Shown one piece after another: positions 1 through 64,000 of a stretch of 64,000 nt of DNA. The position numbers were made by a program, and so were the translations under genes. The notes beneath the pieces are model-generated. The model searched no databases. It was not told the DNA's origin and was given only the letters and a program-made list of their open reading frames with translations. Source of the DNA: Escherichia phage ECML-183-2; sequence record OL631481.1; one strand, given 5' to 3'. Positions within the stretch are counted from its first letter, which is position 1. Every line of letters begins with the position of its first letter.

Positions 1-422
1 AGGATCTCGTCCGTGTCGTAAGTATAACCTGGAACACCAAGTTCACATTTCTTAAGATAGCTTTCTAACCAGCGGTGATAATTCTTAACCCATTCATACT
101 GTGCTACCTTTTCTTTTACCCAATCTACACGATCTTTATCATAATGTTGAGTGCCAAGGAAAAAACCATTGTGGAAACTTTCCTCACCGAAAGGATAAAT
201 TGGATCTAAACCATCTTCTTCAAATAACATTTTTAATCTGTTTGATGTAGATTTCTTAGTTTCTGAATTGTAGTTTGTGGTTATAAGCCAATCTTCCAAA
301 CAACGACACAAACCTTGACGAGAATCCCAAGGAAAAACACAATCTCCGACAGGAGCTTGTTTCGCCCATTTCAACCAGCCTTTAAAAAAGTTATACAGTA
401 TGTAGTCTTCAGTGTAATACAT
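1..422 (-). CDS. paralog family A protein, partial (continues beyond window start)
   Basis: ATG at 422 preceded by AAAGGAGGAG; frame checked open down to position 3; N-terminus shares W/Y-L-W..AP and GLC..L motifs with five other copies in window. Confidence 0.5.
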   Translation of the reverse strand, partial: MYYTEDYILYNFFKGWLKWAKQAPVGDCVFPWDSRQGLCRCLEDWLITTNYNSETKKSTSNRLKMLFEEDGLDPIYPFGEESFHNGFFLGTQHYDKDRVDWVKEKVAQYEWVKNYHRWLESYLKKCELGVPGYTYDTDEI

Positions 423-473
423 TATCTCCTCCTTTACGTATACAATAACACCCCGAAGAACGGGGTGCAACTG

Positions 474-1085
474 TTATTTAATCTGTTTGAAAATTTCGTT
501 TGGAACGGTACCGTTTAAAATACCTTCTACGATCTCTTGTGCAGATGTGTAAGAGAGTCCAAAAGAAGCTACGCCTAAAATTGCCTCCTTCAAAGGATCT
601 GGCAGGGGTTCAAAATTACCTGCAACAAAGCCACCTGCACAAGCAGCGCCTTCATCATCCCAGAAAACAACTGCTACATCGTTACCATGCGAAGTTGTGC
701 GATGTGCAATAACTTCAACTTCGGTGCCTTCTTTAGGAACAGAATAAGAACTGTCCCAAGAATATCTTTCCAAGTCAGGAACAAAGATAACCTTTTCACC
801 TACTGGCGGCAGTTCACAACGATAATACCAAGAATTTTTTTCGTTCATTGCTTTATTTTCCTCCACGTCTTCAAAAGTAACGATCCAATCGTAGCCGTAA
901 GAAAACGGATATTTTAGATCTAAAGAATAAGTTTGACCTAGATCGTCCTCAACAAGAACCATCCTGTCAAAGTTTGCGATGTTAGGATTATGTTTAATGA
1001 CAGGGTATGTTTCCCCTACAGTAAATTGTCCTAAATGGTAAAGTTCATCTCTCCAAGTAATTTGGACATAAGTGCATTGAATCAT
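474..1085 (-). CDS. hypothetical protein (203 aa)
   Basis: long ORF in minus-strand block; GGGGGTG upstream of ATG. Confidence 0.5.
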   Translation of the reverse strand: MIQCTYVQITWRDELYHLGQFTVGETYPVIKHNPNIANFDRMVLVEDDLGQTYSLDLKYPFSYGYDWIVTFEDVEENKAMNEKNSWYYRCELPPVGEKVIFVPDLERYSWDSSYSVPKEGTEVEVIAHRTTSHGNDVAVVFWDDEGAACAGGFVAGNFEPLPDPLKEAILGVASFGLSYTSAQEIVEGILNGTVPNEIFKQIK

Positions 1086-1089
1086 AAAA

Positions 1090-1362
1090 TCACCCCCAAG
1101 AAATATTTATATATCTTACAATGTTTGCACTGTCTAAAGCCATGTTTGCACCACACCCACGCTCGCGCCAGTAACTAACAATACCTTCACAGATACTCTC
1201 TTGTATCTTCTTATCACTTGGCATTTCTAGTATAAGACTTGGGTTGTGGATGTTTATGTTATAATATCCTTCCTCTGCGGCTTGAGCTACCAATTTACTT
1301 ACTTTTTCAAAGTACGGGGAATTAGTGGCATCTGCTATTGTTTTTAAGGTTTGTCTATCCAT
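1090..1362 (-). CDS. hypothetical protein (90 aa)
   Basis: ORF tightly packed in minus-strand block. Confidence 0.45.
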   Translation of the reverse strand: MDRQTLKTIADATNSPYFEKVSKLVAQAAEEGYYNINIHNPSLILEMPSDKKIQESICEGIVSYWRERGCGANMALDSANIVRYINISWG

Positions 1363-1727
1363 TATTCTGCCTCATCATAGAAGAAATCCAACTCTTGTTC
1401 CAGTTGTTTAACTTGATCCTTAACCCACTGTACACGTTTTTCATTAAACATGCAACGTTTTTCCTTACACTCTTGCTCAAAAGATTTTGCTGTGTTAAAC
1501 GGGAAAGTTGTATCTAAACCAGCATTTTCAAAACTGGCTAATTGCATACCATAAACAGAATATGCTAAAGAATGATCGGCTCGAAATTCATCACTTATAT
1601 ACATACGTAGACCTCGGCATAAGCCAACATCAGCGTAACCACTTTCTCTTGGAAAGAGACGGAGGTGTTCTAACCAATTATTATAGAAATCTAAAAGAAT
1701 CCTCTTACACTTCAAATCGATTGTCAT
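1362..1727 (-). CDS. paralog family A protein
   Basis: start moved to internal ATG (MTIDL) with GAAGGAGA RBS; motifs DFY..WL, GLC..L, FPFN, WVKDQ. Confidence 0.5.
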   Translation of the reverse strand: MTIDLKCKRILLDFYNNWLEHLRLFPRESGYADVGLCRGLRMYISDEFRADHSLAYSVYGMQLASFENAGLDTTFPFNTAKSFEQECKEKRCMFNEKRVQWVKDQVKQLEQELDFFYDEAE

Positions 1728-2127
1728 AAAAAGTTTCTCCTTCATCGAACAAGTTGGCAAGATTGTTCACGGCAATCTGGGTGGAAAGAAGACAACTGTT
1801 TGCAGACACATAAGCACGAGCTATTTTGTAAACATAGGCTTTCGTATTACAATTGTCTAGGATCGGAAGACTTTCGTCGATAGCATCTATAACACTAAAC
1901 ATCACATCTAAAACTTTAATTGTAAGTATTGTATCTATATCTTCGTAACCTTTTTCAATCCGACCTGAATAGAAAGCATAGTCCTCAACAGTTCGTCGTT
2001 TAAACTGGCGCATAAAATCGGAACCATCTGTAGTAGAATTGAACAAATTTTCAAAAAATACCTCCCATCCGGCAAAAAGGGCTGACAGCATGATTAAGTG
2101 ATCTACAGATTCATTTTCTTGTTTCAT
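1705..2127 (-). CDS. hypothetical protein (140 aa)
   Basis: ORF with AGGAGAGG RBS. Confidence 0.5.
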   Translation of the reverse strand: MKQENESVDHLIMLSALFAGWEVFFENLFNSTTDGSDFMRQFKRRTVEDYAFYSGRIEKGYEDIDTILTIKVLDVMFSVIDAIDESLPILDNCNTKAYVYKIARAYVSANSCLLSTQIAVNNLANLFDEGETFYDNRFEV

Positions 2128-2135
2128 ATCCTCTC

Positions 2136-2807
2136 CTATTTAATGTTCAATCTAGCACACAAGCGAGAAACAGTTTTAGCATCCCACTTACCACCACGTG
2201 CTGTTGCGATTTTCTTACTATTGAATTTTTCAGCAATAGTTTTGTAAGGTGTATTTAAATCTCTAAGGATCTCCAAGCGTTCACGAAATGTCTCTGCAAA
2301 AGCGTCTGCTTTAACAGAATTGTATTCCATTTTTCCTTTTCTACGTGCAGCGGCAGTTTTAGGATTAGCACTGCCTAACAAAACACCTTTGCTTTTTGCT
2401 ACAGCAAGACCCTTTTTAATACGATCAGCAATACCTCTAACTTCTTGTTCAGCCAGAACAGACAGAAGCTGTATAACCATTTTATCTGCGTCTGGCATGA
2501 TGGCTATCTTAACATCGATCATTTCTAGAAGAGTTGCTACGGAGGCGTTGTTACGACCCAAGCGGTCAACTTTAGCTACCAATAAAGTTGCTCCGGTAGC
2601 TTTACACATTTCAACCGCTTTAACCAGTTCCTTACGTTGCTTCCAATCGCCCTTACCAGAATAGTATTCAGAAAATTGACCAATAACTTCAGCATCAGGC
2701 ACAGAGTCTAAGAAGTAACGGATATCGTTCTCTTGGCTCTCCATACCATATTGTGCCTCACCTTTTTTCTGTTTAGAAAGACGACTGTAAACAACAAACT
2801 TTTTCAT
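2136..2807 (-). CDS. serine recombinase (resolvase/invertase family)
   Basis: N-terminal YSRLSKQ serine-nucleophile motif, DRLGRN motif, C-terminal HTH-like region; AGGAG RBS before ATG 2807. Confidence 0.7.
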   Translation of the reverse strand: MKKFVVYSRLSKQKKGEAQYGMESQENDIRYFLDSVPDAEVIGQFSEYYSGKGDWKQRKELVKAVEMCKATGATLLVAKVDRLGRNNASVATLLEMIDVKIAIMPDADKMVIQLLSVLAEQEVRGIADRIKKGLAVAKSKGVLLGSANPKTAAARRKGKMEYNSVKADAFAETFRERLEILRDLNTPYKTIAEKFNSKKIATARGGKWDAKTVSRLCARLNIK

Positions 2808-2836
2808 AACCACTCCTAAACCATTGCTGTATTCTC

Positions 2837-2865
2837 ACTTTACAAAACGAATAAACACTTGTCAA
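2837..2865 (-). promoter_or_regulatory. sigma70-like promoter for recombinase gene
   Basis: minus strand TTGACA-N17-TAAAGT. Confidence 0.5.
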
Positions 2866-2877
2866 GGTATTTATTAT

Positions 2878-3090
2878 TTACAGCCATTCTACTTTTAAGC
2901 AGTATTCTTCGACATGTTGTTTACGCTTGTTTTTGTCTATGTAAGTGTATTCAACAAATGTCCCAAGATAATCCTTGTCCACATTGTGTTGGCTATTAAT
3001 TGGACATTTAGTACGACAAACCCGTTGCCACTGACGAAGAATTACGGCTTTGTTTTTAGGATCAAAGGGATGAGGGTAATGTGCCTTCAT
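2878..3090 (-). CDS. hypothetical protein (70 aa)
   Basis: ORF with GGAGG RBS. Confidence 0.4.
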   Translation of the reverse strand: MKAHYPHPFDPKNKAVILRQWQRVCRTKCPINSQHNVDKDYLGTFVEYTYIDKNKRKQHVEEYCLKVEWL

Positions 3091-3414
3091 TCACGCCTCC
3101 TGTTTTAGTCGAAAAATATTTTGAATAACGAGAGATGTATAGTTATCACTTAGTCCCATAAGTTCTACTTCCAAGTTTCGAATATCTTCCACCGTAGGAG
3201 GATATGTTGGTAAAAATGCTTGAGCATTGCCAGATCCAACCTCATTGCTGTAAGCAGTTGTAAAATTGTAAGATACAAAACATGAAACACCTTTTTGTCG
3301 GTACCCGATTAATCGACGAATACACCAGATAAGAGCCAAACCTATGAGAACACCTCCTAAACCAGCTAACAAGAAGGATAAGTTCATAATAGCTTCGTTA
3401 ACAACTGCTTGCAT
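3091..3414 (-). CDS. hypothetical membrane protein (107 aa)
   Basis: hydrophobic N-terminal helix; AAGGAGA RBS. Confidence 0.5.
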   Translation of the reverse strand: MQAVVNEAIMNLSFLLAGLGGVLIGLALIWCIRRLIGYRQKGVSCFVSYNFTTAYSNEVGSGNAQAFLPTYPPTVEDIRNLEVELMGLSDNYTSLVIQNIFRLKQEA

Positions 3415-3424
3415 TCTTTTCTCC

Positions 3425-3724
3425 TTAGTTATGTAAACCCAAATGTGCTACAACTTCTCTACGATAAGATAACTGCATAGCGATTTTATAGCCAGGATGA
3501 AAACCATTTACATCAATGTCATCAAACCAAACCTCAAACGAACCGTGCTTAAGAGTCATTAAGTTGATATACCATTCGATAATATAATGATCGTCAGCAA
3601 TACCTTCGATGTAAAATTCTCGGCAACAGTGAGATAGGTCTTCACTTGTTTCACGTTTCCAGTCTTTGATAGCACCCTTCTCTTTGGCTTTATTCAGAAT
3701 CTTGATCAGGTCTTCAACTTGCAT
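3425..3724 (-). CDS. hypothetical protein (99 aa)
   Basis: ORF with GGAGAGA RBS. Confidence 0.5.
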   Translation of the reverse strand: MQVEDLIKILNKAKEKGAIKDWKRETSEDLSHCCREFYIEGIADDHYIIEWYINLMTLKHGSFEVWFDDIDVNGFHPGYKIAMQLSYRREVVAHLGLHN

Positions 3725-3753
3725 GTTTCTCTCCTTTTGTGGTTAATCTTTAT

Positions 3754-3782
3754 ATTTTAAATATTGTACCGTCTTCTGTCAA
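3754..3782 (-). promoter_or_regulatory. sigma70-like promoter
   Basis: minus strand TTGACA-N17-TAAAAT upstream of 3425-3724. Confidence 0.45.
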
Positions 3783-4192
3783 ATAGCCTCTTTCTCTAAA
3801 ACAACTCTTTGGATCACAACATCTTCAATGTTTGCCAAACAATGACCCAAAGTCAATCCTGCCTTGAAAGGTGCTTGTAGTTTGGATTCGGCTTCTACGC
3901 GAACAGAATGTTCCGCTCCGCACATGGTGTAATCTACACGGTAAACATTTAAACCTAAGAACATAGATTCTTCTTCTTCACAACAAGGATTGAGTTCAGC
4001 CCATTCCCAAGCATCTCCTTCTAAAGCAAATGGAGTGTTGTAATTGAAGAAAGTGCAGCGCGGATATTCCCCGTTGAAAGAATCTTTCAACAGGATATAT
4101 TTCTTACCATTTGCATGGAAGAGTTCTCCTTTGATAACCTTACCTACAAGGATATCACTGTTAGTGGAACGGGTGCAAATAAATTTTTTCAT
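3779..4192 (-). CDS. hypothetical protein (137 aa)
   Basis: ORF with GAGGAGA RBS. Confidence 0.5.
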   Translation of the reverse strand: MKKFICTRSTNSDILVGKVIKGELFHANGKKYILLKDSFNGEYPRCTFFNYNTPFALEGDAWEWAELNPCCEEEESMFLGLNVYRVDYTMCGAEHSVRVEAESKLQAPFKAGLTLGHCLANIEDVVIQRVVLEKEAI

Positions 4193-4221
4193 GATTTTCT
4201 CCTCTCTGTTTCGATGAGATG

Positions 4222-4250
4222 ATTATGACAAAGACAGATCCTTCTGTCAA
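4222..4250 (-). promoter_or_regulatory. sigma70-like promoter
   Basis: minus strand TTGACA-N17-CATAAT upstream of 3779-4192. Confidence 0.4.
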
Positions 4251-4567
4251 CCAATTATTTCTTCTGCTACACGTTCTTTTACCCAGTTCACACGATCCAC
4301 ATTCAAATGACAACGGCTTTTTTCCGCTTCTAAGGTGTACTTTCCAAAATTACTGTTGAAAGGCAACACCATAACCAAACCTTTGAGGTAGAACTGCTCA
4401 TGCATTTCATCCAGTACAGGTTCGTATCGTTCGCTTTCTCCTATGTCGTAAAAATCATAGAGGTTCGTGCACAAACCTGTGCAACGGGTGAACGGTTCAC
4501 CTTCAGGAGCACCAGCTTCCAACCATGCCAAATACGTGCGGTAAAATGTTAATAGTTCTTCGCTCAT
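4247..4567 (-). CDS. paralog family A protein
   Basis: AAGGAGA RBS before ATG 4567; motifs FY..YL.WL..GAP, GLC.NL, PFN, R.NWVK.R. Confidence 0.5.
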   Translation of the reverse strand: MSEELLTFYRTYLAWLEAGAPEGEPFTRCTGLCTNLYDFYDIGESERYEPVLDEMHEQFYLKGLVMVLPFNSNFGKYTLEAEKSRCHLNVDRVNWVKERVAEEIIG

Positions 4568-4776
4568 TTCCACTCTCCTTCGTGATAGTAAACCTCAAAA
4601 GAATAGTAAGTGAACATGCTCATTGTAACACCTGCCATTTCTGGATCAAAGGGGGTGTTGTTATACATGTCAACTACTGCCTGACCCGCTGCTTTGGCAT
4701 GTGCTGCTGAATCACAGGCACAAACATCTTTCTCCCACGGAAACTTGCCATCATACTTAAGACGGACAATCCACAT
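4564..4776 (-). CDS. hypothetical protein (70 aa)
   Basis: ORF with GGAGG RBS. Confidence 0.45.
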   Translation of the reverse strand: MWIVRLKYDGKFPWEKDVCACDSAAHAKAAGQAVVDMYNNTPFDPEMAGVTMSMFTYYSFEVYYHEGEWK

Positions 4777-4778
4777 GC

Positions 4779-5006
4779 TTATTCCTCCATCTCAAACCAT
4801 TCAGGGAACACTTTATGGAAGACACGGGTTGTTTCCAAAAGGAATTCCAATTCTTTTTCCAGATCTGCGTTCCAATCGTGCACTTTAACATTGATTGCCA
4901 ATGCACTTGCACGGCGACTTAATTCTTGACAGATTGGATCACGCAGAACTATTGAGTCGTAAAACTGACAAACAGCTTCAAGTTCATACCAGTTATAATC
5001 CGACAT
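4779..5006 (-). CDS. hypothetical protein (75 aa)
   Basis: ORF with GAGGAGG RBS. Confidence 0.45.
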   Translation of the reverse strand: MSDYNWYELEAVCQFYDSIVLRDPICQELSRRASALAINVKVHDWNADLEKELEFLLETTRVFHKVFPEWFEMEE

Positions 5007-5332
5007 TATTCATCCTCCTCTGCAATACGATCTCTTACCCAATTAATTCTGTCCACGTTCAGGTGACAGGCATCTGCATCTGACTCTAAGACATATGCAT
5101 CGTAGTTCTCATTGAAAGGGAGTTCTTGATTCAACACTTTATGGTAAAACTGTGCGTGCATTTCATCTGACAAGGTTGTTATAATGGGGTTGTAATTACC
5201 TCTGTGCACATAATCGAACAAGTTGGCACACAAACCACAATCCCGCCGAAAAGGTTTACCATCAGGAGCACCAACATCAATCCATGCTAGATAAATTTTA
5301 TAAAACTCCATCAACCTTGCGCTTGTTTTCAT
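5006..5332 (-). CDS. paralog family A protein
   Basis: GAGGTGG RBS; same motif set as other family A copies. Confidence 0.5.
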   Translation of the reverse strand: MKTSARLMEFYKIYLAWIDVGAPDGKPFRRDCGLCANLFDYVHRGNYNPIITTLSDEMHAQFYHKVLNQELPFNENYDAYVLESDADACHLNVDRINWVRDRIAEEDE

Positions 5333-5570
5333 TTAGCCACCTCGTTAGTTTTTCTTGCTCTTTGTTTGCGCGTTCTAAGCTTCTGAACTTTAAACAGAGG
5401 GAACGAGAATCCCTACCCATGCACAAGCTTTCATCTAAGCTGTGCTCCCCAACCAACCAAAGAGAGTATGTTTGAACATCTAACCCATAGTTTCTGTCTT
5501 TCCATAATCTCACCCCAAGAACATCAAAAGGAGCTTCCGCGACTAAAGAAAGGAACCGATCTTTATTCAT
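5298..5570 (-). CDS. hypothetical protein (90 aa)
   Basis: ORF with AAGGTGG RBS. Confidence 0.45.
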   Translation of the reverse strand: MNKDRFLSLVAEAPFDVLGVRLWKDRNYGLDVQTYSLWLVGEHSLDESLCMGRDSRSLCLKFRSLERANKEQEKLTRWLNENKRKVDGVL

Positions 5571-5601
5571 ATTACACCACCTTACTCACGTTGATAATGT
5601 A

Positions 5602-5629
5602 TGTATACCATACATAAAATAAATGTCAA
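5602..5629 (-). promoter_or_regulatory. sigma70-like promoter
   Basis: minus strand TTGACA-N16-TATACA upstream of 5298-5570. Confidence 0.4.
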
Positions 5630-5632
5630 GGC

Positions 5633-5833
5633 TTATCGACACAGATAGTTGTAACGATCTGCTTTATCCTCTGCTTCAGCAAAGTCAGCAATCAAGGAAG
5701 TTTTAAGTTCTTCCAACTCTTTCACCCAAGAGTCGTAATCGTTCTGTGTTTCTCCAATAGTTTGGAGAAAACAATCGTCGTAGCCAATAGACATGGCTAA
5801 CTCGATAATACGTTCCAGTTTTTCTTCCATCAC
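5633..5833 (-). CDS. hypothetical protein (66 aa)
   Basis: ORF with AAGGAGAG RBS. Confidence 0.45.
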   Translation of the reverse strand: MMEEKLERIIELAMSIGYDDCFLQTIGETQNDYDSWVKELEELKTSLIADFAEAEDKADRYNYLCR

Positions 5834-6192
5834 TTCTCTCCTTCTACAGACTTCTGTTTAACATAGAAGTAAGCACCACGAGCAAGATACAAATCATGTT
5901 CAATATCGCTCACAGGAAAACCATTTGGATTTTTAAAACCATCTTCTACAGCCAAAATGAGAGATCGTAAACTGATAGCTAACAACTCCATTTGATCTTG
6001 TAGTTTTCTATTTTCTGCGTAAAGGTTTTTGCATTTTTGTTCTGCATTTTTCCATTGTTCTAATGCATGATCATAGCGGTGCATAAGAATAGCTTTTTCT
6101 TGTTCACGCTTAAAAGTTTCTTCACAAATGAAACCTGTGCCTAAACCAGTTTCTTCGTCTTTGACAAACACTTCAACAAAATCTTTAGACAT
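5830..6192 (-). CDS. hypothetical protein (120 aa)
   Basis: start moved to internal ATG (MSKDF) with AGGAGA RBS, removing overlap with upstream ORF. Confidence 0.45.
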   Translation of the reverse strand: MSKDFVEVFVKDEETGLGTGFICEETFKREQEKAILMHRYDHALEQWKNAEQKCKNLYAENRKLQDQMELLAISLRSLILAVEDGFKNPNGFPVSDIEHDLYLARGAYFYVKQKSVEGEK

Positions 6193-6193
6193 A

Positions 6194-6484
6194 TTATCTC
6201 CTATTTGCTTTCGGATACTCCCAACCCTCTGGGAGATCTTCTTTACACATCCACTCAAAAGGCCAGCGACAATAACTGTGCCACTTTCCATCGAGATACA
6301 AACAATCTTCATCTACTGGTCCACAAGGGTTGATAACTACAACACACCCTTTCGCTCGCCAATATTGAACTATTTCAGGGTAAAAACAAGAAACGTCGGT
6401 CCACTCCCAAATACGTTCATCATTCAGACGGTAGGCTGCTGGTAATGTTTCTTTCATAGTATTAAACCTGAGCCAAGGAGTCAC
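6194..6484 (-). CDS. hypothetical Cys/Trp-rich protein
   Basis: ORF; start codon uncertain (GTG at 6484 or ATG at 6457). Confidence 0.4.
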   Translation of the reverse strand: MTPWLRFNTMKETLPAAYRLNDERIWEWTDVSCFYPEIVQYWRAKGCVVVINPCGPVDEDCLYLDGKWHSYCRWPFEWMCKEDLPEGWEYPKANRR

Positions 6485-6698
6485 GCCAATTACGGCTATC
6501 TCCTTCTCCTAAATACCAGTAATCCGCAGCATTAAAAACTTGATAAGGAATACGCCACGCATAAGCGAAATCTGGAATCTCCGGTTTATGACTGTAACCA
6601 TAACGCTCGCCACTCGAATCTGTTGCAATATAATTAACAAATTCAGGAACCTCTAAAATTTCACCTTGATACTCTACACGCTTGAAGCCATCTTCCAC
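6462..6698 (-). CDS. hypothetical protein (78 aa)
   Basis: GTG start with GGGGGAGG RBS. Confidence 0.45.
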   Translation of the reverse strand: MEDGFKRVEYQGEILEVPEFVNYIATDSSGERYGYSHKPEIPDFAYAWRIPYQVFNAADYWYLGEGDSRNWRDSLAQV

Positions 6699-6918
6699 TT
6701 GTTCCTCCCCCTTCTACCAGAAGGGCAAGAAGTTTGATGTGAGGGCAAGTGAAATCTTGTCCTGGATAACGTGAACGGATATCAGTTAACAATGCGATCA
6801 CAGCATCCGATAACTCTTTATAATCCTCATATCTTACAAATGTGCCTTCTGTCGGATCATCAGGACACAAACGCCAAACATCGTTGCAGTTTACAGCATA
6901 ATGTCGCACTTTAGTCAT
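6661..6918 (-). CDS. hypothetical protein (85 aa)
   Basis: ORF with AAGGGG RBS. Confidence 0.45.
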   Translation of the reverse strand: MTKVRHYAVNCNDVWRLCPDDPTEGTFVRYEDYKELSDAVIALLTDIRSRYPGQDFTCPHIKLLALLVEGGGTSGRWLQACRVSR

Positions 6919-6927
6919 AAATACCCC

Positions 6928-7326
6928 TTATCGTTGCGTACAATCAGCTTCTAGAGTAAGAACATTCGTTATTGTTTTATCATTTTTTAGAAATGCAAAC
7001 CAAGCCAAAGTGTCTCGATACTCTGTGCGCATCATTACTACTTCAGTAGTGCCAATAAATTGTTGTGAACCGTACATAGCACTACCATCTTTACTTTTTT
7101 CTCCTGTGTATTGCAGAATGCCACTCATCAAAGCACCGCCTGAATTTTTAAGGATAAAGGAGTTATCTTTATTAATGACAACAGAAGCCATTTTCTTAGG
7201 ACCAGAAATCACTTCACCTTTCAGATTTTTAACAACCACATCTGACACACACTCATAAACTTGAGACGCACTTGCTGTTCCAAGTGATGCAATGAGTAAC
7301 AACAAACCTACGATGATCTTTTTCAT
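6928..7326 (-). CDS. secreted protein with N-terminal signal peptide (132 aa)
   Basis: MKKIIVGLLLLIASLGTASA signal-like N-terminus; AGAGGAGAG RBS. Confidence 0.5.
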   Translation of the reverse strand: MKKIIVGLLLLIASLGTASASQVYECVSDVVVKNLKGEVISGPKKMASVVINKDNSFILKNSGGALMSGILQYTGEKSKDGSAMYGSQQFIGTTEVVMMRTEYRDTLAWFAFLKNDKTITNVLTLEADCTQR

Positions 7327-7422
7327 ATAAACTCTCCTCTTTGTTTACCCGATGCGCCCCCTGTTGGGCGGAAAGGGTTGTACGCAAAATTTTTAGCTCC
7401 AATCGTCGGGTGTCCCGACTCC

Positions 7423-7629
7423 TTACGCTTTTAATGTTTTAACAGAATGACAAGCTTTGCAAACAATAACCGGAACAAGTTCATCTCCATTATCCGCATA
7501 AATCACTGTTTTCTTCATTCTGCCACCACATGAACAATACTCTGTATGATCCGCTGGAATATTAAATATTCCGTAATCACTTTCATACTGTTTCTTACAT
7601 ATGGACACTGCTTTCGTAAAACAAGACAT
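7423..7629 (-). CDS. small zinc-ribbon-like protein (68 aa)
   Basis: two Cys pairs (C..C.....C..C); GGAGTAGG RBS. Confidence 0.45.
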   Translation of the reverse strand: MSCFTKAVSICKKQYESDYGIFNIPADHTEYCSCGGRMKKTVIYADNGDELVPVIVCKACHSVKTLKA

Positions 7630-7631
7630 GC

Positions 7632-7853
7632 CTACTCCGCAAGAACCTTCACTTCGTCAGAGAAGAATACGTAATCACAACCTTCCCAAACATCTTCTTC
7701 AAACCACTCCCATCCCTCGACTTTGGACATTTCTTCTATCGTAACAAAGAATGTTGTCATATCCTCACTAACAAGATGTGCTTCAACAACAAAAGGAATC
7801 TGAACATTCTCAAAACCAACATAACCCAATACATCACAAACTCTAATTTTCAT
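7632..7853 (-). CDS. paralog family C protein (73 aa)
   Basis: shares W.WFEEDV.EG.DYVFF motif with 11967-12188. Confidence 0.45.
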   Translation of the reverse strand: MKIRVCDVLGYVGFENVQIPFVVEAHLVSEDMTTFFVTIEEMSKVEGWEWFEEDVWEGCDYVFFSDEVKVLAE

Positions 7854-7854
7854 A

Positions 7855-8043
7855 TTATGCTCCTCTGTAGATTATGTTGGTGCGTTCACACTCTGCTACC
7901 AGCAAGCGATTAGCAATGTTATCCATAGGAACATCAATCTCTACACTCCAGGCATTGATACACACTTCTTCAATCTTTGCTCCCAACGTTTGTGCGATCA
8001 GAGCAACAGCCCCAGCATATTCAAGTTTAATCTCAATTACCAT
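7855..8043 (-). CDS. hypothetical protein (62 aa)
   Basis: start moved to ATG with GAGGTG RBS. Confidence 0.4.
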   Translation of the reverse strand: MVIEIKLEYAGAVALIAQTLGAKIEEVCINAWSVEIDVPMDNIANRLLVAECERTNIIYRGA

Positions 8044-8057
8044 TTTGCACCTCAAGG

Positions 8058-8288
8058 TTATTTGTCTTGCTTGTATCTTACAAGGCGATCACACTCCAGG
8101 TCAAGAAATTTCTCCGCATTTCGTTCATGTTTGAGCACAATACATTGTTCTTTCCAGTCTGTAGCTCTTTGCTGCGCTGCTCCTGGGTCAAAATCCCAAA
8201 GCCATGCCGCGAAAAGAACAACTACCCAAAGCCATACCGCGAAAAGAACAACTATAACAATTACTAAGAAACTAAACACTATTGGCAT
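8058..8288 (-). CDS. small membrane protein with internal tandem repeat
   Basis: hydrophobic; AGGAGG RBS before ATG 8288; contains about 30-bp tandem duplication. Confidence 0.4.
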   Translation of the reverse strand: MPIVFSFLVIVIVVLFAVWLWVVVLFAAWLWDFDPGAAQQRATDWKEQCIVLKHERNAEKFLDLECDRLVRYKQDK

Positions 8289-8593
8289 TGCACATCCTCC
8301 TGTGTAGCATGATCTTTTACCCATTTTATACGGGCAGCATTCAAATGCAATAGCCCGTTTCTTTGTGCAAAATCATATTTAAACCAGTCTCCGTCATCAA
8401 ACGGGTATTCTTCAGACAACCCTGCTTCTCGAAATTGCATTTGCATTTCATAATTTAGATCATCGTAACCACCAGTCCAAAGGTAGAGGCAACTGCACAA
8501 ACCTTTATCGTGCCAGAAAGGATTATTATCTGGAGCACCAGCTAACAGCCAATTATGATAGGCTTGATAAAATTCTTTAAGTTCTTCTGACAT
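8279..8593 (-). CDS. paralog family A protein
   Basis: AGGGGGT RBS; motifs FY..Y..WL.AGAP, GLC, PFD, WVKD. Confidence 0.5.
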   Translation of the reverse strand: MSEELKEFYQAYHNWLLAGAPDNNPFWHDKGLCSCLYLWTGGYDDLNYEMQMQFREAGLSEEYPFDDGDWFKYDFAQRNGLLHLNAARIKWVKDHATQEDVQCQ

Positions 8594-8770
8594 TTAACCC
8601 CCTGTGTACAGTGTTGAAAGATACACAGCAAAAGCATTCTCGGCTGTTTTAACCTCCTCTTCAAGATCTTCACGCTCTGTTGGCGTTAGCGCATTTCGCA
8701 CAGCAGCGTCTGCTTCTCGGATTTTTCTTACTAAACGTGAAACATCTTTCAGTTGTTGAAAAGTAGCCAT
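8594..8770 (-). CDS. hypothetical protein (58 aa)
   Basis: start moved to ATG after AAAGGAGG RBS. Confidence 0.4.
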   Translation of the reverse strand: MATFQQLKDVSRLVRKIREADAAVRNALTPTEREDLEEEVKTAENAFAVYLSTLYTGG

Positions 8771-8783
8771 AATCTTCCTCCTT

Positions 8784-9017
8784 TTAGTCAAACCAGTTGT
8801 ATTCGGAAGGGTAACGAGCGTAGTTTGGCTTGTACCCCAGTCTTTTCATCTTAACAGACATACGAGTGAAGCCAAAGGTTGTTTTGCCCTTAGACATAAA
8901 CTTCTTCCCACTCTTCATTGGCTTCTTAGGGTTTTTGATCGTCTGGTGTAACGCTCGCGCAAGCCACAGAGTGTATGCGCTCGGCACTTGATTAACTTTC
9001 ATCTTGTTACCTTTCAT
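8784..9017 (-). CDS. small basic protein (77 aa)
   Basis: start moved to ATG after AAGGAGG RBS; K/R-rich. Confidence 0.4.
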   Translation of the reverse strand: MKGNKMKVNQVPSAYTLWLARALHQTIKNPKKPMKSGKKFMSKGKTTFGFTRMSVKMKRLGYKPNYARYPSEYNWFD

Positions 9018-9027
9018 CGAAACCTCC

Positions 9028-9237
9028 TTAGTGAACTTCGTGCCAAGTGCCAAACTCTTCTGCTGATACTTTAGGAACGGCATGAGTTTCTCGATATTTG
9101 TTTAAAGCTTTCTCAATGGCTGTAGCAAAAACATCTTGTGATTTATAAGGCATATAATAAGAGCGTCCCATGTATGCCACTGCATCACGTAATTCTTCTG
9201 CTTGCTCTTGTGTAACTGTCAATGTGATAGTAACCAT
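9028..9237 (-). CDS. hypothetical protein (69 aa)
   Basis: start moved to ATG after GGAGGTG RBS. Confidence 0.4.
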   Translation of the reverse strand: MVTITLTVTQEQAEELRDAVAYMGRSYYMPYKSQDVFATAIEKALNKYRETHAVPKVSAEEFGTWHEVH

Positions 9238-9536
9238 TATTTCACCTCCGACCAATCAATAGTGATCCACTCGTATGCCCCGTTCAGATCCATTTCTTTA
9301 TAAACAATAAGCCCACGCTCACGAAGAATTGCTACTGCTTCATCCATCCACTTCACCTGATTGTAGATCGCCCCTGGGTGGGTAGGGGAATTATCTAGAC
9401 CAAAATCAGATGGCGTGAAATTTCTTGAAGAGTTTCCCGCTCGTGCTTCAGCAAAACATGTCTCGATCACTTCTTCAACAGGGAAGTTGAAGGAAGCTTC
9501 TTTTGCAATACGGCGTAACTGTTCAGTCAGATTCAT
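9237..9536 (-). CDS. hypothetical protein (99 aa)
   Basis: ORF with AAAGGAGA RBS. Confidence 0.45.
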   Translation of the reverse strand: MNLTEQLRRIAKEASFNFPVEEVIETCFAEARAGNSSRNFTPSDFGLDNSPTHPGAIYNQVKWMDEAVAILRERGLIVYKEMDLNGAYEWITIDWSEVK

Positions 9537-9563
9537 CTTATTCTCCTTTCGTTGTGTGAAACA

Positions 9564-10001
9564 TTACAGCAGATCTAATGCTTTCAACTCTTCTTTCAAT
9601 GATTCAGGCAGGTCACATTCAATGTCAATCAGAGATAACAAGTGACCAACAATGCCTTCCAGATGTTGATACTCACTATAACTTATAAATTCAGAATTGT
9701 AAACAGAAACATCCTTAGTTTCTTTCACAACTTCCCCCGCAGACACACACATAAAAAAGTTACGCTCTCCGCGAGCTAACAATATCTCCCAACTCCTGAA
9801 CGGATACTGTCCAGCTTCAATAATATCTCCGCTGTCCAATAAAGTCAATGAGCAAACAGACCCTGATTCACTAACATCTTCGACGCGGAAACAAGACCCT
9901 TCAATCAAAGCTGCCATTTTGAAATTTTCATCAGAAATCATAGAGAAAGCTTCACATGCAGCTTTGCTTTTGAAACAGTAAACAGCATTAACTTTGAACA
10001 T
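9564..10001 (-). CDS. paralog family B protein (145 aa)
   Basis: N-terminus MFKV..Y.FKS shared with 10011-10796 and 10809-11264; AAGGAG RBS. Confidence 0.5.
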   Translation of the reverse strand: MFKVNAVYCFKSKAACEAFSMISDENFKMAALIEGSCFRVEDVSESGSVCSLTLLDSGDIIEAGQYPFRSWEILLARGERNFFMCVSAGEVVKETKDVSVYNSEFISYSEYQHLEGIVGHLLSLIDIECDLPESLKEELKALDLL

Positions 10002-10010
10002 AATAGCTCC

Positions 10011-10796
10011 TTATTTTATTACCGCAGTAGGCTCAATACTAACAACACCAATACGCTCATAGATCTCAACAGTAGAAATTGGATATTCTTCCTTCATCTT
10101 TTTTGCTTCCGTGGCGATCTCTTCATAAGAATGTGACACCAATTGGACATTCATGCCTTTAACAATAGCATAGTGTTTAAAATTCGCTGCGGATTCCTCT
10201 TGTTTAGGCTCAACAACATCTTTAATATTTTTAAAATAAGGGTTATCGCTTTTGATTAGCAGTGCACAAGCTTCCTTGAACCAGCCTTCACCTGCTACAT
10301 GATTTGTATTACATACAAGCCTACGGATTGCTGTTACATCTTGTCCAACCATCTTTGTGATCACGAAAGGATCATCGCCAATAAGATCGGAAATTTTTCG
10401 GTTTACATTGTTTGTCGTTTGTCCTCCGTCAATATAATTGGCGAAAAGCTTACGATCTTGTTCACTTGCAAACTTATAGACACCACCTTCTACAAAGACA
10501 CAGCCTCCTGTAGGAGAATCTTCATAATCTTCAGGAGTATGTTCTTCAAAACGAGCATAATCCATACAACTTACAAGCTTATAACCTTCAGGGAAAAGCC
10601 CAGAACCAGCTTCGATGATTTTATTTGTGTCTAATACCTTCACCTTAGATACAGAACCAAGAAAATCAACATCCAAAACTTTAAACTTGCTATCTTGAAT
10701 GCAACCTACAAAGAAAGCGTTACCAATACTAGCTTTACCAAAATTCTTTTTGGTATCTTCCGATTTGAAATTATAAATAAAACCTACTTTAAACAT
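10011..10796 (-). CDS. paralog family B protein (261 aa)
   Basis: MFKVGFIYNFKSED N-terminus and IIEAG motif shared with family members; AAGGGG RBS. Confidence 0.5.
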   Translation of the reverse strand: MFKVGFIYNFKSEDTKKNFGKASIGNAFFVGCIQDSKFKVLDVDFLGSVSKVKVLDTNKIIEAGSGLFPEGYKLVSCMDYARFEEHTPEDYEDSPTGGCVFVEGGVYKFASEQDRKLFANYIDGGQTTNNVNRKISDLIGDDPFVITKMVGQDVTAIRRLVCNTNHVAGEGWFKEACALLIKSDNPYFKNIKDVVEPKQEESAANFKHYAIVKGMNVQLVSHSYEEIATEAKKMKEEYPISTVEIYERIGVVSIEPTAVIK

Positions 10797-10808
10797 AACA
10801 TTCCCCTT

Positions 10809-11264
10809 TTAAACAAAAGATACGCCGATGGTAGCAACAACCATACGTTTATAAACTTCAACCTCTTCTGTAGGATTAGCCATTTTATGCTCTGCTGCTT
10901 CTTTCAAAGCTTCTTCATAACTTTCAAATCCAGAAATACAGGTGTCATCAGTCATTACAACATACCACTCTTCTTTTGTTGTATCAACAGGTTCTTCTTG
11001 GGGTTTTCCACGACCACCACGAACACCACCGTCAACAAAATAATCTATATGAGCAGAATTGATTATGTAACGATCCCCATCACTAGCAGTGATAATACCG
11101 TCTCTCCCTATCACAACAATTGACAAGATATTACCATTTGCATCAGTGCTCAACACCTCGAAAAAATTCTCTCCAATGATAGCAGCAATACTGTTATCAA
11201 AGGTAGAATATAATCGCATATAGTCTTCATCCTGGAAACGGTAGACATGACCTTCTTTAAACAT
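10809..11264 (-). CDS. paralog family B protein (151 aa)
   Basis: MFKEGHVYRFQDED N-terminus; AGGAGGAGAG RBS. Confidence 0.5.
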   Translation of the reverse strand: MFKEGHVYRFQDEDYMRLYSTFDNSIAAIIGENFFEVLSTDANGNILSIVVIGRDGIITASDGDRYIINSAHIDYFVDGGVRGGRGKPQEEPVDTTKEEWYVVMTDDTCISGFESYEEALKEAAEHKMANPTEEVEVYKRMVVATIGVSFV

Positions 11265-11718
11265 TGCTCTCTCCTCCTAGTTCATCATACCATTTCAAAG
11301 CGTCTTTTGGAAGCATACCAAAATCTTCTTTTAGTTCTTTTTCAATCTCTTCTTGCATTTCCATCAGCATTTTCAATTGACGAACTTTTTTGTGCATAGC
11401 CACATTTCTTTCATTAAGATTTGTCACTACATTATTTGCACGACTTGGTGGAAATGACAAAGGTTTCACGGGAAGATAATCTTCAATATTATCTAGTGCG
11501 TTACGAAAATTATGATCCAAGAAACGCACATCTACACGATTGTAATCGGCAGCTACAACAGTGAACACTTTAAACGGCACATTGGATAAAGTATGTTGCA
11601 CACAGACAGTACCCATATTACCTTCAATTTTACTGGTAACTTCCAGCAAACCTGTATGAGCACTAACATAATCGTGAACACATTGCACATAAGCTGCCAG
11701 TATAGTGAATTGTCTCAT
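11257..11718 (-). CDS. hypothetical protein (153 aa)
   Basis: ORF with GGGGAGG RBS. Confidence 0.5.
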   Translation of the reverse strand: MRQFTILAAYVQCVHDYVSAHTGLLEVTSKIEGNMGTVCVQHTLSNVPFKVFTVVAADYNRVDVRFLDHNFRNALDNIEDYLPVKPLSFPPSRANNVVTNLNERNVAMHKKVRQLKMLMEMQEEIEKELKEDFGMLPKDALKWYDELGGESNV

Positions 11719-11963
11719 TTTCTACCTCCCCATAATGCTAACATTTTATTGAAAATGGAAACGCGTCGTGCGCGAGATGCCATATCATAATTCATTCTTT
11801 CCGTCTCTGCAAGAAATTGATCTACGGTAATCAACGCTTCTGTCTTCTCTTTCAGAGTTTGCATATTCATCCATTCACATTCAGAGTACCAATTATCGAA
11901 ATACAAACTATCAAGAAGATCCATTGCTGCTTCATTCTGTTGTGGTGTGATCATTGCACACAA
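11715..11963 (-). CDS. hypothetical protein (82 aa)
   Basis: ORF overlapping neighbours by 4 nt. Confidence 0.45.
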   Translation of the reverse strand: MCAMITPQQNEAAMDLLDSLYFDNWYSECEWMNMQTLKEKTEALITVDQFLAETERMNYDMASRARRVSIFNKMLALWGGRK

Positions 11964-11966
11964 CCC

Positions 11967-12188
11967 TTAATAGACAATTTCATATTCGTGAGGAAAGAAA
12001 ACATAATCTTCCCCTTCTCGTGCATCTATCTCGTCCCAAAACCATTCCTGCACTTCCATCATCTTCGAGAATCGCACATGAGCAAGCCCACTGTATTCCA
12101 CAGTAGCTTCCAACACAAGTGGAAATTTTGCATGGACAAGTCCTTTATAACCACCATCATTCTCAATACGAATTTTCATGCGTTTCAT
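11967..12188 (-). CDS. paralog family C protein
   Basis: W.WF..E.D..EGEDYVFF motif shared with 7632-7853; start position approximate. Confidence 0.4.
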   Translation of the reverse strand: MKRMKIRIENDGGYKGLVHAKFPLVLEATVEYSGLAHVRFSKMMEVQEWFWDEIDAREGEDYVFFPHEYEIVY

Positions 12189-12189
12189 G

Positions 12190-12399
12190 TTATGCATCCT
12201 TCAGACCCTTAATAAAGTAACGACCAACCGGATTCCCTCGGAAGTATTCGTTAATGAAATCGATAACACACGTTTCACTGCCTGTCACAACGGACGGCTT
12301 AAAGTTTTGGAATTCTACAGCTACACGGCTGGCTTTAGCCAGTGCTTGCACACGTGTAGGATCAGTCAAGAACATTGTGACAGTTTTCAAATTCTTCAT
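12190..12399 (-). CDS. hypothetical protein (69 aa)
   Basis: ORF with GAGGAGA RBS. Confidence 0.45.
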   Translation of the reverse strand: MKNLKTVTMFLTDPTRVQALAKASRVAVEFQNFKPSVVTGSETCVIDFINEYFRGNPVGRYFIKGLKDA

Positions 12400-12448
12400 T
12401 TCATCTCCTCATTGGCTATCTGTTATGTCGTCCATTATACAAACATCT

Positions 12449-12787
12449 TTATTCAATGCAAGCATTATTTGCATCTTCAATGCGATCTTTCACCCACTGA
12501 AGACGTAACTCGTTGGTATGACACGCTAAACCTATGCACTCTGAAAGGTAATCCATGCAATCTGCATTAAACGGGAAATTGTAATCTAGTCCTGCACCAA
12601 TAAACTGGGATTTCATCTCTTGTTGTAGACGAGGTAACAGTTCATCAGGGTATGTTCCCTCTACATACTTAATCAAACATATGCACAAACCACTCGTTGT
12701 GTGACCTTCTACCTCACCAGCAAGCCAAGCTTTGTAAAACTTCATTAGACGTAAACTACTTAACGGAACATTTTTACTCTCTTGCAT
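12449..12787 (-). CDS. paralog family A protein
   Basis: GAGGAG RBS; motifs FYKAWL, GLC.CL, FPFN, WVKDR. Confidence 0.5.
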   Translation of the reverse strand: MQESKNVPLSSLRLMKFYKAWLAGEVEGHTTSGLCICLIKYVEGTYPDELLPRLQQEMKSQFIGAGLDYNFPFNADCMDYLSECIGLACHTNELRLQWVKDRIEDANNACIE

Positions 12788-13130
12788 GACAATCTCCTCT
12801 CATCGTTAGCCATCTTTCATGGCAATCATCAATCACCAACATCATACGATCAATCTTAAGGAATTACAATCGAATTATCATAGGGGATTCCTATCAATTA
12901 TCCCATATATACCGATTATTTTTGACACCCCATTCTTGTATAAAAAGTAACCCAAAATATCCACGGGGAGAGATTATTTCGACACACCCTGTTTCATGGC
13001 AATCATGGCAAGAATATCTAATAGAATCAATATCATATGGCAAAAATCATGGCGCATACGTAAGAAGTGCTTAACGCGAATTTTCGGGCCGTCAGGTCCA
13101 CGCAGCGACAATTCCCAAATATCATGCGAA

Positions 13131-13149
13131 TGAGAATAATTATCATTCG
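13131..13149. promoter_or_regulatory. Fur-box-like palindromic site
   Basis: GAGAATAATTATCATTCGT, 12 of 19 matches to GATAATGATAATCATTATC. Confidence 0.25.
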
Positions 13150-13310
13150 TATTCAATGACTTATGCAAGGCTCATGCCAACATAGCGACAAGGTGGGCCA
13201 CCTGATTATAAATCACACAAACACTTATTTATCAATGGTTTGGCAACTTCATCATATGACGGAACAATGTCAACTAATCCCGCTCATGACAGACGGACTA
13301 TTATTTATAT

Positions 13311-13329
13311 GAGAATGATTATTATTTAA
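13311..13329. promoter_or_regulatory. Fur-box-like palindromic site
   Basis: GAGAATGATTATTATTTAA. Confidence 0.25.
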
Positions 13330-14363
13330 ACGTTTATTAACATATAAACTAAAATAAATCAAGAATTTTCTGATTTTATTTACGTTTAAGAGAAGGTGCT
13401 CAACATCCTACCGGATCGCCGTTGGCAATCCTCGGATATTTACGCCCCCATGATTAAGGTTTATCTCTTTTATAGCTCAACATTCCCGCCTGTGGCGGTA
13501 ACATTTCGCCCCCAAAATTATTGACTTTTATTCTATTATGTGCATAGTGTGCAATGTATCGGAATGATGATAATCATCCTCCCATTGCCCCCATAATTAT
13601 TGCCATGCTAATTGTTTCATTACGTAATTATTACAATGACTATTGTTATTGCGCTAATGTTATGATCTTGGTAATTACATATAATGCTAATAATAAGCCA
13701 GCGCAATAAGTGTAAGCGTCATTACGCTTGCAATTATTGCAAGCTACGCAGTAACAAGAAATAACCATCACCGATGGTTATGATTGTTGGGGTGTAGTTG
13801 GCTTATTATTAGCTCGCTATGTGTCCGGCATAGCGTGCTAATGATGACTCTGTGAATGATTCGTTTTGTAATGATTTCATTCAGGCACTATTTTGCTAAT
13901 AGTTATTATTTTAATGGTTTCGTTTGTTATTGTTCGTTAGTTGGTTGTTTTGTCGTGTTATCGTTATTTTGCTTAGTATTTATCATGGTTTGATTGTTTG
14001 TCGTTATCAATCATCTTGCTATTATTCCTTTGATTATGATTAGTTTGCTTATTGTTTTATGTTGTTTGTTGGTTAGTTGTTGCGAACTATTATCAACATT
14101 ATAATTATGCGCTTATATTGCATAGATAATCATGGGTAGATGATAATGGTTATCATTGCACTAGAAAGGAGGTAAAAGGGTGTTTTTGATGGTTTGTTGT
14201 TGGTTGTTGATCGATTTTAACCGCTCTAAATAGCTCTCTAACAGCCTGTTGCCCTGGGATGTATGGTTATTCGTTTAATGGTCGATTAGCTCGATACCGT
14301 GATTTATTCAGTTTTGTTCTGTGTCGGTTTTTCATAGGCGAAAGCTATCAACATTGTTCGGGC

Positions 14364-14390
14364 AAAAAGAAAGGGCGCTTTGTGCGCCCT
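14364..14390 (-). terminator. rho-independent terminator closing the minus-strand array
   Basis: hairpin AGGGCGC-tttgt-GCGCCCT followed on the minus strand by TTTCTTTTT. Confidence 0.55.
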
Positions 14391-14405
14391 GGTATGAAAT
14401 GTTAT

Positions 14406-14788
14406 TTACTGATAAGCTGGATCGTTTGTTATATCAATCCAATGAGATAAATTAATTTTATTTTTTGCTTTCATTTTCTCGATCAAACGTTCGGCTAATG
14501 TCTCGGAACGAATATAAACGTTTTCGCTAAAATCTTGCCCCGTTTCTTCGTCGATCATCTCACGATATTCGATTTTTCCGATAAACGCGTGATTCAGCGC
14601 ATAAGTTTTACCCGTGTACCAGTTATGCAAATGGATCTCACATTTATAATCATCGCTATACCCTTCGGTTGTTCTAACTTCAACCAGGTCGCCTTTAAAC
14701 ACTGATAAGCACCACATAGGATCACGGTCTACAGCGCCGTTAAAGTCTTTACCGTTTACAGTCGCTGCCAGGTTGATGATATTGCTCA
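14406..14788 (-). CDS. hypothetical protein (127 aa)
   Basis: start set at ATG downstream of promoter 14822-14864; GAGG RBS. Confidence 0.5.
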
Positions 14789-14821
14789 TGGTGATTCCTC
14801 GTTTACCGTTTAAAATGATTT

Positions 14822-14864
14822 GCCCTACGTGATAAATAATAATGCAAGCGTGATCCGGTGTCAA
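14822..14864 (-). promoter_or_regulatory. early promoter cassette (variant without GC hairpin)
   Basis: minus strand TTGACA-N17-TATTAT then conserved ttatcACGTAGGGC leader. Confidence 0.55.
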
Positions 14865-15038
14865 TAGGTAAAATTGTAAAGATTTGATAGTTTGTTCCTT
14901 TGATGTTTTGTTGTTTGATAGGCGTTAGTTATCAATATATAGCGGGGTCTTCCGGTGATTATCTTCCCCTGCTCCCAGGTGCCGCCCGTTCAATAAGTAT
15001 AACAAAAAATAGGACTATTGCAAGCCCTATTTATTATC

Positions 15039-15173
15039 TTAAAACCAGGTGCCAACCGTTTCCAATAGGTCACTGACTACAAGGACAACACTGATCAGCA
15101 CATGTTCAACCATGAAAGGGATAAGCGCCAGCGTTGCTACTACGATCCCCATTGTGATGATTACCTTTCTCAT
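15039..15173 (-). CDS. small hydrophobic peptide (44 aa)
   Basis: ATGA start/stop overlap with upstream gene; hand-translated, two hydrophobic segments. Confidence 0.3.
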   Translation of the reverse strand: MRKVIITMGIVVATLALIPFMVEHVLISVVLVVSDLLETVGTWF

Positions 15174-15460
15174 TGTTGGCGGTTTACGTAAGCTTTACCG
15201 TTTACGGTCATCGGTATGGCCTCAAGGTCTGGATCTTCCTTAAGGTCGCGTGCAAGCTCACCGCAGCGGATACCCTCGAATCCGTAGTACTCTGTTGTGC
15301 CGTCCTGGAAAGTTTTAGCGGCAAGGCATAGGCGATAATTAACGCCGATCCGGTTTATTGCGTTGATATCGGTTAGCGTGATGGATTCTGGCAACTCATT
15401 AGCCAGTACAGGCGCGTTAATACCAACAACCAGGGCAACTACTGCGATCATCTTTTTCAT
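15170..15460 (-). CDS. secreted protein with signal peptide (96 aa)
   Basis: MKKMIAVVALVVGINAPVLA N-terminus. Confidence 0.5.
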   Translation of the reverse strand: MKKMIAVVALVVGINAPVLANELPESITLTDINAINRIGVNYRLCLAAKTFQDGTTEYYGFEGIRCGELARDLKEDPDLEAIPMTVNGKAYVNRQQ

Positions 15461-15514
15461 GCGTCTATCCTCTTCCTATTGCGTTTAATGGGGCGTTACC
15501 GCCCCGCTTATGGT

Positions 15515-15751
15515 TTATTGATTGATGTTATGATGAAAGTTATTTTCTTCAATAGCTTTTAAAATAAAAGCCGTGATCGCTTTCGTGTCTACTTGTTCGA
15601 ACGTATCAGAATAAGCCCAATAATAATCATCCCCTACTTTCGGCGGGTAAACCTGGACAAGGAGATCGCCACCTGGTTGATCTATAAGCTCAACATGTAA
15701 GCCGGATGATTCAGCGGTTTTAACGGCGTTTAATACTGTTGCAATACTCAT
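15515..15751 (-). CDS. hypothetical protein (78 aa)
   Basis: AAAGGAAAAG RBS; preceded by GC hairpin. Confidence 0.5.
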   Translation of the reverse strand: MSIATVLNAVKTAESSGLHVELIDQPGGDLLVQVYPPKVGDDYYWAYSDTFEQVDTKAITAFILKAIEENNFHHNINQ

Positions 15752-15795
15752 AATCTTTTCCTTTCTGATGTGGGGCGTTGCCGCCCCTTTGTTGA

Positions 15796-16095
15796 TTAGA
15801 TCGCTGTTTCCAGTAGTTCGGCTAACGTCTTACCGCCTGATAGTTGGTCTAACGTTTGCTCTTCTGGCAAGAAATTAGCTGATATTAATCCGACTTGATT
15901 TCCTTTGTGCCAATTAGCTTGACGGATGATTCCATCCTTTAAAGATTTTACCGCCATTGTGCAACCGTCGCCAAATGATTCATTTTTATGATCCATTACT
16001 TCATAAGCGCCCAGCTTGCTGCTGTTAGGCACCATTAACGCGAATACATCACCAACAACCAGCTTTTCTACGGTAACAATAGCGATAGTTTCCAT
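15796..16095 (-). CDS. hypothetical protein (99 aa)
   Basis: first gene downstream of cassette 16115-16170. Confidence 0.5.
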   Translation of the reverse strand: METIAIVTVEKLVVGDVFALMVPNSSKLGAYEVMDHKNESFGDGCTMAVKSLKDGIIRQANWHKGNQVGLISANFLPEEQTLDQLSGGKTLAELLETAI

Positions 16096-16114
16096 TTTAC
16101 TTTCCTCATTATCG

Positions 16115-16170
16115 GCGGCACCATTGCCGCCCTACGCATTAAATATAAGTTATCTAAGAGATTAGATCAA
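16115..16170 (-). promoter_or_regulatory. promoter plus leader-hairpin cassette
   Basis: minus strand TTGATC-N16-TTATAT, leader GCGTAGGG and hairpin GCGGCAATGGTGCCGC. Confidence 0.55.
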
Positions 16171-16173
16171 GGA

Positions 16174-16365
16174 TTATTTTGTAAAGATTACAGCTTCATC
16201 AAAATTTTCAACATAGTAAGCAAGCTCTTCATTTGCTGCAACCATTCCTAAAAGTTGGCTATAAGATAAACCTTTGATCCCTTCCTCGTTGTTTAATGCT
16301 TCGATGATTTCATCAACGGGCGCAAAAAACATGTTATTCGATTCCAGGTAGGAGATGGTTTTCAT
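16174..16365 (-). CDS. hypothetical protein (63 aa)
   Basis: downstream of cassette 16387-16442. Confidence 0.5.
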   Translation of the reverse strand: MKTISYLESNNMFFAPVDEIIEALNNEEGIKGLSYSQLLGMVAANEELAYYVENFDEAVIFTK

Positions 16366-16386
16366 AATGTTTACCTTTTTCGGGGA

Positions 16387-16442
16387 GCGGCACCATTGCC
16401 GCCCTACGTGGTAAATATTAGCACACTGGCGATCTGTGTCAA
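16387..16442 (-). promoter_or_regulatory. promoter plus leader-hairpin cassette
   Basis: TTGACA-N16-TAATAT, ttaccACGTAGGG, hairpin GCGGCAATGGTGCCGC. Confidence 0.6.
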
Positions 16443-16448
16443 TACTTT

Positions 16449-16835
16449 TTATTCAATATAAATCAAATTATCTTCACCAATGTAAGCCGACACGTTCGGC
16501 ATAAACTTAGCTGCATTGGTTAGGCGGTTCGCCGTGTTAGTGGTGTATATTTCAGGGCGATCCCAAAAGCCTACGCCGTGACCGTTACGGGTAAAATGTA
16601 AATCATTCCCGATCTGGTTGGCTGTTGCGCCGTCGCTCATTGCCTCAGAGATAGCGGCAAGATTAGCATTAATAAAGGCTGTTACATCCTGGGCGATCCG
16701 TTGATGGGCTTGATCTGAAAAATCATAATCAGTCATGTCATCTATAAAATTACCTTCATGATCCCTTGCGGATTCAGCAAAAATAAAGGCTTCTTTATAA
16801 CCGTTGATGATTTCAATAATGATTTCTGTTTTCAT
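16449..16835 (-). CDS. hypothetical protein (128 aa)
   Basis: ATGA-coupled to upstream ORF. Confidence 0.5.
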   Translation of the reverse strand: MKTEIIIEIINGYKEAFIFAESARDHEGNFIDDMTDYDFSDQAHQRIAQDVTAFINANLAAISEAMSDGATANQIGNDLHFTRNGHGVGFWDRPEIYTTNTANRLTNAAKFMPNVSAYIGEDNLIYIE

Positions 16836-17056
16836 GCTGTACGCTCGACAATAATAATAGTTTGCGGGATCTCGTTTTCTACTACTAACAAGGCTTTTTT
16901 CTGTGTGATAGATATTTTAACACGTTGTAAAGTAGCGGTGAAATCTTTCATTTCATTATGCGCGGACTTCGTGCAATGCCAGATCTCAGGCTTACCAACT
17001 TGTAAGCCGCGTAAAAATTCCGTTTTGCCTGTTTTGTTCGTGATCATTTGTTTCAC
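16832..17056 (-). CDS. hypothetical protein (74 aa)
   Basis: AAGGTGA RBS. Confidence 0.5.
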   Translation of the reverse strand: MKQMITNKTGKTEFLRGLQVGKPEIWHCTKSAHNEMKDFTATLQRVKISITQKKALLVVENEIPQTIIIVERTA

Positions 17057-17057
17057 C

Positions 17058-17162
17058 TTAACCGATACCGTGGGAAGATAGGATCATGTTAGCCATAGTT
17101 GCAACCACTCCAACCGATAACGCCAGGCCCACTATTACAACCGTGAAAATTTTCTCTAACAT
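17058..17162 (-). CDS. small hydrophobic peptide (34 aa)
   Basis: track ORF trimmed to ATG downstream of the cassette; GAGGG RBS. Confidence 0.35.
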   Translation of the reverse strand: MLEKIFTVVIVGLALSVGVVATMANMILSSHGIG

Positions 17163-17180
17163 GATTCTACCCTCATTAAT

Positions 17181-17242
17181 GGGCGTTGCACCATTGCCCC
17201 GCCCTACGTAATACACTTTACCAGATAACAAATTATTGTCAA
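17181..17242 (-). promoter_or_regulatory. promoter plus leader-hairpin cassette
   Basis: TTGACA-N16-TAAAGT, ACGTAGGG, GC hairpin. Confidence 0.55.
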
Positions 17243-17306
17243 GGTTTATTTTACTTCCCAAACGGAAAATTCACTGCGTGGCGGGAAGTATTCCCCGCCT
17301 TATTAA

Positions 17307-17477
17307 TTACTCTTCATCGTCGCCGTTATAGTATTCAATGCCGTTTTCATCGGTTACGGTGATGTTAACGCCACCGATAGCAACACGATCACGGGCAAAC
17401 GTCATAGCTTCATTTAAATCTTCAGACCAAAAAATATTGTGACCTTTGCGCGATACATAAAACATAGTCGGGATCAT
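17307..17477 (-). CDS. hypothetical protein (56 aa)
   Basis: track ORF trimmed to ATG (MIPTMF) downstream of hairpin. Confidence 0.45.
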   Translation of the reverse strand: MIPTMFYVSRKGHNIFWSEDLNEAMTFARDRVAIGGVNITVTDENGIEYYNGDDEE

Positions 17478-17499
17478 GATTTGTTTCTCTTCTGTTGTG

Positions 17500-17561
17500 A
17501 GCGGTGGACCATTCCGCCGCCCTATGTGGTAAACTTTACTACGTTGTTTGCCTGTTGTCAA
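17500..17561 (-). promoter_or_regulatory. promoter plus leader-hairpin cassette
   Basis: TTGACA-N17-TAAAGT, ttaccACATAGGG, hairpin GGCGGCGGAATGGTCCACCGC. Confidence 0.6.
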
Positions 17562-17562
17562 A

Positions 17563-17847
17563 TTATTTTTTAATGTTTTGCCCTACAAAATTGATCACTT
17601 CCTTAAGCTGTCTCTCTGTCATGATCGTACCTGGTAACTCTTCTTTAATTTCTTCCGGTAAATAGATATTACCGCGCCAGGTTAACAAACAACCGTTTTG
17701 ATCTTCGCAGATAGAATAAGAAAACATCCACTCGCAATCATTTTCAAGCTCCCAAAAACACAAAAAGTCTTCTTTCCCTAAGTTTTCAACGGTTAAACAT
17801 AATCCGCGACGTGCTGCATAATTAGTCAGGCTTTTTGTGATTTTCAT
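17563..17847 (-). CDS. hypothetical Cys-rich protein (94 aa)
   Basis: track ORF trimmed to ATG (MKITKS) downstream of hairpin. Confidence 0.5.
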   Translation of the reverse strand: MKITKSLTNYAARRGLCLTVENLGKEDFLCFWELENDCEWMFSYSICEDQNGCLLTWRGNIYLPEEIKEELPGTIMTERQLKEVINFVGQNIKK

Positions 17848-17869
17848 GATTTTTCTCTCTTCTTGTGAG

Positions 17870-17924
17870 CGGCACCATTGCCGCCCTACAAGATACATAT
17901 TATCAGACTAGGCGGACTTGTCAA
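17870..17924 (-). promoter_or_regulatory. promoter plus leader-hairpin cassette
   Basis: TTGACA-N16-TAATAT, hairpin GCGGCAATGGTGCCGC. Confidence 0.6.
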
Positions 17925-17925
17925 A

Positions 17926-18036
17926 CTATTTTTTCTTTTTCTTTGCTTCCAACCGTCTAAGGTTACGGCTTGACTTATTTCGCAAGGCGCTTAGATCGTC
18001 GTACCCTTTCCATGCTTGCATATCTTTCGGATTCAT
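17926..18036 (-). CDS. small basic protein (36 aa)
   Basis: hand-translated MNPKDMQAWKGYDD...; AAGGGG RBS. Confidence 0.3.
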   Translation of the reverse strand: MNPKDMQAWKGYDDLSALRNKSSRNLRRLEAKKKKK

Positions 18037-18045
18037 GTTATCCCC

Positions 18046-18207
18046 TTACTTGTTAGCCGGATCATATACCAGGACCGCGCCGCTTGCTTTCACGCTTTCC
18101 GCTTCATAGTTGCGCAGATCGTTTTCTGTAAGGTTGAGCGCGATCACTTCCTCGATCTCAACGTCAGCGGCAAGGGCGATCTCTTTGATAATGTCTGTTG
18201 TTTTCAT
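18046..18207 (-). CDS. small protein (53 aa)
   Basis: hand-translated MKTTDIIKEIALAADVE...; AAGGTG RBS. Confidence 0.35.
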   Translation of the reverse strand: MKTTDIIKEIALAADVEIEEVIALNLTENDLRNYEAESVKASGAVLVYDPANK

Positions 18208-18217
18208 AGTACGCACC

Positions 18218-18337
18218 TTATAAGATGATTGATAAGATAGTGATAACGAAAGCGATTATACTGATGGCAAATGTCATCTTTTTACCTTCGGATACTGCCG
18301 GATTTTCTACCGTGTATTCTACTGTGTACTTGCTCAT
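18218..18337 (-). CDS. small membrane-anchored peptide (39 aa)
   Basis: hand-translated; GAGAGG RBS; C-terminal hydrophobic helix. Confidence 0.3.
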   Translation of the reverse strand: MSKYTVEYTVENPAVSEGKKMTFAISIIAFVITILSIIL

Positions 18338-18360
18338 CGTGTAATCCTCTCGTTTGCTTT

Positions 18361-18418
18361 GGGAACTATTCCCGCCGCCTTATGAATTAAATATACACTA
18401 TCTCAAAATGATTGCAAG
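18361..18418 (-). promoter_or_regulatory. promoter plus leader-hairpin cassette
   Basis: TTGCAA-N16-TATATT, hairpin GGCGGCGGGAATAGTTCCC. Confidence 0.5.
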
Positions 18419-18434
18419 CCTTTTTCTAAATTAT

Positions 18435-18719
18435 TTATGCAGTAAACAAACCATCATTTACAACGGCGGCGATGATCTCCCGTGCCATTGATTCAGGGAA
18501 AGGGGCGCTATAGTCCTGGCTTGTCTCATCGGTATCAGTGATCCAATGATAAGCTAACGAGTAAAAGCCTTTACTAACTGTTTTCAGTGAGATGATGATC
18601 ACTCGGTCAAGCTTATTGGTGAATGTTGCCGTTAATGTGTTACCCTCCTGCGTCATGTTGGACAAGTAAGCGGGATCATTAATCAGGGAAAACATTAGCA
18701 CGGTGTTAGCTTTACTCAT
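18435..18719 (-). CDS. hypothetical protein (94 aa)
   Basis: track ORF trimmed to ATG (MSKANTV) downstream of hairpin. Confidence 0.5.
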   Translation of the reverse strand: MSKANTVLMFSLINDPAYLSNMTQEGNTLTATFTNKLDRVIIISLKTVSKGFYSLAYHWITDTDETSQDYSAPFPESMAREIIAAVVNDGLFTA

Positions 18720-18737
18720 GATTGCATCCTCAAAGGG

Positions 18738-18794
18738 GCGCGGCACCATTGCCGCCCTACACGATAACTATAACACAATGTAAAACAGGATCAA
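18738..18794 (-). promoter_or_regulatory. promoter plus leader-hairpin cassette
   Basis: TTGATC-N16-TATAGT, hairpin GCGGCAATGGTGCCGC. Confidence 0.55.
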
Positions 18795-18997
18795 CCTTTA
18801 TTTTTCCACGGTGTCAGCTTGTTAATCATTGGTGATAAATAGCGTTTACCAACGTAAAACAGTACGCCAACTGATGCAACGGCGGCGATCTCATGTAAGG
18901 AGGAAGGTCGCGCGGTGTCATAATAGGTACCAATAATAGCAATAGCGGCTACTGCGGCAATGTCTGTAATAATTTTTTCTTGTTTTGCGGTGATCAT
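18791..18997 (-). CDS. small membrane protein (68 aa)
   Basis: track ORF trimmed to ATG (MITAKQ); two hydrophobic segments. Confidence 0.45.
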   Translation of the reverse strand: MITAKQEKIITDIAAVAAIAIIGTYYDTARPSSLHEIAAVASVGVLFYVGKRYLSPMINKLTPWKNKG

Positions 18998-19019
18998 AAT
19001 ATTTACCTTTTTGTATGGT

Positions 19020-19078
19020 GGGGGAACTATTCCCCGCCTGATGTAATACAGTTTAACAGGTCCGGTTATGGTGTCAAC
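19020..19078 (-). promoter_or_regulatory. promoter plus leader-hairpin cassette
   Basis: TTGACA-N16-TAAACT, hairpin GGCGGGGAATAGTTCCCC. Confidence 0.55.
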
Positions 19079-19083
19079 CACTT

Positions 19084-19269
19084 TTAAAGATATTTTATAT
19101 TGATAACGTTTTCAGGTTTAACCTTGTTGTGATGTGCATCAACATAGATCAAACCATCGTCAGAAAAGCCCAGGATCACGCCCTGCGCAATAAAACCGTA
19201 TTCGTCACGGTAACGCACGGCTATTTTTAACGTTGCGTTGTAGGCTGTTTTAAGCTCGTTTAAAGTCAT
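19084..19269 (-). CDS. hypothetical protein (61 aa)
   Basis: AGAGGA RBS. Confidence 0.45.
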   Translation of the reverse strand: MTLNELKTAYNATLKIAVRYRDEYGFIAQGVILGFSDDGLIYVDAHHNKVKPENVINIKYL

Positions 19270-19290
19270 TTTTGTTTATCCTCTACATGT

Positions 19291-19318
19291 AAAAAGAAAG
19301 GGCGCTTGGTGCGCCCTT
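19291..19318 (-). terminator. intra-array terminator or attenuator hairpin
   Basis: hairpin AAGGGCGC-accaa-GCGCCCTT followed by TTTCTTTTT on the minus strand. Confidence 0.4.
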
Positions 19319-19324
19319 GTTATG

Positions 19325-19471
19325 TTAATCCTCTAAATCCATCCAATTATATTTGTCACTCTTCCCGCGCTTTGTTTTATTACGCTTGTCGCCTTTTCGG
19401 ATCACTTCCTCGTTCCAGGCCTTGCGGATCTTGGAAGATTGAATTTTTTCTGCGCGATTAGATGTATTCAT
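19325..19471 (-). CDS. small basic protein (48 aa)
   Basis: hand-translated MNTSNRAEKIQSSKIRK...; AAGAGGA RBS. Confidence 0.35.
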   Translation of the reverse strand: MNTSNRAEKIQSSKIRKAWNEEVIRKGDKRNKTKRGKSDKYNWMDLED

Positions 19472-19491
19472 TTTGTTTCCTCTTTATATGA

Positions 19492-19544
19492 GCGGCACCA
19501 TTGCCGCTATATTATTAATTTAAACTGTTTTGTAAAATTGTCAA
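19492..19544 (-). promoter_or_regulatory. promoter plus leader-hairpin cassette
   Basis: TTGACA-N16-TAAATT, hairpin GCGGCAATGGTGCCGC. Confidence 0.5.
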
Positions 19545-19550
19545 GGTTTA

Positions 19551-19904
19551 TCATTGATAAGAGCAAGCAAGGATCACGCCTGCAATATAAAGCCAATAAT
19601 TTTCCCTTTCTCGTTGGATTTTATCATCGCTGCTATTCTCTTTAATGTATCCCCAGGATGTTAACAGGCGATCAATTTCCCAATATTCGAAAGCGATATT
19701 GATATCTGATGGCAAGCCTTGTAACCATGATGCAAGTGCTTTAACAATACTATAATTAAAACGTGATTGGTTATCAGGGTACCAGTACTCGGAATTAAAA
19801 CGGTGCATCAATTCCGCGATCTTCTCTTTTTCGGTTGTAATACCGTAATCATTAAAATCGATAGCGGCAAGGATGTACTCTTTAATTGCATTTTGTGCTT
19901 TCAT
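19551..19904 (-). CDS. hypothetical protein (117 aa)
   Basis: AAGAGAGAAAG RBS. Confidence 0.5.
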   Translation of the reverse strand: MKAQNAIKEYILAAIDFNDYGITTEKEKIAELMHRFNSEYWYPDNQSRFNYSIVKALASWLQGLPSDINIAFEYWEIDRLLTSWGYIKENSSDDKIQRERENYWLYIAGVILACSYQ

Positions 19905-19922
19905 GGTCTTTCTCTCTTTTTG

Positions 19923-19979
19923 AGCGGGAACTATTCCCGCCCTACGTGTAACAGTTTACTAAAAATTAAATCCGTGTCA
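19923..19979 (-). promoter_or_regulatory. promoter plus leader-hairpin cassette
   Basis: TTGACA-N16-TAAACT, ACGTAGGG, hairpin GCGGGAATAGTTCCCGC. Confidence 0.6.
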
Positions 19980-19983
19980 AGCT

Positions 19984-20205
19984 TTATTTTGTTACTACCA
20001 TTTGGTACCCTGTTTCAATGTTAGTAAATACTGTTATCCCGTCCTGGCGTTCACTCATTAGCATACAAGGCGCTAACATCCTTTCTACTGCCTTGCACTC
20101 ATTGTAAACGGCGGTTATGTCTCCTGCGGCCTTGTCTTCTGTGGTGAATGTATCGTTTACGTAAACCTGACCAGCGACAACGGCGACAATAGCGAAAGTG
20201 ATCAT
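19984..20205 (-). CDS. hypothetical protein (73 aa)
   Basis: starts MITFA; AAGGAA RBS. Confidence 0.45.
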   Translation of the reverse strand: MITFAIVAVVAGQVYVNDTFTTEDKAAGDITAVYNECKAVERMLAPCMLMSERQDGITVFTNIETGYQMVVTK

Positions 20206-20240
20206 GATGTTTCCTTGTTAGTAGTGGTTTCTCTTCTCTA

Positions 20241-20276
20241 TAGCGCCCATTGTAAGGCGCTATAACGAAAAGTCAA
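20241..20276 (-). promoter_or_regulatory. variant promoter with -10 inside a hairpin
   Basis: TTGACT-N16-TACAAT; hairpin TATAGCGCC....GGCGCTATA. Confidence 0.4.
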
Positions 20277-20279
20277 CGA

Positions 20280-20447
20280 TTATTTTTTAAGGCTTAAAGT
20301 ACCTAACTTGTCAGCATGACGCAGACCAGGGAAGATCCATTTGCCTGATTCATCTTTCACCGGGGCTTTAAGCGTAGCGCCCAGGTTGGCGGCGTTAACT
20401 TTACGTGCAACGTTGCGAGCGGCTTCACGGGTAGCGAAAGTGATCAT
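20280..20447 (-). CDS. small protein (55 aa)
   Basis: hand-translated MITFATREAARNVARK...; AGAGGA RBS. Confidence 0.35.
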   Translation of the reverse strand: MITFATREAARNVARKVNAANLGATLKAPVKDESGKWIFPGLRHADKLGTLSLKK

Positions 20448-20471
20448 GATATTTTCCTCTTCTCTTTGTTA

Positions 20472-20533
20472 GGCGGTGGACCATTCCGCCGCCTTGATGT
20501 AATACAGTTTACTTTATTTTTGCAGTATTGCAA
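20472..20533 (-). promoter_or_regulatory. promoter plus leader-hairpin cassette
   Basis: TTGCAA-N16-TAAACT, hairpin GGCGGCGGAATGGTCCACCGCC. Confidence 0.5.
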
Positions 20534-20539
20534 GCGGTT

Positions 20540-20752
20540 TTATGAAATAATCGTCAAAGTAAAATTGTAATCACCTGATTGATACAATACTTTATCACCG
20601 AACGTTCCAACACGTTTAACATTGCAATATATACCCATAACACTTTTTACATCTTTGATATTCTTCACGCCTGTAATATCTTTATTAAAATGATCGTGAT
20701 CAGAAAATAAAACTTGTTTTGCATTTTTCAACAAGGTGCGGATATTAGCCAT
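20540..20752 (-). CDS. hypothetical protein (70 aa)
   Basis: downstream of cassette. Confidence 0.5.
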   Translation of the reverse strand: MANIRTLLKNAKQVLFSDHDHFNKDITGVKNIKDVKSVMGIYCNVKRVGTFGDKVLYQSGDYNFTLTIIS

Positions 20753-20775
20753 CGTGATAATCTCTCTTCTGTTGT

Positions 20776-20833
20776 GAGCGGCACTATTGCCGCCCTACGT
20801 AATACAGTTTACTCTTTTTCTTTCCCGTGTCAA
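20776..20833 (-). promoter_or_regulatory. promoter plus leader-hairpin cassette
   Basis: TTGACA-N16-TAAACT, ACGTAGGG, hairpin GCGGCAATAGTGCCGC. Confidence 0.6.
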
Positions 20834-20842
20834 CAATCTTTT

Positions 20843-21070
20843 TCAGATTAATTCATCCAGGCATAACAGGCGATCAACGTTGAGATCGGTTAGGCTGATG
20901 GTTGGCACCTGGTAGGATTCGATGTACTCGACGCTCGCATATTCTCCAAAATTAGCAATAGCCCACTTATTCAAGATCTCACATACATCATTAATCTTTT
21001 TGTTTGTTACAACTGCTACAACCTGGGAACTGCCAACGGTGCCGGATACACGAACAATATTGATAGCCAT
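20843..21070 (-). CDS. hypothetical protein (75 aa)
   Basis: downstream of cassette. Confidence 0.5.
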   Translation of the reverse strand: MAINIVRVSGTVGSSQVVAVVTNKKINDVCEILNKWAIANFGEYASVEYIESYQVPTISLTDLNVDRLLCLDELI

Positions 21071-21092
21071 AATCTTTAATCTCTCTGTTGTT

Positions 21093-21152
21093 GGCGGGAA
21101 ACCATTTCCCGCCCTATGTGATACATCTTACACTAATTTTAAACGTTGTCAA
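21093..21152 (-). promoter_or_regulatory. promoter plus leader-hairpin cassette
   Basis: TTGACA-N16-TAAGAT, gtatcACATAGGG, hairpin GGCGGGAAATGGTTTCCCGCC. Confidence 0.6.
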
Positions 21153-21162
21153 CTGTTTTTTA

Positions 21163-21402
21163 TTACATTCCAACCATCGCGGCACGGATCGCAGTAGTGC
21201 TATATTTGAAACCGTCTGGAGTTTTATCTTGTCCAGTTTGTTCCAGAAAAAGCATCATATCCCGCGCCGCATCATTACGATTAGCATTAGCGTTAATAAA
21301 ATCCAAGGCCAACCGATACAATGATTCATCGTTATTAATCCAAAGGCTTACATTCCAATGAGTTTTGTTTTTGTGACCGTTGTACATTTTAGATTTAGCC
21401 AT
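21163..21402 (-). CDS. hypothetical protein (79 aa)
   Basis: downstream of cassette. Confidence 0.5.
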   Translation of the reverse strand: MAKSKMYNGHKNKTHWNVSLWINNDESLYRLALDFINANANRNDAARDMMLFLEQTGQDKTPDGFKYSTTAIRAAMVGM

Positions 21403-21426
21403 GATTTTTCTCTCTTTTTCAGTGAG

Positions 21427-21485
21427 GCGGGAAGTGTTCCCGCTCTCTATGTAATACAGTTTACTCTTTTTATTCGTGCTGTCAA
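21427..21485 (-). promoter_or_regulatory. promoter plus leader-hairpin cassette
   Basis: TTGACA-N16-TAAACT, hairpin GCGGGAACACTTCCCGC. Confidence 0.55.
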
Positions 21486-21491
21486 TGCTTT

Positions 21492-21857
21492 TTATAAATC
21501 TTTTTTACGTTTTACATCGCTTGCATGACTGTATACAGTGATCCCATTGTCACGGCAAAAACGGGAAAGATACGCGCCGCGTGAAAATTCCTTGCCCTCA
21601 AGGTTGATAACCTTGCTAAATTCTTCCAGGGCGACGGTATCAAAATGATCACCATAGCCATATTGAAACGGAACGTTAACCACCTCGATCAGTTTACCGC
21701 CGATCTCAACGTCAACCAGTAAAGAAAAATATGTGTTACCGTAGGACTGTTGAAACCAGCGACGGGCACTAATATGCACCGCCTCAATGCTGGATAATTC
21801 AATTTTAGCCGTGTTAGCCAGGGTAGCATAAGCGGAAACATTGATATTAATAGCCAT
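21492..21857 (-). CDS. hypothetical protein (121 aa)
   Basis: downstream of cassette. Confidence 0.5.
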   Translation of the reverse strand: MAININVSAYATLANTAKIELSSIEAVHISARRWFQQSYGNTYFSLLVDVEIGGKLIEVVNVPFQYGYGDHFDTVALEEFSKVINLEGKEFSRGAYLSRFCRDNGITVYSHASDVKRKKDL

Positions 21858-21883
21858 GGTGTCACTCTCTCTTTTTGGTTAGT

Positions 21884-21935
21884 GGGAAGTATTCCCGATA
21901 AAAGTTATTATGCTTATACTATCACTCATTGTCAA
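21884..21935 (-). promoter_or_regulatory. promoter plus leader-hairpin cassette
   Basis: TTGACA-N17-CATAAT, hairpin GGGAATACTTCCC. Confidence 0.5.
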
Positions 21936-21954
21936 TAGTATAAGACTAAAACTT

Positions 21955-22134
21955 TTAACGATAATCATTATAGGCTTTATTGACCTGGCGAATGTAACAT
22001 TCGAAAGCAAGATCAATGTATTCGTATTCACGCACATAATCACCATAGGTCACTACATACATTTTTAAAGTTTCCTCATAAGCCAGGAGGATCGAATCTA
22101 AACCTATAATCTCAGTTTTTGCAATGATAGCCAT
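21955..22134 (-). CDS. small protein (59 aa)
   Basis: hand-translated MAIIAKTEIIGLDS...; below the 60-aa cutoff of the supplied track. Confidence 0.4.
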   Translation of the reverse strand: MAIIAKTEIIGLDSILLAYEETLKMYVVTYGDYVREYEYIDLAFECYIRQVNKAYNDYR

Positions 22135-22155
22135 GATGTTAACCTTTTATTGTTG

Positions 22156-22211
22156 GCGGCACCATTGCCGCCCTACGTGATAAACTATACCAGAAGTTTA
22201 AACAGTGTCAA
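22156..22211 (-). promoter_or_regulatory. promoter plus leader-hairpin cassette
   Basis: TTGACA-N16-TATAGT, ttatcACGTAGGG, hairpin GCGGCAATGGTGCCGC. Confidence 0.6.
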
Positions 22212-22217
22212 CCGTTT

Positions 22218-22580
22218 TTATTCGTAAATTTTACCGCTTTCGGCCCATACCATAACGCGGCGCATACTATCCCAAGTGTTTTGATCCAGGTTTAAGCCGT
22301 GCAACTCTTCGGTACTTCCCAGACCAGGTACCGCTTTGTTGTAAGTCGCATATAAGCGCCCTTGATACTCATACGCCAGAGTAAGATCCGTTTGAATCAT
22401 CTTTTTAAGCATAGCATTAAGCATCATATTAGCGGCATGTTGATCACGTTTTAGCGGTAACATGTCAATAAGGGCGCGATAAGCTGAAACATGAATATCA
22501 ACCGTTTCACGTGGTAAATTTTTCATATCATCGCGGAAGGACACCAGGTTTAACATGATAGTATTGATTTGCTTGCTCAT
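22218..22580 (-). CDS. hypothetical protein (120 aa)
   Basis: downstream of cassette. Confidence 0.5.
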   Translation of the reverse strand: MSKQINTIMLNLVSFRDDMKNLPRETVDIHVSAYRALIDMLPLKRDQHAANMMLNAMLKKMIQTDLTLAYEYQGRLYATYNKAVPGLGSTEELHGLNLDQNTWDSMRRVMVWAESGKIYE

Positions 22581-22601
22581 TGTGTTACCCTTTTTTGTTT
22601 T

Positions 22602-22662
22602 GGCGGGGAAGTATTCCGCCGCCCTATGTGATACATCTTATCAGATTAAAAAACGTTGTCAA
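22602..22662 (-). promoter_or_regulatory. promoter plus leader-hairpin cassette
   Basis: TTGACA-N16-TAAGAT, gtatcACATAGGG, hairpin GGCGGCGGAATACTTCCCCGCC. Confidence 0.6.
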
Positions 22663-22670
22663 GAATATTT

Positions 22671-22766
22671 TTAGAAAATAATAGCCGCTACTACAATCCA
22701 AAATGGAACGGCTAGAATGATAGCGTTAATCGTTCCAACCGTCAAGCTATTTTCTTTATTAATCAT
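22671..22766 (-). CDS. micro membrane peptide (31 aa) with its own cassette
   Basis: hand-translated MINKENSLTVGTINAIILAVPFWIVVAAIIF; AAGAGG RBS. Confidence 0.25.
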   Translation of the reverse strand: MINKENSLTVGTINAIILAVPFWIVVAAIIF

Positions 22767-22795
22767 TGTAAGCCTCTTGCATAATTTCACTATGA

Positions 22796-22852
22796 GCGGC
22801 ACCATTGCCGCCCTACGTGGTAAATATTATGCCAGTGGCGGCGATATGTCAA
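22796..22852 (-). promoter_or_regulatory. promoter plus leader-hairpin cassette
   Basis: TTGACA-N17-TAATAT, ttaccACGTAGGG, hairpin GCGGCAATGGTGCCGC. Confidence 0.6.
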
Positions 22853-23406
22853 AGACTATTTTCAAAGTTTTCTAGTGCGATCCTTTTTTCTTCCTCTGTC
22901 GGCTGATAATCAGGAAAAGCATCAACACACAACAACGGCGGGATCTCTTCGTACTCTTCCTCTTCCGTTGTCTCCTCGTCTTCCTCCTGGGCTATGGCTG
23001 CAATTTTGGCTAATTTTCTTTCAGCTTGAATCAATTTACCATCAAGTACGTTTTTTGCCATGTTGTAAGCGGTCCAGGTGATGCGCTTACTTTCCAGTGC
23101 TTGATCAAGCGCCGCTATCTTGCTGGGGTATTCATCCAGGACACGAAAAGCCGGATCAACTTTGTACAAAGGATTATCTTTCGCGCCGTCGCTCGCATCT
23201 TCCGCACTGGATAAATCAGCGTTACCATTTGCCAGCCAGCCAGGGCGCACATAACGCGCTTTTACGTTGCCGTTACTACGTGCTAATCTGTTACCTATTT
23301 GCTCACCACTATATCCCGTGGATTCATCGATAAGATGATCGGGAATGATGCGCGGATCATCTGCTTCATGTTTTACCCAAGACTGGATCACATATTCGCG
23401 GCCCAT
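22849..23406 (-). CDS. hypothetical protein with acidic C-terminal tail (185 aa)
   Basis: start moved to ATG (MGREY) after GGTGG RBS. Confidence 0.5.
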   Translation of the reverse strand: MGREYVIQSWVKHEADDPRIIPDHLIDESTGYSGEQIGNRLARSNGNVKARYVRPGWLANGNADLSSAEDASDGAKDNPLYKVDPAFRVLDEYPSKIAALDQALESKRITWTAYNMAKNVLDGKLIQAERKLAKIAAIAQEEDEETTEEEEYEEIPPLLCVDAFPDYQPTEEEKRIALENFENSL

Positions 23407-23407
23407 A

Positions 23408-23665
23408 TTAACCACCTTTTTTCAACAATTGGCATACTTTAAAAAGACTTGCTGAATCCTTGCAAGGGTAGAAAGATGTACGATAATCACGTACGCCAAC
23501 CTTGCGGATCTCGATGTTCTCGCATGTTGTTTGATCAAAGATATTTATTTCATCACGCCCCCTTATATAAACATAGTGGGGATGTATTAACGCATATTTT
23601 GCTAATCTGTAAAAAGCGTTATCTTTGAACGCGATCACGTGACCTTTTAATTTGATGTAAAACAT
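23408..23665 (-). CDS. hypothetical protein (85 aa)
   Basis: GGTGG RBS; downstream of cassette. Confidence 0.5.
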   Translation of the reverse strand: MFYIKLKGHVIAFKDNAFYRLAKYALIHPHYVYIRGRDEINIFDQTTCENIEIRKVGVRDYRTSFYPCKDSASLFKVCQLLKKGG

Positions 23666-23683
23666 TCTACCACCTTACAAATA

Positions 23684-23738
23684 GCGGGAACTATTCCCGC
23701 TTTATGTAACATATTAACAAATTATTCGTTAATGTCAA
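23684..23738 (-). promoter_or_regulatory. promoter plus leader-hairpin cassette
   Basis: TTGACA-N16-TAATAT, hairpin GCGGGAATAGTTCCCGC. Confidence 0.55.
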
Positions 23739-23741
23739 ACC

Positions 23742-24014
23742 TTAAAGCAAAAACGCTACATCTTGCGCTTTTAGTGTAGTATCAACCATTTTCGGGCTTT
23801 TATAATCAACAAAGCGCGCGGTTTTTTCAATAGCGAAACCGAGATAATCTTGTTTATTGAATTTACATTCTTTCTTAAATGTTTCCCGCGCCACGGTGAT
23901 CGCTGCGTCCAGGGATAAACGCCCGTCAATGTTGATATTTGCGAAAGATCCGCCACCGCTCATAGGTTTACCAGTGGTGCCAGCTACGATCATTGTTGCG
24001 CTATATGATGCCAT
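23742..24014 (-). CDS. hypothetical protein (90 aa)
   Basis: track ORF trimmed to ATG (MASYSA) downstream of hairpin. Confidence 0.5.
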   Translation of the reverse strand: MASYSATMIVAGTTGKPMSGGGSFANINIDGRLSLDAAITVARETFKKECKFNKQDYLGFAIEKTARFVDYKSPKMVDTTLKAQDVAFLL

Positions 24015-24038
24015 GATTATAATCTCTCTTCTGTTGTG

Positions 24039-24100
24039 AGCGGCTGGACCATTCCGCCGCCCTATGTGATACATCTTATCAGGTTGTTGTTTGTTGTCAA
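24039..24100 (-). promoter_or_regulatory. promoter plus leader-hairpin cassette
   Basis: TTGACA-N16-TAAGAT, gtatcACATAGGG, hairpin GGCGGCGGAATGGTCCAGCCGC. Confidence 0.6.
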
Positions 24101-24106
24101 TACTTT

Positions 24107-24304
24107 TTATTCTATTCCTGCAATTTGATTAACGCGCTTGCATTTTGTAGCGTGCTGGTCTTCTGTAATGACTCCCATTTCTAACAGGGAATCAATGAAA
24201 GATAAAACCGTTTCATGATCATCCTGGGGATGACTGAACTCAGTAAAACCGTTTACCACGACGCTGATTTGTCCTGCTTTCGCTACTATGTGCAATGTTG
24301 CCAT
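24107..24304 (-). CDS. hypothetical protein (65 aa)
   Basis: track ORF trimmed to ATG (MATLHIV) downstream of hairpin. Confidence 0.5.
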   Translation of the reverse strand: MATLHIVAKAGQISVVVNGFTEFSHPQDDHETVLSFIDSLLEMGVITEDQHATKCKRVNQIAGIE

Positions 24305-24325
24305 GATTTTAACTCCAAATAATGA

Positions 24326-24382
24326 GCGGCACCATTGCCGCCCTACGTGGTAAATATTATGCCGCCACCTGGCGAACGTCAA
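24326..24382 (-). promoter_or_regulatory. promoter plus leader-hairpin cassette (first of array)
   Basis: TTGACG-N17-TAATAT, ttaccACGTAGGG, hairpin GCGGCAATGGTGCCGC. Confidence 0.55.
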
Positions 24383-24491
24383 TCACTTTTTCAATCTTTT
24401 TTATTTTCTTTTTGCTTGCTATATATAAAAGAAAGGGCTATCATCTTTCTACCGCGCCAACCAGGGCGCACATCAAAGAAAGGGCGATACC

Positions 24492-24758
24492 ATGACAAAT
24501 ACTACATTACACCTTATGCACTCATTGGGCTGGCAAGGCGGCACGGTGCACCAGGTAGCAAGCGCAACGGGCTTAAAGGTTGAAACAGTTCTCAACCTGG
24601 GCGATCATAAGGTGGAAGAAATAGATCATTTTGATACGTTCGCAAATGGTTATCTATGGGCTTGCAGTGGCGGCGGGGAAAGCAAGATACCACCAGGGGC
24701 GCGGGGCGATATGTATTTTTGGTTAGGTGTCCTATCCTGGCAAGAAAACAAAAAATAA
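24492..24758 (+). CDS. hypothetical protein (88 aa), possible small DNA-binding regulator
   Basis: only plus-strand ORF at the head of the array; AAGGG RBS; candidate extended -10 (TGcTATATA) upstream. Confidence 0.4.
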   Translation: MTNTTLHLMHSLGWQGGTVHQVASATGLKVETVLNLGDHKVEEIDHFDTFANGYLWACSGGGESKIPPGARGDMYFWLGVLSWQENKK

Positions 24759-24760
24759 TC

Positions 24761-24789
24761 TTGACAAGCCCAGGGATCGGGCTTATACT
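24761..24789 (+). promoter_or_regulatory. sigma70-like promoter with no CDS downstream
   Basis: TTGACA-N17-TATACT on the plus strand. Confidence 0.5.
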
Positions 24790-24795
24790 GTTTTA

Positions 24796-24900
24796 CATAC
24801 AGAAGAGGAAGCGCCACCCCACGGCGTAAAGGCGGGGCTAACATACCAGGGGGGGCACTGGTTGGAAGGTTGATCGCCGGTAGGCTGGGCGCTATATATT
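24796..24900 (+). ncRNA. candidate small structured RNA (GC-rich island)
   Basis: begins after promoter 24761-24789; GC-rich with paired GCGCC / GGCGC ends, followed by TATATATTT; no ORF with RBS. Confidence 0.3.
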
Positions 24901-25023
24901 TGTAAAGAAATGTAAAGATAAAATAATCGCTTGCTTTCCTGGCTGGATCTGTTATTCTTATTACATGGCGAGGGGACACGGGAGCGCGAGACAAACACCG
25001 CCCCTGCGCGTCATTCTCTAAAT

Positions 25024-25042
25024 GAGAATGATTATCATTTAC
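25024..25042. promoter_or_regulatory. Fur-box-like palindromic site
   Basis: GAGAATGATTATCATTTAC, 15 of 19 matches to Fur consensus; flanked by inverted repeat TCATTCTC / GAGAATGA. Confidence 0.3.
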
Positions 25043-25081
25043 CTTATCAAATAAGAATCAATCTCATTTATAAACCTAAAT

Positions 25082-25100
25082 GCGAATCATTATCATTTGC
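25082..25100. promoter_or_regulatory. Fur-box-like palindromic site
   Basis: GCGAATCATTATCATTTGC. Confidence 0.25.
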
Positions 25101-25145
25101 ATTTCCATATGAGAACTCTTCTCATTCCCATCTGCATAAATTTTT

Positions 25146-25328
25146 GTAAACTTTAAATTTTGCTTTTGTACTTTCATTTTTGTAAAAGCAAAAAAACTTT
25201 AAATACTGTGGGCGCGCAAAATTTTTAAAATTTTCCTTGACTTTTGAGTTTTGTTTTGTATCTAACATTTTAAGATAATTTTCCTAAACTTTAAATTTTG
25301 GTTTTCAACTTTCACTTTTGTAAATTCT
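25146..25328. repeat. AT-rich direct repeats (two copies of about 43 bp plus shorter reiterations)
   Basis: aactttaaattttgcttttgtactttcatttttgtaaaa repeated as aactttaaattttggttttcaactttcacttttgtaaat; tttgagata reiterated at 25350-25390. Confidence 0.5.
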
Positions 25329-25566
25329 TAAAAAGTTTAAATAATTTGAGGGATTTTTGAGATAATAGGTAGTGGGAATTTGAGATAACCTTTAATCTTA
25401 TTAGTAGACCTTCAGGAACCCACTCAGATCGAATCCTAGTGATGCAAACTGAAAAAGACAAGGGTTTGTATAGGACAAAATAACAGGCTCTCTACGGTGC
25501 TGTAGGAGCCTTATTTCTGTGCTACAAAGTGACACCTTTGTTCTAAAAATGAAAAAAGTTAAAATA

Positions 25567-26109
25567 TCACAAATATCGTCTTTGCGGTATTTTGTCTGGG
25601 AAAAGTATTTCGATCAGTTTGTTATGATATTTACCTAAAAGATTTTGCCCTTTCCAGTTGACCGGATTTAGCACCCCTGGTTCATACATTCCCATTCCAA
25701 TACCGTAAACCTTATCGTAAGGACTTGCTTCAACAAACGTTTTGTATTGGTAAAGGTGTAAGTCTGCATACAAATCTGGATTCTGTACATATTTCAAGCA
25801 TAAACCTCGCATAACAATACGCTCACGGTTCTCTTCCCATACGTTGTTATCAAAATCCGACACTGCCCTACCCATACGTTTGTAATAAGCTTGAATCTTC
25901 TCATCTTTCCGTATCAAACTATGAGTCAGAATAGCCTGTGCAGTGTTGTGATCATTAAAAAGCAAAGCTTTACGCCACATTATGTATTGTTCGACACAAT
26001 TAAATGTCTGATTGTAACCTGGTTCGGTTTCTGTAAAGGGTGCAATATACCAATTACTAAAAACATCTTTATGTGAAAAGAAGAATACATAATCATCAGT
26101 TATTCGCAT
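25567..26109 (-). CDS. NADAR-domain protein (YbiA-like, DUF1768)
   Basis: YVFFFSHKDVFSNWYIAPF and EQYIMWRKALLF motifs typical of NADAR N-glycosidase domain. Confidence 0.6.
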   Translation of the reverse strand: MRITDDYVFFFSHKDVFSNWYIAPFTETEPGYNQTFNCVEQYIMWRKALLFNDHNTAQAILTHSLIRKDEKIQAYYKRMGRAVSDFDNNVWEENRERIVMRGLCLKYVQNPDLYADLHLYQYKTFVEASPYDKVYGIGMGMYEPGVLNPVNWKGQNLLGKYHNKLIEILFPDKIPQRRYL

Positions 26110-26284
26110 TTTTCATACTCTCCAAAATTTCACGTTGCCCTTGCTGATAGGCTTTCATCAGAACTACTTTAAGGTTTGTCTCCAAGAGGTCTTCATTGTA
26201 ATTATACCGCTCCACAACATATGTCAATTCATCATAAAGATGAAGAACGGGGTAGAATACAGGGTTATCTGCTAAACGTGCCAT
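26096..26284 (-). CDS. hypothetical protein (62 aa)
   Basis: start moved to ATG (MARLAD) after AAAGGAGA RBS. Confidence 0.4.
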   Translation of the reverse strand: MARLADNPVFYPVLHLYDELTYVVERYNYNEDLLETNLKVVLMKAYQQGQREILESMKNANN

Positions 26285-26297
26285 AGTTTCTCCTTTG

Positions 26298-26663
26298 TTA
26301 ATCCATCCACCAGTAGCCATAAACTGCGTCTGCGTCGATGAGTTTGTGTTTGTTGTTCCGCATGTAGTCTAAGATAAGTAGACGTTTATTGTATCTGGAG
26401 AGATTATGACCCTCTTTTCCGCCATAGTCAAAATATTTTGCAAGATCTTTACACTCAAACAAAATCAGTTCGGGAGTTTCTTCACACTGGTCTGTCTGGT
26501 ACACTTGACGAATGATCATGTATACATCGTCGTCTTCCGCTAAATGCTCTACTGGTCCACATCCAGCAGGAACAAATTCATAGTCCCATCTGATCAGATG
26601 TTTCTCTACTGCTTCAAAGAAGTCCATTCTTTCGTTGCGCATAATTTGAACGTCAACTAACAT
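26298..26663 (-). CDS. hypothetical protein (121 aa)
   Basis: AGGAGG RBS. Confidence 0.5.
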   Translation of the reverse strand: MLVDVQIMRNERMDFFEAVEKHLIRWDYEFVPAGCGPVEHLAEDDDVYMIIRQVYQTDQCEETPELILFECKDLAKYFDYGGKEGHNLSRYNKRLLILDYMRNNKHKLIDADAVYGYWWMD

Positions 26664-27841
26664 GTTTCCTCCTGTAATGTTCCACCATAAAGTTTATAAA
26701 TGTTTTGTATTGATGCCATGCAAGATAACTCCGCTGTCTCTGTGTAGCCATCTGGCATAGCATATTTGCTCACTGCTTCCGTGTGAAGGACACGCTTACA
26801 ACGCTTTTCTGCATCTTTGCATTGCTTCACAGTAGGGAAGTGCCACACTTGGCCCTGTTTCATAGTAAACACATTACGACTATTTTGTTCTTTGATACGG
26901 CGATTACTATTATTAGCAATACCAAACTTCAGTGCACAGATAATATCTTGCTCATCGTAAATATAATTAATGTAGGCTTGTTGTTGATTTTTGTTAGCAC
27001 ACTGCGGACAACCTTGTCCTATGTTTAAAAGGTTGTTTGCAGTTCCTTTTTGTTCCCCATGACTCTTACATACGTATTTAAACTTACCTATAGAAGATGG
27101 TTTGGTAATCCATCCTATCCAAACATACCCTTTCTTTTCTATTTTCTTTCTTACTTTATACGTAATCTGTTCCGCTGTATACCTATAAGATGCAGAGCAA
27201 CGGCAGGGTAAGTGTCCATATTTAAGATTGCTACGCGTCATATAAAACTTACCATCACATAGTCCAGCTTTAACATATTCATCATGAGAACAAACAGGAC
27301 ACTGAACCATCCATACTGGATCACACCCTTTACGTTCCCCCGTGTTGGTGAAAATAGTGCCTTCCTTAAACTTCCCTGTAGAAAAGAAATCTGCAATATG
27401 TTGATCGTCGGGTATTGTTTGTGACCTCCTTGTGTTCTCATACCTACATATAAGACAACCACTGCCATGTTTAAAACTATCAAAACTACATGTATTCCAT
27501 TCATGACCATACCTACAACGTAGCATCATTTTCGTACGCGCACCTTTAAACGGTTCTACGATACCTATGATGGTAATCCCCTTAGCTTCCGCTATTGGTT
27601 TACATTCAGTAAGGTATGTTTTTAAATCTTTAATTTGACCTGCACACATAGGACAACCACTACCACGTTTAAAACTGTTAATACTTGTAGTATCCCATTT
27701 ATAACCACAATGACACAACAAATCAAGTTTTGTATTAACCCCTTTCCATTCTCCCGTCCATCCTAAGATTTGGATTTGCTTACTCTCTGCTATTGGTTGA
27801 CACTCTTCTTTATATTGTTCCCATGATTTTGGTGCTGCCAT
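26657..27841 (-). CDS. zinc-finger repeat protein with C-terminal GIY-YIG-like (T5orf172-type) domain
   Basis: three repeats of C.{2,3}G..W.T.S..SFK.GSGCP.C treble-clef-like units; C-terminal YINYIY...KFGIAN...R...E pattern; AGAGGAG RBS. Confidence 0.5.
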   Translation of the reverse strand: MAAPKSWEQYKEECQPIAESKQIQILGWTGEWKGVNTKLDLLCHCGYKWDTTSINSFKRGSGCPMCAGQIKDLKTYLTECKPIAEAKGITIIGIVEPFKGARTKMMLRCRYGHEWNTCSFDSFKHGSGCLICRYENTRRSQTIPDDQHIADFFSTGKFKEGTIFTNTGERKGCDPVWMVQCPVCSHDEYVKAGLCDGKFYMTRSNLKYGHLPCRCSASYRYTAEQITYKVRKKIEKKGYVWIGWITKPSSIGKFKYVCKSHGEQKGTANNLLNIGQGCPQCANKNQQQAYINYIYDEQDIICALKFGIANNSNRRIKEQNSRNVFTMKQGQVWHFPTVKQCKDAEKRCKRVLHTEAVSKYAMPDGYTETAELSCMASIQNIYKLYGGTLQEETC

Positions 27842-27916
27842 CTGTTGCTCCTCTTATTAATCTGATATCCATACAAGAGAAAACCCGCCGAAGCGGGTTT
27901 AATAAATCTCAACTTA

Positions 27917-29056
27917 TTAGAACACGCTACCTAATGTGGTGGAACGTTGTGTTACAGGCTCCAGCACCACTCGCAGAGTGTTTCCTGGTGTAGTGCTCAT
28001 CACCAGGATCTTACCACCTTCAATCAGATCACAAGTTAGACCATCAGCAGTTGCACATAGATCAATATGTGGATCACCATCTTCATCCAGGATAACATAA
28101 CTGTTGGTTTCCATTGCTTCAACTTCATCATCTTTCAAGCTTTGCAGATAGATGTTCAGGGAACAAGCACCCGACAAAAACTTAGTAGGGGTGAAGTCGT
28201 GCCAGTTATTGATCCAATTCACCTTCAGAGTTTTGCCATTAGCTACGATAGAAGCCACATTCCATTTAGCATCATTGCCTAAAGAAATACCCATCATTTC
28301 AAGGCATTCTTTAAAAGTCATTTTTGGATAGAAATTCAATTCTTCTACAATGCCTTGAATAACATCGAAAGACAACTCTGTGCTAACATCCCATAAACGT
28401 TGGAAGTTATCTACGTGTTTTTTATTTACCAAGTTCTTATCCAAGTAATCTAACATAGTTTCACTAGACAGTTTATCGTAATTGAAACTGTAATAGATAC
28501 GACTAGGACGGTTTACAAAATATTCCGAGATATAGCCGCTATTTTTAGTGAGGATGTAAAGTTTATTTCCACTTCCTGTTCCATCCAACAAGGTCAACAG
28601 TGCTTCCTGATCTTCTTTCTTAGCGTACACTTTATCAAATTCGTCAAATAAAACAACAGCACGATCTGTAATTTTACTCATAAATTCTAAGAATCCAGCA
28701 TCTGTGTAAGGCTGTGTCACCAAAATGGTTGGAATACCTAAACCTTCTGTGGACATTAGGGACATGCTAATTAGTTTAGCCAACATCGTCTTACCACTGC
28801 CTTTTGTCCCTGTCAGTAACACCCCAGTATTTTTACCTTCTTTACTACGACGAGCAAATGTTTTAATAACATGTGCGGCGCGATCTTTAGTTTCCCCATA
28901 AAGAGTGTTCGGAAGAGAGAAACTTTCACCACGCACTAAAGAGTAGTTACCGTGCGGATCGCAGTTGACAACCCAAACTCCAGCAGGAAGTTTATTAGCT
29001 TCAACGCCATATTCCTTATTTACAACAGCTACATCTCCAAAAATAGTGTATTTCAT
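27917..29056 (-). CDS. AAA+ family ATPase
   Basis: Walker A GTKGSGKT and Walker B VVLFDEFD. Confidence 0.65.
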   Translation of the reverse strand: MKYTIFGDVAVVNKEYGVEANKLPAGVWVVNCDPHGNYSLVRGESFSLPNTLYGETKDRAAHVIKTFARRSKEGKNTGVLLTGTKGSGKTMLAKLISMSLMSTEGLGIPTILVTQPYTDAGFLEFMSKITDRAVVLFDEFDKVYAKKEDQEALLTLLDGTGSGNKLYILTKNSGYISEYFVNRPSRIYYSFNYDKLSSETMLDYLDKNLVNKKHVDNFQRLWDVSTELSFDVIQGIVEELNFYPKMTFKECLEMMGISLGNDAKWNVASIVANGKTLKVNWINNWHDFTPTKFLSGACSLNIYLQSLKDDEVEAMETNSYVILDEDGDPHIDLCATADGLTCDLIEGGKILVMSTTPGNTLRVVLEPVTQRSTTLGSVF

Positions 29057-29412
29057 TAGAACGTTTCTCCTTTTAAAATAATTACTGTAAACTTTGCAGT
29101 TTTTTCACTCTTAATATTCTTGACTAATAAGTATTCTCCTCCAAGGGCATCTTTGTATTGTTTAATAGCTACTATTTCATTTTTGCAAGTAGCTATAATC
29201 GAATAAAAAGGACGTTCCGTGTTATCTTCTTTTCCTGTATATGCCTCAACATCTTTGCACTCTTCTAGAACACCATTCCCAGGTGTATAGTAAAACTTGT
29301 TGCCTGTGATCACAACATCTTTACCAATATCCGTTTTAACTGCTACAAATTTTTGAGCGTAAGTGGTGAAGCTTACGGTAGCCAGCAATGTGGCTAAGAT
29401 TAATTTTTTCAT
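29056..29412 (-). CDS. secreted protein with signal peptide
   Basis: start at ATG after AGGAGGG RBS; MKKLILATLLATVSFTTYAQ signal-like N-terminus. Confidence 0.5.
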   Translation of the reverse strand: MKKLILATLLATVSFTTYAQKFVAVKTDIGKDVVITGNKFYYTPGNGVLEECKDVEAYTGKEDNTERPFYSIIATCKNEIVAIKQYKDALGGEYLLVKNIKSEKTAKFTVIILKGETF

Positions 29413-29423
29413 AAACTTCCCTC

Positions 29424-29588
29424 CTATTCCCACAACATACAAATCGCAGCGACAAACATATTAGCAATAGCCGCACCAAGAACTATAAACATCGCCAGTT
29501 CAGAACAATATTCACCAACCAGAGGGGATACTATTGCACAAAGTAGTCCCAATGTCAAACACAAATTGATGATGAAGTTTAAAATCAT
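29424..29588 (-). CDS. small membrane protein (54 aa)
   Basis: hand-translated MILNFIINLCLTLGLLCAIV...; AAGGAGAG RBS. Confidence 0.35.
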   Translation of the reverse strand: MILNFIINLCLTLGLLCAIVSPLVGEYCSELAMFIVLGAAIANMFVAAICMLWE

Positions 29589-29597
29589 ATTCTCTCC

Positions 29598-29762
29598 TTA
29601 CAACCAACCCTTTGCCTGGTAGCCTTTAGAAAATCCATCTTCCCATTCTTCGAATTCCTTTTTGTGTGTCATTGGACAATATGGATTTACTTTATTAAAC
29701 ATACCAAACTTGAACCCTGCGGTATACCCCTTCTTAAAAGCTATTGATTCTAAAGAGATCAT
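29598..29762 (-). CDS. hypothetical protein (54 aa)
   Basis: start moved to ATG (MISLES) after AGAGGAGA RBS. Confidence 0.4.
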   Translation of the reverse strand: MISLESIAFKKGYTAGFKFGMFNKVNPYCPMTHKKEFEEWEDGFSKGYQAKGWL

Positions 29763-29775
29763 ATTCTTTCTCCTC

Positions 29776-30027
29776 TTAGAACTCGACAATTATTTTGTCT
29801 AAGTGTTCTGCTTCAACTTGGGATAATGTTAACACCTGCACCAAACCTCTGTCAATGCCTAATTTGATCACTTGCAAATAATCGCCAAAAAGATCAGAGA
29901 TTTCAATCTGGTGTTCAGTAACCACCACGACCTCGTTACCCTTGGTATACTCTCTCCAGATTCGTCCACACTTGTAAATGAAATCTTTCTGGTCTTCACT
30001 GATCATCTTAGGCTTAACGCTTAACAT
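29776..30027 (-). CDS. hypothetical protein (83 aa)
   Basis: TAATG stop-start overlap with upstream gene. Confidence 0.45.
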   Translation of the reverse strand: MLSVKPKMISEDQKDFIYKCGRIWREYTKGNEVVVVTEHQIEISDLFGDYLQVIKLGIDRGLVQVLTLSQVEAEHLDKIIVEF

Positions 30028-30365
30028 TACATACTCCCGTATTCTGGTTCAATATTATGTTTACGACAAATGGTATCCCAACGTTCATTACCAAAACTTC
30101 TTCCATGTAGAGCGTTAAATGCGAAATGCTCTGCCAACCACAATACTACATCATCAGGATCTGTGTCAAGAGGAATTCTAAACTCTCGATCATAACGCAT
30201 ACGCAGAATAAAATCCTTATCATCTTCAAGGAGATACATGTGACTTTTAGCCCGTGATGCCAAATCAAAGAAAGGAGGCTCGTCTTTCCAAACGTGACGC
30301 TCAACTTCAACACCATGATCAACTACCAGAGTAGCGATCACCTCTCTCATTTCTTTACTAAACAT
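30027..30365 (-). CDS. hypothetical protein (112 aa)
   Basis: start moved to ATG (MFSKEM) after GGAGGT RBS. Confidence 0.45.
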   Translation of the reverse strand: MFSKEMREVIATLVVDHGVEVERHVWKDEPPFFDLASRAKSHMYLLEDDKDFILRMRYDREFRIPLDTDPDDVVLWLAEHFAFNALHGRSFGNERWDTICRKHNIEPEYGSM

Positions 30366-30375
30366 ATTACCTCCA

Positions 30376-30552
30376 TTAACCAATTAGTTCAACCGATTTG
30401 CAAATGTAGATCCAAACTGGAGTGAGCATAAGAGTTATACCGAATGCACAATTCCACTTAATTCCCATTTCCTCTATTAGAGACATGATTAAGCCAACAG
30501 CACTAATAATCAGATAAATCCCTAAGAAAGCCATTGTGAAGAATTCAGACAT
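30376..30552 (-). CDS. small membrane protein (58 aa)
   Basis: start moved to ATG (MSEFFT) after GGAG RBS; hydrophobic. Confidence 0.4.
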   Translation of the reverse strand: MSEFFTMAFLGIYLIISAVGLIMSLIEEMGIKWNCAFGITLMLTPVWIYICKSVELIG

Positions 30553-30554
30553 AT

Positions 30555-30911
30555 TTAGCTCCAAAGATTATCAAAATAACTAGCGAATAAAAGACGGCCC
30601 TCTAACCGTGCCTTCCTTTGATCTTCAGCATACACGATTTCTGGATTACCACTATCAATAAAAGCATTCTCCATCTTTTCTAAAATATTTAACCACTCTC
30701 TTCTACCTGTCTCCTCTTCTTCATCTGTATACGGCGCACTTCTATTTGGATACAAAACACGCATCAGTTTAGTGGGGATCATGACAAACGTGCTATTGTT
30801 TGTCTTCTCACGGAAGGCTTTAATTCCTGCATAGATTACCTTCCCCAAAGCTGCATCCAAATCCATCAGGTCACTTTCTTCTATTTGAATTTCATCGTGT
30901 ACAATTTTCAT
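30555..30911 (-). CDS. hypothetical protein (118 aa)
   Basis: GGGAGAAGG RBS. Confidence 0.5.
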   Translation of the reverse strand: MKIVHDEIQIEESDLMDLDAALGKVIYAGIKAFREKTNNSTFVMIPTKLMRVLYPNRSAPYTDEEEETGRREWLNILEKMENAFIDSGNPEIVYAEDQRKARLEGRLLFASYFDNLWS

Positions 30912-31195
30912 CGTGCCTTCTCCCGATCTGCATCTAATTTCAACAAGAAAGCTGTATACTCTTCCGAACCTTGGTGTAAAAACATGTGATAAGAGCTTAC
31001 CAGTTTCTTCGTTGTCGTATAACGTTCCATTTCCCCAACAACACCTCCACCTAGTGTGTAGAGCACAATACCTTCAACTCCAACATGGGTTACTACTTCA
31101 ACCAAATCTCTGTTATCCCAATAGTAGTTAGGTGACACAATAAGATCTCCCACTGCCAGTTTAATGTTTGCTACTTCGTCTTGTGAATAGTACAT
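30908..31195 (-). CDS. hypothetical protein (95 aa)
   Basis: GAGAGGAGA RBS. Confidence 0.5.
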   Translation of the reverse strand: MYYSQDEVANIKLAVGDLIVSPNYYWDNRDLVEVVTHVGVEGIVLYTLGGGVVGEMERYTTTKKLVSSYHMFLHQGSEEYTAFLLKLDADREKAR

Positions 31196-31207
31196 TTTGT
31201 TCTCCTC

Positions 31208-31501
31208 TCACATTAAGACACGTTTTGTATCGATGGGTGCATTATCAAACATGTTAAGAACATTGTCAAGCAGTTTTACTAATTCATTTGTAATTTGTTC
31301 TTTTGAACGGGAGGAAGTGAGCACTTTGCTTTCACCAATGATATGCATAACTTTTATAGGGGCATCTAAAATAATGTTGTGTTGACGATCCTCTTCAAAA
31401 GAAGCCAACCATTTCTCATTGTTACCGTGCAAGGCTACAATCACACCAAAACCGTTAATTGTTTCAGAAATATTCTTAGTTGCTAAAGTAATGTTCATCA
31501 T
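31208..31501 (-). CDS. hypothetical protein (97 aa)
   Basis: AGAGGTAG RBS; first gene of minus-strand operon. Confidence 0.5.
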   Translation of the reverse strand: MMNITLATKNISETINGFGVIVALHGNNEKWLASFEEDRQHNIILDAPIKVMHIIGESKVLTSSRSKEQITNELVKLLDNVLNMFDNAPIDTKRVLM

Positions 31502-31557
31502 CTACCTCTCTTGTTAATGTTCATACATGATACCTGAAAATAATTTCAGATCAAGTA

Positions 31558-31585
31558 TTGACATACTTTTTAATCTTGTTAAGAT
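31558..31585 (+). promoter_or_regulatory. sigma70-like promoter opening the plus-strand module
   Basis: TTGACA-N16-TAAGAT then AAAAGGAG RBS and ATG 31616. Confidence 0.6.
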
Positions 31586-31615
31586 CAACTCCTACCAAAC
31601 AAAAGGAGAAAACAA

Positions 31616-32059
31616 ATGCAAAACATCCAAAACATCAAACTGACTTGGCCCGAAGCTAAAGAAGCAATGAAGGAAGGTAGACGTGTTGAGCACCGCCATT
31701 TTTGTGGTGGCGAATGGTTTGAGATGCGAGATGGTGTTATTCTCGACGAACAAGGTTATAACATGGAAACTTGGTTCAGAGGGGAAGCTTGGCAGGAAGA
31801 GGGTTGGTCTGTAATTGAAAAAGAAGACAGTAAGGAAGAAGGCGTGTTGTCTAATGTAGAACGCGAGATGAGGGAAACAAAGATACCTGCTTTGGATTTT
31901 GTATACCTGGAAGAACTTGTGGCAGCATCTTTTGTAGCAGGAAACCTTTGGAATACACCTGTTAGCCGACTGGAGAACCAAAATAACCCGTCTACTCGTA
32001 ATCACAAGCTTTATAAGGGTAAAGGTCACAACAAATTAAAGAAAGGAAAGAAGAAATGA
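31616..32059 (+). CDS. hypothetical protein with lysine-rich C-terminus (147 aa)
   Basis: first ORF after promoter. Confidence 0.55.
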   Translation: MQNIQNIKLTWPEAKEAMKEGRRVEHRHFCGGEWFEMRDGVILDEQGYNMETWFRGEAWQEEGWSVIEKEDSKEEGVLSNVEREMRETKIPALDFVYLEELVAASFVAGNLWNTPVSRLENQNNPSTRNHKLYKGKGHNKLKKGKKK

Positions 32060-32202
32060 TCTACAAAAACAAGTTCACTGGTTGTCTTCGTAAATTTATC
32101 GATAAGAAAGGGTATGTTTCTCTTGACAACGGGGCTACATGGATAGAGAATGGCGCTTCAGAACAATTGATTAAAGCTTTGCCTTACTACGAGGAGGTTT
32201 AA
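32056..32202 (+). CDS. small protein (48 aa)
   Basis: ATGA overlap with upstream gene; fills gap exactly to next gene. Confidence 0.35.
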   Translation: MIYKNKFTGCLRKFIDKKGYVSLDNGATWIENGASEQLIKALPYYEEV

Positions 32203-32526
32203 ATGTCAAACAGTCTGTTTAGCGTGTCAATTGCACCACGTGTCAATATCCGTTGTCAGTTTGTTACTTTACCTGGTGTAACGCATATCACATTAGAATA
32301 CGATCCTCGCTCACGAGACAACCCAATCACAGGGAAAATTGATTGTGCTTATGGAGACTTTGTTATGGATCACCAAACCCTCTTATGCTGTGTGCAACGC
32401 TTACAGGCAGGATCTTTATACATCTTTAAGAAAACAGTGTTCCAAGAGATTGCTCAAGCAGTTGAAAGCGGTATGGAGACTCTTAACGTTATGATTGAAG
32501 CAGCCAACAAGAAGGAGGTTTTATGA
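32203..32526 (+). CDS. hypothetical protein (107 aa)
   Basis: GAGGAGG RBS. Confidence 0.5.
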   Translation: MSNSLFSVSIAPRVNIRCQFVTLPGVTHITLEYDPRSRDNPITGKIDCAYGDFVMDHQTLLCCVQRLQAGSLYIFKKTVFQEIAQAVESGMETLNVMIEAANKKEVL

Positions 32527-32783
32527 CACTTTATCACGTAACTACAGAAGGCGACTGTGAAGGCCGCACTACAAAAGATTTGGGGTATGTTGAAGCAGAT
32601 TCACCTGAACATGCTATCAAATACCTGCATTCCATCGGGAAGTATGCGGGTTATGAGTATACTATCTACGAGGTTGAAATTATTAACCTTATACAAGTGG
32701 CAACTCCTATGGCAGAGTTGAAACATCTTAAGGCAAAAGTAAGACCTGGTATAGTGTCCGATTACAAAGGGGAAGTAAAGTGA
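32523..32783 (+). CDS. hypothetical protein (86 aa)
   Basis: GAAGGAGG RBS. Confidence 0.5.
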   Translation: MTLYHVTTEGDCEGRTTKDLGYVEADSPEHAIKYLHSIGKYAGYEYTIYEVEIINLIQVATPMAELKHLKAKVRPGIVSDYKGEVK

Positions 32784-32992
32784 GTGGATGGATTAAAGTA
32801 TCTGGTACCGAGGATGTTCCTATCGGAGAGTGGCTTGTAATCATGGCAAACGGCAAGAAGGGATTCTGTGAAGTTAACAAAACACGCAATGGCACGATAG
32901 CTGTTATCAATGGTCATTTTTATTTTGACTTGGCACCTGTGATCGCATACCATGCACTACCAACATATGAAGAGGAGATTAACAATGGCTAA
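32780..32992 (+). CDS. hypothetical protein (70 aa)
   Basis: GTG start after AAAGGGGAAG. Confidence 0.45.
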   Translation: MSGWIKVSGTEDVPIGEWLVIMANGKKGFCEVNKTRNGTIAVINGHFYFDLAPVIAYHALPTYEEEINNG

Positions 32993-33302
32993 CAAAGAAC
33001 CACATGTATATACTGCACTGGTAAAGCACTTGAACAAAGAACGTAACAGGATCATTGCAGATTATCGTAAATTTAAACGTAGTAGTCTAAATCGTAAATA
33101 CATGCCACATGCAGCTTTTGACGCTACACGTGCAGTATTTCGTGCAAAGATTGCGGAAATGGATAATCTGCTTAAGCTTGCACGATTATCTATTCATGCA
33201 TCCAAAGTAACAGGAGTCACTCACTTCTTTGACTTCGATACTAAAGCACTATATGCACCAGAAGCAGGTGAACAATTGATTTATCTACTTACCAAAAAAT
33301 AA
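32985..33302 (+). CDS. hypothetical basic protein (105 aa)
   Basis: start at ATG (MANKEP) after GAAGAGGAG RBS. Confidence 0.5.
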   Translation: MANKEPHVYTALVKHLNKERNRIIADYRKFKRSSLNRKYMPHAAFDATRAVFRAKIAEMDNLLKLARLSIHASKVTGVTHFFDFDTKALYAPEAGEQLIYLLTKK

Positions 33303-33304
33303 GT

Positions 33305-33478
33305 GTTGACTTTTTTCAAAAAATATGCTACCCTAACCCCGAAGGGTCGAGCGATAGCGAGTATAGATTATGTAATAGATTAATCTCTATCGTTAGATGT
33401 TCGAAGAACAGAGATTTAAGTACTTGTTCTTATCGGTAGATGATCGTAAGATCAAGAACAATAATAGGAGAGTGTGTT
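33305..33478 (+). promoter_or_regulatory. candidate promoter plus long structured leader
   Basis: TTGACT-N17-TACCCT; leader has AAGAACA (x3) / TGTTCTT complementary segments and GATCgtaaGATC palindrome. Confidence 0.35.
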
Positions 33479-33676
33479 ATGTTAGTCAGTGAAATACTAC
33501 CTGACTCTAATGGTAATCAGATCACTGTTGATTGGTTTCCTGGTACTGGTACACTAGATCTAACTGCTGAATGGTCTGGTGATATTTATGGAGAAGGTGT
33601 ATTATCATTGTCTACAGAACAAATGATCATCCTTCGTGACTTCTTAATTAGTTTAGATCTAGGAGAAAACAAATGA
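33479..33676 (+). CDS. hypothetical protein (65 aa)
   Basis: start at ATG after AGGAGAG RBS. Confidence 0.45.
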   Translation: MLVSEILPDSNGNQITVDWFPGTGTLDLTAEWSGDIYGEGVLSLSTEQMIILRDFLISLDLGENK

Positions 33677-33942
33677 GTAAAACTTCTGTTGAGTTTATCG
33701 AGAAATCCCCTGTTCCAAAGTTATACCGTTTATCTGAAATTGAACCTATGTCTGTTTTCTACTATTACATTGCAGAAGTAGATGAACAAGAACGGGAATA
33801 CTATTTGGCTACAGATACAGGTGCAGTGTGCTTAACAGGTTCTCGTGCAGGAGAATACATTGTGAATAGTCGTTTTAATGAAGCAGACTCCTGTTGGGCT
33901 AAGGTTGAAACTAAGATTGTCATCAACATCACCAATCATTAA
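33673..33942 (+). CDS. hypothetical protein (89 aa)
   Basis: AGGAGAAAA RBS. Confidence 0.5.
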   Translation: MSKTSVEFIEKSPVPKLYRLSEIEPMSVFYYYIAEVDEQEREYYLATDTGAVCLTGSRAGEYIVNSRFNEADSCWAKVETKIVINITNH

Positions 33943-33964
33943 GACTAATCTGACAAAGAGTTAC

Positions 33965-33994
33965 TTGACATGTGCAAAGCTCTTTGTGTAGAAT
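33965..33994 (+). promoter_or_regulatory. sigma70-like promoter
   Basis: TTGACA-N18-TAGAAT. Confidence 0.5.
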
Positions 33995-34024
33995 AAAGAT
34001 TCACTTACTAAGGAGATTTTATAA

Positions 34025-34222
34025 ATGGCTACAAAGAAACAGAAAATGAAATGTCTTACTCTCACTGAACTGGGTCAAGCTTCCAACTGCGTTACTGTTG
34101 GTAAGATTTATTCTACAGTTCTTGATAAAGACAACAACAGTTTTACTTTCAAAGATGATAACGGAAACCCTCAAGTTGGAATCTACCCTTCCTGTGCTTT
34201 TGGTACTTGGGAAAAAGTTTAA
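34025..34222 (+). CDS. hypothetical protein (65 aa)
   Basis: AAGGAGA RBS. Confidence 0.5.
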   Translation: MATKKQKMKCLTLTELGQASNCVTVGKIYSTVLDKDNNSFTFKDDNGNPQVGIYPSCAFGTWEKV

Positions 34223-34241
34223 TTAACTGATCGGAGGGAGT

Positions 34242-34415
34242 ATGCAAGACAAGAAAAACAATGTTCGTTATGCTTTGTACGGACGTATGGGCGTAGACTG
34301 TGAATGGAGACTTCTGTTACAGCGTATTCCCTCTTATCAAGAAGCTATGACGAAGCGAGAACATTATAAGAAGACGTGGAGACACGTTGTTTGCAAACAT
34401 TACGAGGAGGCATGA
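34242..34415 (+). CDS. small basic protein (57 aa)
   Basis: GGAGGGAG RBS; hand-translated MQDKKNNVRYALYGRMGVDCEWR... Confidence 0.4.
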   Translation: MQDKKNNVRYALYGRMGVDCEWRLLLQRIPSYQEAMTKREHYKKTWRHVVCKHYEEA

Positions 34416-34723
34416 TGAGCACATTATCAACAGCAGTCAAGTTCCACCAGGATTATGAAGAAGCTGTCAAAGATGCTGACAATCCTTCCTCATTAGTGTT
34501 TGAGGATCGTACAGGTTTGAAGTGGGTTAAATCTTTCGATGAGATCTATTTCTGGTATCCGCAGGGAGCCACAAGCGATAGTTCTCTGTATAGCTACGAA
34601 CTGGAATACCGTGGCCCTGTAGACGAAGATGAAAACTTTATCATGTATTTCGTAAATAATGGTTGCGGTGAAACGTTTAATGTTGTATTCTCTAAAGCAG
34701 ATGAGTCTGACGAGGAGGTGTAA
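34412..34723 (+). CDS. tandem-paralog protein 1 (103 aa)
   Basis: GAGGAGG RBS; shares FIM..VN.G.GE...VVF motif with 34723-35028. Confidence 0.5.
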   Translation: MMSTLSTAVKFHQDYEEAVKDADNPSSLVFEDRTGLKWVKSFDEIYFWYPQGATSDSSLYSYELEYRGPVDEDENFIMYFVNNGCGETFNVVFSKADESDEEV

Positions 34724-35028
34724 TGTTGTATAATCCGACTTTAAGCTTGGCAGTTGCAGCCCACATGCTGTACAATGATTCTGTGAAGGATGAGTTGTCG
34801 CCTGTGAGTTTAGCTTTCTATCTGATAGACAGGGATTGGATGTTCTCTGGTGAGGATGAAATCTACTACGTAAATTCACGAGGTTTTATTGAAAGTTTTG
34901 AACTTGAACATCGCGCACCAACAGCAGAAGATGATCGTTTTATTATGTTCTGTGTAAATGATGGTTACGGAGAGGTATATGACGTAGTATTCTTCAAAAA
35001 CCGACAGAAGACTGAAGAGGAATTCTAA
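34723..35028 (+). CDS. tandem-paralog protein 2 (101 aa)
   Basis: TAATG overlap; paralog of 34412-34723. Confidence 0.5.
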   Translation: MLYNPTLSLAVAAHMLYNDSVKDELSPVSLAFYLIDRDWMFSGEDEIYYVNSRGFIESFELEHRAPTAEDDRFIMFCVNDGYGEVYDVVFFKNRQKTEEEF

Positions 35029-35391
35029 ATGAAAAGGCTACTTTGTGTCCTGATGTTGATGATTGCCACCAATGCTACAGCCGCCCGTGATGGTTTCAAG
35101 ATTGGGGTGGAAGGTAGCCAATTCTTCACTTGGTATGGTGGTGAAGCTGTCTACCAGGTGGATGATAAAAAGTATAACTGCAAGTTTGATCGTATAGATC
35201 GTGGAGTGGATAATTGGGGTGACGCTTACAAAGCCACAGGTTTCTATTGCACAAAAGATTTATATATTACAGTCAAAGAACCACAAGACAATAGAAAGGT
35301 GTTGTTCATTGTGGTAAACCCTGCTAAATTTGAAGAACGTAAAGCTTACTATGCAGATATGTTCATTGAATACAAAAAGGAGGAAAAATGA
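35029..35391 (+). CDS. secreted protein with signal peptide (120 aa)
   Basis: MKRLLCVLMLMIATNATAA N-terminus. Confidence 0.5.
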   Translation: MKRLLCVLMLMIATNATAARDGFKIGVEGSQFFTWYGGEAVYQVDDKKYNCKFDRIDRGVDNWGDAYKATGFYCTKDLYITVKEPQDNRKVLFIVVNPAKFEERKAYYADMFIEYKKEEK

Positions 35392-35750
35392 GAGAAACAA
35401 TCGTAGATGTTGTTATTAATGGTCAACGTTATGTGCCTGTTGTAGAGAAAGCTGAACCAGACGCTTTAGATGTTGTTTTTGAAGACGATGATCTTGGAAC
35501 TGTTACTGTGCGTGAATATTTCAGACGACTGCTCTCTACACTTTGGGAAGAAGAAGATAGTTTCAGTGGTAAACGTCCATTCGGTAACTCTTGCTGGCAG
35601 TTTGATTTGATTATCGGTTTGATCGATGCTGGTTATCTGGAGGGTAAAGTTTATCGTGATGAAGATGGTGGTATAGAAGATACCGACTATGATCGTGAAG
35701 AAGCAGATAAACTCATCCAAGGTCTGATCGCACGTATGTGTTTAGGTTAA
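35388..35750 (+). CDS. hypothetical acidic protein (120 aa)
   Basis: AAAAGGAGGAAAA RBS. Confidence 0.5.
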   Translation: MRETIVDVVINGQRYVPVVEKAEPDALDVVFEDDDLGTVTVREYFRRLLSTLWEEEDSFSGKRPFGNSCWQFDLIIGLIDAGYLEGKVYRDEDGGIEDTDYDREEADKLIQGLIARMCLG

Positions 35751-35751
35751 T

Positions 35752-36120
35752 ATGAAGGTATTAAACTTTTACCATTTAGGCAAAACAATCCCAGAAGGTG
35801 CTGTTTATATTGGTAGAGCTATGCCTCACATGGGGCTAAAAGCCTCCAAGTTCGCAAATCCTTTTAAGTTAAAAGAGGATGAACCACGAGGATCAACTAT
35901 ACAAAGGTATAAAGAGTGGTTGTGGGAGCAAATTCGTTGTGGTAAGATCACTCTTGAAGATTTATTAGAGTTAGAAGGGAAAGATTTAGTTTGCTTCTGC
36001 TCACCTCAACCTTGTCATGGAGATGTATTGGTAGCAGCCGTAGCTTGGGCTAGAAAAGAGTGGGACAAAAGGCATCCTACTTATGTAGACAATTATTGGA
36101 TTTGGGAGGAGAATTTTTGA
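35752..36120 (+). CDS. hypothetical protein (122 aa)
   Basis: ORF in operon; no family assigned with confidence. Confidence 0.45.
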   Translation: MKVLNFYHLGKTIPEGAVYIGRAMPHMGLKASKFANPFKLKEDEPRGSTIQRYKEWLWEQIRCGKITLEDLLELEGKDLVCFCSPQPCHGDVLVAAVAWARKEWDKRHPTYVDNYWIWEENF

Positions 36121-36470
36121 AAAATATTATTGATGTAGATGTGTTTGGTATCACAACACTACAAGACAAACAAGCAACATTGTATTATCATAAAAAAGAG
36201 GACCAAGCTTACATCTACATCGGGGCAGAAAAGTTTGGTGTCGGAGATATGGTTTTAAATGTTGAAGGAGATCTTCCTTTAGAACAAAAGTTGAAAGTTT
36301 TTCGTTTCACAGGAGATGTTAAACTAGACGGCGTTATCGCAATCCTACAAGAAGACCATTATTATATGGTAACTTTCGTTACTCCTGCTTTCTCTGGCCT
36401 TAATGGAGAAGACGCTCTTAATGATGTTATTATCTTAAAGATTGGTAATGCTCTAAACGATGTAAACTAA
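36117..36470 (+). CDS. hypothetical protein (118 aa)
   Basis: TTG start after GGGAGGAG RBS, overlapping upstream stop. Confidence 0.4.
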   Translation: MKNIIDVDVFGITTLQDKQATLYYHKKEDQAYIYIGAEKFGVGDMVLNVEGDLPLEQKLKVFRFTGDVKLDGVIAILQEDHYYMVTFVTPAFSGLNGEDALNDVIILKIGNALNDVN

Positions 36471-36483
36471 AGGGGGAGTGAGT

Positions 36484-36993
36484 ATGTTCTTTGATGCAAA
36501 TTCTCTTTTTGTATCTACAGCAGGGCAGTCTGCTGTTAATGCAGAATTTGAGGAAAGAGAAGAATGGATTGATAATCACAACTACGATCCAGGTAATTTA
36601 AACTGGTGCAGTTTGGATGTTGGTAATCTTAGTCGAGATAATGCACTTAGAGCATACTACTCTGTATATACTGTTGACAATCTTTATCAATACTACGTGT
36701 TTCGTAGTCTTATTGTTAATCTTAATTTAGCTGGACGTTTAAAGAACAATAAGGCATTCACATTGGGACATTATATTCCCTTCCGTAAAGGGGGTGTGCA
36801 TTTTCCATGTAATTGGATCATTCAAACACGAAAAGAAAACAGTTTAGCAGGAGACACCATGCCAAGATTTAAAGATAAGTGGACATGGGAAAAACAAATG
36901 GGATACATTAATGCACATTTGCCACCTAATCTAAAAGAACCTTACGCCAGCAGAGCTAAGGAAATGATGAGGATTGTCAAGAGTTTTTATTAA
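36484..36993 (+). CDS. HNH endonuclease
   Basis: GHYIPFRKGGVHFPCNWIIQTRKEN fits the HNH H..P..GG...N....N pattern. Confidence 0.6.
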   Translation: MFFDANSLFVSTAGQSAVNAEFEEREEWIDNHNYDPGNLNWCSLDVGNLSRDNALRAYYSVYTVDNLYQYYVFRSLIVNLNLAGRLKNNKAFTLGHYIPFRKGGVHFPCNWIIQTRKENSLAGDTMPRFKDKWTWEKQMGYINAHLPPNLKEPYASRAKEMMRIVKSFY

Positions 36994-37007
36994 GAGAGGA
37001 GAAATAC

Positions 37008-38600
37008 GTGTCTACACAATTGAGTTTTACACCTACCGATGAACAATACGCTATTGAAAGTGGGTATCAAGAAAATCGTTTCGTTACAATTCAAGCTAAA
37101 TCTGGATCAGGTAAAACGTCAACACTGTATATGTTGGCTAATGGCACAAATGATAGTATTCTATACTTGGCGTTTAACAAAAGTATGGCAGAGGAAGCTC
37201 GACGTAAAATGCCGCCTAATGTTATGTGCCGAACGCTACATTCAATCTGTTACCAGCGTCTTCCACAAAACCTTCGACACAAATTGTCTCGTCCAGAAGG
37301 TCAATATGTTAACGTAGCTGGAACTGGTAGTGAGATTGCCAAAAAATTCAAGATTCAGAATTTGATTGATAAGAATGGTAAAGTGCTACTGACTCGTGCA
37401 ATGATCGGGTTAATGGTAAAACAAACTTTAGCTAAATATGAGTTTTCTGACGATGAACATATTGGACATAAACATTTTCCTAAAGTGCATATGTCAGATC
37501 TTAAACGTAAGAACATCAACGAACAAAAACTTATTAATGAAGTTGTTAAATATGCGAAGCAACTTTGGCGTGAGCGTATTGATCCTAAATCAGAAACCAT
37601 TATGACTCATGACACCTATGTGAAACTCTTTGAATTGAGTAAAGAAGATTTAGGATACGATATTATTTTTGGAGATGAATTCCAGGATGTTAACCCTGCA
37701 TTCCTGTCTATCCTTCGCAATGCTAAATCGGCTAAACGTATTGTTGTTGTGGGTGATGAATTTCAGAGTATTTATCAGTTCCGTGGAAGCCAGAACATGA
37801 TGAAGCAAACGGCTACATATGGGGTTGAGTTGCCTCTGACAGCTTGTTTTCGCTTTGGTCCTAAAGTTGCGGACATTGCCAATGCGATCCTTTCTGATCG
37901 CTCACCTCTGAAGCATCCGCTGGTAGGCAAAGGTTATGATACTGTCACTGGAAGTTTTCATTCTGATGTGGTAGATTATAGTAAACCTTACACCATTATT
38001 TTCCGTAAGAATTTGACCCTGTTGCTCGAAGCTATGGATCGAATCGCTAACGGAGAAGAGATTATTATTAACGTAGATACCAAAGATTTCATTTCTATGG
38101 TTGATAGTGTTAATGCTTTACGTAGAGGTGATTTGGACAAAGTTAAGCATGAGACAGTTCTACCTTACACTTCTTGGGAAGAATTTGTAGAGTGTGCAGA
38201 ATCAGATCCTGATGCAAAACGACTTTTAAACATTGTTGTTTCTGGTAAAGCTAATAATATTGCATACACTTTACGTATGCACCGTAACTCTCCAACGGCT
38301 AAAGTTACTTTAACTACGGCCCATAAATCAAAAGGTTTGGAGTGGGATCAGGTTATTGTTGCAAATGACTTTCCTTCTAATTATGATAAGAAGGGTGAGT
38401 GGGTAGGTCTTGAAGAATCAGAACGAAATCTTCTGTATGTTGCACATACACGTTGTATTAAATGTCTACAATGGAACCGGACTGTTCAAGAGATTCTAGA
38501 CATGCATCGTTTAGGTAAGAGCACGGCTCCTGTATCCGAAGAAGATAAACTTATAGCTGCCCTTGCTCGTAAGATTAATCAAATCAGAGAGGATCGTTAA
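37008..38600 (+). CDS. SF1 DNA helicase (UvrD/Rep-like)
   Basis: GTG start; Walker A GSGKTST, motif II IFGDEFQD, motif III VVGDEFQSIYQFRGS. Confidence 0.75.
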   Translation: MSTQLSFTPTDEQYAIESGYQENRFVTIQAKSGSGKTSTLYMLANGTNDSILYLAFNKSMAEEARRKMPPNVMCRTLHSICYQRLPQNLRHKLSRPEGQYVNVAGTGSEIAKKFKIQNLIDKNGKVLLTRAMIGLMVKQTLAKYEFSDDEHIGHKHFPKVHMSDLKRKNINEQKLINEVVKYAKQLWRERIDPKSETIMTHDTYVKLFELSKEDLGYDIIFGDEFQDVNPAFLSILRNAKSAKRIVVVGDEFQSIYQFRGSQNMMKQTATYGVELPLTACFRFGPKVADIANAILSDRSPLKHPLVGKGYDTVTGSFHSDVVDYSKPYTIIFRKNLTLLLEAMDRIANGEEIIINVDTKDFISMVDSVNALRRGDLDKVKHETVLPYTSWEEFVECAESDPDAKRLLNIVVSGKANNIAYTLRMHRNSPTAKVTLTTAHKSKGLEWDQVIVANDFPSNYDKKGEWVGLEESERNLLYVAHTRCIKCLQWNRTVQEILDMHRLGKSTAPVSEEDKLIAALARKINQIREDR

Positions 38601-38852
38601 ATGGCAGGGTATCACATAACAGACATTAAGAAACAACCTTATGGCAGCATAGAAAAGATTAAAGAGGAAGTAGAAGAACTTTTTGATGCTGTTGAACAGG
38701 ATTGCAAAATAATGCAACTTGTTGAATTATCAGATATTATAGGGGCTGTTGAAGGAGTTTTAGAACAACAGTTCCCAGATATGACTTTACAAGATTTAAT
38801 CATTATGTCCGGCATTACTAAACGCGCTTTCCGCACAGGAGGAAGATCATGA
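38601..38852 (+). CDS. MazG-like nucleotide pyrophosphohydrolase (small all-alpha type)
   Basis: EEVEEL...ELSDIIGAVEGVLEQ pattern; 83 aa. Confidence 0.45.
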   Translation: MAGYHITDIKKQPYGSIEKIKEEVEELFDAVEQDCKIMQLVELSDIIGAVEGVLEQQFPDMTLQDLIIMSGITKRAFRTGGRS

Positions 38853-39403
38853 ACGTAGCTGTTATTGCTCAAGCTATTGATTACTACGGGCGATTTGCGG
38901 AGATGTTGGAAGTCCCTTATCTTGTAGATGCGGATATCCTTGCATATACATTACCAGAAGGTAAAGAGGATCGCCCCTTGGGGCATCCTAATGGTAAGTT
39001 CTACGTAGCCAGTGCAGAGCAGTCTTTCCTCCAGATGGAGAAAGATGGGTTTGAATTTTCAACAGATCATCCTTATATGGCTCTAACACCTTGCTACCGA
39101 ACAGAAGAAGAGTTGGATGATGCTCATTTTAACATTTTCTTAAAGTTGGAAATTATTGAGTTTTATCCAGGAGCGTCCGTCAAAGAATATGCCGAAACTA
39201 TGCGCTATTTCTTTTGGACGTATTACAAAGTTCAAACTCAAATCATAGAGACAGATATTGGTCTTGACGTGGAAGATATGTATGGGTTAGAATTAGGTTC
39301 GTTTGGGATGAGAACTTCTCCACAAGGTCATCCATATTTATACGCCACTGGTATCGCAGAGCCTAGGGCATCTATTGCAATAAAACGAGGAGGGTTATTA
39401 TGA
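38849..39403 (+). CDS. hypothetical protein (184 aa)
   Basis: CAGGAGGAAG RBS. Confidence 0.5.
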   Translation: MNVAVIAQAIDYYGRFAEMLEVPYLVDADILAYTLPEGKEDRPLGHPNGKFYVASAEQSFLQMEKDGFEFSTDHPYMALTPCYRTEEELDDAHFNIFLKLEIIEFYPGASVKEYAETMRYFFWTYYKVQTQIIETDIGLDVEDMYGLELGSFGMRTSPQGHPYLYATGIAEPRASIAIKRGGLL

Positions 39404-40761
39404 ATGTATATGCACATAAGCAAGATTTGGTAACAGCGGCAAACAATCGGGGCTTGTTCGATAGGCTTTGCAAAGCTATTGAGATTGCATATGGTTGGAC
39501 TAAAGAGACAGATCCTAAACTTACAGGACAATATGCTCTTTTACACGGTTGCACAAATTTTCCATACATCTGTCACACAGTCGGGACCGATGAATTTTCT
39601 GGAGAGCCGACAATAGGAGATAATGAACTACGTTTTACAGGAGATGCAATGCTAGATTTAATTTTTAAGAAAACTAAAATGCTAAAAATTGAAGATGTTT
39701 ACACAGACACTAGTAACCTTTCTGAAGAAGAAATTGGAGAAATGATTACTACTTTCAATAATACAACAGGGAAGAGTTTTTGGACTAAAAGCGATGCTTC
39801 CCGTCTTAAACGAGTAGACCCTGCTATTCCAGAAGACGGTAAGAAGTATCGAAAAGTTATCTTTTACGATAAAATGGCAGGTCTGGATGCTCTACATCTT
39901 GAGTGTGGAAGCCTTGTGCCTCCGGCTGTTAGAGAACATGAATTTGCAGTTGAGGTTGAAGCACAGGAGTTTAAAGATATGTTTTATACTAAGCATGTAA
40001 GAAAAGTGGAAGATGTGGAACAACAAAAAGAGACTTTTGAACCAGAAGACACAGAGCCTACCTATATTCCTAATACAGGTGTTATGCCTTCAGAAGATTT
40101 CGTGCAGGTTCGCTTCAACAACGGTAAAACAGAGGTTGCTAAGGGGACAGTATTCAACTGGAGTGTTGACAATAATCACGATCTGGAAGAATGGGCGATT
40201 AAAGAATACTTCATTCTCCCGCGCACGGCAAAATACAACTATCATAATGGTGGACACCGCCCTTGTGGTGGTCACGTAGAAGTTCTCTTCCGTGACGGAA
40301 CTACGGATAGTGGATCGGCTACGCATTTCACTTGGGGTCATCATGAACAGGATCGGGATATTGTTGGTTGGCTTCCAACTAACAACCCTAAACCACGTTA
40401 CCGCAAGCGTCGTCAGAAGCCGCCAGTAGGTAAGAAGAGTGTCGTTCGTGTCCTCTACACTACACAACAGACCTACACATTTAAAAATGTGGTAGACGTG
40501 CAAGTGACTGAGGAGCGAGTTTATATCCAATATGATCGTGAAGTTACAGAGGGTATCAAAGAATCGGTTACTACCGAAATTGAAAATAAGCTTGTTATGG
40601 CGATCATTGTGGAAGAAAGTAAAGTAGAGAACGGTAAAGCCTACACTGTTCGTGATAGCTTCTTGCGTAATATCGATGGAACTTGGGATTATAATGGACA
40701 TGATGGGACCGCTGTAAAGAACGGTAAGATTATGGGAAGACAATTCCTCTCCAAACGATAA
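39400..40761 (+). CDS. hypothetical protein (453 aa)
   Basis: long ORF; GAGGAGGG RBS; no recognised motif. Confidence 0.55.
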   Translation: MNVYAHKQDLVTAANNRGLFDRLCKAIEIAYGWTKETDPKLTGQYALLHGCTNFPYICHTVGTDEFSGEPTIGDNELRFTGDAMLDLIFKKTKMLKIEDVYTDTSNLSEEEIGEMITTFNNTTGKSFWTKSDASRLKRVDPAIPEDGKKYRKVIFYDKMAGLDALHLECGSLVPPAVREHEFAVEVEAQEFKDMFYTKHVRKVEDVEQQKETFEPEDTEPTYIPNTGVMPSEDFVQVRFNNGKTEVAKGTVFNWSVDNNHDLEEWAIKEYFILPRTAKYNYHNGGHRPCGGHVEVLFRDGTTDSGSATHFTWGHHEQDRDIVGWLPTNNPKPRYRKRRQKPPVGKKSVVRVLYTTQQTYTFKNVVDVQVTEERVYIQYDREVTEGIKESVTTEIENKLVMAIIVEESKVENGKAYTVRDSFLRNIDGTWDYNGHDGTAVKNGKIMGRQFLSKR

Positions 40762-40767
40762 AACTTA

Positions 40768-40792
40768 AAGGCGCACTTTGCGCCTTTTTTTG
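40768..40792 (+). terminator. rho-independent terminator
   Basis: GGCGC-acttt-GCGCC hairpin followed by seven T. Confidence 0.7.
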
Positions 40793-40862
40793 ATTTTACT
40801 CAAAGCTTTTTTCGGTTGGAAGAGGTAGAATAATAGTTCTACTCACAAAATAAGGATTAATA

Positions 40863-42677
40863 ATGAAAGATTTGTACCAAGATGTTTTTTCTTTTTTAGA
40901 TCGTACTTCAGAAACATACACTAGAGAGAATGCAAACAAACCTTCCCACCTCGTTAACACGCATAGGGATCTCTTGGCGGGGATTTTAAGCAAACATATG
41001 GCAATGACACAGATACTGCCAAAAAACTTGTCAGAGTGGCATACAGAAGGTTTTGGACATATTCACGACTTGGATTATCTACTCTCTCCTCTTACAAACT
41101 GTTGTCTTGTTAATTATCAAGATATGTTAGAGAATGGTTTTAAGATCGGAGCCGCACAGATAGAAAAACCAAAATCTATTGGGGTAGCTACCACAGTACT
41201 AACTCAAATTATCCAAGCTGTTGCCTCCAGTCAGTATGGAGGTCAGACGTGTGCGCACATTGATAAAGGTCTTAGTCCTTATGTTGAAGCTAGTTTCCTT
41301 AAAAACATGGAGATAACCAAACGTCGCTACGGTTGTTATGCAAGGAAAGAAGCCCTAGAAATGACCGAACAAGATGTATATGATGCTATGCAAACTCTCT
41401 TGTATCAGGTTAATACTTTAATGAGTGTTAATGGACAATCTCCTTTTATTACAATCAGTATGGGTCTGGATACCTCTGTTTTTGGCAGAATGATCACAGC
41501 TAACTATCTTAAAGTGCATAGTAACGGTCTAGGCAAAGATCATGTAACACCTGTATTCCCTAAAGTTATTTTCTTTTTACAAGAAGGTGTTAACATGAAA
41601 CCTAGTGATCCTAATTATGACCTTAAGCAACAAGCTTTGGCATGTTGTGCTGATCGTATTTATCCAGATTTTATTTCTGTTCCTTTGAACAAAGAAGTTA
41701 CGGGATCAGCAGATGGTACTGTTACGAGTATGGGTTGTCGTTCCTTTTTGTCGTACTATGCCACCGAACAAGGAGAAAAATATGATGGACGATTCAACCT
41801 TGGAGTAGTTTCTATCAATTTACCTCTGATGGCTGCGGAAGCGAGAAGTAAAGGAGAATCTTTCACCGACCTCCTTAATAAACATATGGAGATAGCCTAC
41901 GATGCTCACATGTTACGTGTAAACCGTATTAGGCATACCAAAGCATCTGAAAACCCTATTCTTTTCATGGAAGGGGCTTTAGCGCGTTTAAATGCCAATG
42001 ATGAAATTGGTGTTTTGTTTGAAGGTGGTTATGCTTCTATTAGTATTGGTTATGTAGGTCTTGCCGAAGCTTTGGAAATCCTTTATCCAGAAGAAAAAGA
42101 TAAAAAGGAACTTGGTAAAAGCATTCTGCAACATATGAAAGATGTGTGTGCTGTGTTTAAAGAACGATCTAATTTGGCGTTTAGTCTTTATGGAACTCCA
42201 GCAGAATCCTTGTGCTATAAGTTTGCAACAGCTTTAAATGAAAAATACCCAGGTTTGGTAGAAAGAGACTATCTTACCAACTCTTTTCACCAACCTGTAT
42301 GGTTGGTAACAAATCCTTTTGAAAAATGGGATTATGAAGCAGGTTTTGCACAGATTAGCAATGGTGGTAACATAAGTTATGTCGAAACACCAAACTTAAA
42401 GAATAACTTAGAAGCTTTGGAGACTTTAGTGGACTACGCTTATGAACATATTCACTATTTTGGTATTAATCAGCCCGTGGATCAATGCTTTAAGTGTGGT
42501 TTTCATGGAGAATTTAAGGCAACGGCTAAAGGGTTTGAGTGTCCTGATTGTGGCAACCATGAAGAAGAAACTATTTCTGTAGTTAGACGTGTGTCAGGGT
42601 ATCTTTCTGCCCCTAATTCACGCCCTTACAACAAAGGTAAAATGCAGGAAGTTTTGCAAAGGGAGAAACATCTTTGA
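40863..42677 (+). CDS. nrdD: anaerobic ribonucleoside-triphosphate reductase (class III)
   Basis: 604 aa; C-terminal Zn-ribbon CFKCG...CPDCG and glycyl-radical motif RRVSGYLS; followed by activase gene. Confidence 0.8.
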   Translation: MKDLYQDVFSFLDRTSETYTRENANKPSHLVNTHRDLLAGILSKHMAMTQILPKNLSEWHTEGFGHIHDLDYLLSPLTNCCLVNYQDMLENGFKIGAAQIEKPKSIGVATTVLTQIIQAVASSQYGGQTCAHIDKGLSPYVEASFLKNMEITKRRYGCYARKEALEMTEQDVYDAMQTLLYQVNTLMSVNGQSPFITISMGLDTSVFGRMITANYLKVHSNGLGKDHVTPVFPKVIFFLQEGVNMKPSDPNYDLKQQALACCADRIYPDFISVPLNKEVTGSADGTVTSMGCRSFLSYYATEQGEKYDGRFNLGVVSINLPLMAAEARSKGESFTDLLNKHMEIAYDAHMLRVNRIRHTKASENPILFMEGALARLNANDEIGVLFEGGYASISIGYVGLAEALEILYPEEKDKKELGKSILQHMKDVCAVFKERSNLAFSLYGTPAESLCYKFATALNEKYPGLVERDYLTNSFHQPVWLVTNPFEKWDYEAGFAQISNGGNISYVETPNLKNNLEALETLVDYAYEHIHYFGINQPVDQCFKCGFHGEFKATAKGFECPDCGNHEEETISVVRRVSGYLSAPNSRPYNKGKMQEVLQREKHL

Positions 42678-43144
42678 ATTTTGCAGGATATGAACCTGTA
42701 GATCTTATTAATGGTGAGGGAGTTAGGTGCTCCCTCTGGGTTAGTGGTTGTAGCCACGGTTGTCGTGGCTGTTTTAACCAAAAAGCCTGGTCTTATTCTT
42801 ATGGGAAACCGTTTACTGACGAAAATGTAGAGCAAGTTTTAAAAGATTTGTCAAGACCGTTTGTAAAAGGTTTAACAATTTTAGGAGGAGAACCATTAGA
42901 TCCGCAGAATATTCACAATGTTAAAAGCCTTATAGAAAAGGTTAGAGACGTTTATGGGTCAAGCAAAGATATAATGGTGTATACAGGATATACTTTTGAG
43001 GAAGTGCCTTTGTATATTAAAAATCTTGTTGACATTATTGTAGACGGAAAGTACGAAATAAACAATCCAACTACAAAACCTTTCAGAGGGTCAGATAATC
43101 AAAGATTATGGACCAAAACGGCAAGTGGTTGGCAATCAGATTAA
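42674..43144 (+). CDS. nrdG: anaerobic RNR activating protein (radical SAM)
   Basis: CSHGCRGC radical-SAM cysteine motif; TTG start overlapping nrdD stop. Confidence 0.75.
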   Translation: MNFAGYEPVDLINGEGVRCSLWVSGCSHGCRGCFNQKAWSYSYGKPFTDENVEQVLKDLSRPFVKGLTILGGEPLDPQNIHNVKSLIEKVRDVYGSSKDIMVYTGYTFEEVPLYIKNLVDIIVDGKYEINNPTTKPFRGSDNQRLWTKTASGWQSD

Positions 43145-43157
43145 CTTAGGAGGTTTC

Positions 43158-43349
43158 ATGGTTACATATTTTGCTGTAGGAGATAGAGTAGGGACGGCAG
43201 GAGAACTGTTGAAGAACAGTAATCGGGACGTTAAGGAGATTCTTGCAACCCTTGTGGATATTTTACAAAGAAAAGAGTTGCTTTCTGATCGAGATGTTGC
43301 TAAATTACTTGATATCGGAGGAGATGAACTTCAAAGACTTCCATTTTAA
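43158..43349 (+). CDS. hypothetical protein (63 aa)
   Basis: AGGAGG RBS. Confidence 0.45.
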   Translation: MVTYFAVGDRVGTAGELLKNSNRDVKEILATLVDILQRKELLSDRDVAKLLDIGGDELQRLPF

Positions 43350-43364
43350 GTGAGGAGATAAGTA

Positions 43365-43970
43365 ATGCAACATAGTGTAGTAGTCAACATGCCGAACAGC
43401 GGGGATAAATCTTTTGGTGTCCCTGCTAAAAAAGTGTGGAAAGCCCATTTTCATCTTACTTTATCTAACGTTAGTTCTGAAGAGTTGATGAAAGCAGCTA
43501 AGATTATTGGTGCCAAATGCACAACAATTGATTTACATCGGGATACAAAGTCTCAACGTGATCGTATGTTAACAAAGTATCAAAGCGATTTCGACACTAC
43601 TTTAATGTTGCAGTGTGTAGAAAAACTTGAGAATGCAGGTTTCAATGTTGTTCGTTACAAACTGGAACGAATGTTTAAACATGTTGCCTGTGTTCTTTTC
43701 ATGGATCTAAGCAAAGAAAATTATGGAGAAGTTCACATTAAGACTTCAGCAAGTGATCCCGAAGTAGAAACAAACTTCTTCCGTATTTCTTCTAATGCTG
43801 AAGAAATTGATTACCGATTTTATAATGCTCGCTTATATTCCGCAGAAGACAAGTTGCGTTTCAATGAAGCATATGATATGCTCTTGAACAGTGGGATACA
43901 GATAAAAGGCTACCACATAGAACAAGTTGTGGTAGACAGTAATCTTAACTTAGACGCATGGTGGGCTTAA
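43365..43970 (+). CDS. hypothetical protein (201 aa); weak 2H-phosphoesterase-like hint
   Basis: GAGGAGA RBS; single H-x-T-x motif (HFHLTL) only. Confidence 0.5.
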   Translation: MQHSVVVNMPNSGDKSFGVPAKKVWKAHFHLTLSNVSSEELMKAAKIIGAKCTTIDLHRDTKSQRDRMLTKYQSDFDTTLMLQCVEKLENAGFNVVRYKLERMFKHVACVLFMDLSKENYGEVHIKTSASDPEVETNFFRISSNAEEIDYRFYNARLYSAEDKLRFNEAYDMLLNSGIQIKGYHIEQVVVDSNLNLDAWWA

Positions 43971-43971
43971 T

Positions 43972-44628
43972 ATGACTATTAAACATATCTCTTTTGATGT
44001 ATGGAACACACTGATCACAGCAAACTCCAATTACGCAGACATGCGAGCCTGGACTATCGCAAAATATGGAGATATTACGGAAGTGGAAGCAAGAGCAGCT
44101 TATAAGAAGATCAAAAAGGAACTGGATAATGCAGCACTTCAAGGCAAAGCCGAGTGTGCAGCATACGCTTGGGAAAGACTTGGTTCTGAACTTGGGATAA
44201 CGCCTTGGAAGTCTGCAAAACTTCGTTTCGAGTGTGAACAGTGGTTCCTTAAGTTTCCACCACACGTAGCCGTGGATCTGCCGATGTACTTGCTGTATCT
44301 TTCAGGGCGTTATGATTTGAGTATTAAGAGCAATACCAACTTCATATCAGGGGATATCCTGCGTCGTGCTTGTAAGTTTGATAGTTGGAATTGTTTTGAG
44401 TTCACCCATTTCTCGGATGAAGCTTTACTTTGTAAACCAGATCCGCGATTCTTTGCTCGCACGCTCACGTATTCTCCGATCCCTCTGTTAGGGCACGAAG
44501 TATTGCACGTAGGCGATAGTGAAGAATATGATGGAAAATGTGTTGACTTAGGATTTAACTTCTGTCATATTAAGAACCCTAACGACTTACTAGAGAAACT
44601 TAAAAGAGGAGAAATTGTAAATGCGTAA
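43972..44628 (+). CDS. HAD-superfamily hydrolase-like protein
   Basis: motif I-like ISFDVWNTLI, motif III KPDPRFF, motif IV HVGDSEEYDG. Confidence 0.55.
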   Translation: MTIKHISFDVWNTLITANSNYADMRAWTIAKYGDITEVEARAAYKKIKKELDNAALQGKAECAAYAWERLGSELGITPWKSAKLRFECEQWFLKFPPHVAVDLPMYLLYLSGRYDLSIKSNTNFISGDILRRACKFDSWNCFEFTHFSDEALLCKPDPRFFARTLTYSPIPLLGHEVLHVGDSEEYDGKCVDLGFNFCHIKNPNDLLEKLKRGEIVNA

Positions 44629-45448
44629 TCAAACTCAAATTTTTGCAAATAAATTTGATGACCTGGAAACTGCTACTTTTGATATCCAAGATTATTCAAA
44701 ATTGAAATTTGGTAGTAACCAAGCTGCGCGTCGTATGGGTAAAGAATTGGCACTTCAGTTTTTTGCTCAAGTGGCAATGAAACATATTGGGGAACAATTT
44801 GTTATCATCCCTTCTCCTTATAACCATGTGCATAATGCTGCAACAATGATGACAGATCATTTTATTAATTACTTTAATATGTTGCAAGCACAATATGATC
44901 AAGGTCGTTCAGCAGAACTGGATATTATTCATCGTAAAGTTAGCTATATCAACGATTATGGTTTCTTGGATAAAGCTAGTCGTAAGAAACTTATTGATGG
45001 GGATACATTCTACTGCAACAAAGAATTCTGGGGTGATAAGAAGCTTGTGTTCATTGATGATGTAAATATCACCGGAACTCATGAAGACAAACTGATTGAG
45101 ATTCTTGATGAAAATCAAGTTAAAAATGATGTTTACTTCTTGTATTTTGCAAAATATGAAGGTAATCAAGCAGATACTGAAGCTAAACTGAATTTTAACT
45201 ACATCAATACACCAGAAGCGTTTGTTAAAATGATTAATGAAGAACGTGATGCACAGTGTCTTGTTCGTCCTATTAAGTATCTTATGGGCCAAAATCACGA
45301 AGACTTCAAAATCATTCTTAGCCAATTGCCACACTACTATGTAGAGCAACTTTTCTTCGGATGTTTGGGAGAAGGCTATAATCGAATTGCAAAGTATACT
45401 GAAAACTTTGAGTTCTTGGATCGCTACACAAAACAACATATTCTATAA
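44621..45448 (+). CDS. phosphoribosyltransferase (PRTase type I)-like protein
   Basis: KLVFIDDVNITGTH matches the PRPP-binding loop pattern of type I PRTases. Confidence 0.5.
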   Translation: MRNQTQIFANKFDDLETATFDIQDYSKLKFGSNQAARRMGKELALQFFAQVAMKHIGEQFVIIPSPYNHVHNAATMMTDHFINYFNMLQAQYDQGRSAELDIIHRKVSYINDYGFLDKASRKKLIDGDTFYCNKEFWGDKKLVFIDDVNITGTHEDKLIEILDENQVKNDVYFLYFAKYEGNQADTEAKLNFNYINTPEAFVKMINEERDAQCLVRPIKYLMGQNHEDFKIILSQLPHYYVEQLFFGCLGEGYNRIAKYTENFEFLDRYTKQHIL

Positions 45449-45457
45449 GGAGGAAAA

Positions 45458-45940
45458 ATGTTGAAGGTTGTTACTGGGAATCTGATCGATGCAGCGAAGA
45501 ATGGGGAAGTGAACGTTATAGCCCACTGTTGTAACTGTATGTGTAATATGGGTGCAGGGATTGCTCCGCAAATTAAACGAGCATTTCCTTATGCATATGC
45601 AGCCGACTTGGACACATCCGCAGGTGATCAAAGTAAGCTGGGTTCTTTTAGTTTAGGTGTGCCGGAGGAGGTGTCTGGCCCACTGGTTTATAACCTATAC
45701 GGACAGTACCGTTACGGGTATAACGGTAAAGGTCGTCAGTTGGACTATGATGCGCTGTATGATGCTCTTGAGGCTATGGCAAAGGATCTCCACAAATGGG
45801 TGAACACATCTGCCGAACATAAGATTGGTTTACCTATGATCGGAGCAGGGTTGGCAGGAGGTAATTGGGCTATCATCGAAGTGATGATTGAAGAAACTTT
45901 AGTAAAAGCAGGTCACGATGTGACTATTTATAAACTTTAA
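45458..45940 (+). CDS. macro-domain protein (ADP-ribose binding/processing)
   Basis: VNVIAHCCNCMCNMGAGIA and IGLPMIGAGLAGGNW resemble macro-domain ligand-binding loops. Confidence 0.65.
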   Translation: MLKVVTGNLIDAAKNGEVNVIAHCCNCMCNMGAGIAPQIKRAFPYAYAADLDTSAGDQSKLGSFSLGVPEEVSGPLVYNLYGQYRYGYNGKGRQLDYDALYDALEAMAKDLHKWVNTSAEHKIGLPMIGAGLAGGNWAIIEVMIEETLVKAGHDVTIYKL

Positions 45941-45952
45941 GAGGAGATTAGT

Positions 45953-46174
45953 ATGGGTGTTTTTGCAGGTATTGTTGCAGTGGTAAGCTTTTTTGTTATT
46001 GCTTTTATGCTTAGTTTGATTCCAGCTTGGTTACTGTTGCTGGCTTACAACTATGTTGCTGAAGTTATGGGTCATGCAGATATCACTGTCCCAGTAACCT
46101 TCTGGACCGTGGTTTGTGTTTCGTTTATTCTGGCGGTATTACGAGGAATCTTTTCCTCTCATTCAACAAAATAA
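45953..46174 (+). CDS. small membrane protein (73 aa, two TM helices)
   Basis: AAGAGGAGA RBS; hydrophobic. Confidence 0.5.
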   Translation: MGVFAGIVAVVSFFVIAFMLSLIPAWLLLLAYNYVAEVMGHADITVPVTFWTVVCVSFILAVLRGIFSSHSTK

Positions 46175-46177
46175 GTG

Positions 46178-46236
46178 TTGACATAGTTCTTAAAAAGAGT
46201 AAGATATATCACATGAAGCGGGGAATAGTTCCCCGC
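46178..46236 (+). promoter_or_regulatory. promoter plus leader-hairpin cassette (plus-strand copy) in front of TerC gene
   Basis: TTGACA-N16-TAAGAT, atatcACATGAAG, hairpin GCGGGGAATAGTTCCCCGC; same architecture as minus-strand array. Confidence 0.6.
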
Positions 46237-46253
46237 AAAGAGAGGAGAAAAGA

Positions 46254-47228
46254 ATGCAACTTGGTTTCCCAATTATCGATGTAGTTGTTTTAGTTGGTAT
46301 TTTGGCATTGTCTATTGGTATCGATTTCTTTGGTCATAAAGAGAATAAAGAAATTGGAATTAAATCTGCTTTGCTTTGGTCTGTTTTTTGGATTGCTTTA
46401 GCTTTAGGATATTACGCATTCATTTGGGTAGAACATGGTAAAGAGTTTGCCGCGCTTTTCCTAAGTGGCTATGTGTTGGAAAAGAGTCTTTCTGTAGATA
46501 ACCTAATGGTGTTCATGGCAATTTTTGCAAGCTTTGGAATTAAGAGCACACATCTCCAACATAAGATTTTACTTTGGGGTATTGCAGGTGCCATTGTCTT
46601 CCGAGGTGTTTTTGTTGCAGCAGGGACAGCTTTGTTTAACCTGCATTGGTCGGTCCAAGTGTTGTTCGGTTTGATTGTAGCTTGGTCTGCCGTTGCTATT
46701 ATCAAAGGTGGTGACGAAGAAGAGGATATTGATTACTCTAAGCATTGGGCTGTTCGTTTAGTAGGTAAAGTTCTGCCTGTTCACAATGCACTGGATGGGG
46801 AAAAGTTCATCACCATTAAGAATGGTATTAAATATGCAACTCCTGCTCTTCTTTGTGTGTTTGTTATCGAGCTTACAGATATTGTCTTCTCTTTTGATTC
46901 AGTTCCGGCTGTGATCGGTGTGACACAAGAACCTCTGCTAGTTTATTCTGCAATGCTGATGGCTGTTCTTGGTTTACGTGCACTTTTCTTTGTGTTAAGT
47001 GTAGCTGTGAAATATCTGGTTCACTTAGAGAAAGCTGTTGCTGTGGTTCTGGTGTTTGTTGGTGCTAAACTTATGTATCACCCGTTCGGTGAAACACTTC
47101 ATGCCAAGTGGTCATTCCTCCCGCATGATATTTCCCCTAACGTAAGTCTGATGATTGTTCTAGGCACATTAGCTCTTGGTGTTATTGCAAGCTTTATCTT
47201 CCCTGAAAAAGAAGAAGCTGCTGTTTAA
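46254..47228 (+). CDS. TerC-family integral membrane protein
   Basis: multiple TM helices; EKSLSVDN and ELTDIVFSFDSVPAV motifs. Confidence 0.75.
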   Translation: MQLGFPIIDVVVLVGILALSIGIDFFGHKENKEIGIKSALLWSVFWIALALGYYAFIWVEHGKEFAALFLSGYVLEKSLSVDNLMVFMAIFASFGIKSTHLQHKILLWGIAGAIVFRGVFVAAGTALFNLHWSVQVLFGLIVAWSAVAIIKGGDEEEDIDYSKHWAVRLVGKVLPVHNALDGEKFITIKNGIKYATPALLCVFVIELTDIVFSFDSVPAVIGVTQEPLLVYSAMLMAVLGLRALFFVLSVAVKYLVHLEKAVAVVLVFVGAKLMYHPFGETLHAKWSFLPHDISPNVSLMIVLGTLALGVIASFIFPEKEEAAV

Positions 47229-47234
47229 TAGATG

Positions 47235-47259
47235 AGCCTCCTTCGGGAGGCTATTTTAT
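47235..47259 (+). terminator. rho-independent terminator
   Basis: AGCCTCC-ttcg-GGAGGCT hairpin followed by ATTTTAT. Confidence 0.6.
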
Positions 47260-47270
47260 AGGAGAGACTT

Positions 47271-47621
47271 ATGAATAATTTTGATGAAATTCAAGAACTT
47301 GTTTGGGATTTATCTGGTGATGTGGATTACGTTTTAGATTATCTTTCAAAAGTTTACCCTGGGGTAAGCGTTATGATCGTGACCAAAGATCCAATTAATT
47401 TGCCTCCTAATGTTGTAGCTTGTTGTGGAAGTGGTTCAGGAGAAGTAGAGCCTGTATCTCGTTGGGAATTAACTAAAGCTGTTTCAAAACGAAACGGTGA
47501 AGTTTTGAATATTGATATCGAACAAATATGGACTTCTCCAGCAGCCAAATGGAACGATCCAAATGGTTGGGATTTGTTCTTCTGGGATAATGAAACTGAT
47601 GATGAGGTATTTTTAAAATGA
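47271..47621 (+). CDS. hypothetical protein (116 aa)
   Basis: AGGAGAGA RBS. Confidence 0.5.
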   Translation: MNNFDEIQELVWDLSGDVDYVLDYLSKVYPGVSVMIVTKDPINLPPNVVACCGSGSGEVEPVSRWELTKAVSKRNGEVLNIDIEQIWTSPAAKWNDPNGWDLFFWDNETDDEVFLK

Positions 47622-47863
47622 AATACTTGTTGGTTGTGTTTGAAAATATCTGTTTTGCAATAGGGTTGTTTGTTGTAATTTTTGTATTGACAAGCGTAAT
47701 CAACGGCAGTAAAGTGAGTTTATACCGAGATGGAGAGCAACTTTATTGCTTCTCTGGAGATTTCAAACACAGATGTATTAATAGCCAAAACGAGGAAAGC
47801 AAATATGAAAAAACTAGCCCTGATTTTAATTGGTTGTATCTTTTTAACAGCTTGCGAGGATGA
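47618..47863 (+). CDS. small membrane protein (81 aa), overlaps next gene
   Basis: N-terminal TM helix; weak RBS; 59-nt overlap with lipoprotein gene. Confidence 0.3.
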   Translation: MKYLLVVFENICFAIGLFVVIFVLTSVINGSKVSLYRDGEQLYCFSGDFKHRCINSQNEESKYEKTSPDFNWLYLFNSLRG

Positions 47864-48242
47864 AACAAATCCTGCACAATACCAACAACCTCCTCAACAA
47901 TACGCTCAACAAGGATCTGACGGAGATACAACTATTATCAACAATGGTGGCGGTTCTAGTAGTAGCGGTGTTGGTGAGTTTGCTACAGGTATGTTGTTAG
48001 GGCATATGATGAGTGGCGGTAGTAATCGTAGCAGTGGGGATTATAACGATAACAGAACGATTATTAATAAGCATTATAATACACCTAAACCGAAAACTAA
48101 TTTTTATAGTAAGCCTAAACAAGAGATAAAAACTTATGAAAAGCCGAGACAAACTTTTAAAACAAATAGTAGCTATACAACTCGTAAATCTTACAATAGC
48201 CCTTTAAGTAAAAAGAGTTCATCTCGTAGCAAGCGACGTTAA
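47805..48242 (+). CDS. lipoprotein, low-complexity Q/S/G-rich with basic C-terminus
   Basis: MKKLALILIGCIFLTAC signal peptide with lipobox LTAC; GAGGAAAG RBS. Confidence 0.6.
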   Translation: MKKLALILIGCIFLTACEDETNPAQYQQPPQQYAQQGSDGDTTIINNGGGSSSSGVGEFATGMLLGHMMSGGSNRSSGDYNDNRTIINKHYNTPKPKTNFYSKPKQEIKTYEKPRQTFKTNSSYTTRKSYNSPLSKKSSSRSKRR

Positions 48243-48256
48243 TAAGGAGAAAAACA

Positions 48257-48850
48257 ATGACAATTTCTATTCGTACTTCCATTACAGGTGTTAAAAGTTT
48301 GCCTAATGCTTTGCAAATCACACGTGCTTTGAGGGATACGTTCTCTGCTGTGGATGAGCATAAGATGCTCGATAATCTCTCAAATTGGCCCTATTTTCAT
48401 TATTTTAAAAATGAAGACGACGAGTTTATAGACGCTGTTTCTTACGGTTATGATTTCGGTAAGGAGGTTTCTCCTGAAGAATTTGTAGCTACGGTATTTC
48501 CAAACGGTTTGCCTACTCGCAGTAAACGTAAAAAAGGACCAAAAAACAAGAAACGTGCTACTAATAAAGCTACCATTTTCTTTACTGATGGCACACAATA
48601 TACGATTAAAGATTTTGAAGAGGTATCTTATACAGCAGGTGGGAGTCTTTCTTTCTACACCATCAAAAAACAAAACTATACGTTCAGCCATGTTTCTAAC
48701 ATGATTGAAATGTTAGTAGAAGATATTGAAAGCGTGGCTGTGTTAGGTATGCATAAAAGCTTTTTAATTACAAATATTTCAGATTTCAGTGCAAGTTTAT
48801 CTGGCCCTGATTTTGAAGCCACGACCACGTATTTCGCTTTTAAGGTGTAA
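48257..48850 (+). CDS. hypothetical protein (197 aa)
   Basis: AAGGAGAAA RBS. Confidence 0.5.
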   Translation: MTISIRTSITGVKSLPNALQITRALRDTFSAVDEHKMLDNLSNWPYFHYFKNEDDEFIDAVSYGYDFGKEVSPEEFVATVFPNGLPTRSKRKKGPKNKKRATNKATIFFTDGTQYTIKDFEEVSYTAGGSLSFYTIKKQNYTFSHVSNMIEMLVEDIESVAVLGMHKSFLITNISDFSASLSGPDFEATTTYFAFKV

Positions 48851-48853
48851 GTT

Positions 48854-49444
48854 ATGCATACCGAGAGAGACTTGCAACTCTTGTGGTGGGAAGTGATGCA
48901 GGAAATAAAAGAAGATTTTCCTGTTTACTACAACATGTTACGTGAAGCAGGATATAAAGCTTGTGTTAGAAACAAAGTTAATAACTCTTTCGGTTGGTGC
49001 AACTACCGAGATAAAATTGTTGTTGTAAATTGGCACTTGCATAAGAACTCTACAAGAGATATGATCGTGGATACAATGAAGCACGAAATTGCTCATGCTA
49101 TTGATGGTTGTATGGGTAAGTTTAGTCGGCACGGTGCTCATTGGCAAAAACTGGCAGCAGAATTAGGAGCTAATCCTAAAGCCACTTCCAAAGAGCCGTT
49201 GAACCACGAATATAAATATGTTCTTGTTCTGGTAGATAGGTTTGCGACAAGATGTGTTAGAGGTTATAATCGTAAACCTAATCGCATGTACCCAGGCAAG
49301 CAACCTAACATGTGGTTGAAATCAGATAAAGAAGGAACTGAAGGAAAATTATGGTTGTATAAATGGGATGATTGGGTTAAAGTAGCTAAAGAGTACGGTG
49401 TTTCACCATATATAAGAGATGCAGAAGAGGAGAATGAAGAATGA
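48854..49444 (+). CDS. SprT-like zinc metallopeptidase-domain protein
   Basis: HEIAHAI HExxH motif followed by GAHWQKL. Confidence 0.55.
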   Translation: MHTERDLQLLWWEVMQEIKEDFPVYYNMLREAGYKACVRNKVNNSFGWCNYRDKIVVVNWHLHKNSTRDMIVDTMKHEIAHAIDGCMGKFSRHGAHWQKLAAELGANPKATSKEPLNHEYKYVLVLVDRFATRCVRGYNRKPNRMYPGKQPNMWLKSDKEGTEGKLWLYKWDDWVKVAKEYGVSPYIRDAEEENEE

Positions 49445-50553
49445 CAAGTCCATTTTTAAAAGCAGCTACTGGTGGTCAGAAGAAGTCTGAAATGAGTGTA
49501 TTCGCTGCAACAACAGATGCAAGTAAATCTGTATTTGCTCCAAGTGTGTTAGATGCCAGTCCTGTTTATGCACCAGCAGCACCGCAAGAAGTTCCAGTTT
49601 TACCTTCTATGACCCGACAAGAGATCGAAGAGATTGGGGCAGAGGCAGGCACAACCTTGCGTTCCTTGAATGCCGAGGTATTAAAACATCAACGTAGTAA
49701 TCAAGGCGATCAGATGAGTGAACGACTCACAGCTTTGATTAAACAGGCAAAACAACTTGATCCAAACTCTATTAAACAAAGCAAAGGTATTACTAAACTC
49801 ATTAAAAAAGTTATGGGTATGAAAGAAGACCTGTTTGGGGAGTTTGATAATGTTAATAACCGTATTGAAGAGTTGGTAAAGAACCTTCAAATGGATATTC
49901 GCAAAGAAGAAGATTCCTTGGTATATCTTGAAAAACTACATCAAGCTATTGGACAATATGCTGCAAGTTTGAACCGAGATATGCAGCTTCTAACAGCAAC
50001 CTATGAAAAAGAAGAACAAGCTTTAGCTGCTCTTCCAGAAGATGCAGTAGAACAGCGACAAGTGATCCGAGACACTTTGGATCTTCTGGAGATTCGTATT
50101 GCAGATTTAAAGGCATTGCGTCTACTGTGTGTCCAAATGGGACCGCGTGTACAAGGTATGCAAAAAGTTTCTGCAAGCTTAATGCGATCTGCGCGTAACA
50201 TAGTAAATAATGTTATTCCTGCTTACTCTGCTAACTTCTCAATGTATATTGAAAGCTTACGTCAAATGAAAGCCGCAGAGACGCAGAATAACGTTCTTGA
50301 TGAATTTAACCTGGCAATTAAACTGGGTAGCGATCTTGCCACACAGAATCAGATCGAAGCAGCAGCCCTGGCTAACCGTCAAGTGCTCGATATTGAAACT
50401 CTGCGTCACGATCAGGAAAACTTGGTTAAAATGTTGGAAGAAACTAACCGCATCAATACGGAAGCCCGTGCTGCTCGTGTTGATTATATTAATGAAGTTC
50501 AATCTCTGGAAGACGGGATGGTAGCTGCTGTGAAACGAGGGCTTGGTAAATGA
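49441..50553 (+). CDS. TelA-like (toxic anion resistance family) protein
   Basis: 370 aa, all-helical; conserved-looking RQVLDIETLR segment; neighbours TerC/TerD/vWA genes. Confidence 0.5.
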   Translation: MTSPFLKAATGGQKKSEMSVFAATTDASKSVFAPSVLDASPVYAPAAPQEVPVLPSMTRQEIEEIGAEAGTTLRSLNAEVLKHQRSNQGDQMSERLTALIKQAKQLDPNSIKQSKGITKLIKKVMGMKEDLFGEFDNVNNRIEELVKNLQMDIRKEEDSLVYLEKLHQAIGQYAASLNRDMQLLTATYEKEEQALAALPEDAVEQRQVIRDTLDLLEIRIADLKALRLLCVQMGPRVQGMQKVSASLMRSARNIVNNVIPAYSANFSMYIESLRQMKAAETQNNVLDEFNLAIKLGSDLATQNQIEAAALANRQVLDIETLRHDQENLVKMLEETNRINTEARAARVDYINEVQSLEDGMVAAVKRGLGK

Positions 50554-50744
50554 GAATCCGTATCTATATAATTGATGAAGACATTGGTGTCCGTTATGAT
50601 GACGAAAAACGATTCGCACCGATGGGAGGTATATATCCCCCAAGTGTTCTAGCAGTTTGTCGTGATTGTTATATTTATGAAGGTTGTCGTAACTTCCGTA
50701 AATTCCAACTCCTTGCAGATATTGACTTCAATGAGGAGGAGTAA
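50550..50744 (+). CDS. hypothetical Cys-containing protein (64 aa)
   Basis: ORF overlapping neighbours. Confidence 0.45.
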   Translation: MRIRIYIIDEDIGVRYDDEKRFAPMGGIYPPSVLAVCRDCYIYEGCRNFRKFQLLADIDFNEEE

Positions 50745-50917
50745 TGAAAATATTACGAGTGAATATTGAAACTGCTTGGTGTGGATGCAATGAGGTTGTG
50801 GATATCGAAATTGAAGATGATATGTCTCAAGAGGATATAGAAGATCTTGCGCACGAAACCTTTCAGGACTATTGTAATTACGGGTTCCATATTTTAGAGG
50901 AGGAAGAGGATGTTTAA
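50744..50917 (+). CDS. small acidic protein (57 aa)
   Basis: GAGGAGGAG RBS; below the track cutoff. Confidence 0.4.
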   Translation: MKILRVNIETAWCGCNEVVDIEIEDDMSQEDIEDLAHETFQDYCNYGFHILEEEEDV

Positions 50918-51113
50918 CTACGATAACGACCCTAATATTATCCAGTTAACCCGACAAGAACTGATCACAATCATTGAAGATGCTTTTATTGATGGCTGGA
51001 ATACACAAGACAATGATTGGGGTGGACCCGAAGCTTTTCTGGAACATCATAAAGCTTATGGAGAATTTTGTGAAACCACTGTAGCTCTTGATAATCTGAA
51101 GGAGGGTTTGTAA
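50910..51113 (+). CDS. hypothetical protein (67 aa)
   Basis: AGAGGAGGAAGAGG RBS. Confidence 0.5.
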   Translation: MFNYDNDPNIIQLTRQELITIIEDAFIDGWNTQDNDWGGPEAFLEHHKAYGEFCETTVALDNLKEGL

Positions 51114-51676
51114 TGGGTTGTTTTAGTTTTTTGTGCAAAGAATCGGGCAAAGCTGCCCTTTCTACTTCTTTCGACGGATCACCTTGCTACCTCTTTCTTT
51201 TGAAGGACGGTGTTGTTATTGAAGAGATGTATGGCAACTATGATAGTTATGGTTGTGTTTTCTCTGGGAAGGAGGATGAAAATGGTGTTCGTGAACGATT
51301 TGAATGGGCTATGGATTGGAGTAAGGTTTGTGATTTGATGCATTCCTCAAATCCAAGGGACGGTATCGCTATGGTGCTGGAAGAGTACTTTACAGGTGAA
51401 ATCCCTACAGAACAATCTGACGGAGATCCTAACCAAGGTTGGGGTGATGGTGAAGAAGATCCAGATTGTTTTTTCAGCACAGAAAAGAATAAGTTTAAAC
51501 GTGTTGACAACCCTTATCACAAAGTGCATAATACTCTCATTGAAACAGAAGATGACAAGATGGAAATTGAAGAAGATGATCCTCTTGTAACACTTCCTAT
51601 AAGTGAGTTACAAAAGATCACTAAGGAAGCTTACGATTTGGGCTTCAAAATTGGTAGAGGAGGTATGCGTGTTTAG
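51113..51676 (+). CDS. hypothetical acidic protein (187 aa)
   Basis: GAAGGAGGG RBS. Confidence 0.5.
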   Translation: MGCFSFLCKESGKAALSTSFDGSPCYLFLLKDGVVIEEMYGNYDSYGCVFSGKEDENGVRERFEWAMDWSKVCDLMHSSNPRDGIAMVLEEYFTGEIPTEQSDGDPNQGWGDGEEDPDCFFSTEKNKFKRVDNPYHKVHNTLIETEDDKMEIEEDDPLVTLPISELQKITKEAYDLGFKIGRGGMRV

Positions 51677-51947
51677 ATTCAATATTCAAGAAGAAAAAAG
51701 TCAGGATTTACCTATTGCTTTCGAAGATCTTGACGTAGGGGCCACATTTATGTATTATGATGCCTATGAAGACGCAGGGTTGGATACCTACCGTAACTTG
51801 GTGTTCATTAAAAATTCCACAAACAGTGCGATTTGTATTAATGGATCACTAGCACAACGAGGCTATACTCATTGCATCCCACCAGATACAAATATGGTGG
51901 AAGTAGATTTAGAAGTTACCAATATTACACTTAAGAAGGAGAAATAA
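51669..51947 (+). CDS. small paralog protein preceding vWA gene
   Basis: GTG start after AGAGGAGG; shares DLDVG.TF.Y..A..E.GLD motif with 52969-53238. Confidence 0.45.
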   Translation: MFRFNIQEEKSQDLPIAFEDLDVGATFMYYDAYEDAGLDTYRNLVFIKNSTNSAICINGSLAQRGYTHCIPPDTNMVEVDLEVTNITLKKEK

Positions 51948-51948
51948 T

Positions 51949-52743
51949 ATGTCCGAGAAAATCAGCCTGAAAAAACGTCAAGAAAACCTTGCTTTCTCTC
52001 TGAAAAAGAATAAGAACCTGAATGAAGGTAAGATTGTTCTTCGTGTAGCATGTGCTCTAGATATTTCTGGTAGTATGCACGGTCTATATTCTAGTGGGGT
52101 AGTGAGTGATTTTGTAGGTAAACTGCTTCCTTTTGGTATGCTGTTCGACGATAATCAACAAATTGATATGTGGGCCTTCAATACGAGTTCCCAAGAGCTT
52201 ACTCCAGCAACAGCAGACGTTTACGATGACTATGTTGGTAAATGTATGCGTAATGTTCGTATCGGAGGTGGAACAAATTACGCCCCTGTAATGGCAGATA
52301 TCTACGATGAGTATTTTGGCACTGTTACCAAATATATTACCACTAAACAAGTGGTACAAGAGGAGGCTCCAAAGAAAGGCTTCTTTAATCGTCTGCTTGG
52401 TAAAACTGAAACAGTGTCTGTAGAGCGTGAAAAAGTTGTAGCTGTATCTGAACCAGGTGCTGATGTTACCCCTGGTGTTGTATTCTTCCAGACGGATGGT
52501 GAGAATGGTGATCCTAGTGCTGTTCGTCGTCTTATTGAAGAGAATAAGAATAAACCTATTTATTGGTTCATGGTTGGCGTTGGTAATGAGAAGTTTGGCT
52601 TCCTGAAAGAACTGGCAAATGCTTATGATAATGTTGGTTTTATTGGCATTAAAGATTTAGACTTGACAGATTCAGAACTTTATGACAAACTCTTATCTGA
52701 GGAGTTCGGAGAGTGGGTTGTTAAAGTAGGTGCTAAAAAATGA
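51949..52743 (+). CDS. vWA-domain protein (TerY-like)
   Basis: MIDAS motif DISGSM; GGTNYAPVM; sits in ter-like cluster. Confidence 0.65.
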   Translation: MSEKISLKKRQENLAFSLKKNKNLNEGKIVLRVACALDISGSMHGLYSSGVVSDFVGKLLPFGMLFDDNQQIDMWAFNTSSQELTPATADVYDDYVGKCMRNVRIGGGTNYAPVMADIYDEYFGTVTKYITTKQVVQEEAPKKGFFNRLLGKTETVSVEREKVVAVSEPGADVTPGVVFFQTDGENGDPSAVRRLIEENKNKPIYWFMVGVGNEKFGFLKELANAYDNVGFIGIKDLDLTDSELYDKLLSEEFGEWVVKVGAKK

Positions 52744-52988
52744 TCGACGAGCTTGCCTCTCAAGTCGTAGAAAATTATTGGCGCGAGAGAGAAGCTTTCA
52801 TTATGCGCAGTCTCAAAGAGTATTTCATTGGGACTGTGCGAATGGAAGATATTGTAAGTAGAGTAGAGATTCATGTATGGCCCGATTATGAAGAATGGGT
52901 TGACAAAGAAAATGAAAATGCTATAATTCTTCGTATATACAAACCGGAGATAACATTAGGAGGAAGAAGTGTTAAACTTCGAAATTGA
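52740..52988 (+). CDS. hypothetical protein (82 aa)
   Basis: AGGTG RBS. Confidence 0.45.
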   Translation: MIDELASQVVENYWREREAFIMRSLKEYFIGTVRMEDIVSRVEIHVWPDYEEWVDKENENAIILRIYKPEITLGGRSVKLRN

Positions 52989-53238
52989 TGAGCAAAAAGT
53001 AAATAAACGATGCCTTACCATTAAAGATTTGGATGTAGGAGATACTTTCGTCTATGAAAATGCATTTGACGAAAATGGTTTAGACCTTAGTGAAATCATT
53101 GTTTATTTAAAAGTAGATGATGGGGAAAATGATTATTCTGCTGTAGAACTAAACCATCATGCACAATTAGTATCAATCCAAAACACATCTAAGCTTTTGG
53201 AAGTAGAATTGACTGTAACTGGTATTACACTTAAATAA
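52969..53238 (+). CDS. small paralog protein preceding TerD gene
   Basis: GTG start after AGGAGG; paralog of 51669-51947. Confidence 0.45.
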   Translation: MLNFEIDEQKVNKRCLTIKDLDVGDTFVYENAFDENGLDLSEIIVYLKVDDGENDYSAVELNHHAQLVSIQNTSKLLEVELTVTGITLK

Positions 53239-53253
53239 TAGAGGAGACAAAAG

Positions 53254-53856
53254 ATGACTGATAAAATTTCCCTGAAAAAAGGCTCTAGCGAAAAAATTTC
53301 CCTGAAGAAAGTTGCTCCGGCTCTGAAAGAACTGCGCCTGGAATTCTCTTGGAAATCTGATTCTAAACTGGATCTGGATGTAAGTGCACTGGTTTGTCGT
53401 CATAATGCCGCTGGCAATCCTGAAATGCTGTCCGCACGTCATCTGGTTTGCTATGCTAACAAGTTTGATCCTGAACGTTCTACCTTCGCTGGTGACGATG
53501 TTCGTGATGGAACTGGGAGCATGGAGCAGATTGATATTACTCTGGCTAAAATCTCTCCTGATGCACAAGAGATTGCCTTTGTTCTGACCATTGATGATGA
53601 TACAGGTCTGAAACGTTTTGGTCATGCTTCTGAAGGTATGCTTAAAATCTTCGATTCCGAGCGCAATGTGGAAATTCTGGATTTTGACTTCCTGGCTCCT
53701 GAAGTAGCTGGCAACACAATCTGCCACGTGGCTTCCCTGGTTCGTGAAGATGGGGAATGGAAGCTGAAAGCATATGGTGTAGGTAAAGCTGGTCTGGATA
53801 TTTGCGATGTGGTGATGGCCTTCGGTGGTAAAAAAGAATGGTATGAATGTCCATAA
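53254..53856 (+). CDS. TerD-domain protein
   Basis: ISLKK...LDLDVSALV...GDDVRDGTG...FVLTIDD pattern typical of TerD; strongly host-like codon usage (CTG, AAA, GAA). Confidence 0.75.
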   Translation: MTDKISLKKGSSEKISLKKVAPALKELRLEFSWKSDSKLDLDVSALVCRHNAAGNPEMLSARHLVCYANKFDPERSTFAGDDVRDGTGSMEQIDITLAKISPDAQEIAFVLTIDDDTGLKRFGHASEGMLKIFDSERNVEILDFDFLAPEVAGNTICHVASLVREDGEWKLKAYGVGKAGLDICDVVMAFGGKKEWYECP

Positions 53857-53874
53857 TAATTAACAAATGATTTT

Positions 53875-53894
53875 GAGGGGGAGAAATCCCCCTC
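53875..53894 (+). terminator. strong hairpin, probable terminator
   Basis: GAGGGGG-agaaat-CCCCCTC followed by TTGCAAT (imperfect U-tract). Confidence 0.4.
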
Positions 53895-53923
53895 TTGCAA
53901 TAAAGCCTCTATCGTGTTATACT
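53895..53923 (+). promoter_or_regulatory. extended -10 promoter
   Basis: TTGCAA ... TGtTATACT upstream of cell-wall hydrolase gene. Confidence 0.45.
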
Positions 53924-53955
53924 AGAAGTTCGTTAACTTAAAAAGGAGGCAAAAT

Positions 53956-54477
53956 TTGCTGATAAAAAACTTTGTAACAGTTGCGTTACTATCCTTAACT
54001 GCTTTTACATTTACACCTGTTGTGGCGAAAGCCGAAGCTGCAAACGTAAAAACCGCTAAAGTAGTTCACAAATGTACAAAGCAATATAATGATAAAATTC
54101 TATTAGCTTGTGCAATTTACGCAGAAGGTCGTGGTCTGGGTAAAAAAGGAATGAATGCCGTTGGGAATGTGGTAATCAACAGAAGAAATGATGCCTACTT
54201 CCCTAACACAGTCAAGGGAGTCTTGTTCCAGAAAGGGCAATTCTCATATGCGAAAACTTTTAACGTAACAGAGAAAGATAAGTGGCAGGAAGCAAAAGCA
54301 ATAGCGGAGCGTTTACTTTATTTAGAGAAACATTTTCCTGAATTGCGGTCTGTTTTAGATGTTACTAAAGGTGCTCTATACTTCAAGAAACGGAATATAA
54401 GGACACACTGGGAACGTGATATGCGTCTTGTTTATCGAGATAAAGTGCATGGTTTCTATCTACCAAAGGGGAGTTAA
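53956..54477 (+). CDS. secreted cell-wall hydrolase (SleB-like)
   Basis: TTG start after AAGGAGG; signal peptide; CAIYAEGRG...VVINRRND...FQKGQFSY pattern. Confidence 0.6.
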   Translation: MLIKNFVTVALLSLTAFTFTPVVAKAEAANVKTAKVVHKCTKQYNDKILLACAIYAEGRGLGKKGMNAVGNVVINRRNDAYFPNTVKGVLFQKGQFSYAKTFNVTEKDKWQEAKAIAERLLYLEKHFPELRSVLDVTKGALYFKKRNIRTHWERDMRLVYRDKVHGFYLPKGS

Positions 54478-54478
54478 A

Positions 54479-54763
54479 ATGCAAGAAGATAATACTGTTG
54501 TTGTAGCAAGTTACCTGGTTGTCGGTCTTACCGAAGAGGATGTATACTACACCCGTAAGCATTTAGAAGCATACGCTACTTTGTTTATGGAAGATGAAAA
54601 GGATGTAGATAAATATAGCATTGATATGATCAACGACAGTATTTATCCTTGTATGGTTCTTAAAGTAGATGCTGTATTGTGGGAGCGTTTTGCAAGGACT
54701 CATGATGCTGTAGAATGCTCCGCAGTAATGTCTCAAAACAATATTTTAGGGGAGATTCACTGA
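54479..54763 (+). CDS. hypothetical protein (94 aa)
   Basis: start at ATG after AAAGGGGAG RBS. Confidence 0.45.
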   Translation: MQEDNTVVVASYLVVGLTEEDVYYTRKHLEAYATLFMEDEKDVDKYSIDMINDSIYPCMVLKVDAVLWERFARTHDAVECSAVMSQNNILGEIH

Positions 54764-54993
54764 TGGGAGAAGTCATTGAAGTCAATTTTCGCACTAAACA
54801 GAAAGTGCAAAAATATGTCGTTATTAAAAACATTTGCGTTGTCTGCTTCAATACAGTAATATACGATTCACGACGCGGAGAAAACGAAAATGAACCTTAC
54901 ATTGAAATTTCTAAAAACAAAGGTCAATGTATTTGTAAGAACTGTGCAGTAGCTATTAAGGAGGTTGTAAATGAAAACGCTTGGGACCAATGA
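54763..54993 (+). CDS. small zinc-ribbon-like protein (76 aa)
   Basis: ATGA overlap; CVVC ... CKNC pairs. Confidence 0.45.
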   Translation: MGEVIEVNFRTKQKVQKYVVIKNICVVCFNTVIYDSRRGENENEPYIEISKNKGQCICKNCAVAIKEVVNENAWDQ

Positions 54994-55162
54994 AACTGGC
55001 GAAATCTCTCTTCAAGAAGTGACAAACGACAAACTGATTAAGCTACGAGACGTAGCTCGTGACCATCTTCAAGAATCTTTTAAAGAATACATGGAAGCAC
55101 GAGATCGTGTCATCCAGATTCAACAAGAAATGATTAAACGTGGGATTGTAGCCGACAGTTAA
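54971..55162 (+). CDS. hypothetical protein (63 aa)
   Basis: AAGGAGG RBS. Confidence 0.45.
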   Translation: MKTLGTNETGEISLQEVTNDKLIKLRDVARDHLQESFKEYMEARDRVIQIQQEMIKRGIVADS

Positions 55163-55178
55163 TATAACGGAGGGGAGA

Positions 55179-55742
55179 ATGATTTATTATATTACTCCCT
55201 ATCTGACAGGAAATATCGGCAAGGCTATCAATGAAGCCATTGCCGTTCTTCCAGATGATAGTTGGGTGTGTTTAAGAGATACCGATACAATGTTCCTCCT
55301 ACCTGATCAACCATCTATGCTTGAAGAGCTTGTTATGTCAAACCCGCCTTTTGATGTAATAGGTGCAACTTGTAACAGGTTAGGTAGTGGTTATCAGCTT
55401 TTCTCTAACCAAATTAACGATGATCCAGATATTCTAAACCATATAGAATATGCTAAGATTGCAAGAGAATATCATAAAGTGAGTGTTGAAGAAGTTCCTT
55501 TCGGAACACCTCTGGCAGGTTTCTTTTTGCTTTTTAGAAAATCATTGTGGAATGAAATTCCTTTCGAAGAAAAATCTATCCAATTCGACTTAATTTTCTC
55601 TCGCACTTTACATGAAAAAGGAAAGAGGTTAGGATTGATGCGGGGAATGTATCTGTTTCACATTTACAGATTAGGTCAAACAAATCCTCAACGGTCTATA
55701 CATCATTTATTACACTGTCATGATCACAGTAAAACTATTTAG
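55179..55742 (+). CDS. putative glycosyltransferase (GT-A-like)
   Basis: LRDTDTMF DxD-like motif; GGGGAGA RBS. Confidence 0.4.
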   Translation: MIYYITPYLTGNIGKAINEAIAVLPDDSWVCLRDTDTMFLLPDQPSMLEELVMSNPPFDVIGATCNRLGSGYQLFSNQINDDPDILNHIEYAKIAREYHKVSVEEVPFGTPLAGFFLLFRKSLWNEIPFEEKSIQFDLIFSRTLHEKGKRLGLMRGMYLFHIYRLGQTNPQRSIHHLLHCHDHSKTI

Positions 55743-55750
55743 GAGAGAAA

Positions 55751-56434
55751 ATGGAAAATATTAAAATCGGAGTGGGTGTTATCACTGTAGGTGTCCGTCC
55801 GCTTAAAGACTACCTTGTAACAGATCCACGTGCAGATTTTCGAGTATTCAACGATCCAGATCGTAAAGGTGTAGCTTATGCCAGGAATGAACTTATGCAC
55901 CAGTTTTATGAAGAAGGTTATGATTATTGGTTTATTTTTGACGACGATTGCTACCCAGTCATGGAAGGATGGGAAACATACTTTGTAGATCAAGCTGTTT
56001 CTGGAGGATGGGATTTCTTTGGTATGCCGGAGTACTTCAAAGATAAAGTTGTTGGAAGCAAAGGAGAAGTTATTCTCTGGGAACTTGCAATGTGTCAATT
56101 TGCAATGTATTCTCGTGCCGTTGTTGAGAAGATGGGTTATTTCCGCCCTTACACTCACGGTTATGGTTTTGAAGATGCCGAATGGGGACACCGTTTGAAA
56201 GCTGCTGGTTTGAATCATGGTATTCAGGCAACACCTTGTCCGCTTCGTATCATGGCTTATATCCACCCAGACGATGTTTTTGGAAACAATCCTATGCCTT
56301 TTGCTAATCTGACAAAAGAAGAGAAAGAAGCTGCTATTGGGATTAACTGGGAAGAATATAAAGCATCTTTAGAGGATATTAAAAATGGGAAAATCCGAAT
56401 TTCTTATGAGGAGGCACTAGCACATGTCAAATAA
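55751..56434 (+). CDS. glycosyltransferase family 2-like protein
   Basis: FIFDDDCYP (DxD) and GYGFEDAEWGHRL motifs. Confidence 0.6.
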   Translation: MENIKIGVGVITVGVRPLKDYLVTDPRADFRVFNDPDRKGVAYARNELMHQFYEEGYDYWFIFDDDCYPVMEGWETYFVDQAVSGGWDFFGMPEYFKDKVVGSKGEVILWELAMCQFAMYSRAVVEKMGYFRPYTHGYGFEDAEWGHRLKAAGLNHGIQATPCPLRIMAYIHPDDVFGNNPMPFANLTKEEKEAAIGINWEEYKASLEDIKNGKIRISYEEALAHVK

Positions 56435-57371
56435 AAAATGGACTAAACTGAAAATTGATGCAAAACCCCACAGTGGTTGTGATTATCATCGTATTGTTAT
56501 ACCATTTAACAACAATAATTTTCAGCCTAAGAAAGATGTTGTCGTGTTTAACCGTATTCATTCTAAAGGGGCAGAATACGTTCTGTCCCTGAAACGTCAA
56601 GGTGTTAAGATTGTTGTAGATTTAGATGATTTCTACCAACTTAATCCAGAACATTATTTAGCAAGTTTATATGAGTCAAACACTCGTGCTATTGTAGCTA
56701 TGGTTAAGCTTGCCGATGTGGTCATTGTGACTACGGAATATTTGGCATATAAGATCCGTCACTTAAATAGGAATGTTGTTGTAATCCGAAATGCACTTCC
56801 TTTTGATAGCGGACAATTTACTTTGTCAAATGACCGTTCATCCGGTACCCCTATTGTATGGGCTGGAGGTGCTAGTCATGAACCTGATTTACGACTAGTC
56901 TCTAACACTTTTGATGATGAACTTCTTACTATTGCGGGGTATGAAGCTTCGCAGAGTATCACAGGGCAAGAGTGGATTAAGATCCGTAGAAATTTACCAA
57001 ATGCCAAATATAAAGCTGCTGTAAAAGATTTAGATAATTACATGAGTGTTTACGAAAGTCATGCTATTGCTATAGCTCCTTTGGTAGACAATGATTTTAA
57101 TAATTGTAAAAGTAATCTCAAAATCCTTGAAGCTGGGGCAAAAGGTATTCCGATTGTTTGTTCTAAGGTATTACCTTATTTTAACCCTGTAGATGCTCGC
57201 GCTGTTGCTTATGCAGAGAATAAAGCAGAATGGCATTACGAAATTGTTAAGCTTCTTCGCAATCCGAACTATCGGGAAGATCGCGGCTTGTTCTTAGCGG
57301 AACATGTTCGAACACATTATAATCTGGCAGATGCAAACGAATTGCGACGCCAGGTTATTGAAAGTTTGTAG
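56424..57371 (+). CDS. GT-B fold glycosyltransferase (paralog 1)
   Basis: C-terminal NNCKSNLKILEAGAKGIPIV motif; paralog of 57379-58323. Confidence 0.55.
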   Translation: MSNKKWTKLKIDAKPHSGCDYHRIVIPFNNNNFQPKKDVVVFNRIHSKGAEYVLSLKRQGVKIVVDLDDFYQLNPEHYLASLYESNTRAIVAMVKLADVVIVTTEYLAYKIRHLNRNVVVIRNALPFDSGQFTLSNDRSSGTPIVWAGGASHEPDLRLVSNTFDDELLTIAGYEASQSITGQEWIKIRRNLPNAKYKAAVKDLDNYMSVYESHAIAIAPLVDNDFNNCKSNLKILEAGAKGIPIVCSKVLPYFNPVDARAVAYAENKAEWHYEIVKLLRNPNYREDRGLFLAEHVRTHYNLADANELRRQVIESL

Positions 57372-57378
57372 GTGAAGT

Positions 57379-58323
57379 ATGGGACAAATAATTCTTGACA
57401 ATCGTAACGGAATCAATTATAGTGTCTGCGATTTCCATAGGGTATTGCTGCCTTACTCAAGGCAGTTCTCTTCACAACCTAAACACAACGTTTTCGTTTT
57501 TAACGGAGTGCCAACAAAAGGTAAAGAGGGCTTTTTAGCCCTTAAAAACCTAGGTTTTAAAATGGTTATGGATTTGGATGACTCGTTAGTTATTCCAAAA
57601 GGACACATGTTAGAAGGTATTTTTGAATCAGGTATTCGTGAACATTTAAAATGGTTTTTAGAGCACAGCGATCTTGTTACAACTACGACACCTGCTTTGC
57701 AAGTTGAACTTTCACAATACAATGATAATGTGCACATAATCCCTAATGGACTTCCTTACGATGAAGGTCAATTTGTGTTGACCCGTGATCGCTACTCCAA
57801 AACTCCATTAGTCTGGGCTGGAAGTGAAACACATAAACAAGATTTGGCTATCTTGCCCGATTTTGGTAAAGATCTTACAATATGTGGTTTTCGTAGGGAT
57901 TCTGAAGTTTTAAGTAGTCGTGAATGGTCTGTAATCAGAGAAAATGTAGCACCAACTTGTGTTTATGAAGGTGTAAGACCATATGCCAACTACATGGAAT
58001 CTTACGATGGTCATCAAATCAGTCTTGCACCATTGATCGATAACGTGTTTAATAATGCAAAAAGCAATCTTAAAATTCTTGAGGCAGGTGCTAAGGGTTT
58101 ACCTTTAATCTGCTCTCCTCGTGAGAATTATCATACACAAGAGTTTAAAGATTTGTTATTCTTTGCTGAAACACCTTCCGAGTGGAAAGATATTACGGAA
58201 TACTTATTAAGTGCTCCCGATGTTTGCATGGAGAAAGGATTAGCATTAGCTAAGTATGTCAGGACTCATTATCACATTGATGTGTTGAATGAGCGTCGTA
58301 GACTTTTATTTGAGGAGCTATAA
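57379..58323 (+). CDS. GT-B fold glycosyltransferase (paralog 2)
   Basis: NNAKSNLKILEAGAKGLPLI motif; collinear similarity with 56424-57371. Confidence 0.55.
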   Translation: MGQIILDNRNGINYSVCDFHRVLLPYSRQFSSQPKHNVFVFNGVPTKGKEGFLALKNLGFKMVMDLDDSLVIPKGHMLEGIFESGIREHLKWFLEHSDLVTTTTPALQVELSQYNDNVHIIPNGLPYDEGQFVLTRDRYSKTPLVWAGSETHKQDLAILPDFGKDLTICGFRRDSEVLSSREWSVIRENVAPTCVYEGVRPYANYMESYDGHQISLAPLIDNVFNNAKSNLKILEAGAKGLPLICSPRENYHTQEFKDLLFFAETPSEWKDITEYLLSAPDVCMEKGLALAKYVRTHYHIDVLNERRRLLFEEL

Positions 58324-58601
58324 TGATTAACACTTTTGATTTTGAATACACCACTCGTAACGGGAAAGCCTTGGTTGTGGAGGTGGATTACTATTATGAA
58401 GAACCTAATCCACTTTCTCGTGAAAGCGATTGGGATTACCACGGAGGGCTTTTAATTGACGGTATTCGTTTTTATGAAGGATCTACAGAAGTTTTTGAAA
58501 AAGATTTAAATGTAACTGTAGCAGAAATTGCTTTCCAATTTAGAAAGCACATGGAAGAACTAGAAGCAGAATATATGATGGAGACTAACGAACCATTTTA
58601 A
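58323..58601 (+). CDS. hypothetical protein (92 aa)
   Basis: GAGGAG RBS. Confidence 0.5.
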   Translation: MINTFDFEYTTRNGKALVVEVDYYYEEPNPLSRESDWDYHGGLLIDGIRFYEGSTEVFEKDLNVTVAEIAFQFRKHMEELEAEYMMETNEPF

Positions 58602-58613
58602 CAGGAGAACAAA

Positions 58614-60392
58614 GTGTCGCACATTATAACTAAATATGGATTTGATGTTGATCTTAGCAAGGAAGGGCATACAGGTTGTCCGCGCTGCATGAAAAATGGC
58701 AAGGATCGCTCTCGTAATAACCTGATGGTTTATGGATTAGATTCTAATGGAGAGCATAAAGGTGCTAAGTGCTTTGCGTGTGAATACACTATTCCTAGCG
58801 TAGAATGGTTACGAGAAAATGGTGAAGTTTTAGAAGAAGAGGAGGAGATTGTGGGTTCGGAATTTAATAAACAGATTCATCGTAAAATTGTTCAAGAAAC
58901 ATCAACCAACCCACGTGGTTATCGAGGCATTAAAGAAAAAGTTTCATCTTTCTATGGTGTTCGTTATGAATATCGTCAGGAAGGGGATCAGATGGTAGTA
59001 GAAAGTTGTTTATATCCAACTACTATCGGTAAAGAATTGGTTGGTTTTAAGCGTCGTATTCATCCTAAAGATTTCAGTAAACCTATTGGTCAAGTAGGTA
59101 AAGATGTAGATCTTTTTGGACAAATTCGTTTTGCAGACCGTTCTCATACTGTGGTAATTACAGGTGGTGAACACGATGCTCTGGCAGCTTATCAAATGCT
59201 GTCTGAAAACTTGGACAACAAATATGAACTTCCAGCAGTAGTTAGTGGCACAACTGGTGAAACCAGTATGTATAAACAAGTTCAGGCACAATACCCTTTC
59301 TTTGAAAAATTTAAGAAGATTATTGTTTGCATGGATAATGACAAAGCAGGTAATGAGGCATTTGAAAATATTGTTAAGGTGCTGCCTCGTAACAAAGTCT
59401 ACCGTATGCAGATGGATCTTAAGGATGCCAATCAGTATCTGGAAGAAGGTCGTGCAAAAGATTTCGTAAAAGCTTTTTGGAGTGCTCGTCTATACACCCC
59501 AGCAGGTGTTTATGCTTCTAATGTCTTGTATGAAGCTGCATTAGAATGCTTGGAATCCAAGATGATTACCTTGCCTCCTTTTATGCGTGTTGCTGCAAAT
59601 ATGCTGGGTGGTGGTTTAGTAGAGGAAGAGATTACAGTCATCCTGGCAAAGACCAGTATCGGTAAAACTTTGATGGTGAACGAGATCACCAAACATATTA
59701 TCGTTGCACACCCAGAACATACCCTCGGTATTCTGTCATTGGAAGCAACTTATAAGAAATATTCTCGTAACCTGTTGTCCTCGTTCCTGCATATTCCTCT
59801 ACACAGGAAAACACCGGAAGAGAAATTTCAAATCTTGGAAGAGAATAAAGAAAAAATCCTAGATTTTTACGAAAGAGAAGATGGATCACCACGTTTTTAT
59901 GTGTGTGATGATCGTGGAGCAGATGTGGAGTCTATCAAAGAAAAAGTTTTGGAGATGATCATCTATTTTGGAGTAACAATTCTTGTTATCGACCCTTATT
60001 CTGATTTGCTTTCTGGTATGGATGTTCAAGCCCAGGAAGAGTTAGCAACATGGTTGAAGCGCATCATGAAAGAGTATGCTATAACTATTATCGTCATCTC
60101 ACACGTTAAGAAATCGGCTAATGGTGGCAATGAACACTTAACAGAGGACGATGCAATGGGTAGTAGTTTCTTGGCTAAAGGTGCTGGTATTACCTTGGCT
60201 TTGGAACGAGATAAAGCCGCTGAAGACCCTGTAGAACGCAATACGACTCATTGCTTTATCCTAAAAAACCGTGAGTTCTCGGAAACGGGTCCGGCAGGGC
60301 AGTTTTACTATGATATTAGAACTGCAACTCTGCATGACAAAGAGCAGTATTTCAACAATCCTGCTAATTTGCCTACGGATAGCAATTATTAA
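58614..60392 (+). CDS. bifunctional DNA primase-helicase (T7 gp4-like)
   Basis: GTG start; N-terminal CPRC...CFAC zinc ribbon, TOPRIM-like TGGEHDALAA, helicase Walker A AKTSIGKT and Walker B VLVIDPYSD. Confidence 0.8.
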   Translation: MSHIITKYGFDVDLSKEGHTGCPRCMKNGKDRSRNNLMVYGLDSNGEHKGAKCFACEYTIPSVEWLRENGEVLEEEEEIVGSEFNKQIHRKIVQETSTNPRGYRGIKEKVSSFYGVRYEYRQEGDQMVVESCLYPTTIGKELVGFKRRIHPKDFSKPIGQVGKDVDLFGQIRFADRSHTVVITGGEHDALAAYQMLSENLDNKYELPAVVSGTTGETSMYKQVQAQYPFFEKFKKIIVCMDNDKAGNEAFENIVKVLPRNKVYRMQMDLKDANQYLEEGRAKDFVKAFWSARLYTPAGVYASNVLYEAALECLESKMITLPPFMRVAANMLGGGLVEEEITVILAKTSIGKTLMVNEITKHIIVAHPEHTLGILSLEATYKKYSRNLLSSFLHIPLHRKTPEEKFQILEENKEKILDFYEREDGSPRFYVCDDRGADVESIKEKVLEMIIYFGVTILVIDPYSDLLSGMDVQAQEELATWLKRIMKEYAITIIVISHVKKSANGGNEHLTEDDAMGSSFLAKGAGITLALERDKAAEDPVERNTTHCFILKNREFSETGPAGQFYYDIRTATLHDKEQYFNNPANLPTDSNY

Positions 60393-60412
60393 GGGCTTCG
60401 GCCCTTTTATTA
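60392..60412 (+). terminator. rho-independent terminator
   Basis: AAGGGC-ttcg-GCCCTT followed by TTTATT. Confidence 0.6.
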
Positions 60413-60423
60413 AAAAATACCTG

Positions 60424-60452
60424 TTGACAACTTTACGGAAGGGACTTATACT
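60424..60452 (+). promoter_or_regulatory. sigma70-like promoter
   Basis: TTGACA-N17-TATACT. Confidence 0.6.
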
Positions 60453-60485
60453 TGTCTCATCAACCAAACAAGAGGAGAAGTAAAA

Positions 60486-60917
60486 ATGCGTATGACAATC
60501 GATCTGAATGCAAAAGTTAAAGCTGCTGGTGCTCTGGGTGCTGGTGTTATTAAACACAAACAAGCGTTGGCATTTGCCATCCCACATATGATTGTTGAGG
60601 ATCATCCTGAAGAGTTTGCTGTAAAAGTTGTTGAGAACAATGTCTCTGTTATTGAACATCTTCCAACTGGACGTTCTTACCGTGTTGTTTCTTCTAAAGG
60701 TTTCCGTTTCGATGTAAGCCCTTCTTTCACAAAAGGTGCTGGTCGTAGTAAAGTGGGTATTCTTTCTTACAAATATTATATCGATAAAGTTGCAGATGGT
60801 GTTGCATTCTGTCGTGTAAGTGAAGGTAAAGTAGATATCATCTTTAAAAATACCAAAAACATGGTTATTTCTGACGATGGTAAAGTTGACCTCACTATTG
60901 AGTTCGCTAACAACTAA
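60486..60917 (+). CDS. hypothetical protein (143 aa) with host-optimised codon usage, probably abundant
   Basis: dedicated promoter and upstream terminator; AGAGGAGAAG RBS; CTG/GGT/AAA-biased codons. Confidence 0.6.
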   Translation: MRMTIDLNAKVKAAGALGAGVIKHKQALAFAIPHMIVEDHPEEFAVKVVENNVSVIEHLPTGRSYRVVSSKGFRFDVSPSFTKGAGRSKVGILSYKYYIDKVADGVAFCRVSEGKVDIIFKNTKNMVISDDGKVDLTIEFANN

Positions 60918-60926
60918 GGAGGACTA

Positions 60927-61721
60927 TTGAGCAAGTTGAACACACTTGATCAATATTACACTAACCCCGCTTATGCGGGGTTCTTATGTGATAAGATCAA
61001 AGAAATTTTTGGAGAGGAAGCTAACTACGTAGAACCATCTGCGGGAGAAGGAGCTTTCTCTTCTTGTTTTAAAAACATAACTTCTTTTGATATTGACCCT
61101 AAGTTTGAAGATTGTATTGAGGCAGATTTTTTAGCTCAATCTGTTGAGTCTGTTGGTAGTGTAACTGCTTTTGTCGGTAATCCTCCGTTTGGAAAAAATG
61201 CTAGTCTTGCCATTAAGTTCTTTAACCATTGTGCTGAAATGTTGGATAACGAAGGTGGTATTTGTTTTATCTTGCCTCGCACATTTCAAAAAATCTTTTT
61301 TGCACACAAATTAAATCCCCATATGCATCTTCTTTACGAAGAAGAATGTCCAAAAGGATCTTTTATTCTTCATGGAGAACCTTGGGATGTTCCTTGTGTA
61401 TTCCAGATATGGATTAAACGCAATGAGAAGCGTTCTCCTGTTGTTTTAGGAGAGAATCGACTATTCGTATTAGGCAACAGTAAAGACTACGACATAGCCG
61501 TTAGGAGAGCGGGAGCAAGTGCAGGTAAAGTGTTATCAGAAGAAGATTCTTTATCTGAAGCATCTACCTATTTTTTAAAAGCCTTGACTTCTGATCTTAA
61601 AACGCGTATCATTGAGGCTTACCCGTTACTTAAAGCTGAAGCTAGTAAAACTGCGGGAGTAAGAAGTTTAAGTTTAAAAGAACTTCAGTGGGTTCTGGAG
61701 AACATTAGAAAGGAGGAATAG
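60927..61721 (+). CDS. DNA methyltransferase (amino-methyltransferase with NPPF motif, probably N6-adenine)
   Basis: TTG start after AAGGAGG; motif I EPSAGEGAF and motif IV NPPF. Confidence 0.7.
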   Translation: MSKLNTLDQYYTNPAYAGFLCDKIKEIFGEEANYVEPSAGEGAFSSCFKNITSFDIDPKFEDCIEADFLAQSVESVGSVTAFVGNPPFGKNASLAIKFFNHCAEMLDNEGGICFILPRTFQKIFFAHKLNPHMHLLYEEECPKGSFILHGEPWDVPCVFQIWIKRNEKRSPVVLGENRLFVLGNSKDYDIAVRRAGASAGKVLSEEDSLSEASTYFLKALTSDLKTRIIEAYPLLKAEASKTAGVRSLSLKELQWVLENIRKEE

Positions 61722-64000
61722 TGAGTAAGTTTACATGGGATATTGAAGCAAACGGATTGTTGAATAATGACACTATCGATTATTTAGCTAGTCCTTATCG
61801 TCTCAAAGATACATTTCAAATGCACTGTATTGTCTTAGAGAACCATGAAACAGGAGAAATAGTAGCTTTCCACGATGGCCCTAAATACATCTTTGATGGG
61901 CGTCCTTATGAAGAGTCAGATGGTAAATACACATATGTTCTTAAAGAGTATGTGGCGCAGGATTACACGCATTTTCAACTAAAAGATTTCCCAGACTTTA
62001 TTAATCATGAAGGTTATTTTAAAGACAAGCCTGAATATCTGGTTGAAATGGCTGTGGCTCACAACGGTATCAACTACGACTGGTTGGCTACAAAACTGTT
62101 TTATGGATTAGATTACAGTGTTAAATATAATACGTGGGGCAAAAATAAGGTAAAACTTATTGACTCCTTGATTTTGAGTAAAGTGTTAAACCCAGATCGA
62201 AAGATTGAGGGCAAATCAGGACATAGCTTGGCAGCACTTTCTCGAAAAGCAGGTGGTGATGTAAAAATAGATTTCCGTAAAGAGATTCCAGAAGAAGATC
62301 GATTTAAGACTTTTGCTGCGGATATGCTTTATTACTGTATCTATGACAACAAAGCTAATACGAGCGTATATAATTACCTTATGGAAGAATGGGGCGATTA
62401 TCACAAATGGGAAGGTCCATTTGAACTTGAACAACGTGTAGCAGACATTATTACACGCCAGGAACACCGTGGGTTTGCTTTTAACATGAAACAAGCAGAA
62501 GAGAACCTTGCTTTTTTGGATGCAGAAATGGAGCGTCTTCGTTTACTCGTTGAGCCTATTTTGCCACCTAAACCAGCAACAAAAGGTTATCTTAAAGCTT
62601 TTATTCCACCTAAGTTGCAAATTAAAAAGAACTTAGAGCCAACTAACCATATGATCAATTTTGCTAAAAAACATGATGGTCGTTTGGAAGAGAGGGATGG
62701 AGATTGGTGGTTAGTTATGCTGGGGAAAGAGTGGAAACTGCCAGTTGCAGCAGATGAACCTCTATGTGATCCTCACATCCCTGCAACATTGAACGATACA
62801 ACCCATATTAAAAACTGGCTTGTAGGATTAGGTTGGGTACCGTCTGAATATAAAGATAAAGACTTGACTCTTAAATCTGGCACCAAGATTAAAAAGAGCG
62901 AGGAAGAACTTCAGAAAGGTATTCGAGCTTACGTTGAGCAAACTTTATCTTCTAATTTTTGTCAGGACCGTTGTGATCATCTGGAGTGCACACCGGAAAC
63001 CTTGGAAAGGAAGATTCAAGAGCGTATAGCAAAAGGTAAAGGTCGCGGTCTTAAAGTATTGACTAACCCATGTTTTACCAAAGGTCAGGAAAAAGAAATC
63101 TGTCCTAACCTGCAAGCTTTGGGTGAGAAATTCCCTTATGCTACACAGATTGTAGAATACTTAACGTATAAGCATCGTAGGAACTCTATTTTAGGTGGCG
63201 GTGCTGATTGGGAAGAAGATGAAGAAGATCAAGAATACGATAAAGGTTTCTTAGCCGCAGTAAGGGCGGATGGTCGTATTCCTACCCCAGCAGCTACATG
63301 TGATGCTGCAACCTCTCGTATGAAGCATAGGTCTGTAGCTAACATTCCTCGTGTCACATCTTTGTTTGGATGGGAGATGCGTAACTTGTTTGGTGTAGAG
63401 GTTCCTAAATACTTCCAGATCGGCTACGACTTCGACTCTTTGGAAGCAAAAATTGAATCACACTACTGTTGGCGGTACGAGCCGGAGCCACATGAATATT
63501 GTAACGCTCTGTTGTTAGAGAAACCTAACGATGTTCACACAATGATGGCAAAACGTATCACTGAAACTATTGGACGTAAATTTGAACGTAGTCCTGCTAA
63601 ATCTGTTAAGTATGGTATTACCTATGGTGCACAAGCCGACAAGGTTGCTAAAACAATTGGTAGCGATAAGTTTACAGGTCAATTGGTGTTTGATGCTTTC
63701 TGGGAAGCTGCATTCCCACTGGCACGTCTTAAAGAACGTTTAAACGATTTCTGGGTTAAGACTGGTAAACAGTATGTTTTGGGTATTGACGGTCGTAAGG
63801 TTCCTACTCGTTCTGCTCACGCGATTCTTAACTCTCTGTTCCAAAGTGGTGGGGTTATCTGCGCTAAACGTGCAATGGTTATTTATGACGACATGATCGA
63901 AGAAGAAGGGCTAAGTGTTGACTTCTTTAAAGATGACTGGAAGAATAAAGACTTCGTGCAACAAATGATTGCATACCACGATGAAGCCCAGCTTGAAGTT
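61721..64000 (+). CDS. family A DNA polymerase (T7-like), partial, continues beyond window
   Basis: GTG start overlapping methyltransferase stop; exonuclease motif WDIEANGL; motif B-like RSPAKSVKYGITYG; no stop before window end. Confidence 0.8.
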   Translation, partial: MSKFTWDIEANGLLNNDTIDYLASPYRLKDTFQMHCIVLENHETGEIVAFHDGPKYIFDGRPYEESDGKYTYVLKEYVAQDYTHFQLKDFPDFINHEGYFKDKPEYLVEMAVAHNGINYDWLATKLFYGLDYSVKYNTWGKNKVKLIDSLILSKVLNPDRKIEGKSGHSLAALSRKAGGDVKIDFRKEIPEEDRFKTFAADMLYYCIYDNKANTSVYNYLMEEWGDYHKWEGPFELEQRVADIITRQEHRGFAFNMKQAEENLAFLDAEMERLRLLVEPILPPKPATKGYLKAFIPPKLQIKKNLEPTNHMINFAKKHDGRLEERDGDWWLVMLGKEWKLPVAADEPLCDPHIPATLNDTTHIKNWLVGLGWVPSEYKDKDLTLKSGTKIKKSEEELQKGIRAYVEQTLSSNFCQDRCDHLECTPETLERKIQERIAKGKGRGLKVLTNPCFTKGQEKEICPNLQALGEKFPYATQIVEYLTYKHRRNSILGGGADWEEDEEDQEYDKGFLAAVRADGRIPTPAATCDAATSRMKHRSVANIPRVTSLFGWEMRNLFGVEVPKYFQIGYDFDSLEAKIESHYCWRYEPEPHEYCNALLLEKPNDVHTMMAKRITETIGRKFERSPAKSVKYGITYGAQADKVAKTIGSDKFTGQLVFDAFWEAAFPLARLKERLNDFWVKTGKQYVLGIDGRKVPTRSAHAILNSLFQSGGVICAKRAMVIYDDMIEEEGLSVDFFKDDWKNKDFVQQMIAYHDEAQLEV

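Follow-up and report, generated by a model that had tools for sequence, protein, structure and literature searches.

Thymidine-linked ADP-ribose is stripped from DNA in vitro by several macrodomain proteins, including SCO6735 of Streptomyces coelicolor (PMC9411070), DarG, TARG1 and the AdfM of phage PhiKZ. SCO6735, a cellular protein regulated by DNA damage, hydrolyses T-ADPr on single-stranded DNA and protects against DarT; mutation of Gln-85 to Ala abolishes its activity, and Gln-85, Asn-27 and His-24 have essential roles in the enzyme (PMC9411070). In phage T4, knockout of tk.4 sensitises the phage to DarTG2, a genetic phenotype from which Tk.4 took the name AdfM, for anti-DarT factor Macrodomain (2025 preprint, 10.1101/2025.11.20.689424). 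PhiKZ gp104, the AdfM of a chimallivirus and compared here by description only, is likewise a phage-encoded macrodomain of the orphan type and erases the marks of DarT2. The AdfN of phage Bas60 has been validated as an anti-DarT1 factor (PMC11825919). As described by Iyer et al. (2021, PMC7824862), through whom Anantharaman et al. (2012) is cited here, phage-borne Ter systems include a PRTase and a HAD assigned to 'signal biosynthesis'.

The window analysed here is a 64-kb stretch (64,000 nucleotides) of the genome of a Phapecoctavirus, an E. coli myovirus. It contains a stand-alone macro-domain gene in the following setting:

43972-44628, + strand: HAD-like gene, motif I DVWNT, i.e. DxW (weak Pfam match; PHROG 'hydrolase', E=3e-117)
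44621-45448, + strand: PRTase_3/ComF-like gene (PF15610, E=1e-41), overlapping the HAD-like gene by 8 nt
45448-45453, + strand: Shine-Dalgarno sequence AGGAGG, read from the sequence, overlapping the PRTase stop and 4 nt before the ATG
45458-45940, + strand: stand-alone macro-domain gene, ATG start, 160 aa, AdfM/Tk.4 family, SCO6735-type active site
45953-46174, + strand: small membrane protein, downstream of the macro gene
46254-47228, + strand: TerC/Alx, downstream of the small membrane protein
47235-47252, + strand: intrinsic terminator, after TerC

The open reading frame lies exactly where an earlier note on this DNA had placed it, and its neighbours are the HAD-like and PRTase-like genes named there. 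The TAA stop of the PRTase gene occupies 45446-45448, which leaves a gap of 9 nt to the macro ATG; with AGGAGG lying on that stop, the macro gene is tightly packed behind the PRTase gene, as had been claimed. Because the + strand from 40787 to 47235 has no terminator-like site with a convincing T-tail (a weak site of three GC pairs at 42680-42702, inside nrdD/nrdG, has no T-run), the genes from nrdD to TerC look like a single transcription unit. A promoter scan gave 17 sites against 21 expected from shuffled sequence, no enrichment, and the transcription unit was therefore drawn from terminators alone. The macro gene itself is real and not a chance reading frame, since its product matches 1,759 database clusters at E<=1e-3, tblastn finds the family in 2,966 phage records, and dN/dS against the alternative allele is 0.09. 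Its product consists of one domain, its adjoining genes encode the PRTase and the small membrane protein, and a PADLOC scan of the neighbouring proteins found no DarT, an arrangement which makes it an orphan antitoxin-like gene.

To assign the fold, we combined profile searches with structure prediction. The match to Pfam PF01661 (residues 23-138, E=8.9e-5), at 22.9 bits just above the gathering cutoff of 22.0, is marginal alone. PHROG 335 matches the protein with E=2e-57, and the PADLOC DarG HMM matches it with E=6e-12 across the whole macro domain (HMM positions 1-144 of 329). The AlphaFold (AF2) model has a pLDDT of 93.2 and a pTM of 0.90, and with Foldseek it displays the three-layer alpha/beta/alpha macro fold with a central mixed sheet. 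The top PDB matches, TARG1, BT1257, DarG, Poa1p and SCO6735, all have Foldseek probability 1.0, and many solved macrodomains are matched with TM scores of 0.7-0.86. The earlier note had called the protein a macro domain, had proposed structure prediction and comparison with solved macrodomains as the check, and had named a different fold or missing ligand-binding residues as grounds for dropping the idea. The ligand-binding loops are intact, and the 160-aa protein is confirmed as a macro domain.

Within the macrodomains, the protein falls into the ALC1-like/TARG1-like class. The solved proteins nearest to the family profile are BT1257 (7e-24), SCO6735 (2e-21), TARG1 (3e-17) and DarG (2e-12), and not MacroD, PARG or viral macrodomains; among the ALC1-like matches, Poa1p (2e-9) stands farthest off. 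SCO6735 (PDB 5E3B) and BT1257 of Bacteroides (2FG1/2AFC), the closest solved sequences, have about 29% identity to the window protein. Human TARG1/C6orf130 (4J5S) is the top Foldseek match (E=6e-12, TM 0.76-0.86) and has the MGAGIA loop in common with the window protein. The DarG macrodomains of T. aquaticus (5M31/5M3E) and M. tuberculosis (5M3I) have the same fold and class, but DarG carries a C-terminal DarT-binding domain which the window protein lacks. Accordingly, the full-length DarG model (NCBIfam NF048014) reaches 42.5 bits against a cutoff of 250, matching in its N-terminal macro part only.

Among phage proteins, T4 Tk.4 (AdfM) is a relative. Both are stand-alone macrodomains of about 155-160 aa, with 34% identity over the full length (BLASTP E=1e-21); both belong to PHROG 335 (1e-65 for the T4 protein) and match the PADLOC DarG HMM across the macro domain. 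Both have the HxCNC...MGxG and GAGxxxGNW loops and Gln at the position of the catalytic Lys (NLYTQ in T4, NLYGQ here). They also have in common the annotation 'phosphatase', used by RefSeq and PHROG, a legacy label given to T4 Tk.4 on the basis of motifs, which the present analysis corrects. They differ in location, which is the tk/vs region in T4 and the nrdDG-HAD-PRTase-Ter block here, and the in vivo DarTG2 phenotype is that of T4. In Bas60 (Escherichia phage PaulScherrer) of the sister genus Justusliebigvirus, bas60_0070, bas60_0071 and bas60_0072 are already annotated as putative macrodomain protein, phosphoribosyltransferase and HAD, in the orthologous position; bas60_0070 has 49% identity to the window protein and is longer, at 244 aa, with about 85 additional residues at its N-terminus. 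The window protein is a further member of an already known counter-defence family, and probably has the same function.

To further examine the active site, we aligned the protein with its solved relatives and counted residue conservation over 47 homologues. The parts concerned are:

45524-45565, + strand: codons of H23-C-C-N26-C-M-C-N-M-G-A-G-I-A36, with the conserved His and Asn (equivalents of SCO6735 H24 and N27) and glycine-rich loop 1
45704-45706, + strand: codon of Q83, aligned to TARG1 K84, DarG K80 and SCO6735 Q85
45833-45868, + strand: codons of diphosphate-binding loop 2, PMIGAGLAGGNW (residues 126-137), with A133 at the TARG1 D125 position

The two motifs quoted in the earlier note were located in these loops, NMGAGIA as residues 30-36 and IGAGLAGGNW as residues 128-137. 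Q83 and N26 are invariant, H23 is present in at least 90% of the homologues, and G34, G129, G131 and G135 are invariant. Both glycine-rich loops, which in macro domains hold the diphosphate and the distal ribose of ADP-ribose, are present. The TARG1-type catalytic dyad Lys84/Asp125 is absent, Q83 and A133 standing at the aligned positions (Q83 aligns with '..ITK' of TARG1 and '..IGQ' of SCO6735). DarG (K80) and PhiKZ AdfM (K78) use a catalytic Lys, in contrast to Gln in the window protein. The replacement of the Lys/Asp dyad by His, Asn, Gln and GLAGG is that of SCO6735, with Gln at the K84 position and H23 and N26 equivalent to H24 and N27, which places the protein in the SCO6735 subtype. The long mobile loop after Q83 matches that of SCO6735 in length and has a basic character (R85, K91, R93). 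Of the DNA-positioning lysines of SCO6735, K34 aligns to A33 and K89 to G87, whereas K93 aligns to K91, with R85 and R93 nearby. Since T4 AdfM has Ser at the K34 position, a Lys there is not required by the family.

Taken together, we consider it probable that the gene product, an orphan macrodomain of the DarG-like kind, is an ADP-ribosyl glycohydrolase in the T4 Tk.4/AdfM family and acts against DarT2 on phage DNA. This reading builds on the fold, the family membership, the conserved active-site residues, the strong purifying selection and the AdfN homologue in the same genome, which are established directly. In an E. coli host with a DarTG2-type system, DarT2 would spend NAD+ to attach ADP-ribose to thymidines of phage DNA in its single-stranded form, and these marks would block phage replication or packaging. 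The two glycine-rich loops of the macro protein would hold the ADP-ribose while the base-ribose bond is hydrolysed. The site would be of the SCO6735 type and have no catalytic Lys; Q83, held in position by N26 and H23, would orient the substrate and water. ADP-ribose would be released and the DNA restored. The substrate is presumably T-ADPr in DNA, possibly also U-ADPr in RNA or Glu/Asp-ADPr in protein, and a role against DarT2 in vivo is inferred likewise. The identity to the T4 protein is 34% and the T4 data are genetic, which both weigh against this reading, as do the Ala at the position of SCO6735 K34 and the overall acidity of the protein (pI 5.5). Of what the earlier note had suggested, an NAD+-linked counter-defence stands as the best reading, while the recycling of an NAD+ breakdown product in a pathway of HAD, PRTase and macro domain is unsupported.

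Erasure of some other ADP-ribosylation, either of protein (Glu/Asp-ADPr) or of RNA (U-ADPr or other) and written by a host defence ADP-ribosyltransferase other than DarT2 or by a phage one, is an unlikely alternative. SCO6735 and TARG1 also remove Glu/Asp-linked ADP-ribose from protein and uracil-linked ADP-ribose from RNA, and RNA-targeting ADP-ribosyltransferase defence exists, for example CmdTAC. However, where a phage member of this macro class has a known in vivo phenotype, it is directed against DarTG2, the adenine ADP-ribosylation by CmdT is described as irreversible, and no ADP-ribosyltransferase gene was seen beside the macro gene in the 64 kb examined of a genome of about 150 kb.

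It is quite unlikely that the macro domain acts on a small molecule of phosphoribosyl or ADP-ribose-like type which the HAD and PRTase_3 (with MazG in some relatives) produce or use up, whether a 'nucleoside-like' Ter metabolite or part of an NAD+/ADP-ribose recycling route. The macro gene is close-packed and apparently co-transcribed with both genes, and it stays within the HAD-PRTase-Ter block throughout the subfamily, which would fit a small-molecule role too; the order HAD-PRTase-(MazG-like)-macro-TerC is common to Phapecoctavirus, Justusliebigvirus and one further clade, the third, although their proteins are only 49-65% identical. Within-subfamily synteny, however, can be plain inheritance. 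We surveyed HAD-PRTase_3 loci from 20 distinct lineages outside Stephanstirmvirinae by tblastn and the family HMM. The HAD gene was directly upstream of PRTase_3 in every locus examined, and a macro gene was near the pair in none of the 20 within the fetched flanks of 8-10 kb; among the loci examined, macro and pair co-occur only in Stephanstirmvirinae-like ones. TerC, TerD, TelA or vWA-TerF lay near the pair in 8 of these lineages. PRTase_3 is found in 156 phage records against the 2,966 of the macro family, which is about 20 times more widespread, and of the 80 macro loci nearest to that of the window no more than 5 have it. Furthermore, the macro and HAD genes are swapped independently, as separate alleles; in one 153-kb relative the macro gene still adjoins TerC with HAD-PRTase about 10 kb away; and the T4 macro gene has neither neighbour within the 10-kb region examined. 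Searches of genome contigs returned nothing but near-identical phage-derived contigs with a single protein query, and mostly phage-sized contigs with the PRTase_3 profile, and a PDB sequence search with the PRTase gave no match.

Because of the empty outside loci, the 20-fold wider spread of the macro family, the tight HAD-PRTase_3 pair and the action of relatives on ADP-ribosylated DNA, the macro/HAD-PRTase adjacency is a lineage-specific juxtaposition within one phage subfamily. The suggestion of the earlier note that the three genes form one phosphoribosyl or ADP-ribosyl pathway is therefore unsupported: the distant pairs have no macro gene in the fetched flanks, the macro family is far wider, and its characterised relatives act on DNA and not on free metabolites. 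The HAD and PRTase_3 are a conserved Ter-associated pair which belongs with the phage Ter system and not with the macro domain. The surrounding HAD, PRTase_3, TerC, TelA, vWA-TerF and TerD match the phage Ter systems of Iyer et al. (2021), whereas that description (PMC7824862), in the part cited here, names no macro domain among the components. We read the macro position as co-transcription in an accessory-gene block and not as a shared pathway.

Many distant macro homologues do lie in NAD-salvage islands, which would also fit a small-molecule role. Their flanking genes are NAMPT and a HAD_SAK_2 gene, the islands further contain NMNAT/Nudix, Prs, SIR2 and NADAR genes, and NMNAT/Nudix, NadR/PnuC or NAMPT genes lie near HAD-PRTase_3 in 4 of 17 distant loci. 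The islands of the macro homologues thus leave a residual NAD connection and room for metabolic coupling. There is a slim chance that in Stephanstirmvirinae the macro domain was recruited as a working part of the Ter/PRTase_3/HAD (and MazG) module, processing a phosphoribosyl- or ADP-ribose-derived small molecule by maturing or degrading the 'nucleoside-like' Ter metabolite or by returning DNA-released ADP-ribose to the PRPP/NAD pool. If so, DNA de-ADP-ribosylation would be tied to a phage-run nucleotide-signal or NAD-economy pathway, and the NAMPT/HAD-flanked homologues of unrelated phages would follow the same logic with different parts. Replacement of NAMPT by PRTase_3 in a NAD-salvage (NARP2-like) route is ruled out, since two loci (L019 and L022) carry both genes together.

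Finally, a Poa1p-like ADP-ribose-1''-phosphate phosphatase or O-acetyl-ADP-ribose deacetylase clearing by-products, the reading behind the 'phosphatase' label, is very improbable: Poa1p is matched in sequence and structure and the family bears that name, but Poa1p is the most distant ALC1-like match, and the label came from T4 Tk.4, which has since gained an anti-DarT2 phenotype. H23 is present, and position 30, where the window protein has Asn and most family members have Thr, can be compared with Ser-30 of Poa1p (solved Poa1p entries include the H23A and S30A mutants); the register H23...N30...GxGIA is presumably that of Poa1p, with Ser, Thr or Asn at position 30. SIR2 genes, producers of O-acetyl-ADP-ribose, occur in the NAD islands of distant homologues. 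On the other side, no Tpt1/KptA or 2H phosphoesterase gene was found in the window, where the upstream 201-aa protein is not of the 2H fold, and ARAGORN found no tRNA gene there.

The macro gene also exists in different alleles. These have 73-81% nucleotide identity against 99-100% in the flanks, so that the exchange is gene-precise, and the synonymous divergence between the two alleles exceeds 1. The rare allele of the window is told apart from the common Phapecoctavirus allele by one patch:

45770-45820, + strand: hypervariable patch, residues 105-121 (end of helix 4 and next loop), with a 3-aa indel

This patch is the lowest-confidence block of the AF2 model (pLDDT 70). In its behaviour the macro gene is an accessory cassette that can be swapped and that is kept under purifying selection. 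Such gene-precise swapping suggests that the locus is a recombination hotspot and may reflect an arms race; allele type could be set against DarT2 diversity.

The same genome carries a second gene of the kind:

25567-26109, - strand: NADAR gene, 180 aa, 58% identical to the anti-DarT1 AdfN of Bas60

By its sequence, the NADAR gene appears to be a functionally parallel orphan antitoxin-like gene to the macro gene. Bas60 carries its validated AdfN (bas60_0111) in addition to its macro gene, and T4 likewise has an AdfN alongside its AdfM. Among the 80 nearest loci of macro homologues in other phages, 19 have a NADAR gene as the immediate upstream neighbour. If removal of DarT2 marks is indeed the function of the macro protein, phAPEC8-like coliphages, which are frequent phage-therapy candidates, would carry two orphan antitoxin-like erasers, with NADAR covering the guanine marks of DarT1 and the macro domain the thymine marks of DarT2, and hence both known DarTG types. 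This would help to predict host range on DarTG-positive E. coli.

The macro gene is present where the earlier note had placed it, carries both glycine-rich motifs quoted there (NMGAGIA and IGAGLAGGNW), and is packed behind its neighbours as tightly as had been claimed:

43972-44628, plus strand: HAD gene, overlapping the PRTase gene by 8 nt
44621-45448, plus strand: PRTase gene
45448-45453, plus strand: Shine-Dalgarno sequence AGGAGG, overlapping the TAA stop of the PRTase gene
45458-45940, plus strand: macro ORF, ATG start, 160 amino acids

The gap between the PRTase and macro genes is 9 nt, and the gene of a 73-aa membrane protein lies 12 nt downstream of the macro ORF, followed by TerC. Strong intrinsic terminators occur at 40767-40787 and 47235-47252. 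Because no plus-strand terminator-like site with a convincing T-tail was found between them (a weak site with three GC pairs at 42680-42702, within the nrdD/nrdG overlap, has no T-run), nrdD-nrdG-orf63-orf201-HAD-PRTase-macro-TM-TerC looks like one transcription unit, judged from the terminator pattern. Megablast of 43300-47300 matched 76 phage records, of which 70 align over 80% or more of the query and are 90-97% identical to it. Nearly all of these 70 are Escherichia phages assigned to Phapecoctavirus, a Stephanstirmvirinae genus of phAPEC8-like myoviruses with genomes of roughly 150 kb, which places the macro gene in a lytic coliphage genome.

The claim that the product is a macro domain was borne out by Pfam Macro (22.9 bits, just above the threshold of 22), by PHROG 335 (labelled 'phosphatase'; 2e-57), by the DarG models of NCBIfam and PADLOC, which match its macro part, and by structure prediction, which returned a macro fold with ligand-binding residues in place. 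The AlphaFold2 model, built with 47 homologues, had a pLDDT of 93.2 and a pTM of 0.90, and Foldseek against the PDB retrieved TARG1, BT1257, DarG, Poa1p and SCO6735 at probability 1.0 (TM 0.7-0.86), with alphavirus and coronavirus macros ranking below them. The family profile matched BT1257 (7e-24), SCO6735 (2e-21) and TARG1 (3e-17), and more weakly the DarG proteins of T. aquaticus (2e-12) and M. tuberculosis (8e-11) and Poa1p (2e-9). By these matches, the window protein falls in the ALC1-like/TARG1-like class of macros.

In HMMER alignments, Q83 of the window protein aligns to TARG1 K84 (DarG K80, SCO6735 Q85), and A133 occupies the position of TARG1 D125. Q83, N26, G129, G131, G135 and W137 are invariant across the 47 homologues, of which at least 90% have H23. 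SCO6735 has no Lys/Asp dyad; its Q85A mutation abolishes activity, N27, H24 and G128 matter, and it takes thymidine-linked ADP-ribose off single-stranded DNA and protects against DarT (PMC9411070). Since Q83, N26 and H23 align with residues of such roles, the active site is SCO6735-type. Unlike SCO6735, the window protein has Ala in place of the DNA-positioning K34 and Gly in place of K89, while the mobile loop after Q83 is of equal length and bears R85, K91 and R93.

T4 Tk.4 and the window protein share 34% identity (E=1e-21). The two proteins score similarly against PHROG 335, to which both belong, and the PADLOC DarG model matches each of them across the entire domain. In Tk.4, too, the catalytic position is Gln (NLYTQ), and the residue at the position of SCO6735 K34 is Ser, so the absent lysines are no argument against function in the window protein. 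In a 2025 preprint (10.1101/2025.11.20.689424), tk.4 was the sole T4 gene that became conditionally essential on DarTG2, and a clean knockout was sensitised to DarTG2; the gene was named adfM. Chimallivirus macro proteins (PhiKZ gp104), also called AdfM, removed DarT2 marks in vitro and protected against DarTG2 (PMC13309987). Base-linked ADP-ribose on nucleic acid is the substrate of every characterised member of the class. Taken together, homology and context make the window protein a probable ADP-ribosyl glycohydrolase of the AdfM family, DarG-like but orphan, which would reverse thymidine ADP-ribosylation of the DarT2 type on phage DNA. TARG1, DarG and SCO6735 erase T-ADPr on DNA and also U-ADPr on RNA (PMC13036486); that the window protein erases another mark, on protein or RNA, is nevertheless unlikely. 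The macro family, its fold and the trio annotation in phage Bas60 were publicly available beforehand, and reports of the AdfM function in homologues date from 2025-2026.

The earlier note had further suggested that the HAD, PRTase and macro genes form a pathway on a phosphoribosyl or ADP-ribosyl compound, and this part of its interpretation was not supported, while the macro domain with its ligand-binding residues was confirmed. By tblastn, the macro family occurs in 2,966 of 50,697 phage records, including T4-like phages, Felixounavirus, Vequintavirus, Pakpunavirus and Kuttervirus, and PRTase_3 in only 156. We sampled PRTase_3 loci from GenBank phages, IMG/VR and assemblies and judged macro presence by tblastn and the family HMM. 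HAD was directly upstream of PRTase in every locus sampled; the macro gene was confined to loci with a PRTase of 62% identity or more, i.e. to Stephanstirmvirinae-like phages, and neither search found one in the flanks fetched (8-10 kb) around 20 distinct, distant HAD-PRTase_3 loci. The pair is found with TerC, TerD, TelA or vWA-TerF genes in 8 of these 20, in keeping with the published account (Iyer 2021, PMC7824862) of phage Ter systems that include PRTase and HAD enzymes for 'signal biosynthesis'. Even in the wider clade the adjacency is not obligatory: a MazG-like gene separates PRTase from macro in three loci, and one relative of 153 kb has its macro gene near TerC and HAD-PRTase about 10 kb away. 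We conclude that HAD-PRTase_3 is part of the Ter module and that the macro gene is an accessory gene in its own right, placed within the shared block. The window has the full set of Ter genes, which with the PRTase_3/HAD 'biosynthetic' pair (43972-45448) make up a near-complete phage-borne Ter system:

46254-47228: TerC/Alx
49441-50553: TelA
51949-52743: vWA-TerF-like
53254-53856: TerD

A SprT-like metallopeptidase gene (48854-49444) lies just upstream of TelA. Ter genes stand alongside PRTase_3/HAD in several unrelated phage lineages (fetched loci L019, L021, L022 and L115-L118). In the HAD-like partner (43972-44628, plus strand; alignment A4), motif I S-x-D-V-W-N-T-L is invariant, with Trp two positions after the nucleophile Asp, where HAD phosphatases have the general acid/base Asp; the protein may thus be something other than a conventional phosphatase. 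In a third Stephanstirmvirinae-like clade, PRTase_3 and macro are separated by a 184-aa MazG-like gene (PHROG 1247) that overlaps the macro start, whereas the Justusliebigvirus macro protein instead is extended at its N-terminus by about 85 aa that match nothing in Pfam (loci for the insertion or the extension: L030 6457-7011; L040; L047; L003 7851-8110; L114 9888-10622).

Among the 80 nearest IMG/VR macro loci, NAMPT occurred in 29, NMNAT/Nudix in 24, SIR2 in 22 and Prs in 22, with NADAR directly upstream of macro in 19 and HAD_SAK_2 downstream in 17; many of these loci probably belong to one large clade, and a few are differently arranged (L066, L101, L111). Finding NADAR next to macro favours the anti-DarT reading, and the neighbourhoods fit NAD/ADP-ribose-centred counter-defence islands. 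They also leave room for a metabolic role, yet metabolite processing by the macro protein coupled to its neighbour genes is quite improbable, and Poa1p-like clearance of by-products, Poa1p being among the weaker profile matches, is very unlikely. In conserved NAD-centred islands of large uncultured phage contigs (L028, L029 and about 25 of L033-L112, from IMG/VR and assemblies), macro homologues at 40-53% identity lie in the order NMNAT/Nudix - NAMPT - NADAR - macro - HAD_SAK_2 - SIR2 - Prs - Thg1. NAD genes were near the HAD-PRTase_3 pair in 4 of 17 distant loci, a hint that its product may have a link to NAD or nucleotide metabolism. The pair adjoins NMNAT/Nudix in L006, and in L005 the NAD genes nearby are NadR-like and PnuC, about 4 kb away (both Rhizobium phages); NAMPT is 3-8 kb from it in L019 and L022.

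Other genes of the window were also inspected:

39400-40761, plus strand: 453-aa ORF upstream of nrdD, 'ribonucleotide reductase' in related RefSeq records
43365-43970, plus strand: 201-aa protein, in 34 database clusters only, mostly short or phage-sized contigs
60927-61721, plus strand: 264-aa ORF with an NPPF motif (VGNPPFGK), read by eye

The RefSeq label of the 453-aa ORF looks unsupported, since Pfam gave no match to this ORF at E<=1. The 201-aa protein has a predicted tandem ferredoxin-like fold with no PDB relative, invariant H28, H30, T32, E122, H124 and K126, and matches to two PADLOC 'AbiEi' antitoxin HMMs (E=6e-13 and 3e-12, residues 29-200); it may be a further antitoxin-like orphan. 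The NPPF motif is typical of N6-adenine DNA methyltransferases. Upstream of the 264-aa ORF are four ORFs (55179-58323, plus strand), the first two aligning with genes of phage EF1-1 annotated as glycosyltransferases and the last two without annotation.

Local tblastn also located a NADAR gene, a putative second gene of anti-DarT type, in the same window:

25567-26109, minus strand: NADAR gene, 180 aa (Pfam NADAR, 1.6e-34)

Its product is 58% identical to bas60_0111, which is AdfN-Bas60, an experimentally validated anti-DarT1 factor (PMC11825919). Bas60 (Escherichia phage PaulScherrer, Justusliebigvirus) shares its subfamily with the window phage and has the same HAD-PRTase-macro trio, whose genes already bear these annotations; the Bas60 macro protein, 49% identical to that of the window, has the extension of about 85 aa, also found in VEcB. 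T4 has both AdfN and AdfM, which the NADAR and macro pairing of the window mirrors. Among Phapecoctaviruses, the NADAR alleles fall into classes of at least 99% (4 records), 95-99% (25) and 80-90% identity (32).

In comparisons with EF1-1 and ukendt, both close phages, the flanks of the macro gene are 99-100% identical in nucleotides, and identity drops to 73-81% exactly within the macro ORF; conversely, L013, an IMG/VR phage otherwise 72-78% identical, is 94-98% identical over the first 300 nt of the gene. The window allele (at least 95% amino-acid identity) occurs in only 4 phage records and a version 80-90% identical in 66. The HAD gene has undergone an independent swap of like kind, seen against L008. 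Between the two macro alleles compared, dS is 1.25 and dN/dS 0.09, with differences concentrated in residues 105-121 and the active site unchanged. The identity drop confined to the ORF, together with these values, points to an old, functional, gene-precise recombining cassette, and we propose that the predicted AdfM-family glycohydrolase it encodes would strip DarT2-written thymidine-linked ADP-ribose from phage DNA.

Follow-up and report, generated by a model that had tools for sequence, protein, structure and literature searches.

A mobile glycosyltransferase cassette in a phAPEC8-like Escherichia coli myovirus: evidence pointing towards glycosylation of virion proteins

Escherichia phage ECML-183-2 (OL631481.1) is a Phapecoctavirus, a virulent, phAPEC8-like myovirus of E. 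coli, and the window analysed here, a stretch of 64 000 nucleotides from this phage, carries four consecutive glycosyltransferase (GT) genes. A sequence-only reading of the window had favoured DNA hypermodification as their role, and this is contradicted by gene content, by profile comparison and by published restriction data on relatives. The data favour glycosylated particle proteins over DNA modification, and the best explanation, which we predict with roughly even confidence, is that the cassette O-glycosylates the phage's own virion proteins.

All four ORFs were recovered at the positions first proposed, on the + strand, and RefSeq already annotates the genes as glycosyltransferases. ORF1 (55179-55742, 187 aa) encodes a minimal GT-A glycosyltransferase in which an RDxDT (DxD-type) motif is nearly invariant among homologues (n=32), and ORF2 (55751-56434, 227 aa) a GT-A-type glycosyltransferase with FDDD and YGxED motifs that are invariant among its homologues (alignment n=25). 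These are followed by ORF3 (56424-57371, 315 aa), a GT4-like glycosyltransferase of GT-B fold, and by its paralogue ORF4 (57379-58323, 314 aa). The motifs quoted earlier were all found (RDTDTMF in ORF1; FIFDDDCYP and GYGFEDAEWGHRL in ORF2; KSNLKILEAGAKGIP in ORF3; KSNLKILEAGAKGLP in ORF4), and their conservation across homologues indicates that they are functionally meaningful. The cassette had been placed inside the replication module, directly upstream of the primase-helicase gene. It does lie upstream of that gene (58614-60392), but a conserved acidic ORF of 92 aa (58323-58601, + strand; pI 4.2; phrog_4240, E=6e-33, unknown function) stands in between. The replication module is likewise only half right as a description, because replication genes lie downstream while a SleB-type endolysin gene and TerD/vWA genes flank the cassette upstream; a TerD / vWA-TerF / TelA / TerC / PRTase cluster is found a few genes upstream. 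The 92-aa ORF is translationally coupled to ORF4 by an ATGA overlap and comes after the GT-B gene(s) in every Stephanstirmvirinae-type locus, a position that it does not have in other phages; it may be an accessory factor, and its membership of the cassette is uncertain. No + strand terminator intervenes between the cassette and the primase-helicase side, and the cassette is therefore probably co-transcribed with the replication genes, a timing that suits other roles equally well.

The assignment of two GT-A and two paralogous GT-B enzymes was borne out, with structural models supporting a GT-A fold for ORF1 (AlphaFold pLDDT 93) and a GT-B fold for ORF3 (pLDDT 95.7). ORF1 and ORF2 are unrelated to each other as GT-A enzymes, ORF2 being assigned from motifs and profiles. 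ORF1 matched phrog_14179 (E=8.5e-113) and gave no match in Pfam, NCBIfam or PDB sequence searches; the best matches of its model in a Foldseek search of the PDB were all GT-A enzymes, at a distance (TM about 0.5), and included LH3, ppGalNAc-T2, COLGALT1, RmlT and SpsA. ORF2 matched the glycosyltransferase family phrog_2456 (E=9e-79) and, below threshold in each case, the Pfam families TAGT, Glycos_transf_2 and Glyco_transf_7C. No other gene partners the GT-B gene as often across phages, the two being adjacent in 29 of 49 dereplicated loci. ORF3 (phrog_7162, E=1.6e-148; Pfam Glyco_trans_1_4 and Glyco_trans_1_2, both below cutoff) and ORF4 (phrog_7162, E=4.9e-145; Glyco_trans_1_2, 25.2 bits against a cutoff of 25) share 41 % identity over 303 aa (BLASTP, E=1e-77) and belong to a large family, with 823 clusters at 50 % identity (E<=1e-30). 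The best 50 PDB matches of the ORF3 model were GT-B enzymes, mostly GT4-type and including PimB', with PglA, BshA, GlgM, MshA, TarM and SdgB foremost (E about 1e-9, TM 0.58-0.65). DxDD, H152, K229 and E236 are invariant among ORF3/ORF4 homologues (n=83, ORF4 included), and since ORF4 keeps all of these residues it is probably active. All four proteins look free of transmembrane segments (maximum 19-residue Kyte-Doolittle mean <=1.65). Identity of ORF2 with TAGT (PF20691) was rejected, as the match covered residues 32-68 only, its 19.3 bits falling short of the 27.5-bit cutoff, and no TET/JBP domain turned up among the candidate genes scanned in a relative's genome. A T4-type glucosyltransferase identity was also rejected, hhalign giving the 83-sequence GT-B profile a probability of 7.6 % against beta-gt and of 1.3 % against alpha-gt; both T4 enzymes were absent from the best 50 PDB fold matches of ORF3.

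The cassette is a mobile module of many unrelated phages. Unrelated temperate phages carry clusters of homologues of ORF1, ORF2 and the GT-B enzymes (38-46 % identity), and the earlier argument from a position among replication genes does not hold there, since homologous cassettes mostly adjoin terminase, portal and capsid genes. A packaging, head or tail gene was verified in at least 28 of 41 dereplicated loci outside the Stephanstirmvirinae and was eight or fewer genes away in 23. The cassette lies immediately upstream of HNH/TerS/TerL in loci L006, L007 and L020 and in marine phages of roughly 33 kb, directly 3' of the portal gene in L035, and straight after the major capsid gene in loci of the L037 type. 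In Cellulophaga phi12:1 it is flanked by the portal and prohead protease genes, in Streptomyces phage Zuko the terminase is downstream of it, and in a Paraburkholderia prophage it sits amid head and neck genes. Accessory genes in general also tend to collect near terminase genes. No structural genes adjoin the cassette in the window's own genome, where the endolysin/TerD block precedes it and the primase-helicase gene follows.

An association with the C-termini of structural proteins was detected in other phages. Among roughly 120 capsid-anchored loci, picked regardless of GTs and with cassette-less contigs viewed over +/-10 kb around the capsid gene, GT genes occurred only with a capsid protein ending in Ser or Thr. 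The association was significant for clusters at 95 % identity (table 11/3/0/31, Fisher P=3.6e-8) and at 80 % identity (7/1/0/13, P=6.9e-5), figures to be read with the cassette-positive capsids of each family possibly stemming from few independent gains and with the hypothesis of a C-terminal tag being post hoc, as data of this sort had suggested it in the first place. In several phages the capsid and tail-tube proteins, though not homologous to each other, carry a common tag (ANTTT/ANPTT, AAPTT/GGPTT, HPTT/WTTT and VSGT/TVGT), and a third capsid family, that of locus L227, ends in ...GSTT. As a counterexample, some cassette-bearing prophages (Pseudomonas L006 type) have a capsid terminus other than Ser/Thr. 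In the window's lineage a Ser/Thr terminus is found in two of 33 virion proteins, namely the head-decoration protein (...KVVFTS) and the colanic-acid-degrading tailspike (...VDVPTT), while the major capsid protein ends in ...KLTTA and the tail tube in ...LTIQ. The tag of the decoration protein is a six-residue extension that is kept in three genera and absent from the single cassette-less Vequintavirus on which the comparison rests. Temperate phages show a stronger tag than this lineage does.

The cassette is co-inherited with the phage rmlCD (dTDP-rhamnose) genes. The same roughly 140 Stephanstirmvirinae genomes carry both rmlD and the cassette, and ESCO37, which has lost rmlA and rmlB, has kept rmlCD together with the cassette. 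A gene resembling dTDP-glucose-4,6-dehydratase lies inside the homologous cassette elsewhere (Enterobacter prophage, L018), and the cassette of L035 additionally encodes a Methyltransf_24 enzyme with a weak match to rhamnosyl-O-methyltransferase. The donor sugars would probably include dTDP-L-rhamnose or a related dTDP-6-deoxyhexose, drawn from the phage rmlABCD operon, which lies outside the window, with host RmlA/B-type enzymes as a top-up.

We infer that virion proteins are the acceptor in the source phage and that the glycan contains rhamnose. The two GT-A and two GT4-like GT-B enzymes would then constitute a soluble cytoplasmic glycosylation line that assembles a short oligosaccharide, O-linked to virion proteins of the phage itself, with the four enzymes adding successive sugar residues. 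The acceptor would most likely be a Ser/Thr hydroxyl at the very C-terminus of structural proteins that are abundant and exposed on the surface, for which the head-decoration protein (...FTS), the tailspike (...PTT) and possibly the major capsid protein (...KLTTA) are candidates. Such a glycan may protect particles against antibodies or proteases, or against binding to hosts or decoys.

DNA hypermodification, in which the GTs would attach sugars such as rhamnose to a modified base and so block restriction or CRISPR, was also raised by Olsen et al. 2020 (PMC7552041) and is here considered highly improbable. It draws support from the cassette being co-directional, and probably co-transcribed, with the primase-helicase gene, an N6-adenine-methyltransferase-like gene and the DNA polymerase gene, from the placement of the rml operon amid nucleotide-metabolism genes, and from the basic character of ORF3 (pI 8.7), which T4 beta-gt shares. 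ORF2 also resembles TAGT weakly and locally (19.3 bits) and the T-even beta-glucosyl-HMC alpha-glucosyltransferase PHROG (E=7.5e-6 over 39 residues), but these matches are confined to the generic DxD region. The sequence-only reading was right that no base hydroxymethylase is visible in the window. For the 98 %-identical complete genome NC_048196, the full annotation combined with a Pfam HMM scan of ten candidates likewise yielded no ThyA-type hydroxymethylase, TET/JBP, DpdA, 5-hmdU kinase or other base-modifying enzyme. The scanned candidates (the ThyX-like gene and its neighbour, the neighbourhood of the Dcm-like gene, and MazG-like and methyltransferase genes) returned only Thy1, NT5C and PRA-PH domains and no match to the TET_JBP or thymidylate-synthase families. 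The ThyX-like Thy1 protein is present in this genome, and a methyltransferase annotated as Dcm is encoded away from the cassette and unlinked to it. For this Dcm-like gene Pfam gave no methyltransferase domain, and among its neighbours no TET/JBP dioxygenase. Published data on relatives are also at odds with a modified genome. The phi92-like BASEL phages, which belong to the sister genus and possess both this cassette and the rml genes, are "exceptionally susceptible" to restriction-modification despite a 'putative dTDP glycosylation machinery' (PMC8594841), and HincII cuts the DNA of Phapecoctavirus and phi92-like ESCO phages into RFLP patterns, with T-even types alone resisting (PMC10269720), although restriction results of this kind would on their own be compatible with a sparse, sequence-specific base modification. 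In addition, these phi92-like BASEL phages are hit by Druantia III and ARMADA II, which give no protection against the hypermodified Straboviridae (T-even-type), and homologous cassettes occur in small temperate phages without nucleotide-metabolism genes.

Remodelling of host envelope glycans during infection is unlikely. The GTs would add rhamnose-containing branches to lipid-linked intermediates of LPS core, O-unit or enterobacterial common antigen (ECA), hiding the structures that the phage itself uses as receptors (ECA and the first outer-core glucose) so that superinfection is excluded or progeny are not trapped by debris. The receptors of these phages are indeed ECA and LPS core glucose, dTDP-4-keto-6-deoxyglucose is common to ECA synthesis and the rhamnose pathway (established biochemistry), and GT4-like GT-B enzymes often use lipid-linked or cell-wall acceptors, PglA, PimB' and TarM being among the structural neighbours. 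Transcription together with replication genes early or midway through infection, which is probable, would be in keeping with an exclusion role, and the BASEL annotation of the GT-B genes is 'putative disaccharide synthase'. Against this, the three GT families occur together in phages of Enterobacteriaceae, Pseudomonas, Paraburkholderia and Bacteroidota, with the GT-B family in Streptomyces as well, and a host-independent acceptor is more parsimonious because the envelope glycans of these hosts share little. The cassette is without a flippase, a GtrA/B/C-type or other membrane component and transmembrane segments; in prophages it is embedded in the late structural operon and is not an independently expressed conversion moron; and the Ser/Thr tag association of capsid and tail proteins would be left unexplained. 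A different acceptor again, such as a host protein (EarP-like rhamnosylation of a translation factor), a non-structural phage protein, a tRNA base or a small molecule, possibly tied to the neighbouring Ter/PRTase metabolite genes, is distinctly unlikely. Structural neighbours do include small-molecule GTs (BshA, MshA, GlgM) and protein GTs (SdgB, Gtf3), and the cassette lies a few genes downstream of the Ter cluster. Chromosomal homologues in Trinickia and Burkholderia adjoin a gene for an invasin/intimin-type surface protein, so the family can serve non-virion contexts. However, linkage of Ter genes to the cassette is missing from every other phage lineage examined, four transferases imply an oligosaccharide and not a single regulatory sugar, nothing in the PDB fold matches points specifically to EarP or another known GT of host proteins, and the C-terminal tag statistics favour virion proteins.

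O-glycosylation of virion proteins can be set beside several known systems. GtrABC O-antigen conversion is similar in being a phage-encoded glycosylation of a carbohydrate-bearing surface structure, but it relies on a membrane flippase, a bactoprenol GT and a GT-C enzyme, is encoded next to integrase/attP and is expressed by the lysogen, whereas the cassette proteins are soluble. GtrABC-type conversion was rejected for this cassette, given no Gtr-type Pfam match, no transmembrane segment, a virulent phage and late-operon placement in prophages. The T4 alpha- and beta-glucosyltransferases (GT72 and GT63), which like the T-even beta-glucosyl-HMC alpha-glucosyltransferase act on hmC in DNA, are soluble phage GTs of GT-B fold, like ORF3 and ORF4; T4 b-gt lies amid replication genes and adjoins dCMP hydroxymethylase, whereas no hydroxymethylase partner of the cassette was detected in the annotation and scan of NC_048196. 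The likeness to TAGT of TET/5mC phages consists of the weak, local ORF2 match around the DxD motif. Chlorovirus PBCV-1 (A064R rhamnosyltransferases) and Mimivirus (rhamnose/viosamine pathway) make virion glycans with their own 6-deoxyhexose pathway and several cytoplasmic GTs, independently of the host secretory machinery. Giant-virus GT-B proteins are among the BFVD fold neighbours, but these viruses are eukaryotic, with other enzymes and another attachment chemistry, and homology to them was seen at the level of fold only.

To our knowledge, glycosylation of phage virion proteins has so far been shown for mycobacteriophages only. Freeman et al. 2023 reportedly placed the mycobacteriophage glycans at the C-terminus of virion proteins. 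For the GT cassettes of Che8 and Corndog, glycosylation of capsid and tail tube has been demonstrated experimentally (PMC12363180, PMC10877033), whereas for the present cassette it is a prediction. No homology to Che8 gp108-110 or Corndog gp36-38 beyond generic GT-A similarity was detected by BLASTP, phmmer or family-HMM searches (ORF2 against the N-terminal domain of Che8 gp108, 23 % over 147 aa, E=0.001 in a seven-sequence database), and the parallel is one of analogy because the enzymes are not homologous. The present cassette also differs in including GT-B enzymes, in its link to dTDP-6-deoxyhexose genes and in its Gram-negative hosts, and in the source myovirus the candidate acceptor is the decoration protein or tailspike and not capsid and tube. 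The mycobacteriophage cassettes (Che8 gp108-110, Corndog gp36-38 and Myrna) are likewise multi-gene sets of soluble GTs, with GT-A enzymes of roughly 200-230 aa and sometimes a sugar methyltransferase. Those of Che8 and Corndog adjoin packaging and head genes, as do homologues of the present cassette in other phages. The mycobacteriophage targets end in ...GS (Che8 capsid, Che8 tail tube and Corndog capsid), and the capsid or tail proteins of the cassette-bearing phages analysed here end in ...TT, ...GT, ...GS or ...TS.

The four genes occupy 55179–58323 on the plus strand, exactly where the sequence-only reading had placed them and with the motifs that it quoted: ORF1 (GT1, 55179–55742) and ORF2 (GT2, 55751–56434), both of GT-A type, followed by ORF3 (GT3, 56424–57371) and its paralog ORF4 (GT4, 57379–58323), both of GT-B type. 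Packing is tight, with stops and starts that overlap or nearly abut, and each gene is labelled 'glycosyltransferase' in RefSeq. The 3.1 kb cassette region was 97–98 % identical in approximately 64 sequenced genomes of Phapecoctavirus, a genus of phAPEC8-like E. coli myoviruses in the subfamily Stephanstirmvirinae, and 60–80 % identical in six remoter records. Several records that name Campylobacter, Acinetobacter or Pseudomonas as the host (MG065650, MG065645, OP562383, OR584014 and others) were 80–98 % identical over this region to E. coli Phapecoctavirus or phi92-like genomes; contamination or wrong assignment is a more probable source of these labels than the actual host range.

The primase-helicase gene (58614–60392; DnaB_C and Toprim domains in Pfam) lies downstream of the cassette as had been proposed, but not directly, as an acidic 92-aa ORF (58323–58601, plus strand; pI 4.2; phrog_4240) intervenes and is translationally coupled to the last GT gene. 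This ORF was kept after the GT-B gene or genes in all Stephanstirmvirinae-type loci and was missing from the cassettes found elsewhere. Its product could be an accessory factor peculiar to this lineage or a small protein with no connection to the cassette. The 5′ neighbours are a SleB-type endolysin gene, TerD and a vWA-TerF-like gene, so that the cassette, which had been described as inside the replication module, sits at its edge and borders it only on the primase-helicase side. A promoter and terminator scan, which yields generic consensus matches from which expression timing cannot be read, found no plus-strand terminator-like site between cassette and primase-helicase and, upstream of the cassette at 52900, a perfect match to a sigma-70-like promoter. 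Together these make co-transcription with the replication genes probable, an arrangement that would count against a role on virion proteins.

The region directly upstream holds a tellurite-resistance-like set (vWA-TerF-like gene, 51949–52743; TerD, 53254–53856, Pfam 98.9 bits), to which belong TelA, TerC, a PRTase_3 protein and a HAD hydrolase annotated at 108169–118054 of Schickermooser (NC_048196), a complete relative with 98 % identity. We take this set to be the 'Ter-linked nucleoside-like metabolite' gene neighbourhood, here in a virulent phage. It was rejected as a functional partner of the cassette because the Ter/PRTase genes showed no linkage to the GT cassette in other phage lineages. 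The endolysin candidate (53956–54477, plus strand) has a hydrophobic segment at its N-terminal end and matches Pfam Hydrolase_2 (64 bits), which makes it a cell-wall hydrolase of the SleB/CwlJ type, enzymes more familiar from the lysis of spore cortex. The gene is distant from the spanin genes, which are annotated elsewhere in the relative. GC skew flips sign near 31–32 kb of the window (negative over 1–31 kb, positive over 32–64 kb), and the flip (window ~30000–33000) matches a divergent transcription point at ~130.3–130.4 kb in NC_048196, with genes on opposite strands either side.

Each of the four products fell full length into a PHROGs 'glycosyltransferase' family. Pfam returned sub-threshold or borderline matches only, NCBIfam returned none, and comparison of PDB sequences with all three GT families, by single-sequence and profile searches, gave no meaningful match. 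In alignments built from metagenomic and viral homologs, RDxDT was nearly invariant among ORF1 homologs, FDDD and YGxED were invariant among ORF2 homologs, and DxDD, H152, K229 and E236 were invariant among ORF3/ORF4 homologs. ORF3 and ORF4 share 41 % identity and both retain the invariant residues, in agreement with the paralogy noticed earlier. AlphaFold gave confident models of the expected types: ORF1 (pLDDT 93) consists of a minimal GT-A domain, and every one of its PDB neighbours is a GT-A transferase, although distant (TM ~0.5), and ORF3 (pLDDT 95.7) is GT-B, with GT4-type neighbours (PglA, BshA, MshA, GlgM, PimB', TarM and SdgB). Family membership, conserved motifs and predicted folds thus confirm the enzyme class. 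LpxB was absent from the top fold matches, and the BASEL label 'disaccharide synthase (LpxB-like)' was set aside. By sequence comparison, GT1, GT2 and GT-B are three distinct lineages without a characterised close relative.

In the mechanism that is best supported, the phage rhamnose pathway would feed the four enzymes, which would assemble on virion proteins an oligosaccharide that is O-linked, most plausibly through C-terminal Ser/Thr; we give this about an even chance. The sequence-only reading had instead favoured DNA hypermodification, which was not a new idea, since rhamnosylation of hydroxymethylated bases was raised earlier as a possibility by Olsen et al. (PMC7552041). The remainder of the genome was invisible to that reading, and the full annotation of Schickermooser was therefore examined. 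It lists the whole rmlABCD operon, a ThyX-like gene, a MazG-like pyrophosphohydrolase and several DNA methyltransferases; a hydroxymethylase of ThyA type is missing. A Pfam scan of ten candidate genes of this relative detected no TET/JBP domain or hydroxymethylase; annotation and scan together yielded no hydroxymethylase, TET or other base-modification enzyme. Profile–profile comparison of the GT-B family gave a probability of 7.6 % for T4 beta-gt and 1.3 % for alpha-gt, in line with an absence of homology, and the T4 DNA glucosyltransferases were missing from the top 50 fold matches of the ORF3 model. Published restriction sensitivity is the most telling evidence. The phi92-like genus carries the same four-gene cassette in the same order (66–72 % amino-acid identity), and its BASEL members, including PaulScherrer, JohannJBalmer and EmilieFrey, were described as 'exceptionally susceptible' to restriction-modification 'despite a putative dTDP glycosylation machinery' (PMC8594841). 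HincII also cuts Phapecoctavirus and phi92-like genomes, as patterns were obtained for both in the ESCO collection, where only the three T-even-type phages were refractory (PMC10269720). Modification of phage DNA bases by these GTs is thus unsupported and highly improbable, with some room left for a sparse, sequence-specific modification.

Two further readings, remodelling of host envelope glycans and glycosylation of another acceptor, are both unlikely, the latter slightly more so. Hydropathy revealed no transmembrane-like segment in any of the four proteins, and neither pI nor hydropathy discriminated between acceptors. On chromosomes of Trinickia symbiotica, Trinickia sp. and Burkholderia dolosa (loci L009, L228, L229 and L225), a GT-B homolog was found outside prophages, adjoining an inverse-autotransporter/invasin-type surface protein of ~1100 aa and a protein of ~555 aa; this context hints that the GT-B family may also glycosylate bacterial surface proteins. 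As a separate observation on DNA modification, a 264-aa protein resembling an N6-adenine DNA methyltransferase is encoded between the primase-helicase and DNA polymerase genes (60927–61721, plus strand; phrog_5172, E=1.7e-110; phrog_799 'DNA methyltransferase', E=1e-10; weak Eco57I Pfam match). At least three further DNA methyltransferases are annotated in the relative's genome, yet those phages of the phi92-like sister genus that were tested are reported to be restriction-sensitive.

Rhamnose-fed glycosylation of virion proteins draws on the distribution of sugar genes. The rmlD gene and the cassette were found in essentially the same ~140 genomes, and phage ESCO37 has lost rmlA and rmlB while keeping rmlC, rmlD and the cassette. 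As dTDP-4-keto-6-deoxyglucose can come from the host, what the phage itself needs to encode appears to be the final two steps to dTDP-L-rhamnose. In the Klebsiella Stephanstirmvirinae group, rmlD was seen at group level and some members have a reduced cassette (GT1 plus one GT-B); GT number against rml presence did not discriminate which GT uses rhamnose. Independent support for the rhamnose link comes from the cassettes of other phages: a dTDP-glucose-4,6-dehydratase-like gene (TIGR01181, 180 bits) lies within that of an Enterobacter prophage, with a similar gene in contig L018; a sugar-nucleotide epimerase gene precedes the GT-B homolog of Streptomyces phage Zuko; and the cassette of contig L035 includes a Methyltransf_24 protein with a weak rhamnosyl-O-methyltransferase match.

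The GT genes recur as a module in unrelated phages, often beside virion genes. At least 578 GT-B relatives were detected in IMG/VR by pattern scan, and a library of 1.8 billion proteins yielded 823 clusters of the family at 50 % identity (E≤1e-30); 'bacterial' GT-B homologs proved to be prophage genes. GT-B was accompanied by the GT2 family in 29 and by the GT1 family in 12 of 49 dereplicated loci. Among the 41 loci that do not belong to the large Stephanstirmvirinae-type myoviruses, at least 28 had a verified gene for terminase, portal, capsid or tail, and in 23 of the 41 such a gene was no more than eight genes away. One recurrent placement is 5′ of HNH/TerS/TerL. The order in Enterobacter huaxiensis is GT1 homolog (44 % identity), dehydratase, GT2 homolog (38 %), GT-B (46 %), HNH, TerS, TerL, protease-capsid and portal, and in Pseudomonas silvicola it is GT2 homolog (43 %), GT-B, TerS, TerL, portal and capsid. 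Elsewhere the cassette is directly 3′ of the portal gene (L035, with a PLOD-type protein-GT domain, 99.9 bits), directly 3′ of the major capsid gene (L037 type), 5′ of the tail sheath gene (L022), between head and neck genes (a Paraburkholderia prophage) or between portal and prohead protease (Cellulophaga phage phi12:1, in which one protein joins the GT1-type domain with a TOD1/MUCI70 GT-like domain and a Methyltransf_24 gene lies alongside).

Capsid and tail proteins of several such phages have similar ends, a possible C-terminal acceptor tag. Capsid and tail proteins end ...ANTTT and ...ANPTT (tail tube) in the Enterobacter prophage, ...AAPTT and ...GGPTT (major tail protein) in L037, and ...VSGT and ...TVGT in phi12:1. 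As a control, ~120 viral contigs were picked by capsid homology alone from two capsid families and then scored for GT1, GT2 and GT-B homologs. In the L037-type family, every Thr-ending capsid (APTT, AAT, QAT, HPTT) with enough flank was followed directly 3′ by GT2, GT-B and GT1, whereas ~65 Pro-ending homologs (58–65 % identity) had no GT genes within 10 kb either side. In the L007-type family, GT genes occurred only beside capsids ending TT, GS or TS, and the GS/TS group carries a 485–500-aa two-domain GT. The 2×2 table of capsid Ser/Thr end or not against GT present or not read 11/3/0/31 after 95 % dereplication (Fisher P=3.6e-8) and 7/1/0/13 after 80 % dereplication (P=6.9e-5), for a hypothesis that was formed post hoc, a scope of ±10 kb around the capsid and capsid-family gains that may be few. 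Major tail proteins of cassette-bearing phages end ...PTT/...TTT, against ...PTTP in the one cassette-less homolog detected. Independent cases were a phrog_584-type major tail protein (L021, ...EPTT), a probable head protein (L040, ...NPTT) and, in L227, two neck proteins (...GSTS and ...EQTT) together with a major head protein of phrog_617 type that ends ...GSTT. The capsid tag was missing from some cassette-bearing prophages, for example those of the Pseudomonas L006 type. In contigs L177, L178, L182, L194 and L196, the 485–500-aa GT (N-terminal Glycos_transf_2 plus an ORF2-family-matching domain) is followed by a ~200-aa protein and accompanies protease-capsid fusions ending ...GS or ...TS, the former being the dipeptide of glycosylated mycobacteriophage capsids.

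The structural genes lie outside the window, and virion proteins of relatives were therefore examined. Only 2 of 33 in Schickermooser end in Ser/Thr, the head-decoration protein (...KVVFTS) and the colanic-acid-degrading tailspike (...VDVPTT), and the major capsid protein of the lineage ends ...KLTTA. The decoration-protein tag is a six-residue extension present in Phapecoctavirus, phi92-like ESCO9 and a Klebsiella member and missing from the sole Vequintavirus examined (JES2013); no Vequintavirus record was among the GT matches listed. GT-B matches were found in 142 phage records, against 1205 with capsid homologs. Tag support in this lineage is suggestive and weaker than in temperate phages. 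The tail sheath of ESCO9 (L219, 9118–10524) has an 11-residue Ser-rich C-terminal extension (...SQNSNSSTVSS) that is missing from the Phapecoctavirus sheath, a possible further glycan acceptor differing between the two genera.

The genes are already annotated and their tie to a 'dTDP glycosylation machinery' is already in the literature, so the bare observation is not new; what would matter is the re-assigned function, in which enzymes with no homology to those of mycobacteriophages would glycosylate the virions of phages that infect Gram-negative hosts. The literature searched, which did not extend to the primary papers on phi92 and phAPEC8 or to that of Freeman et al., contained neither experimental work on these GTs nor any account of glycosylated virions in phages of Gram-negative bacteria. 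Stated generally, a widespread, horizontally mobile GT1/GT2/GT-B module, often with dTDP-6-deoxyhexose and sugar-methyltransferase genes, would O-glycosylate Ser/Thr at the extreme C-terminus of capsid, decoration, tail-tube, neck or spike proteins across many Gram-negative phages, including therapeutically used Phapecoctavirus and phi92-like coliphages, as a general trait convergent with the mycobacteriophage system and predictable from a 'TT/GS' tag; this we regard as somewhat less probable than the mechanism proposed for the cassette itself. If true, it would explain a rhamnose pathway that is puzzling in a restriction-sensitive phage group, and the cassette plus a C-terminal Ser/Thr tag would be a sequence signature predicting glycosylated virions in metagenomes. 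Phapecoctavirus and phi92-like phages are often included in therapeutic cocktails, and their pharmacokinetics and immunogenicity would be directly concerned.

Mycobacteriophage virion glycans blunt antibody recognition. To our knowledge, glycosylated phage particles have been documented in mycobacteriophages only, and the discoverers of the trait reportedly saw little evidence for it in other phages. The only phage GT cassettes of proven function are those of mycobacteriophages, which glycosylate capsid and tail-tube subunits (PMC12363180, PMC10877033). No homology was detected between their enzymes in Che8 and Corndog and the GTs described here, so the resemblance is one of organization only. 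It lies in placement on the packaging or head side, with Che8 gp108–110 at the right cos end, just ahead of the HNH gene, and Corndog gp36–38 just 5′ of the gene for the major head protein. A C-terminal ...GS is shared by the capsids of Che8 and Corndog and by the major tail protein of Che8.
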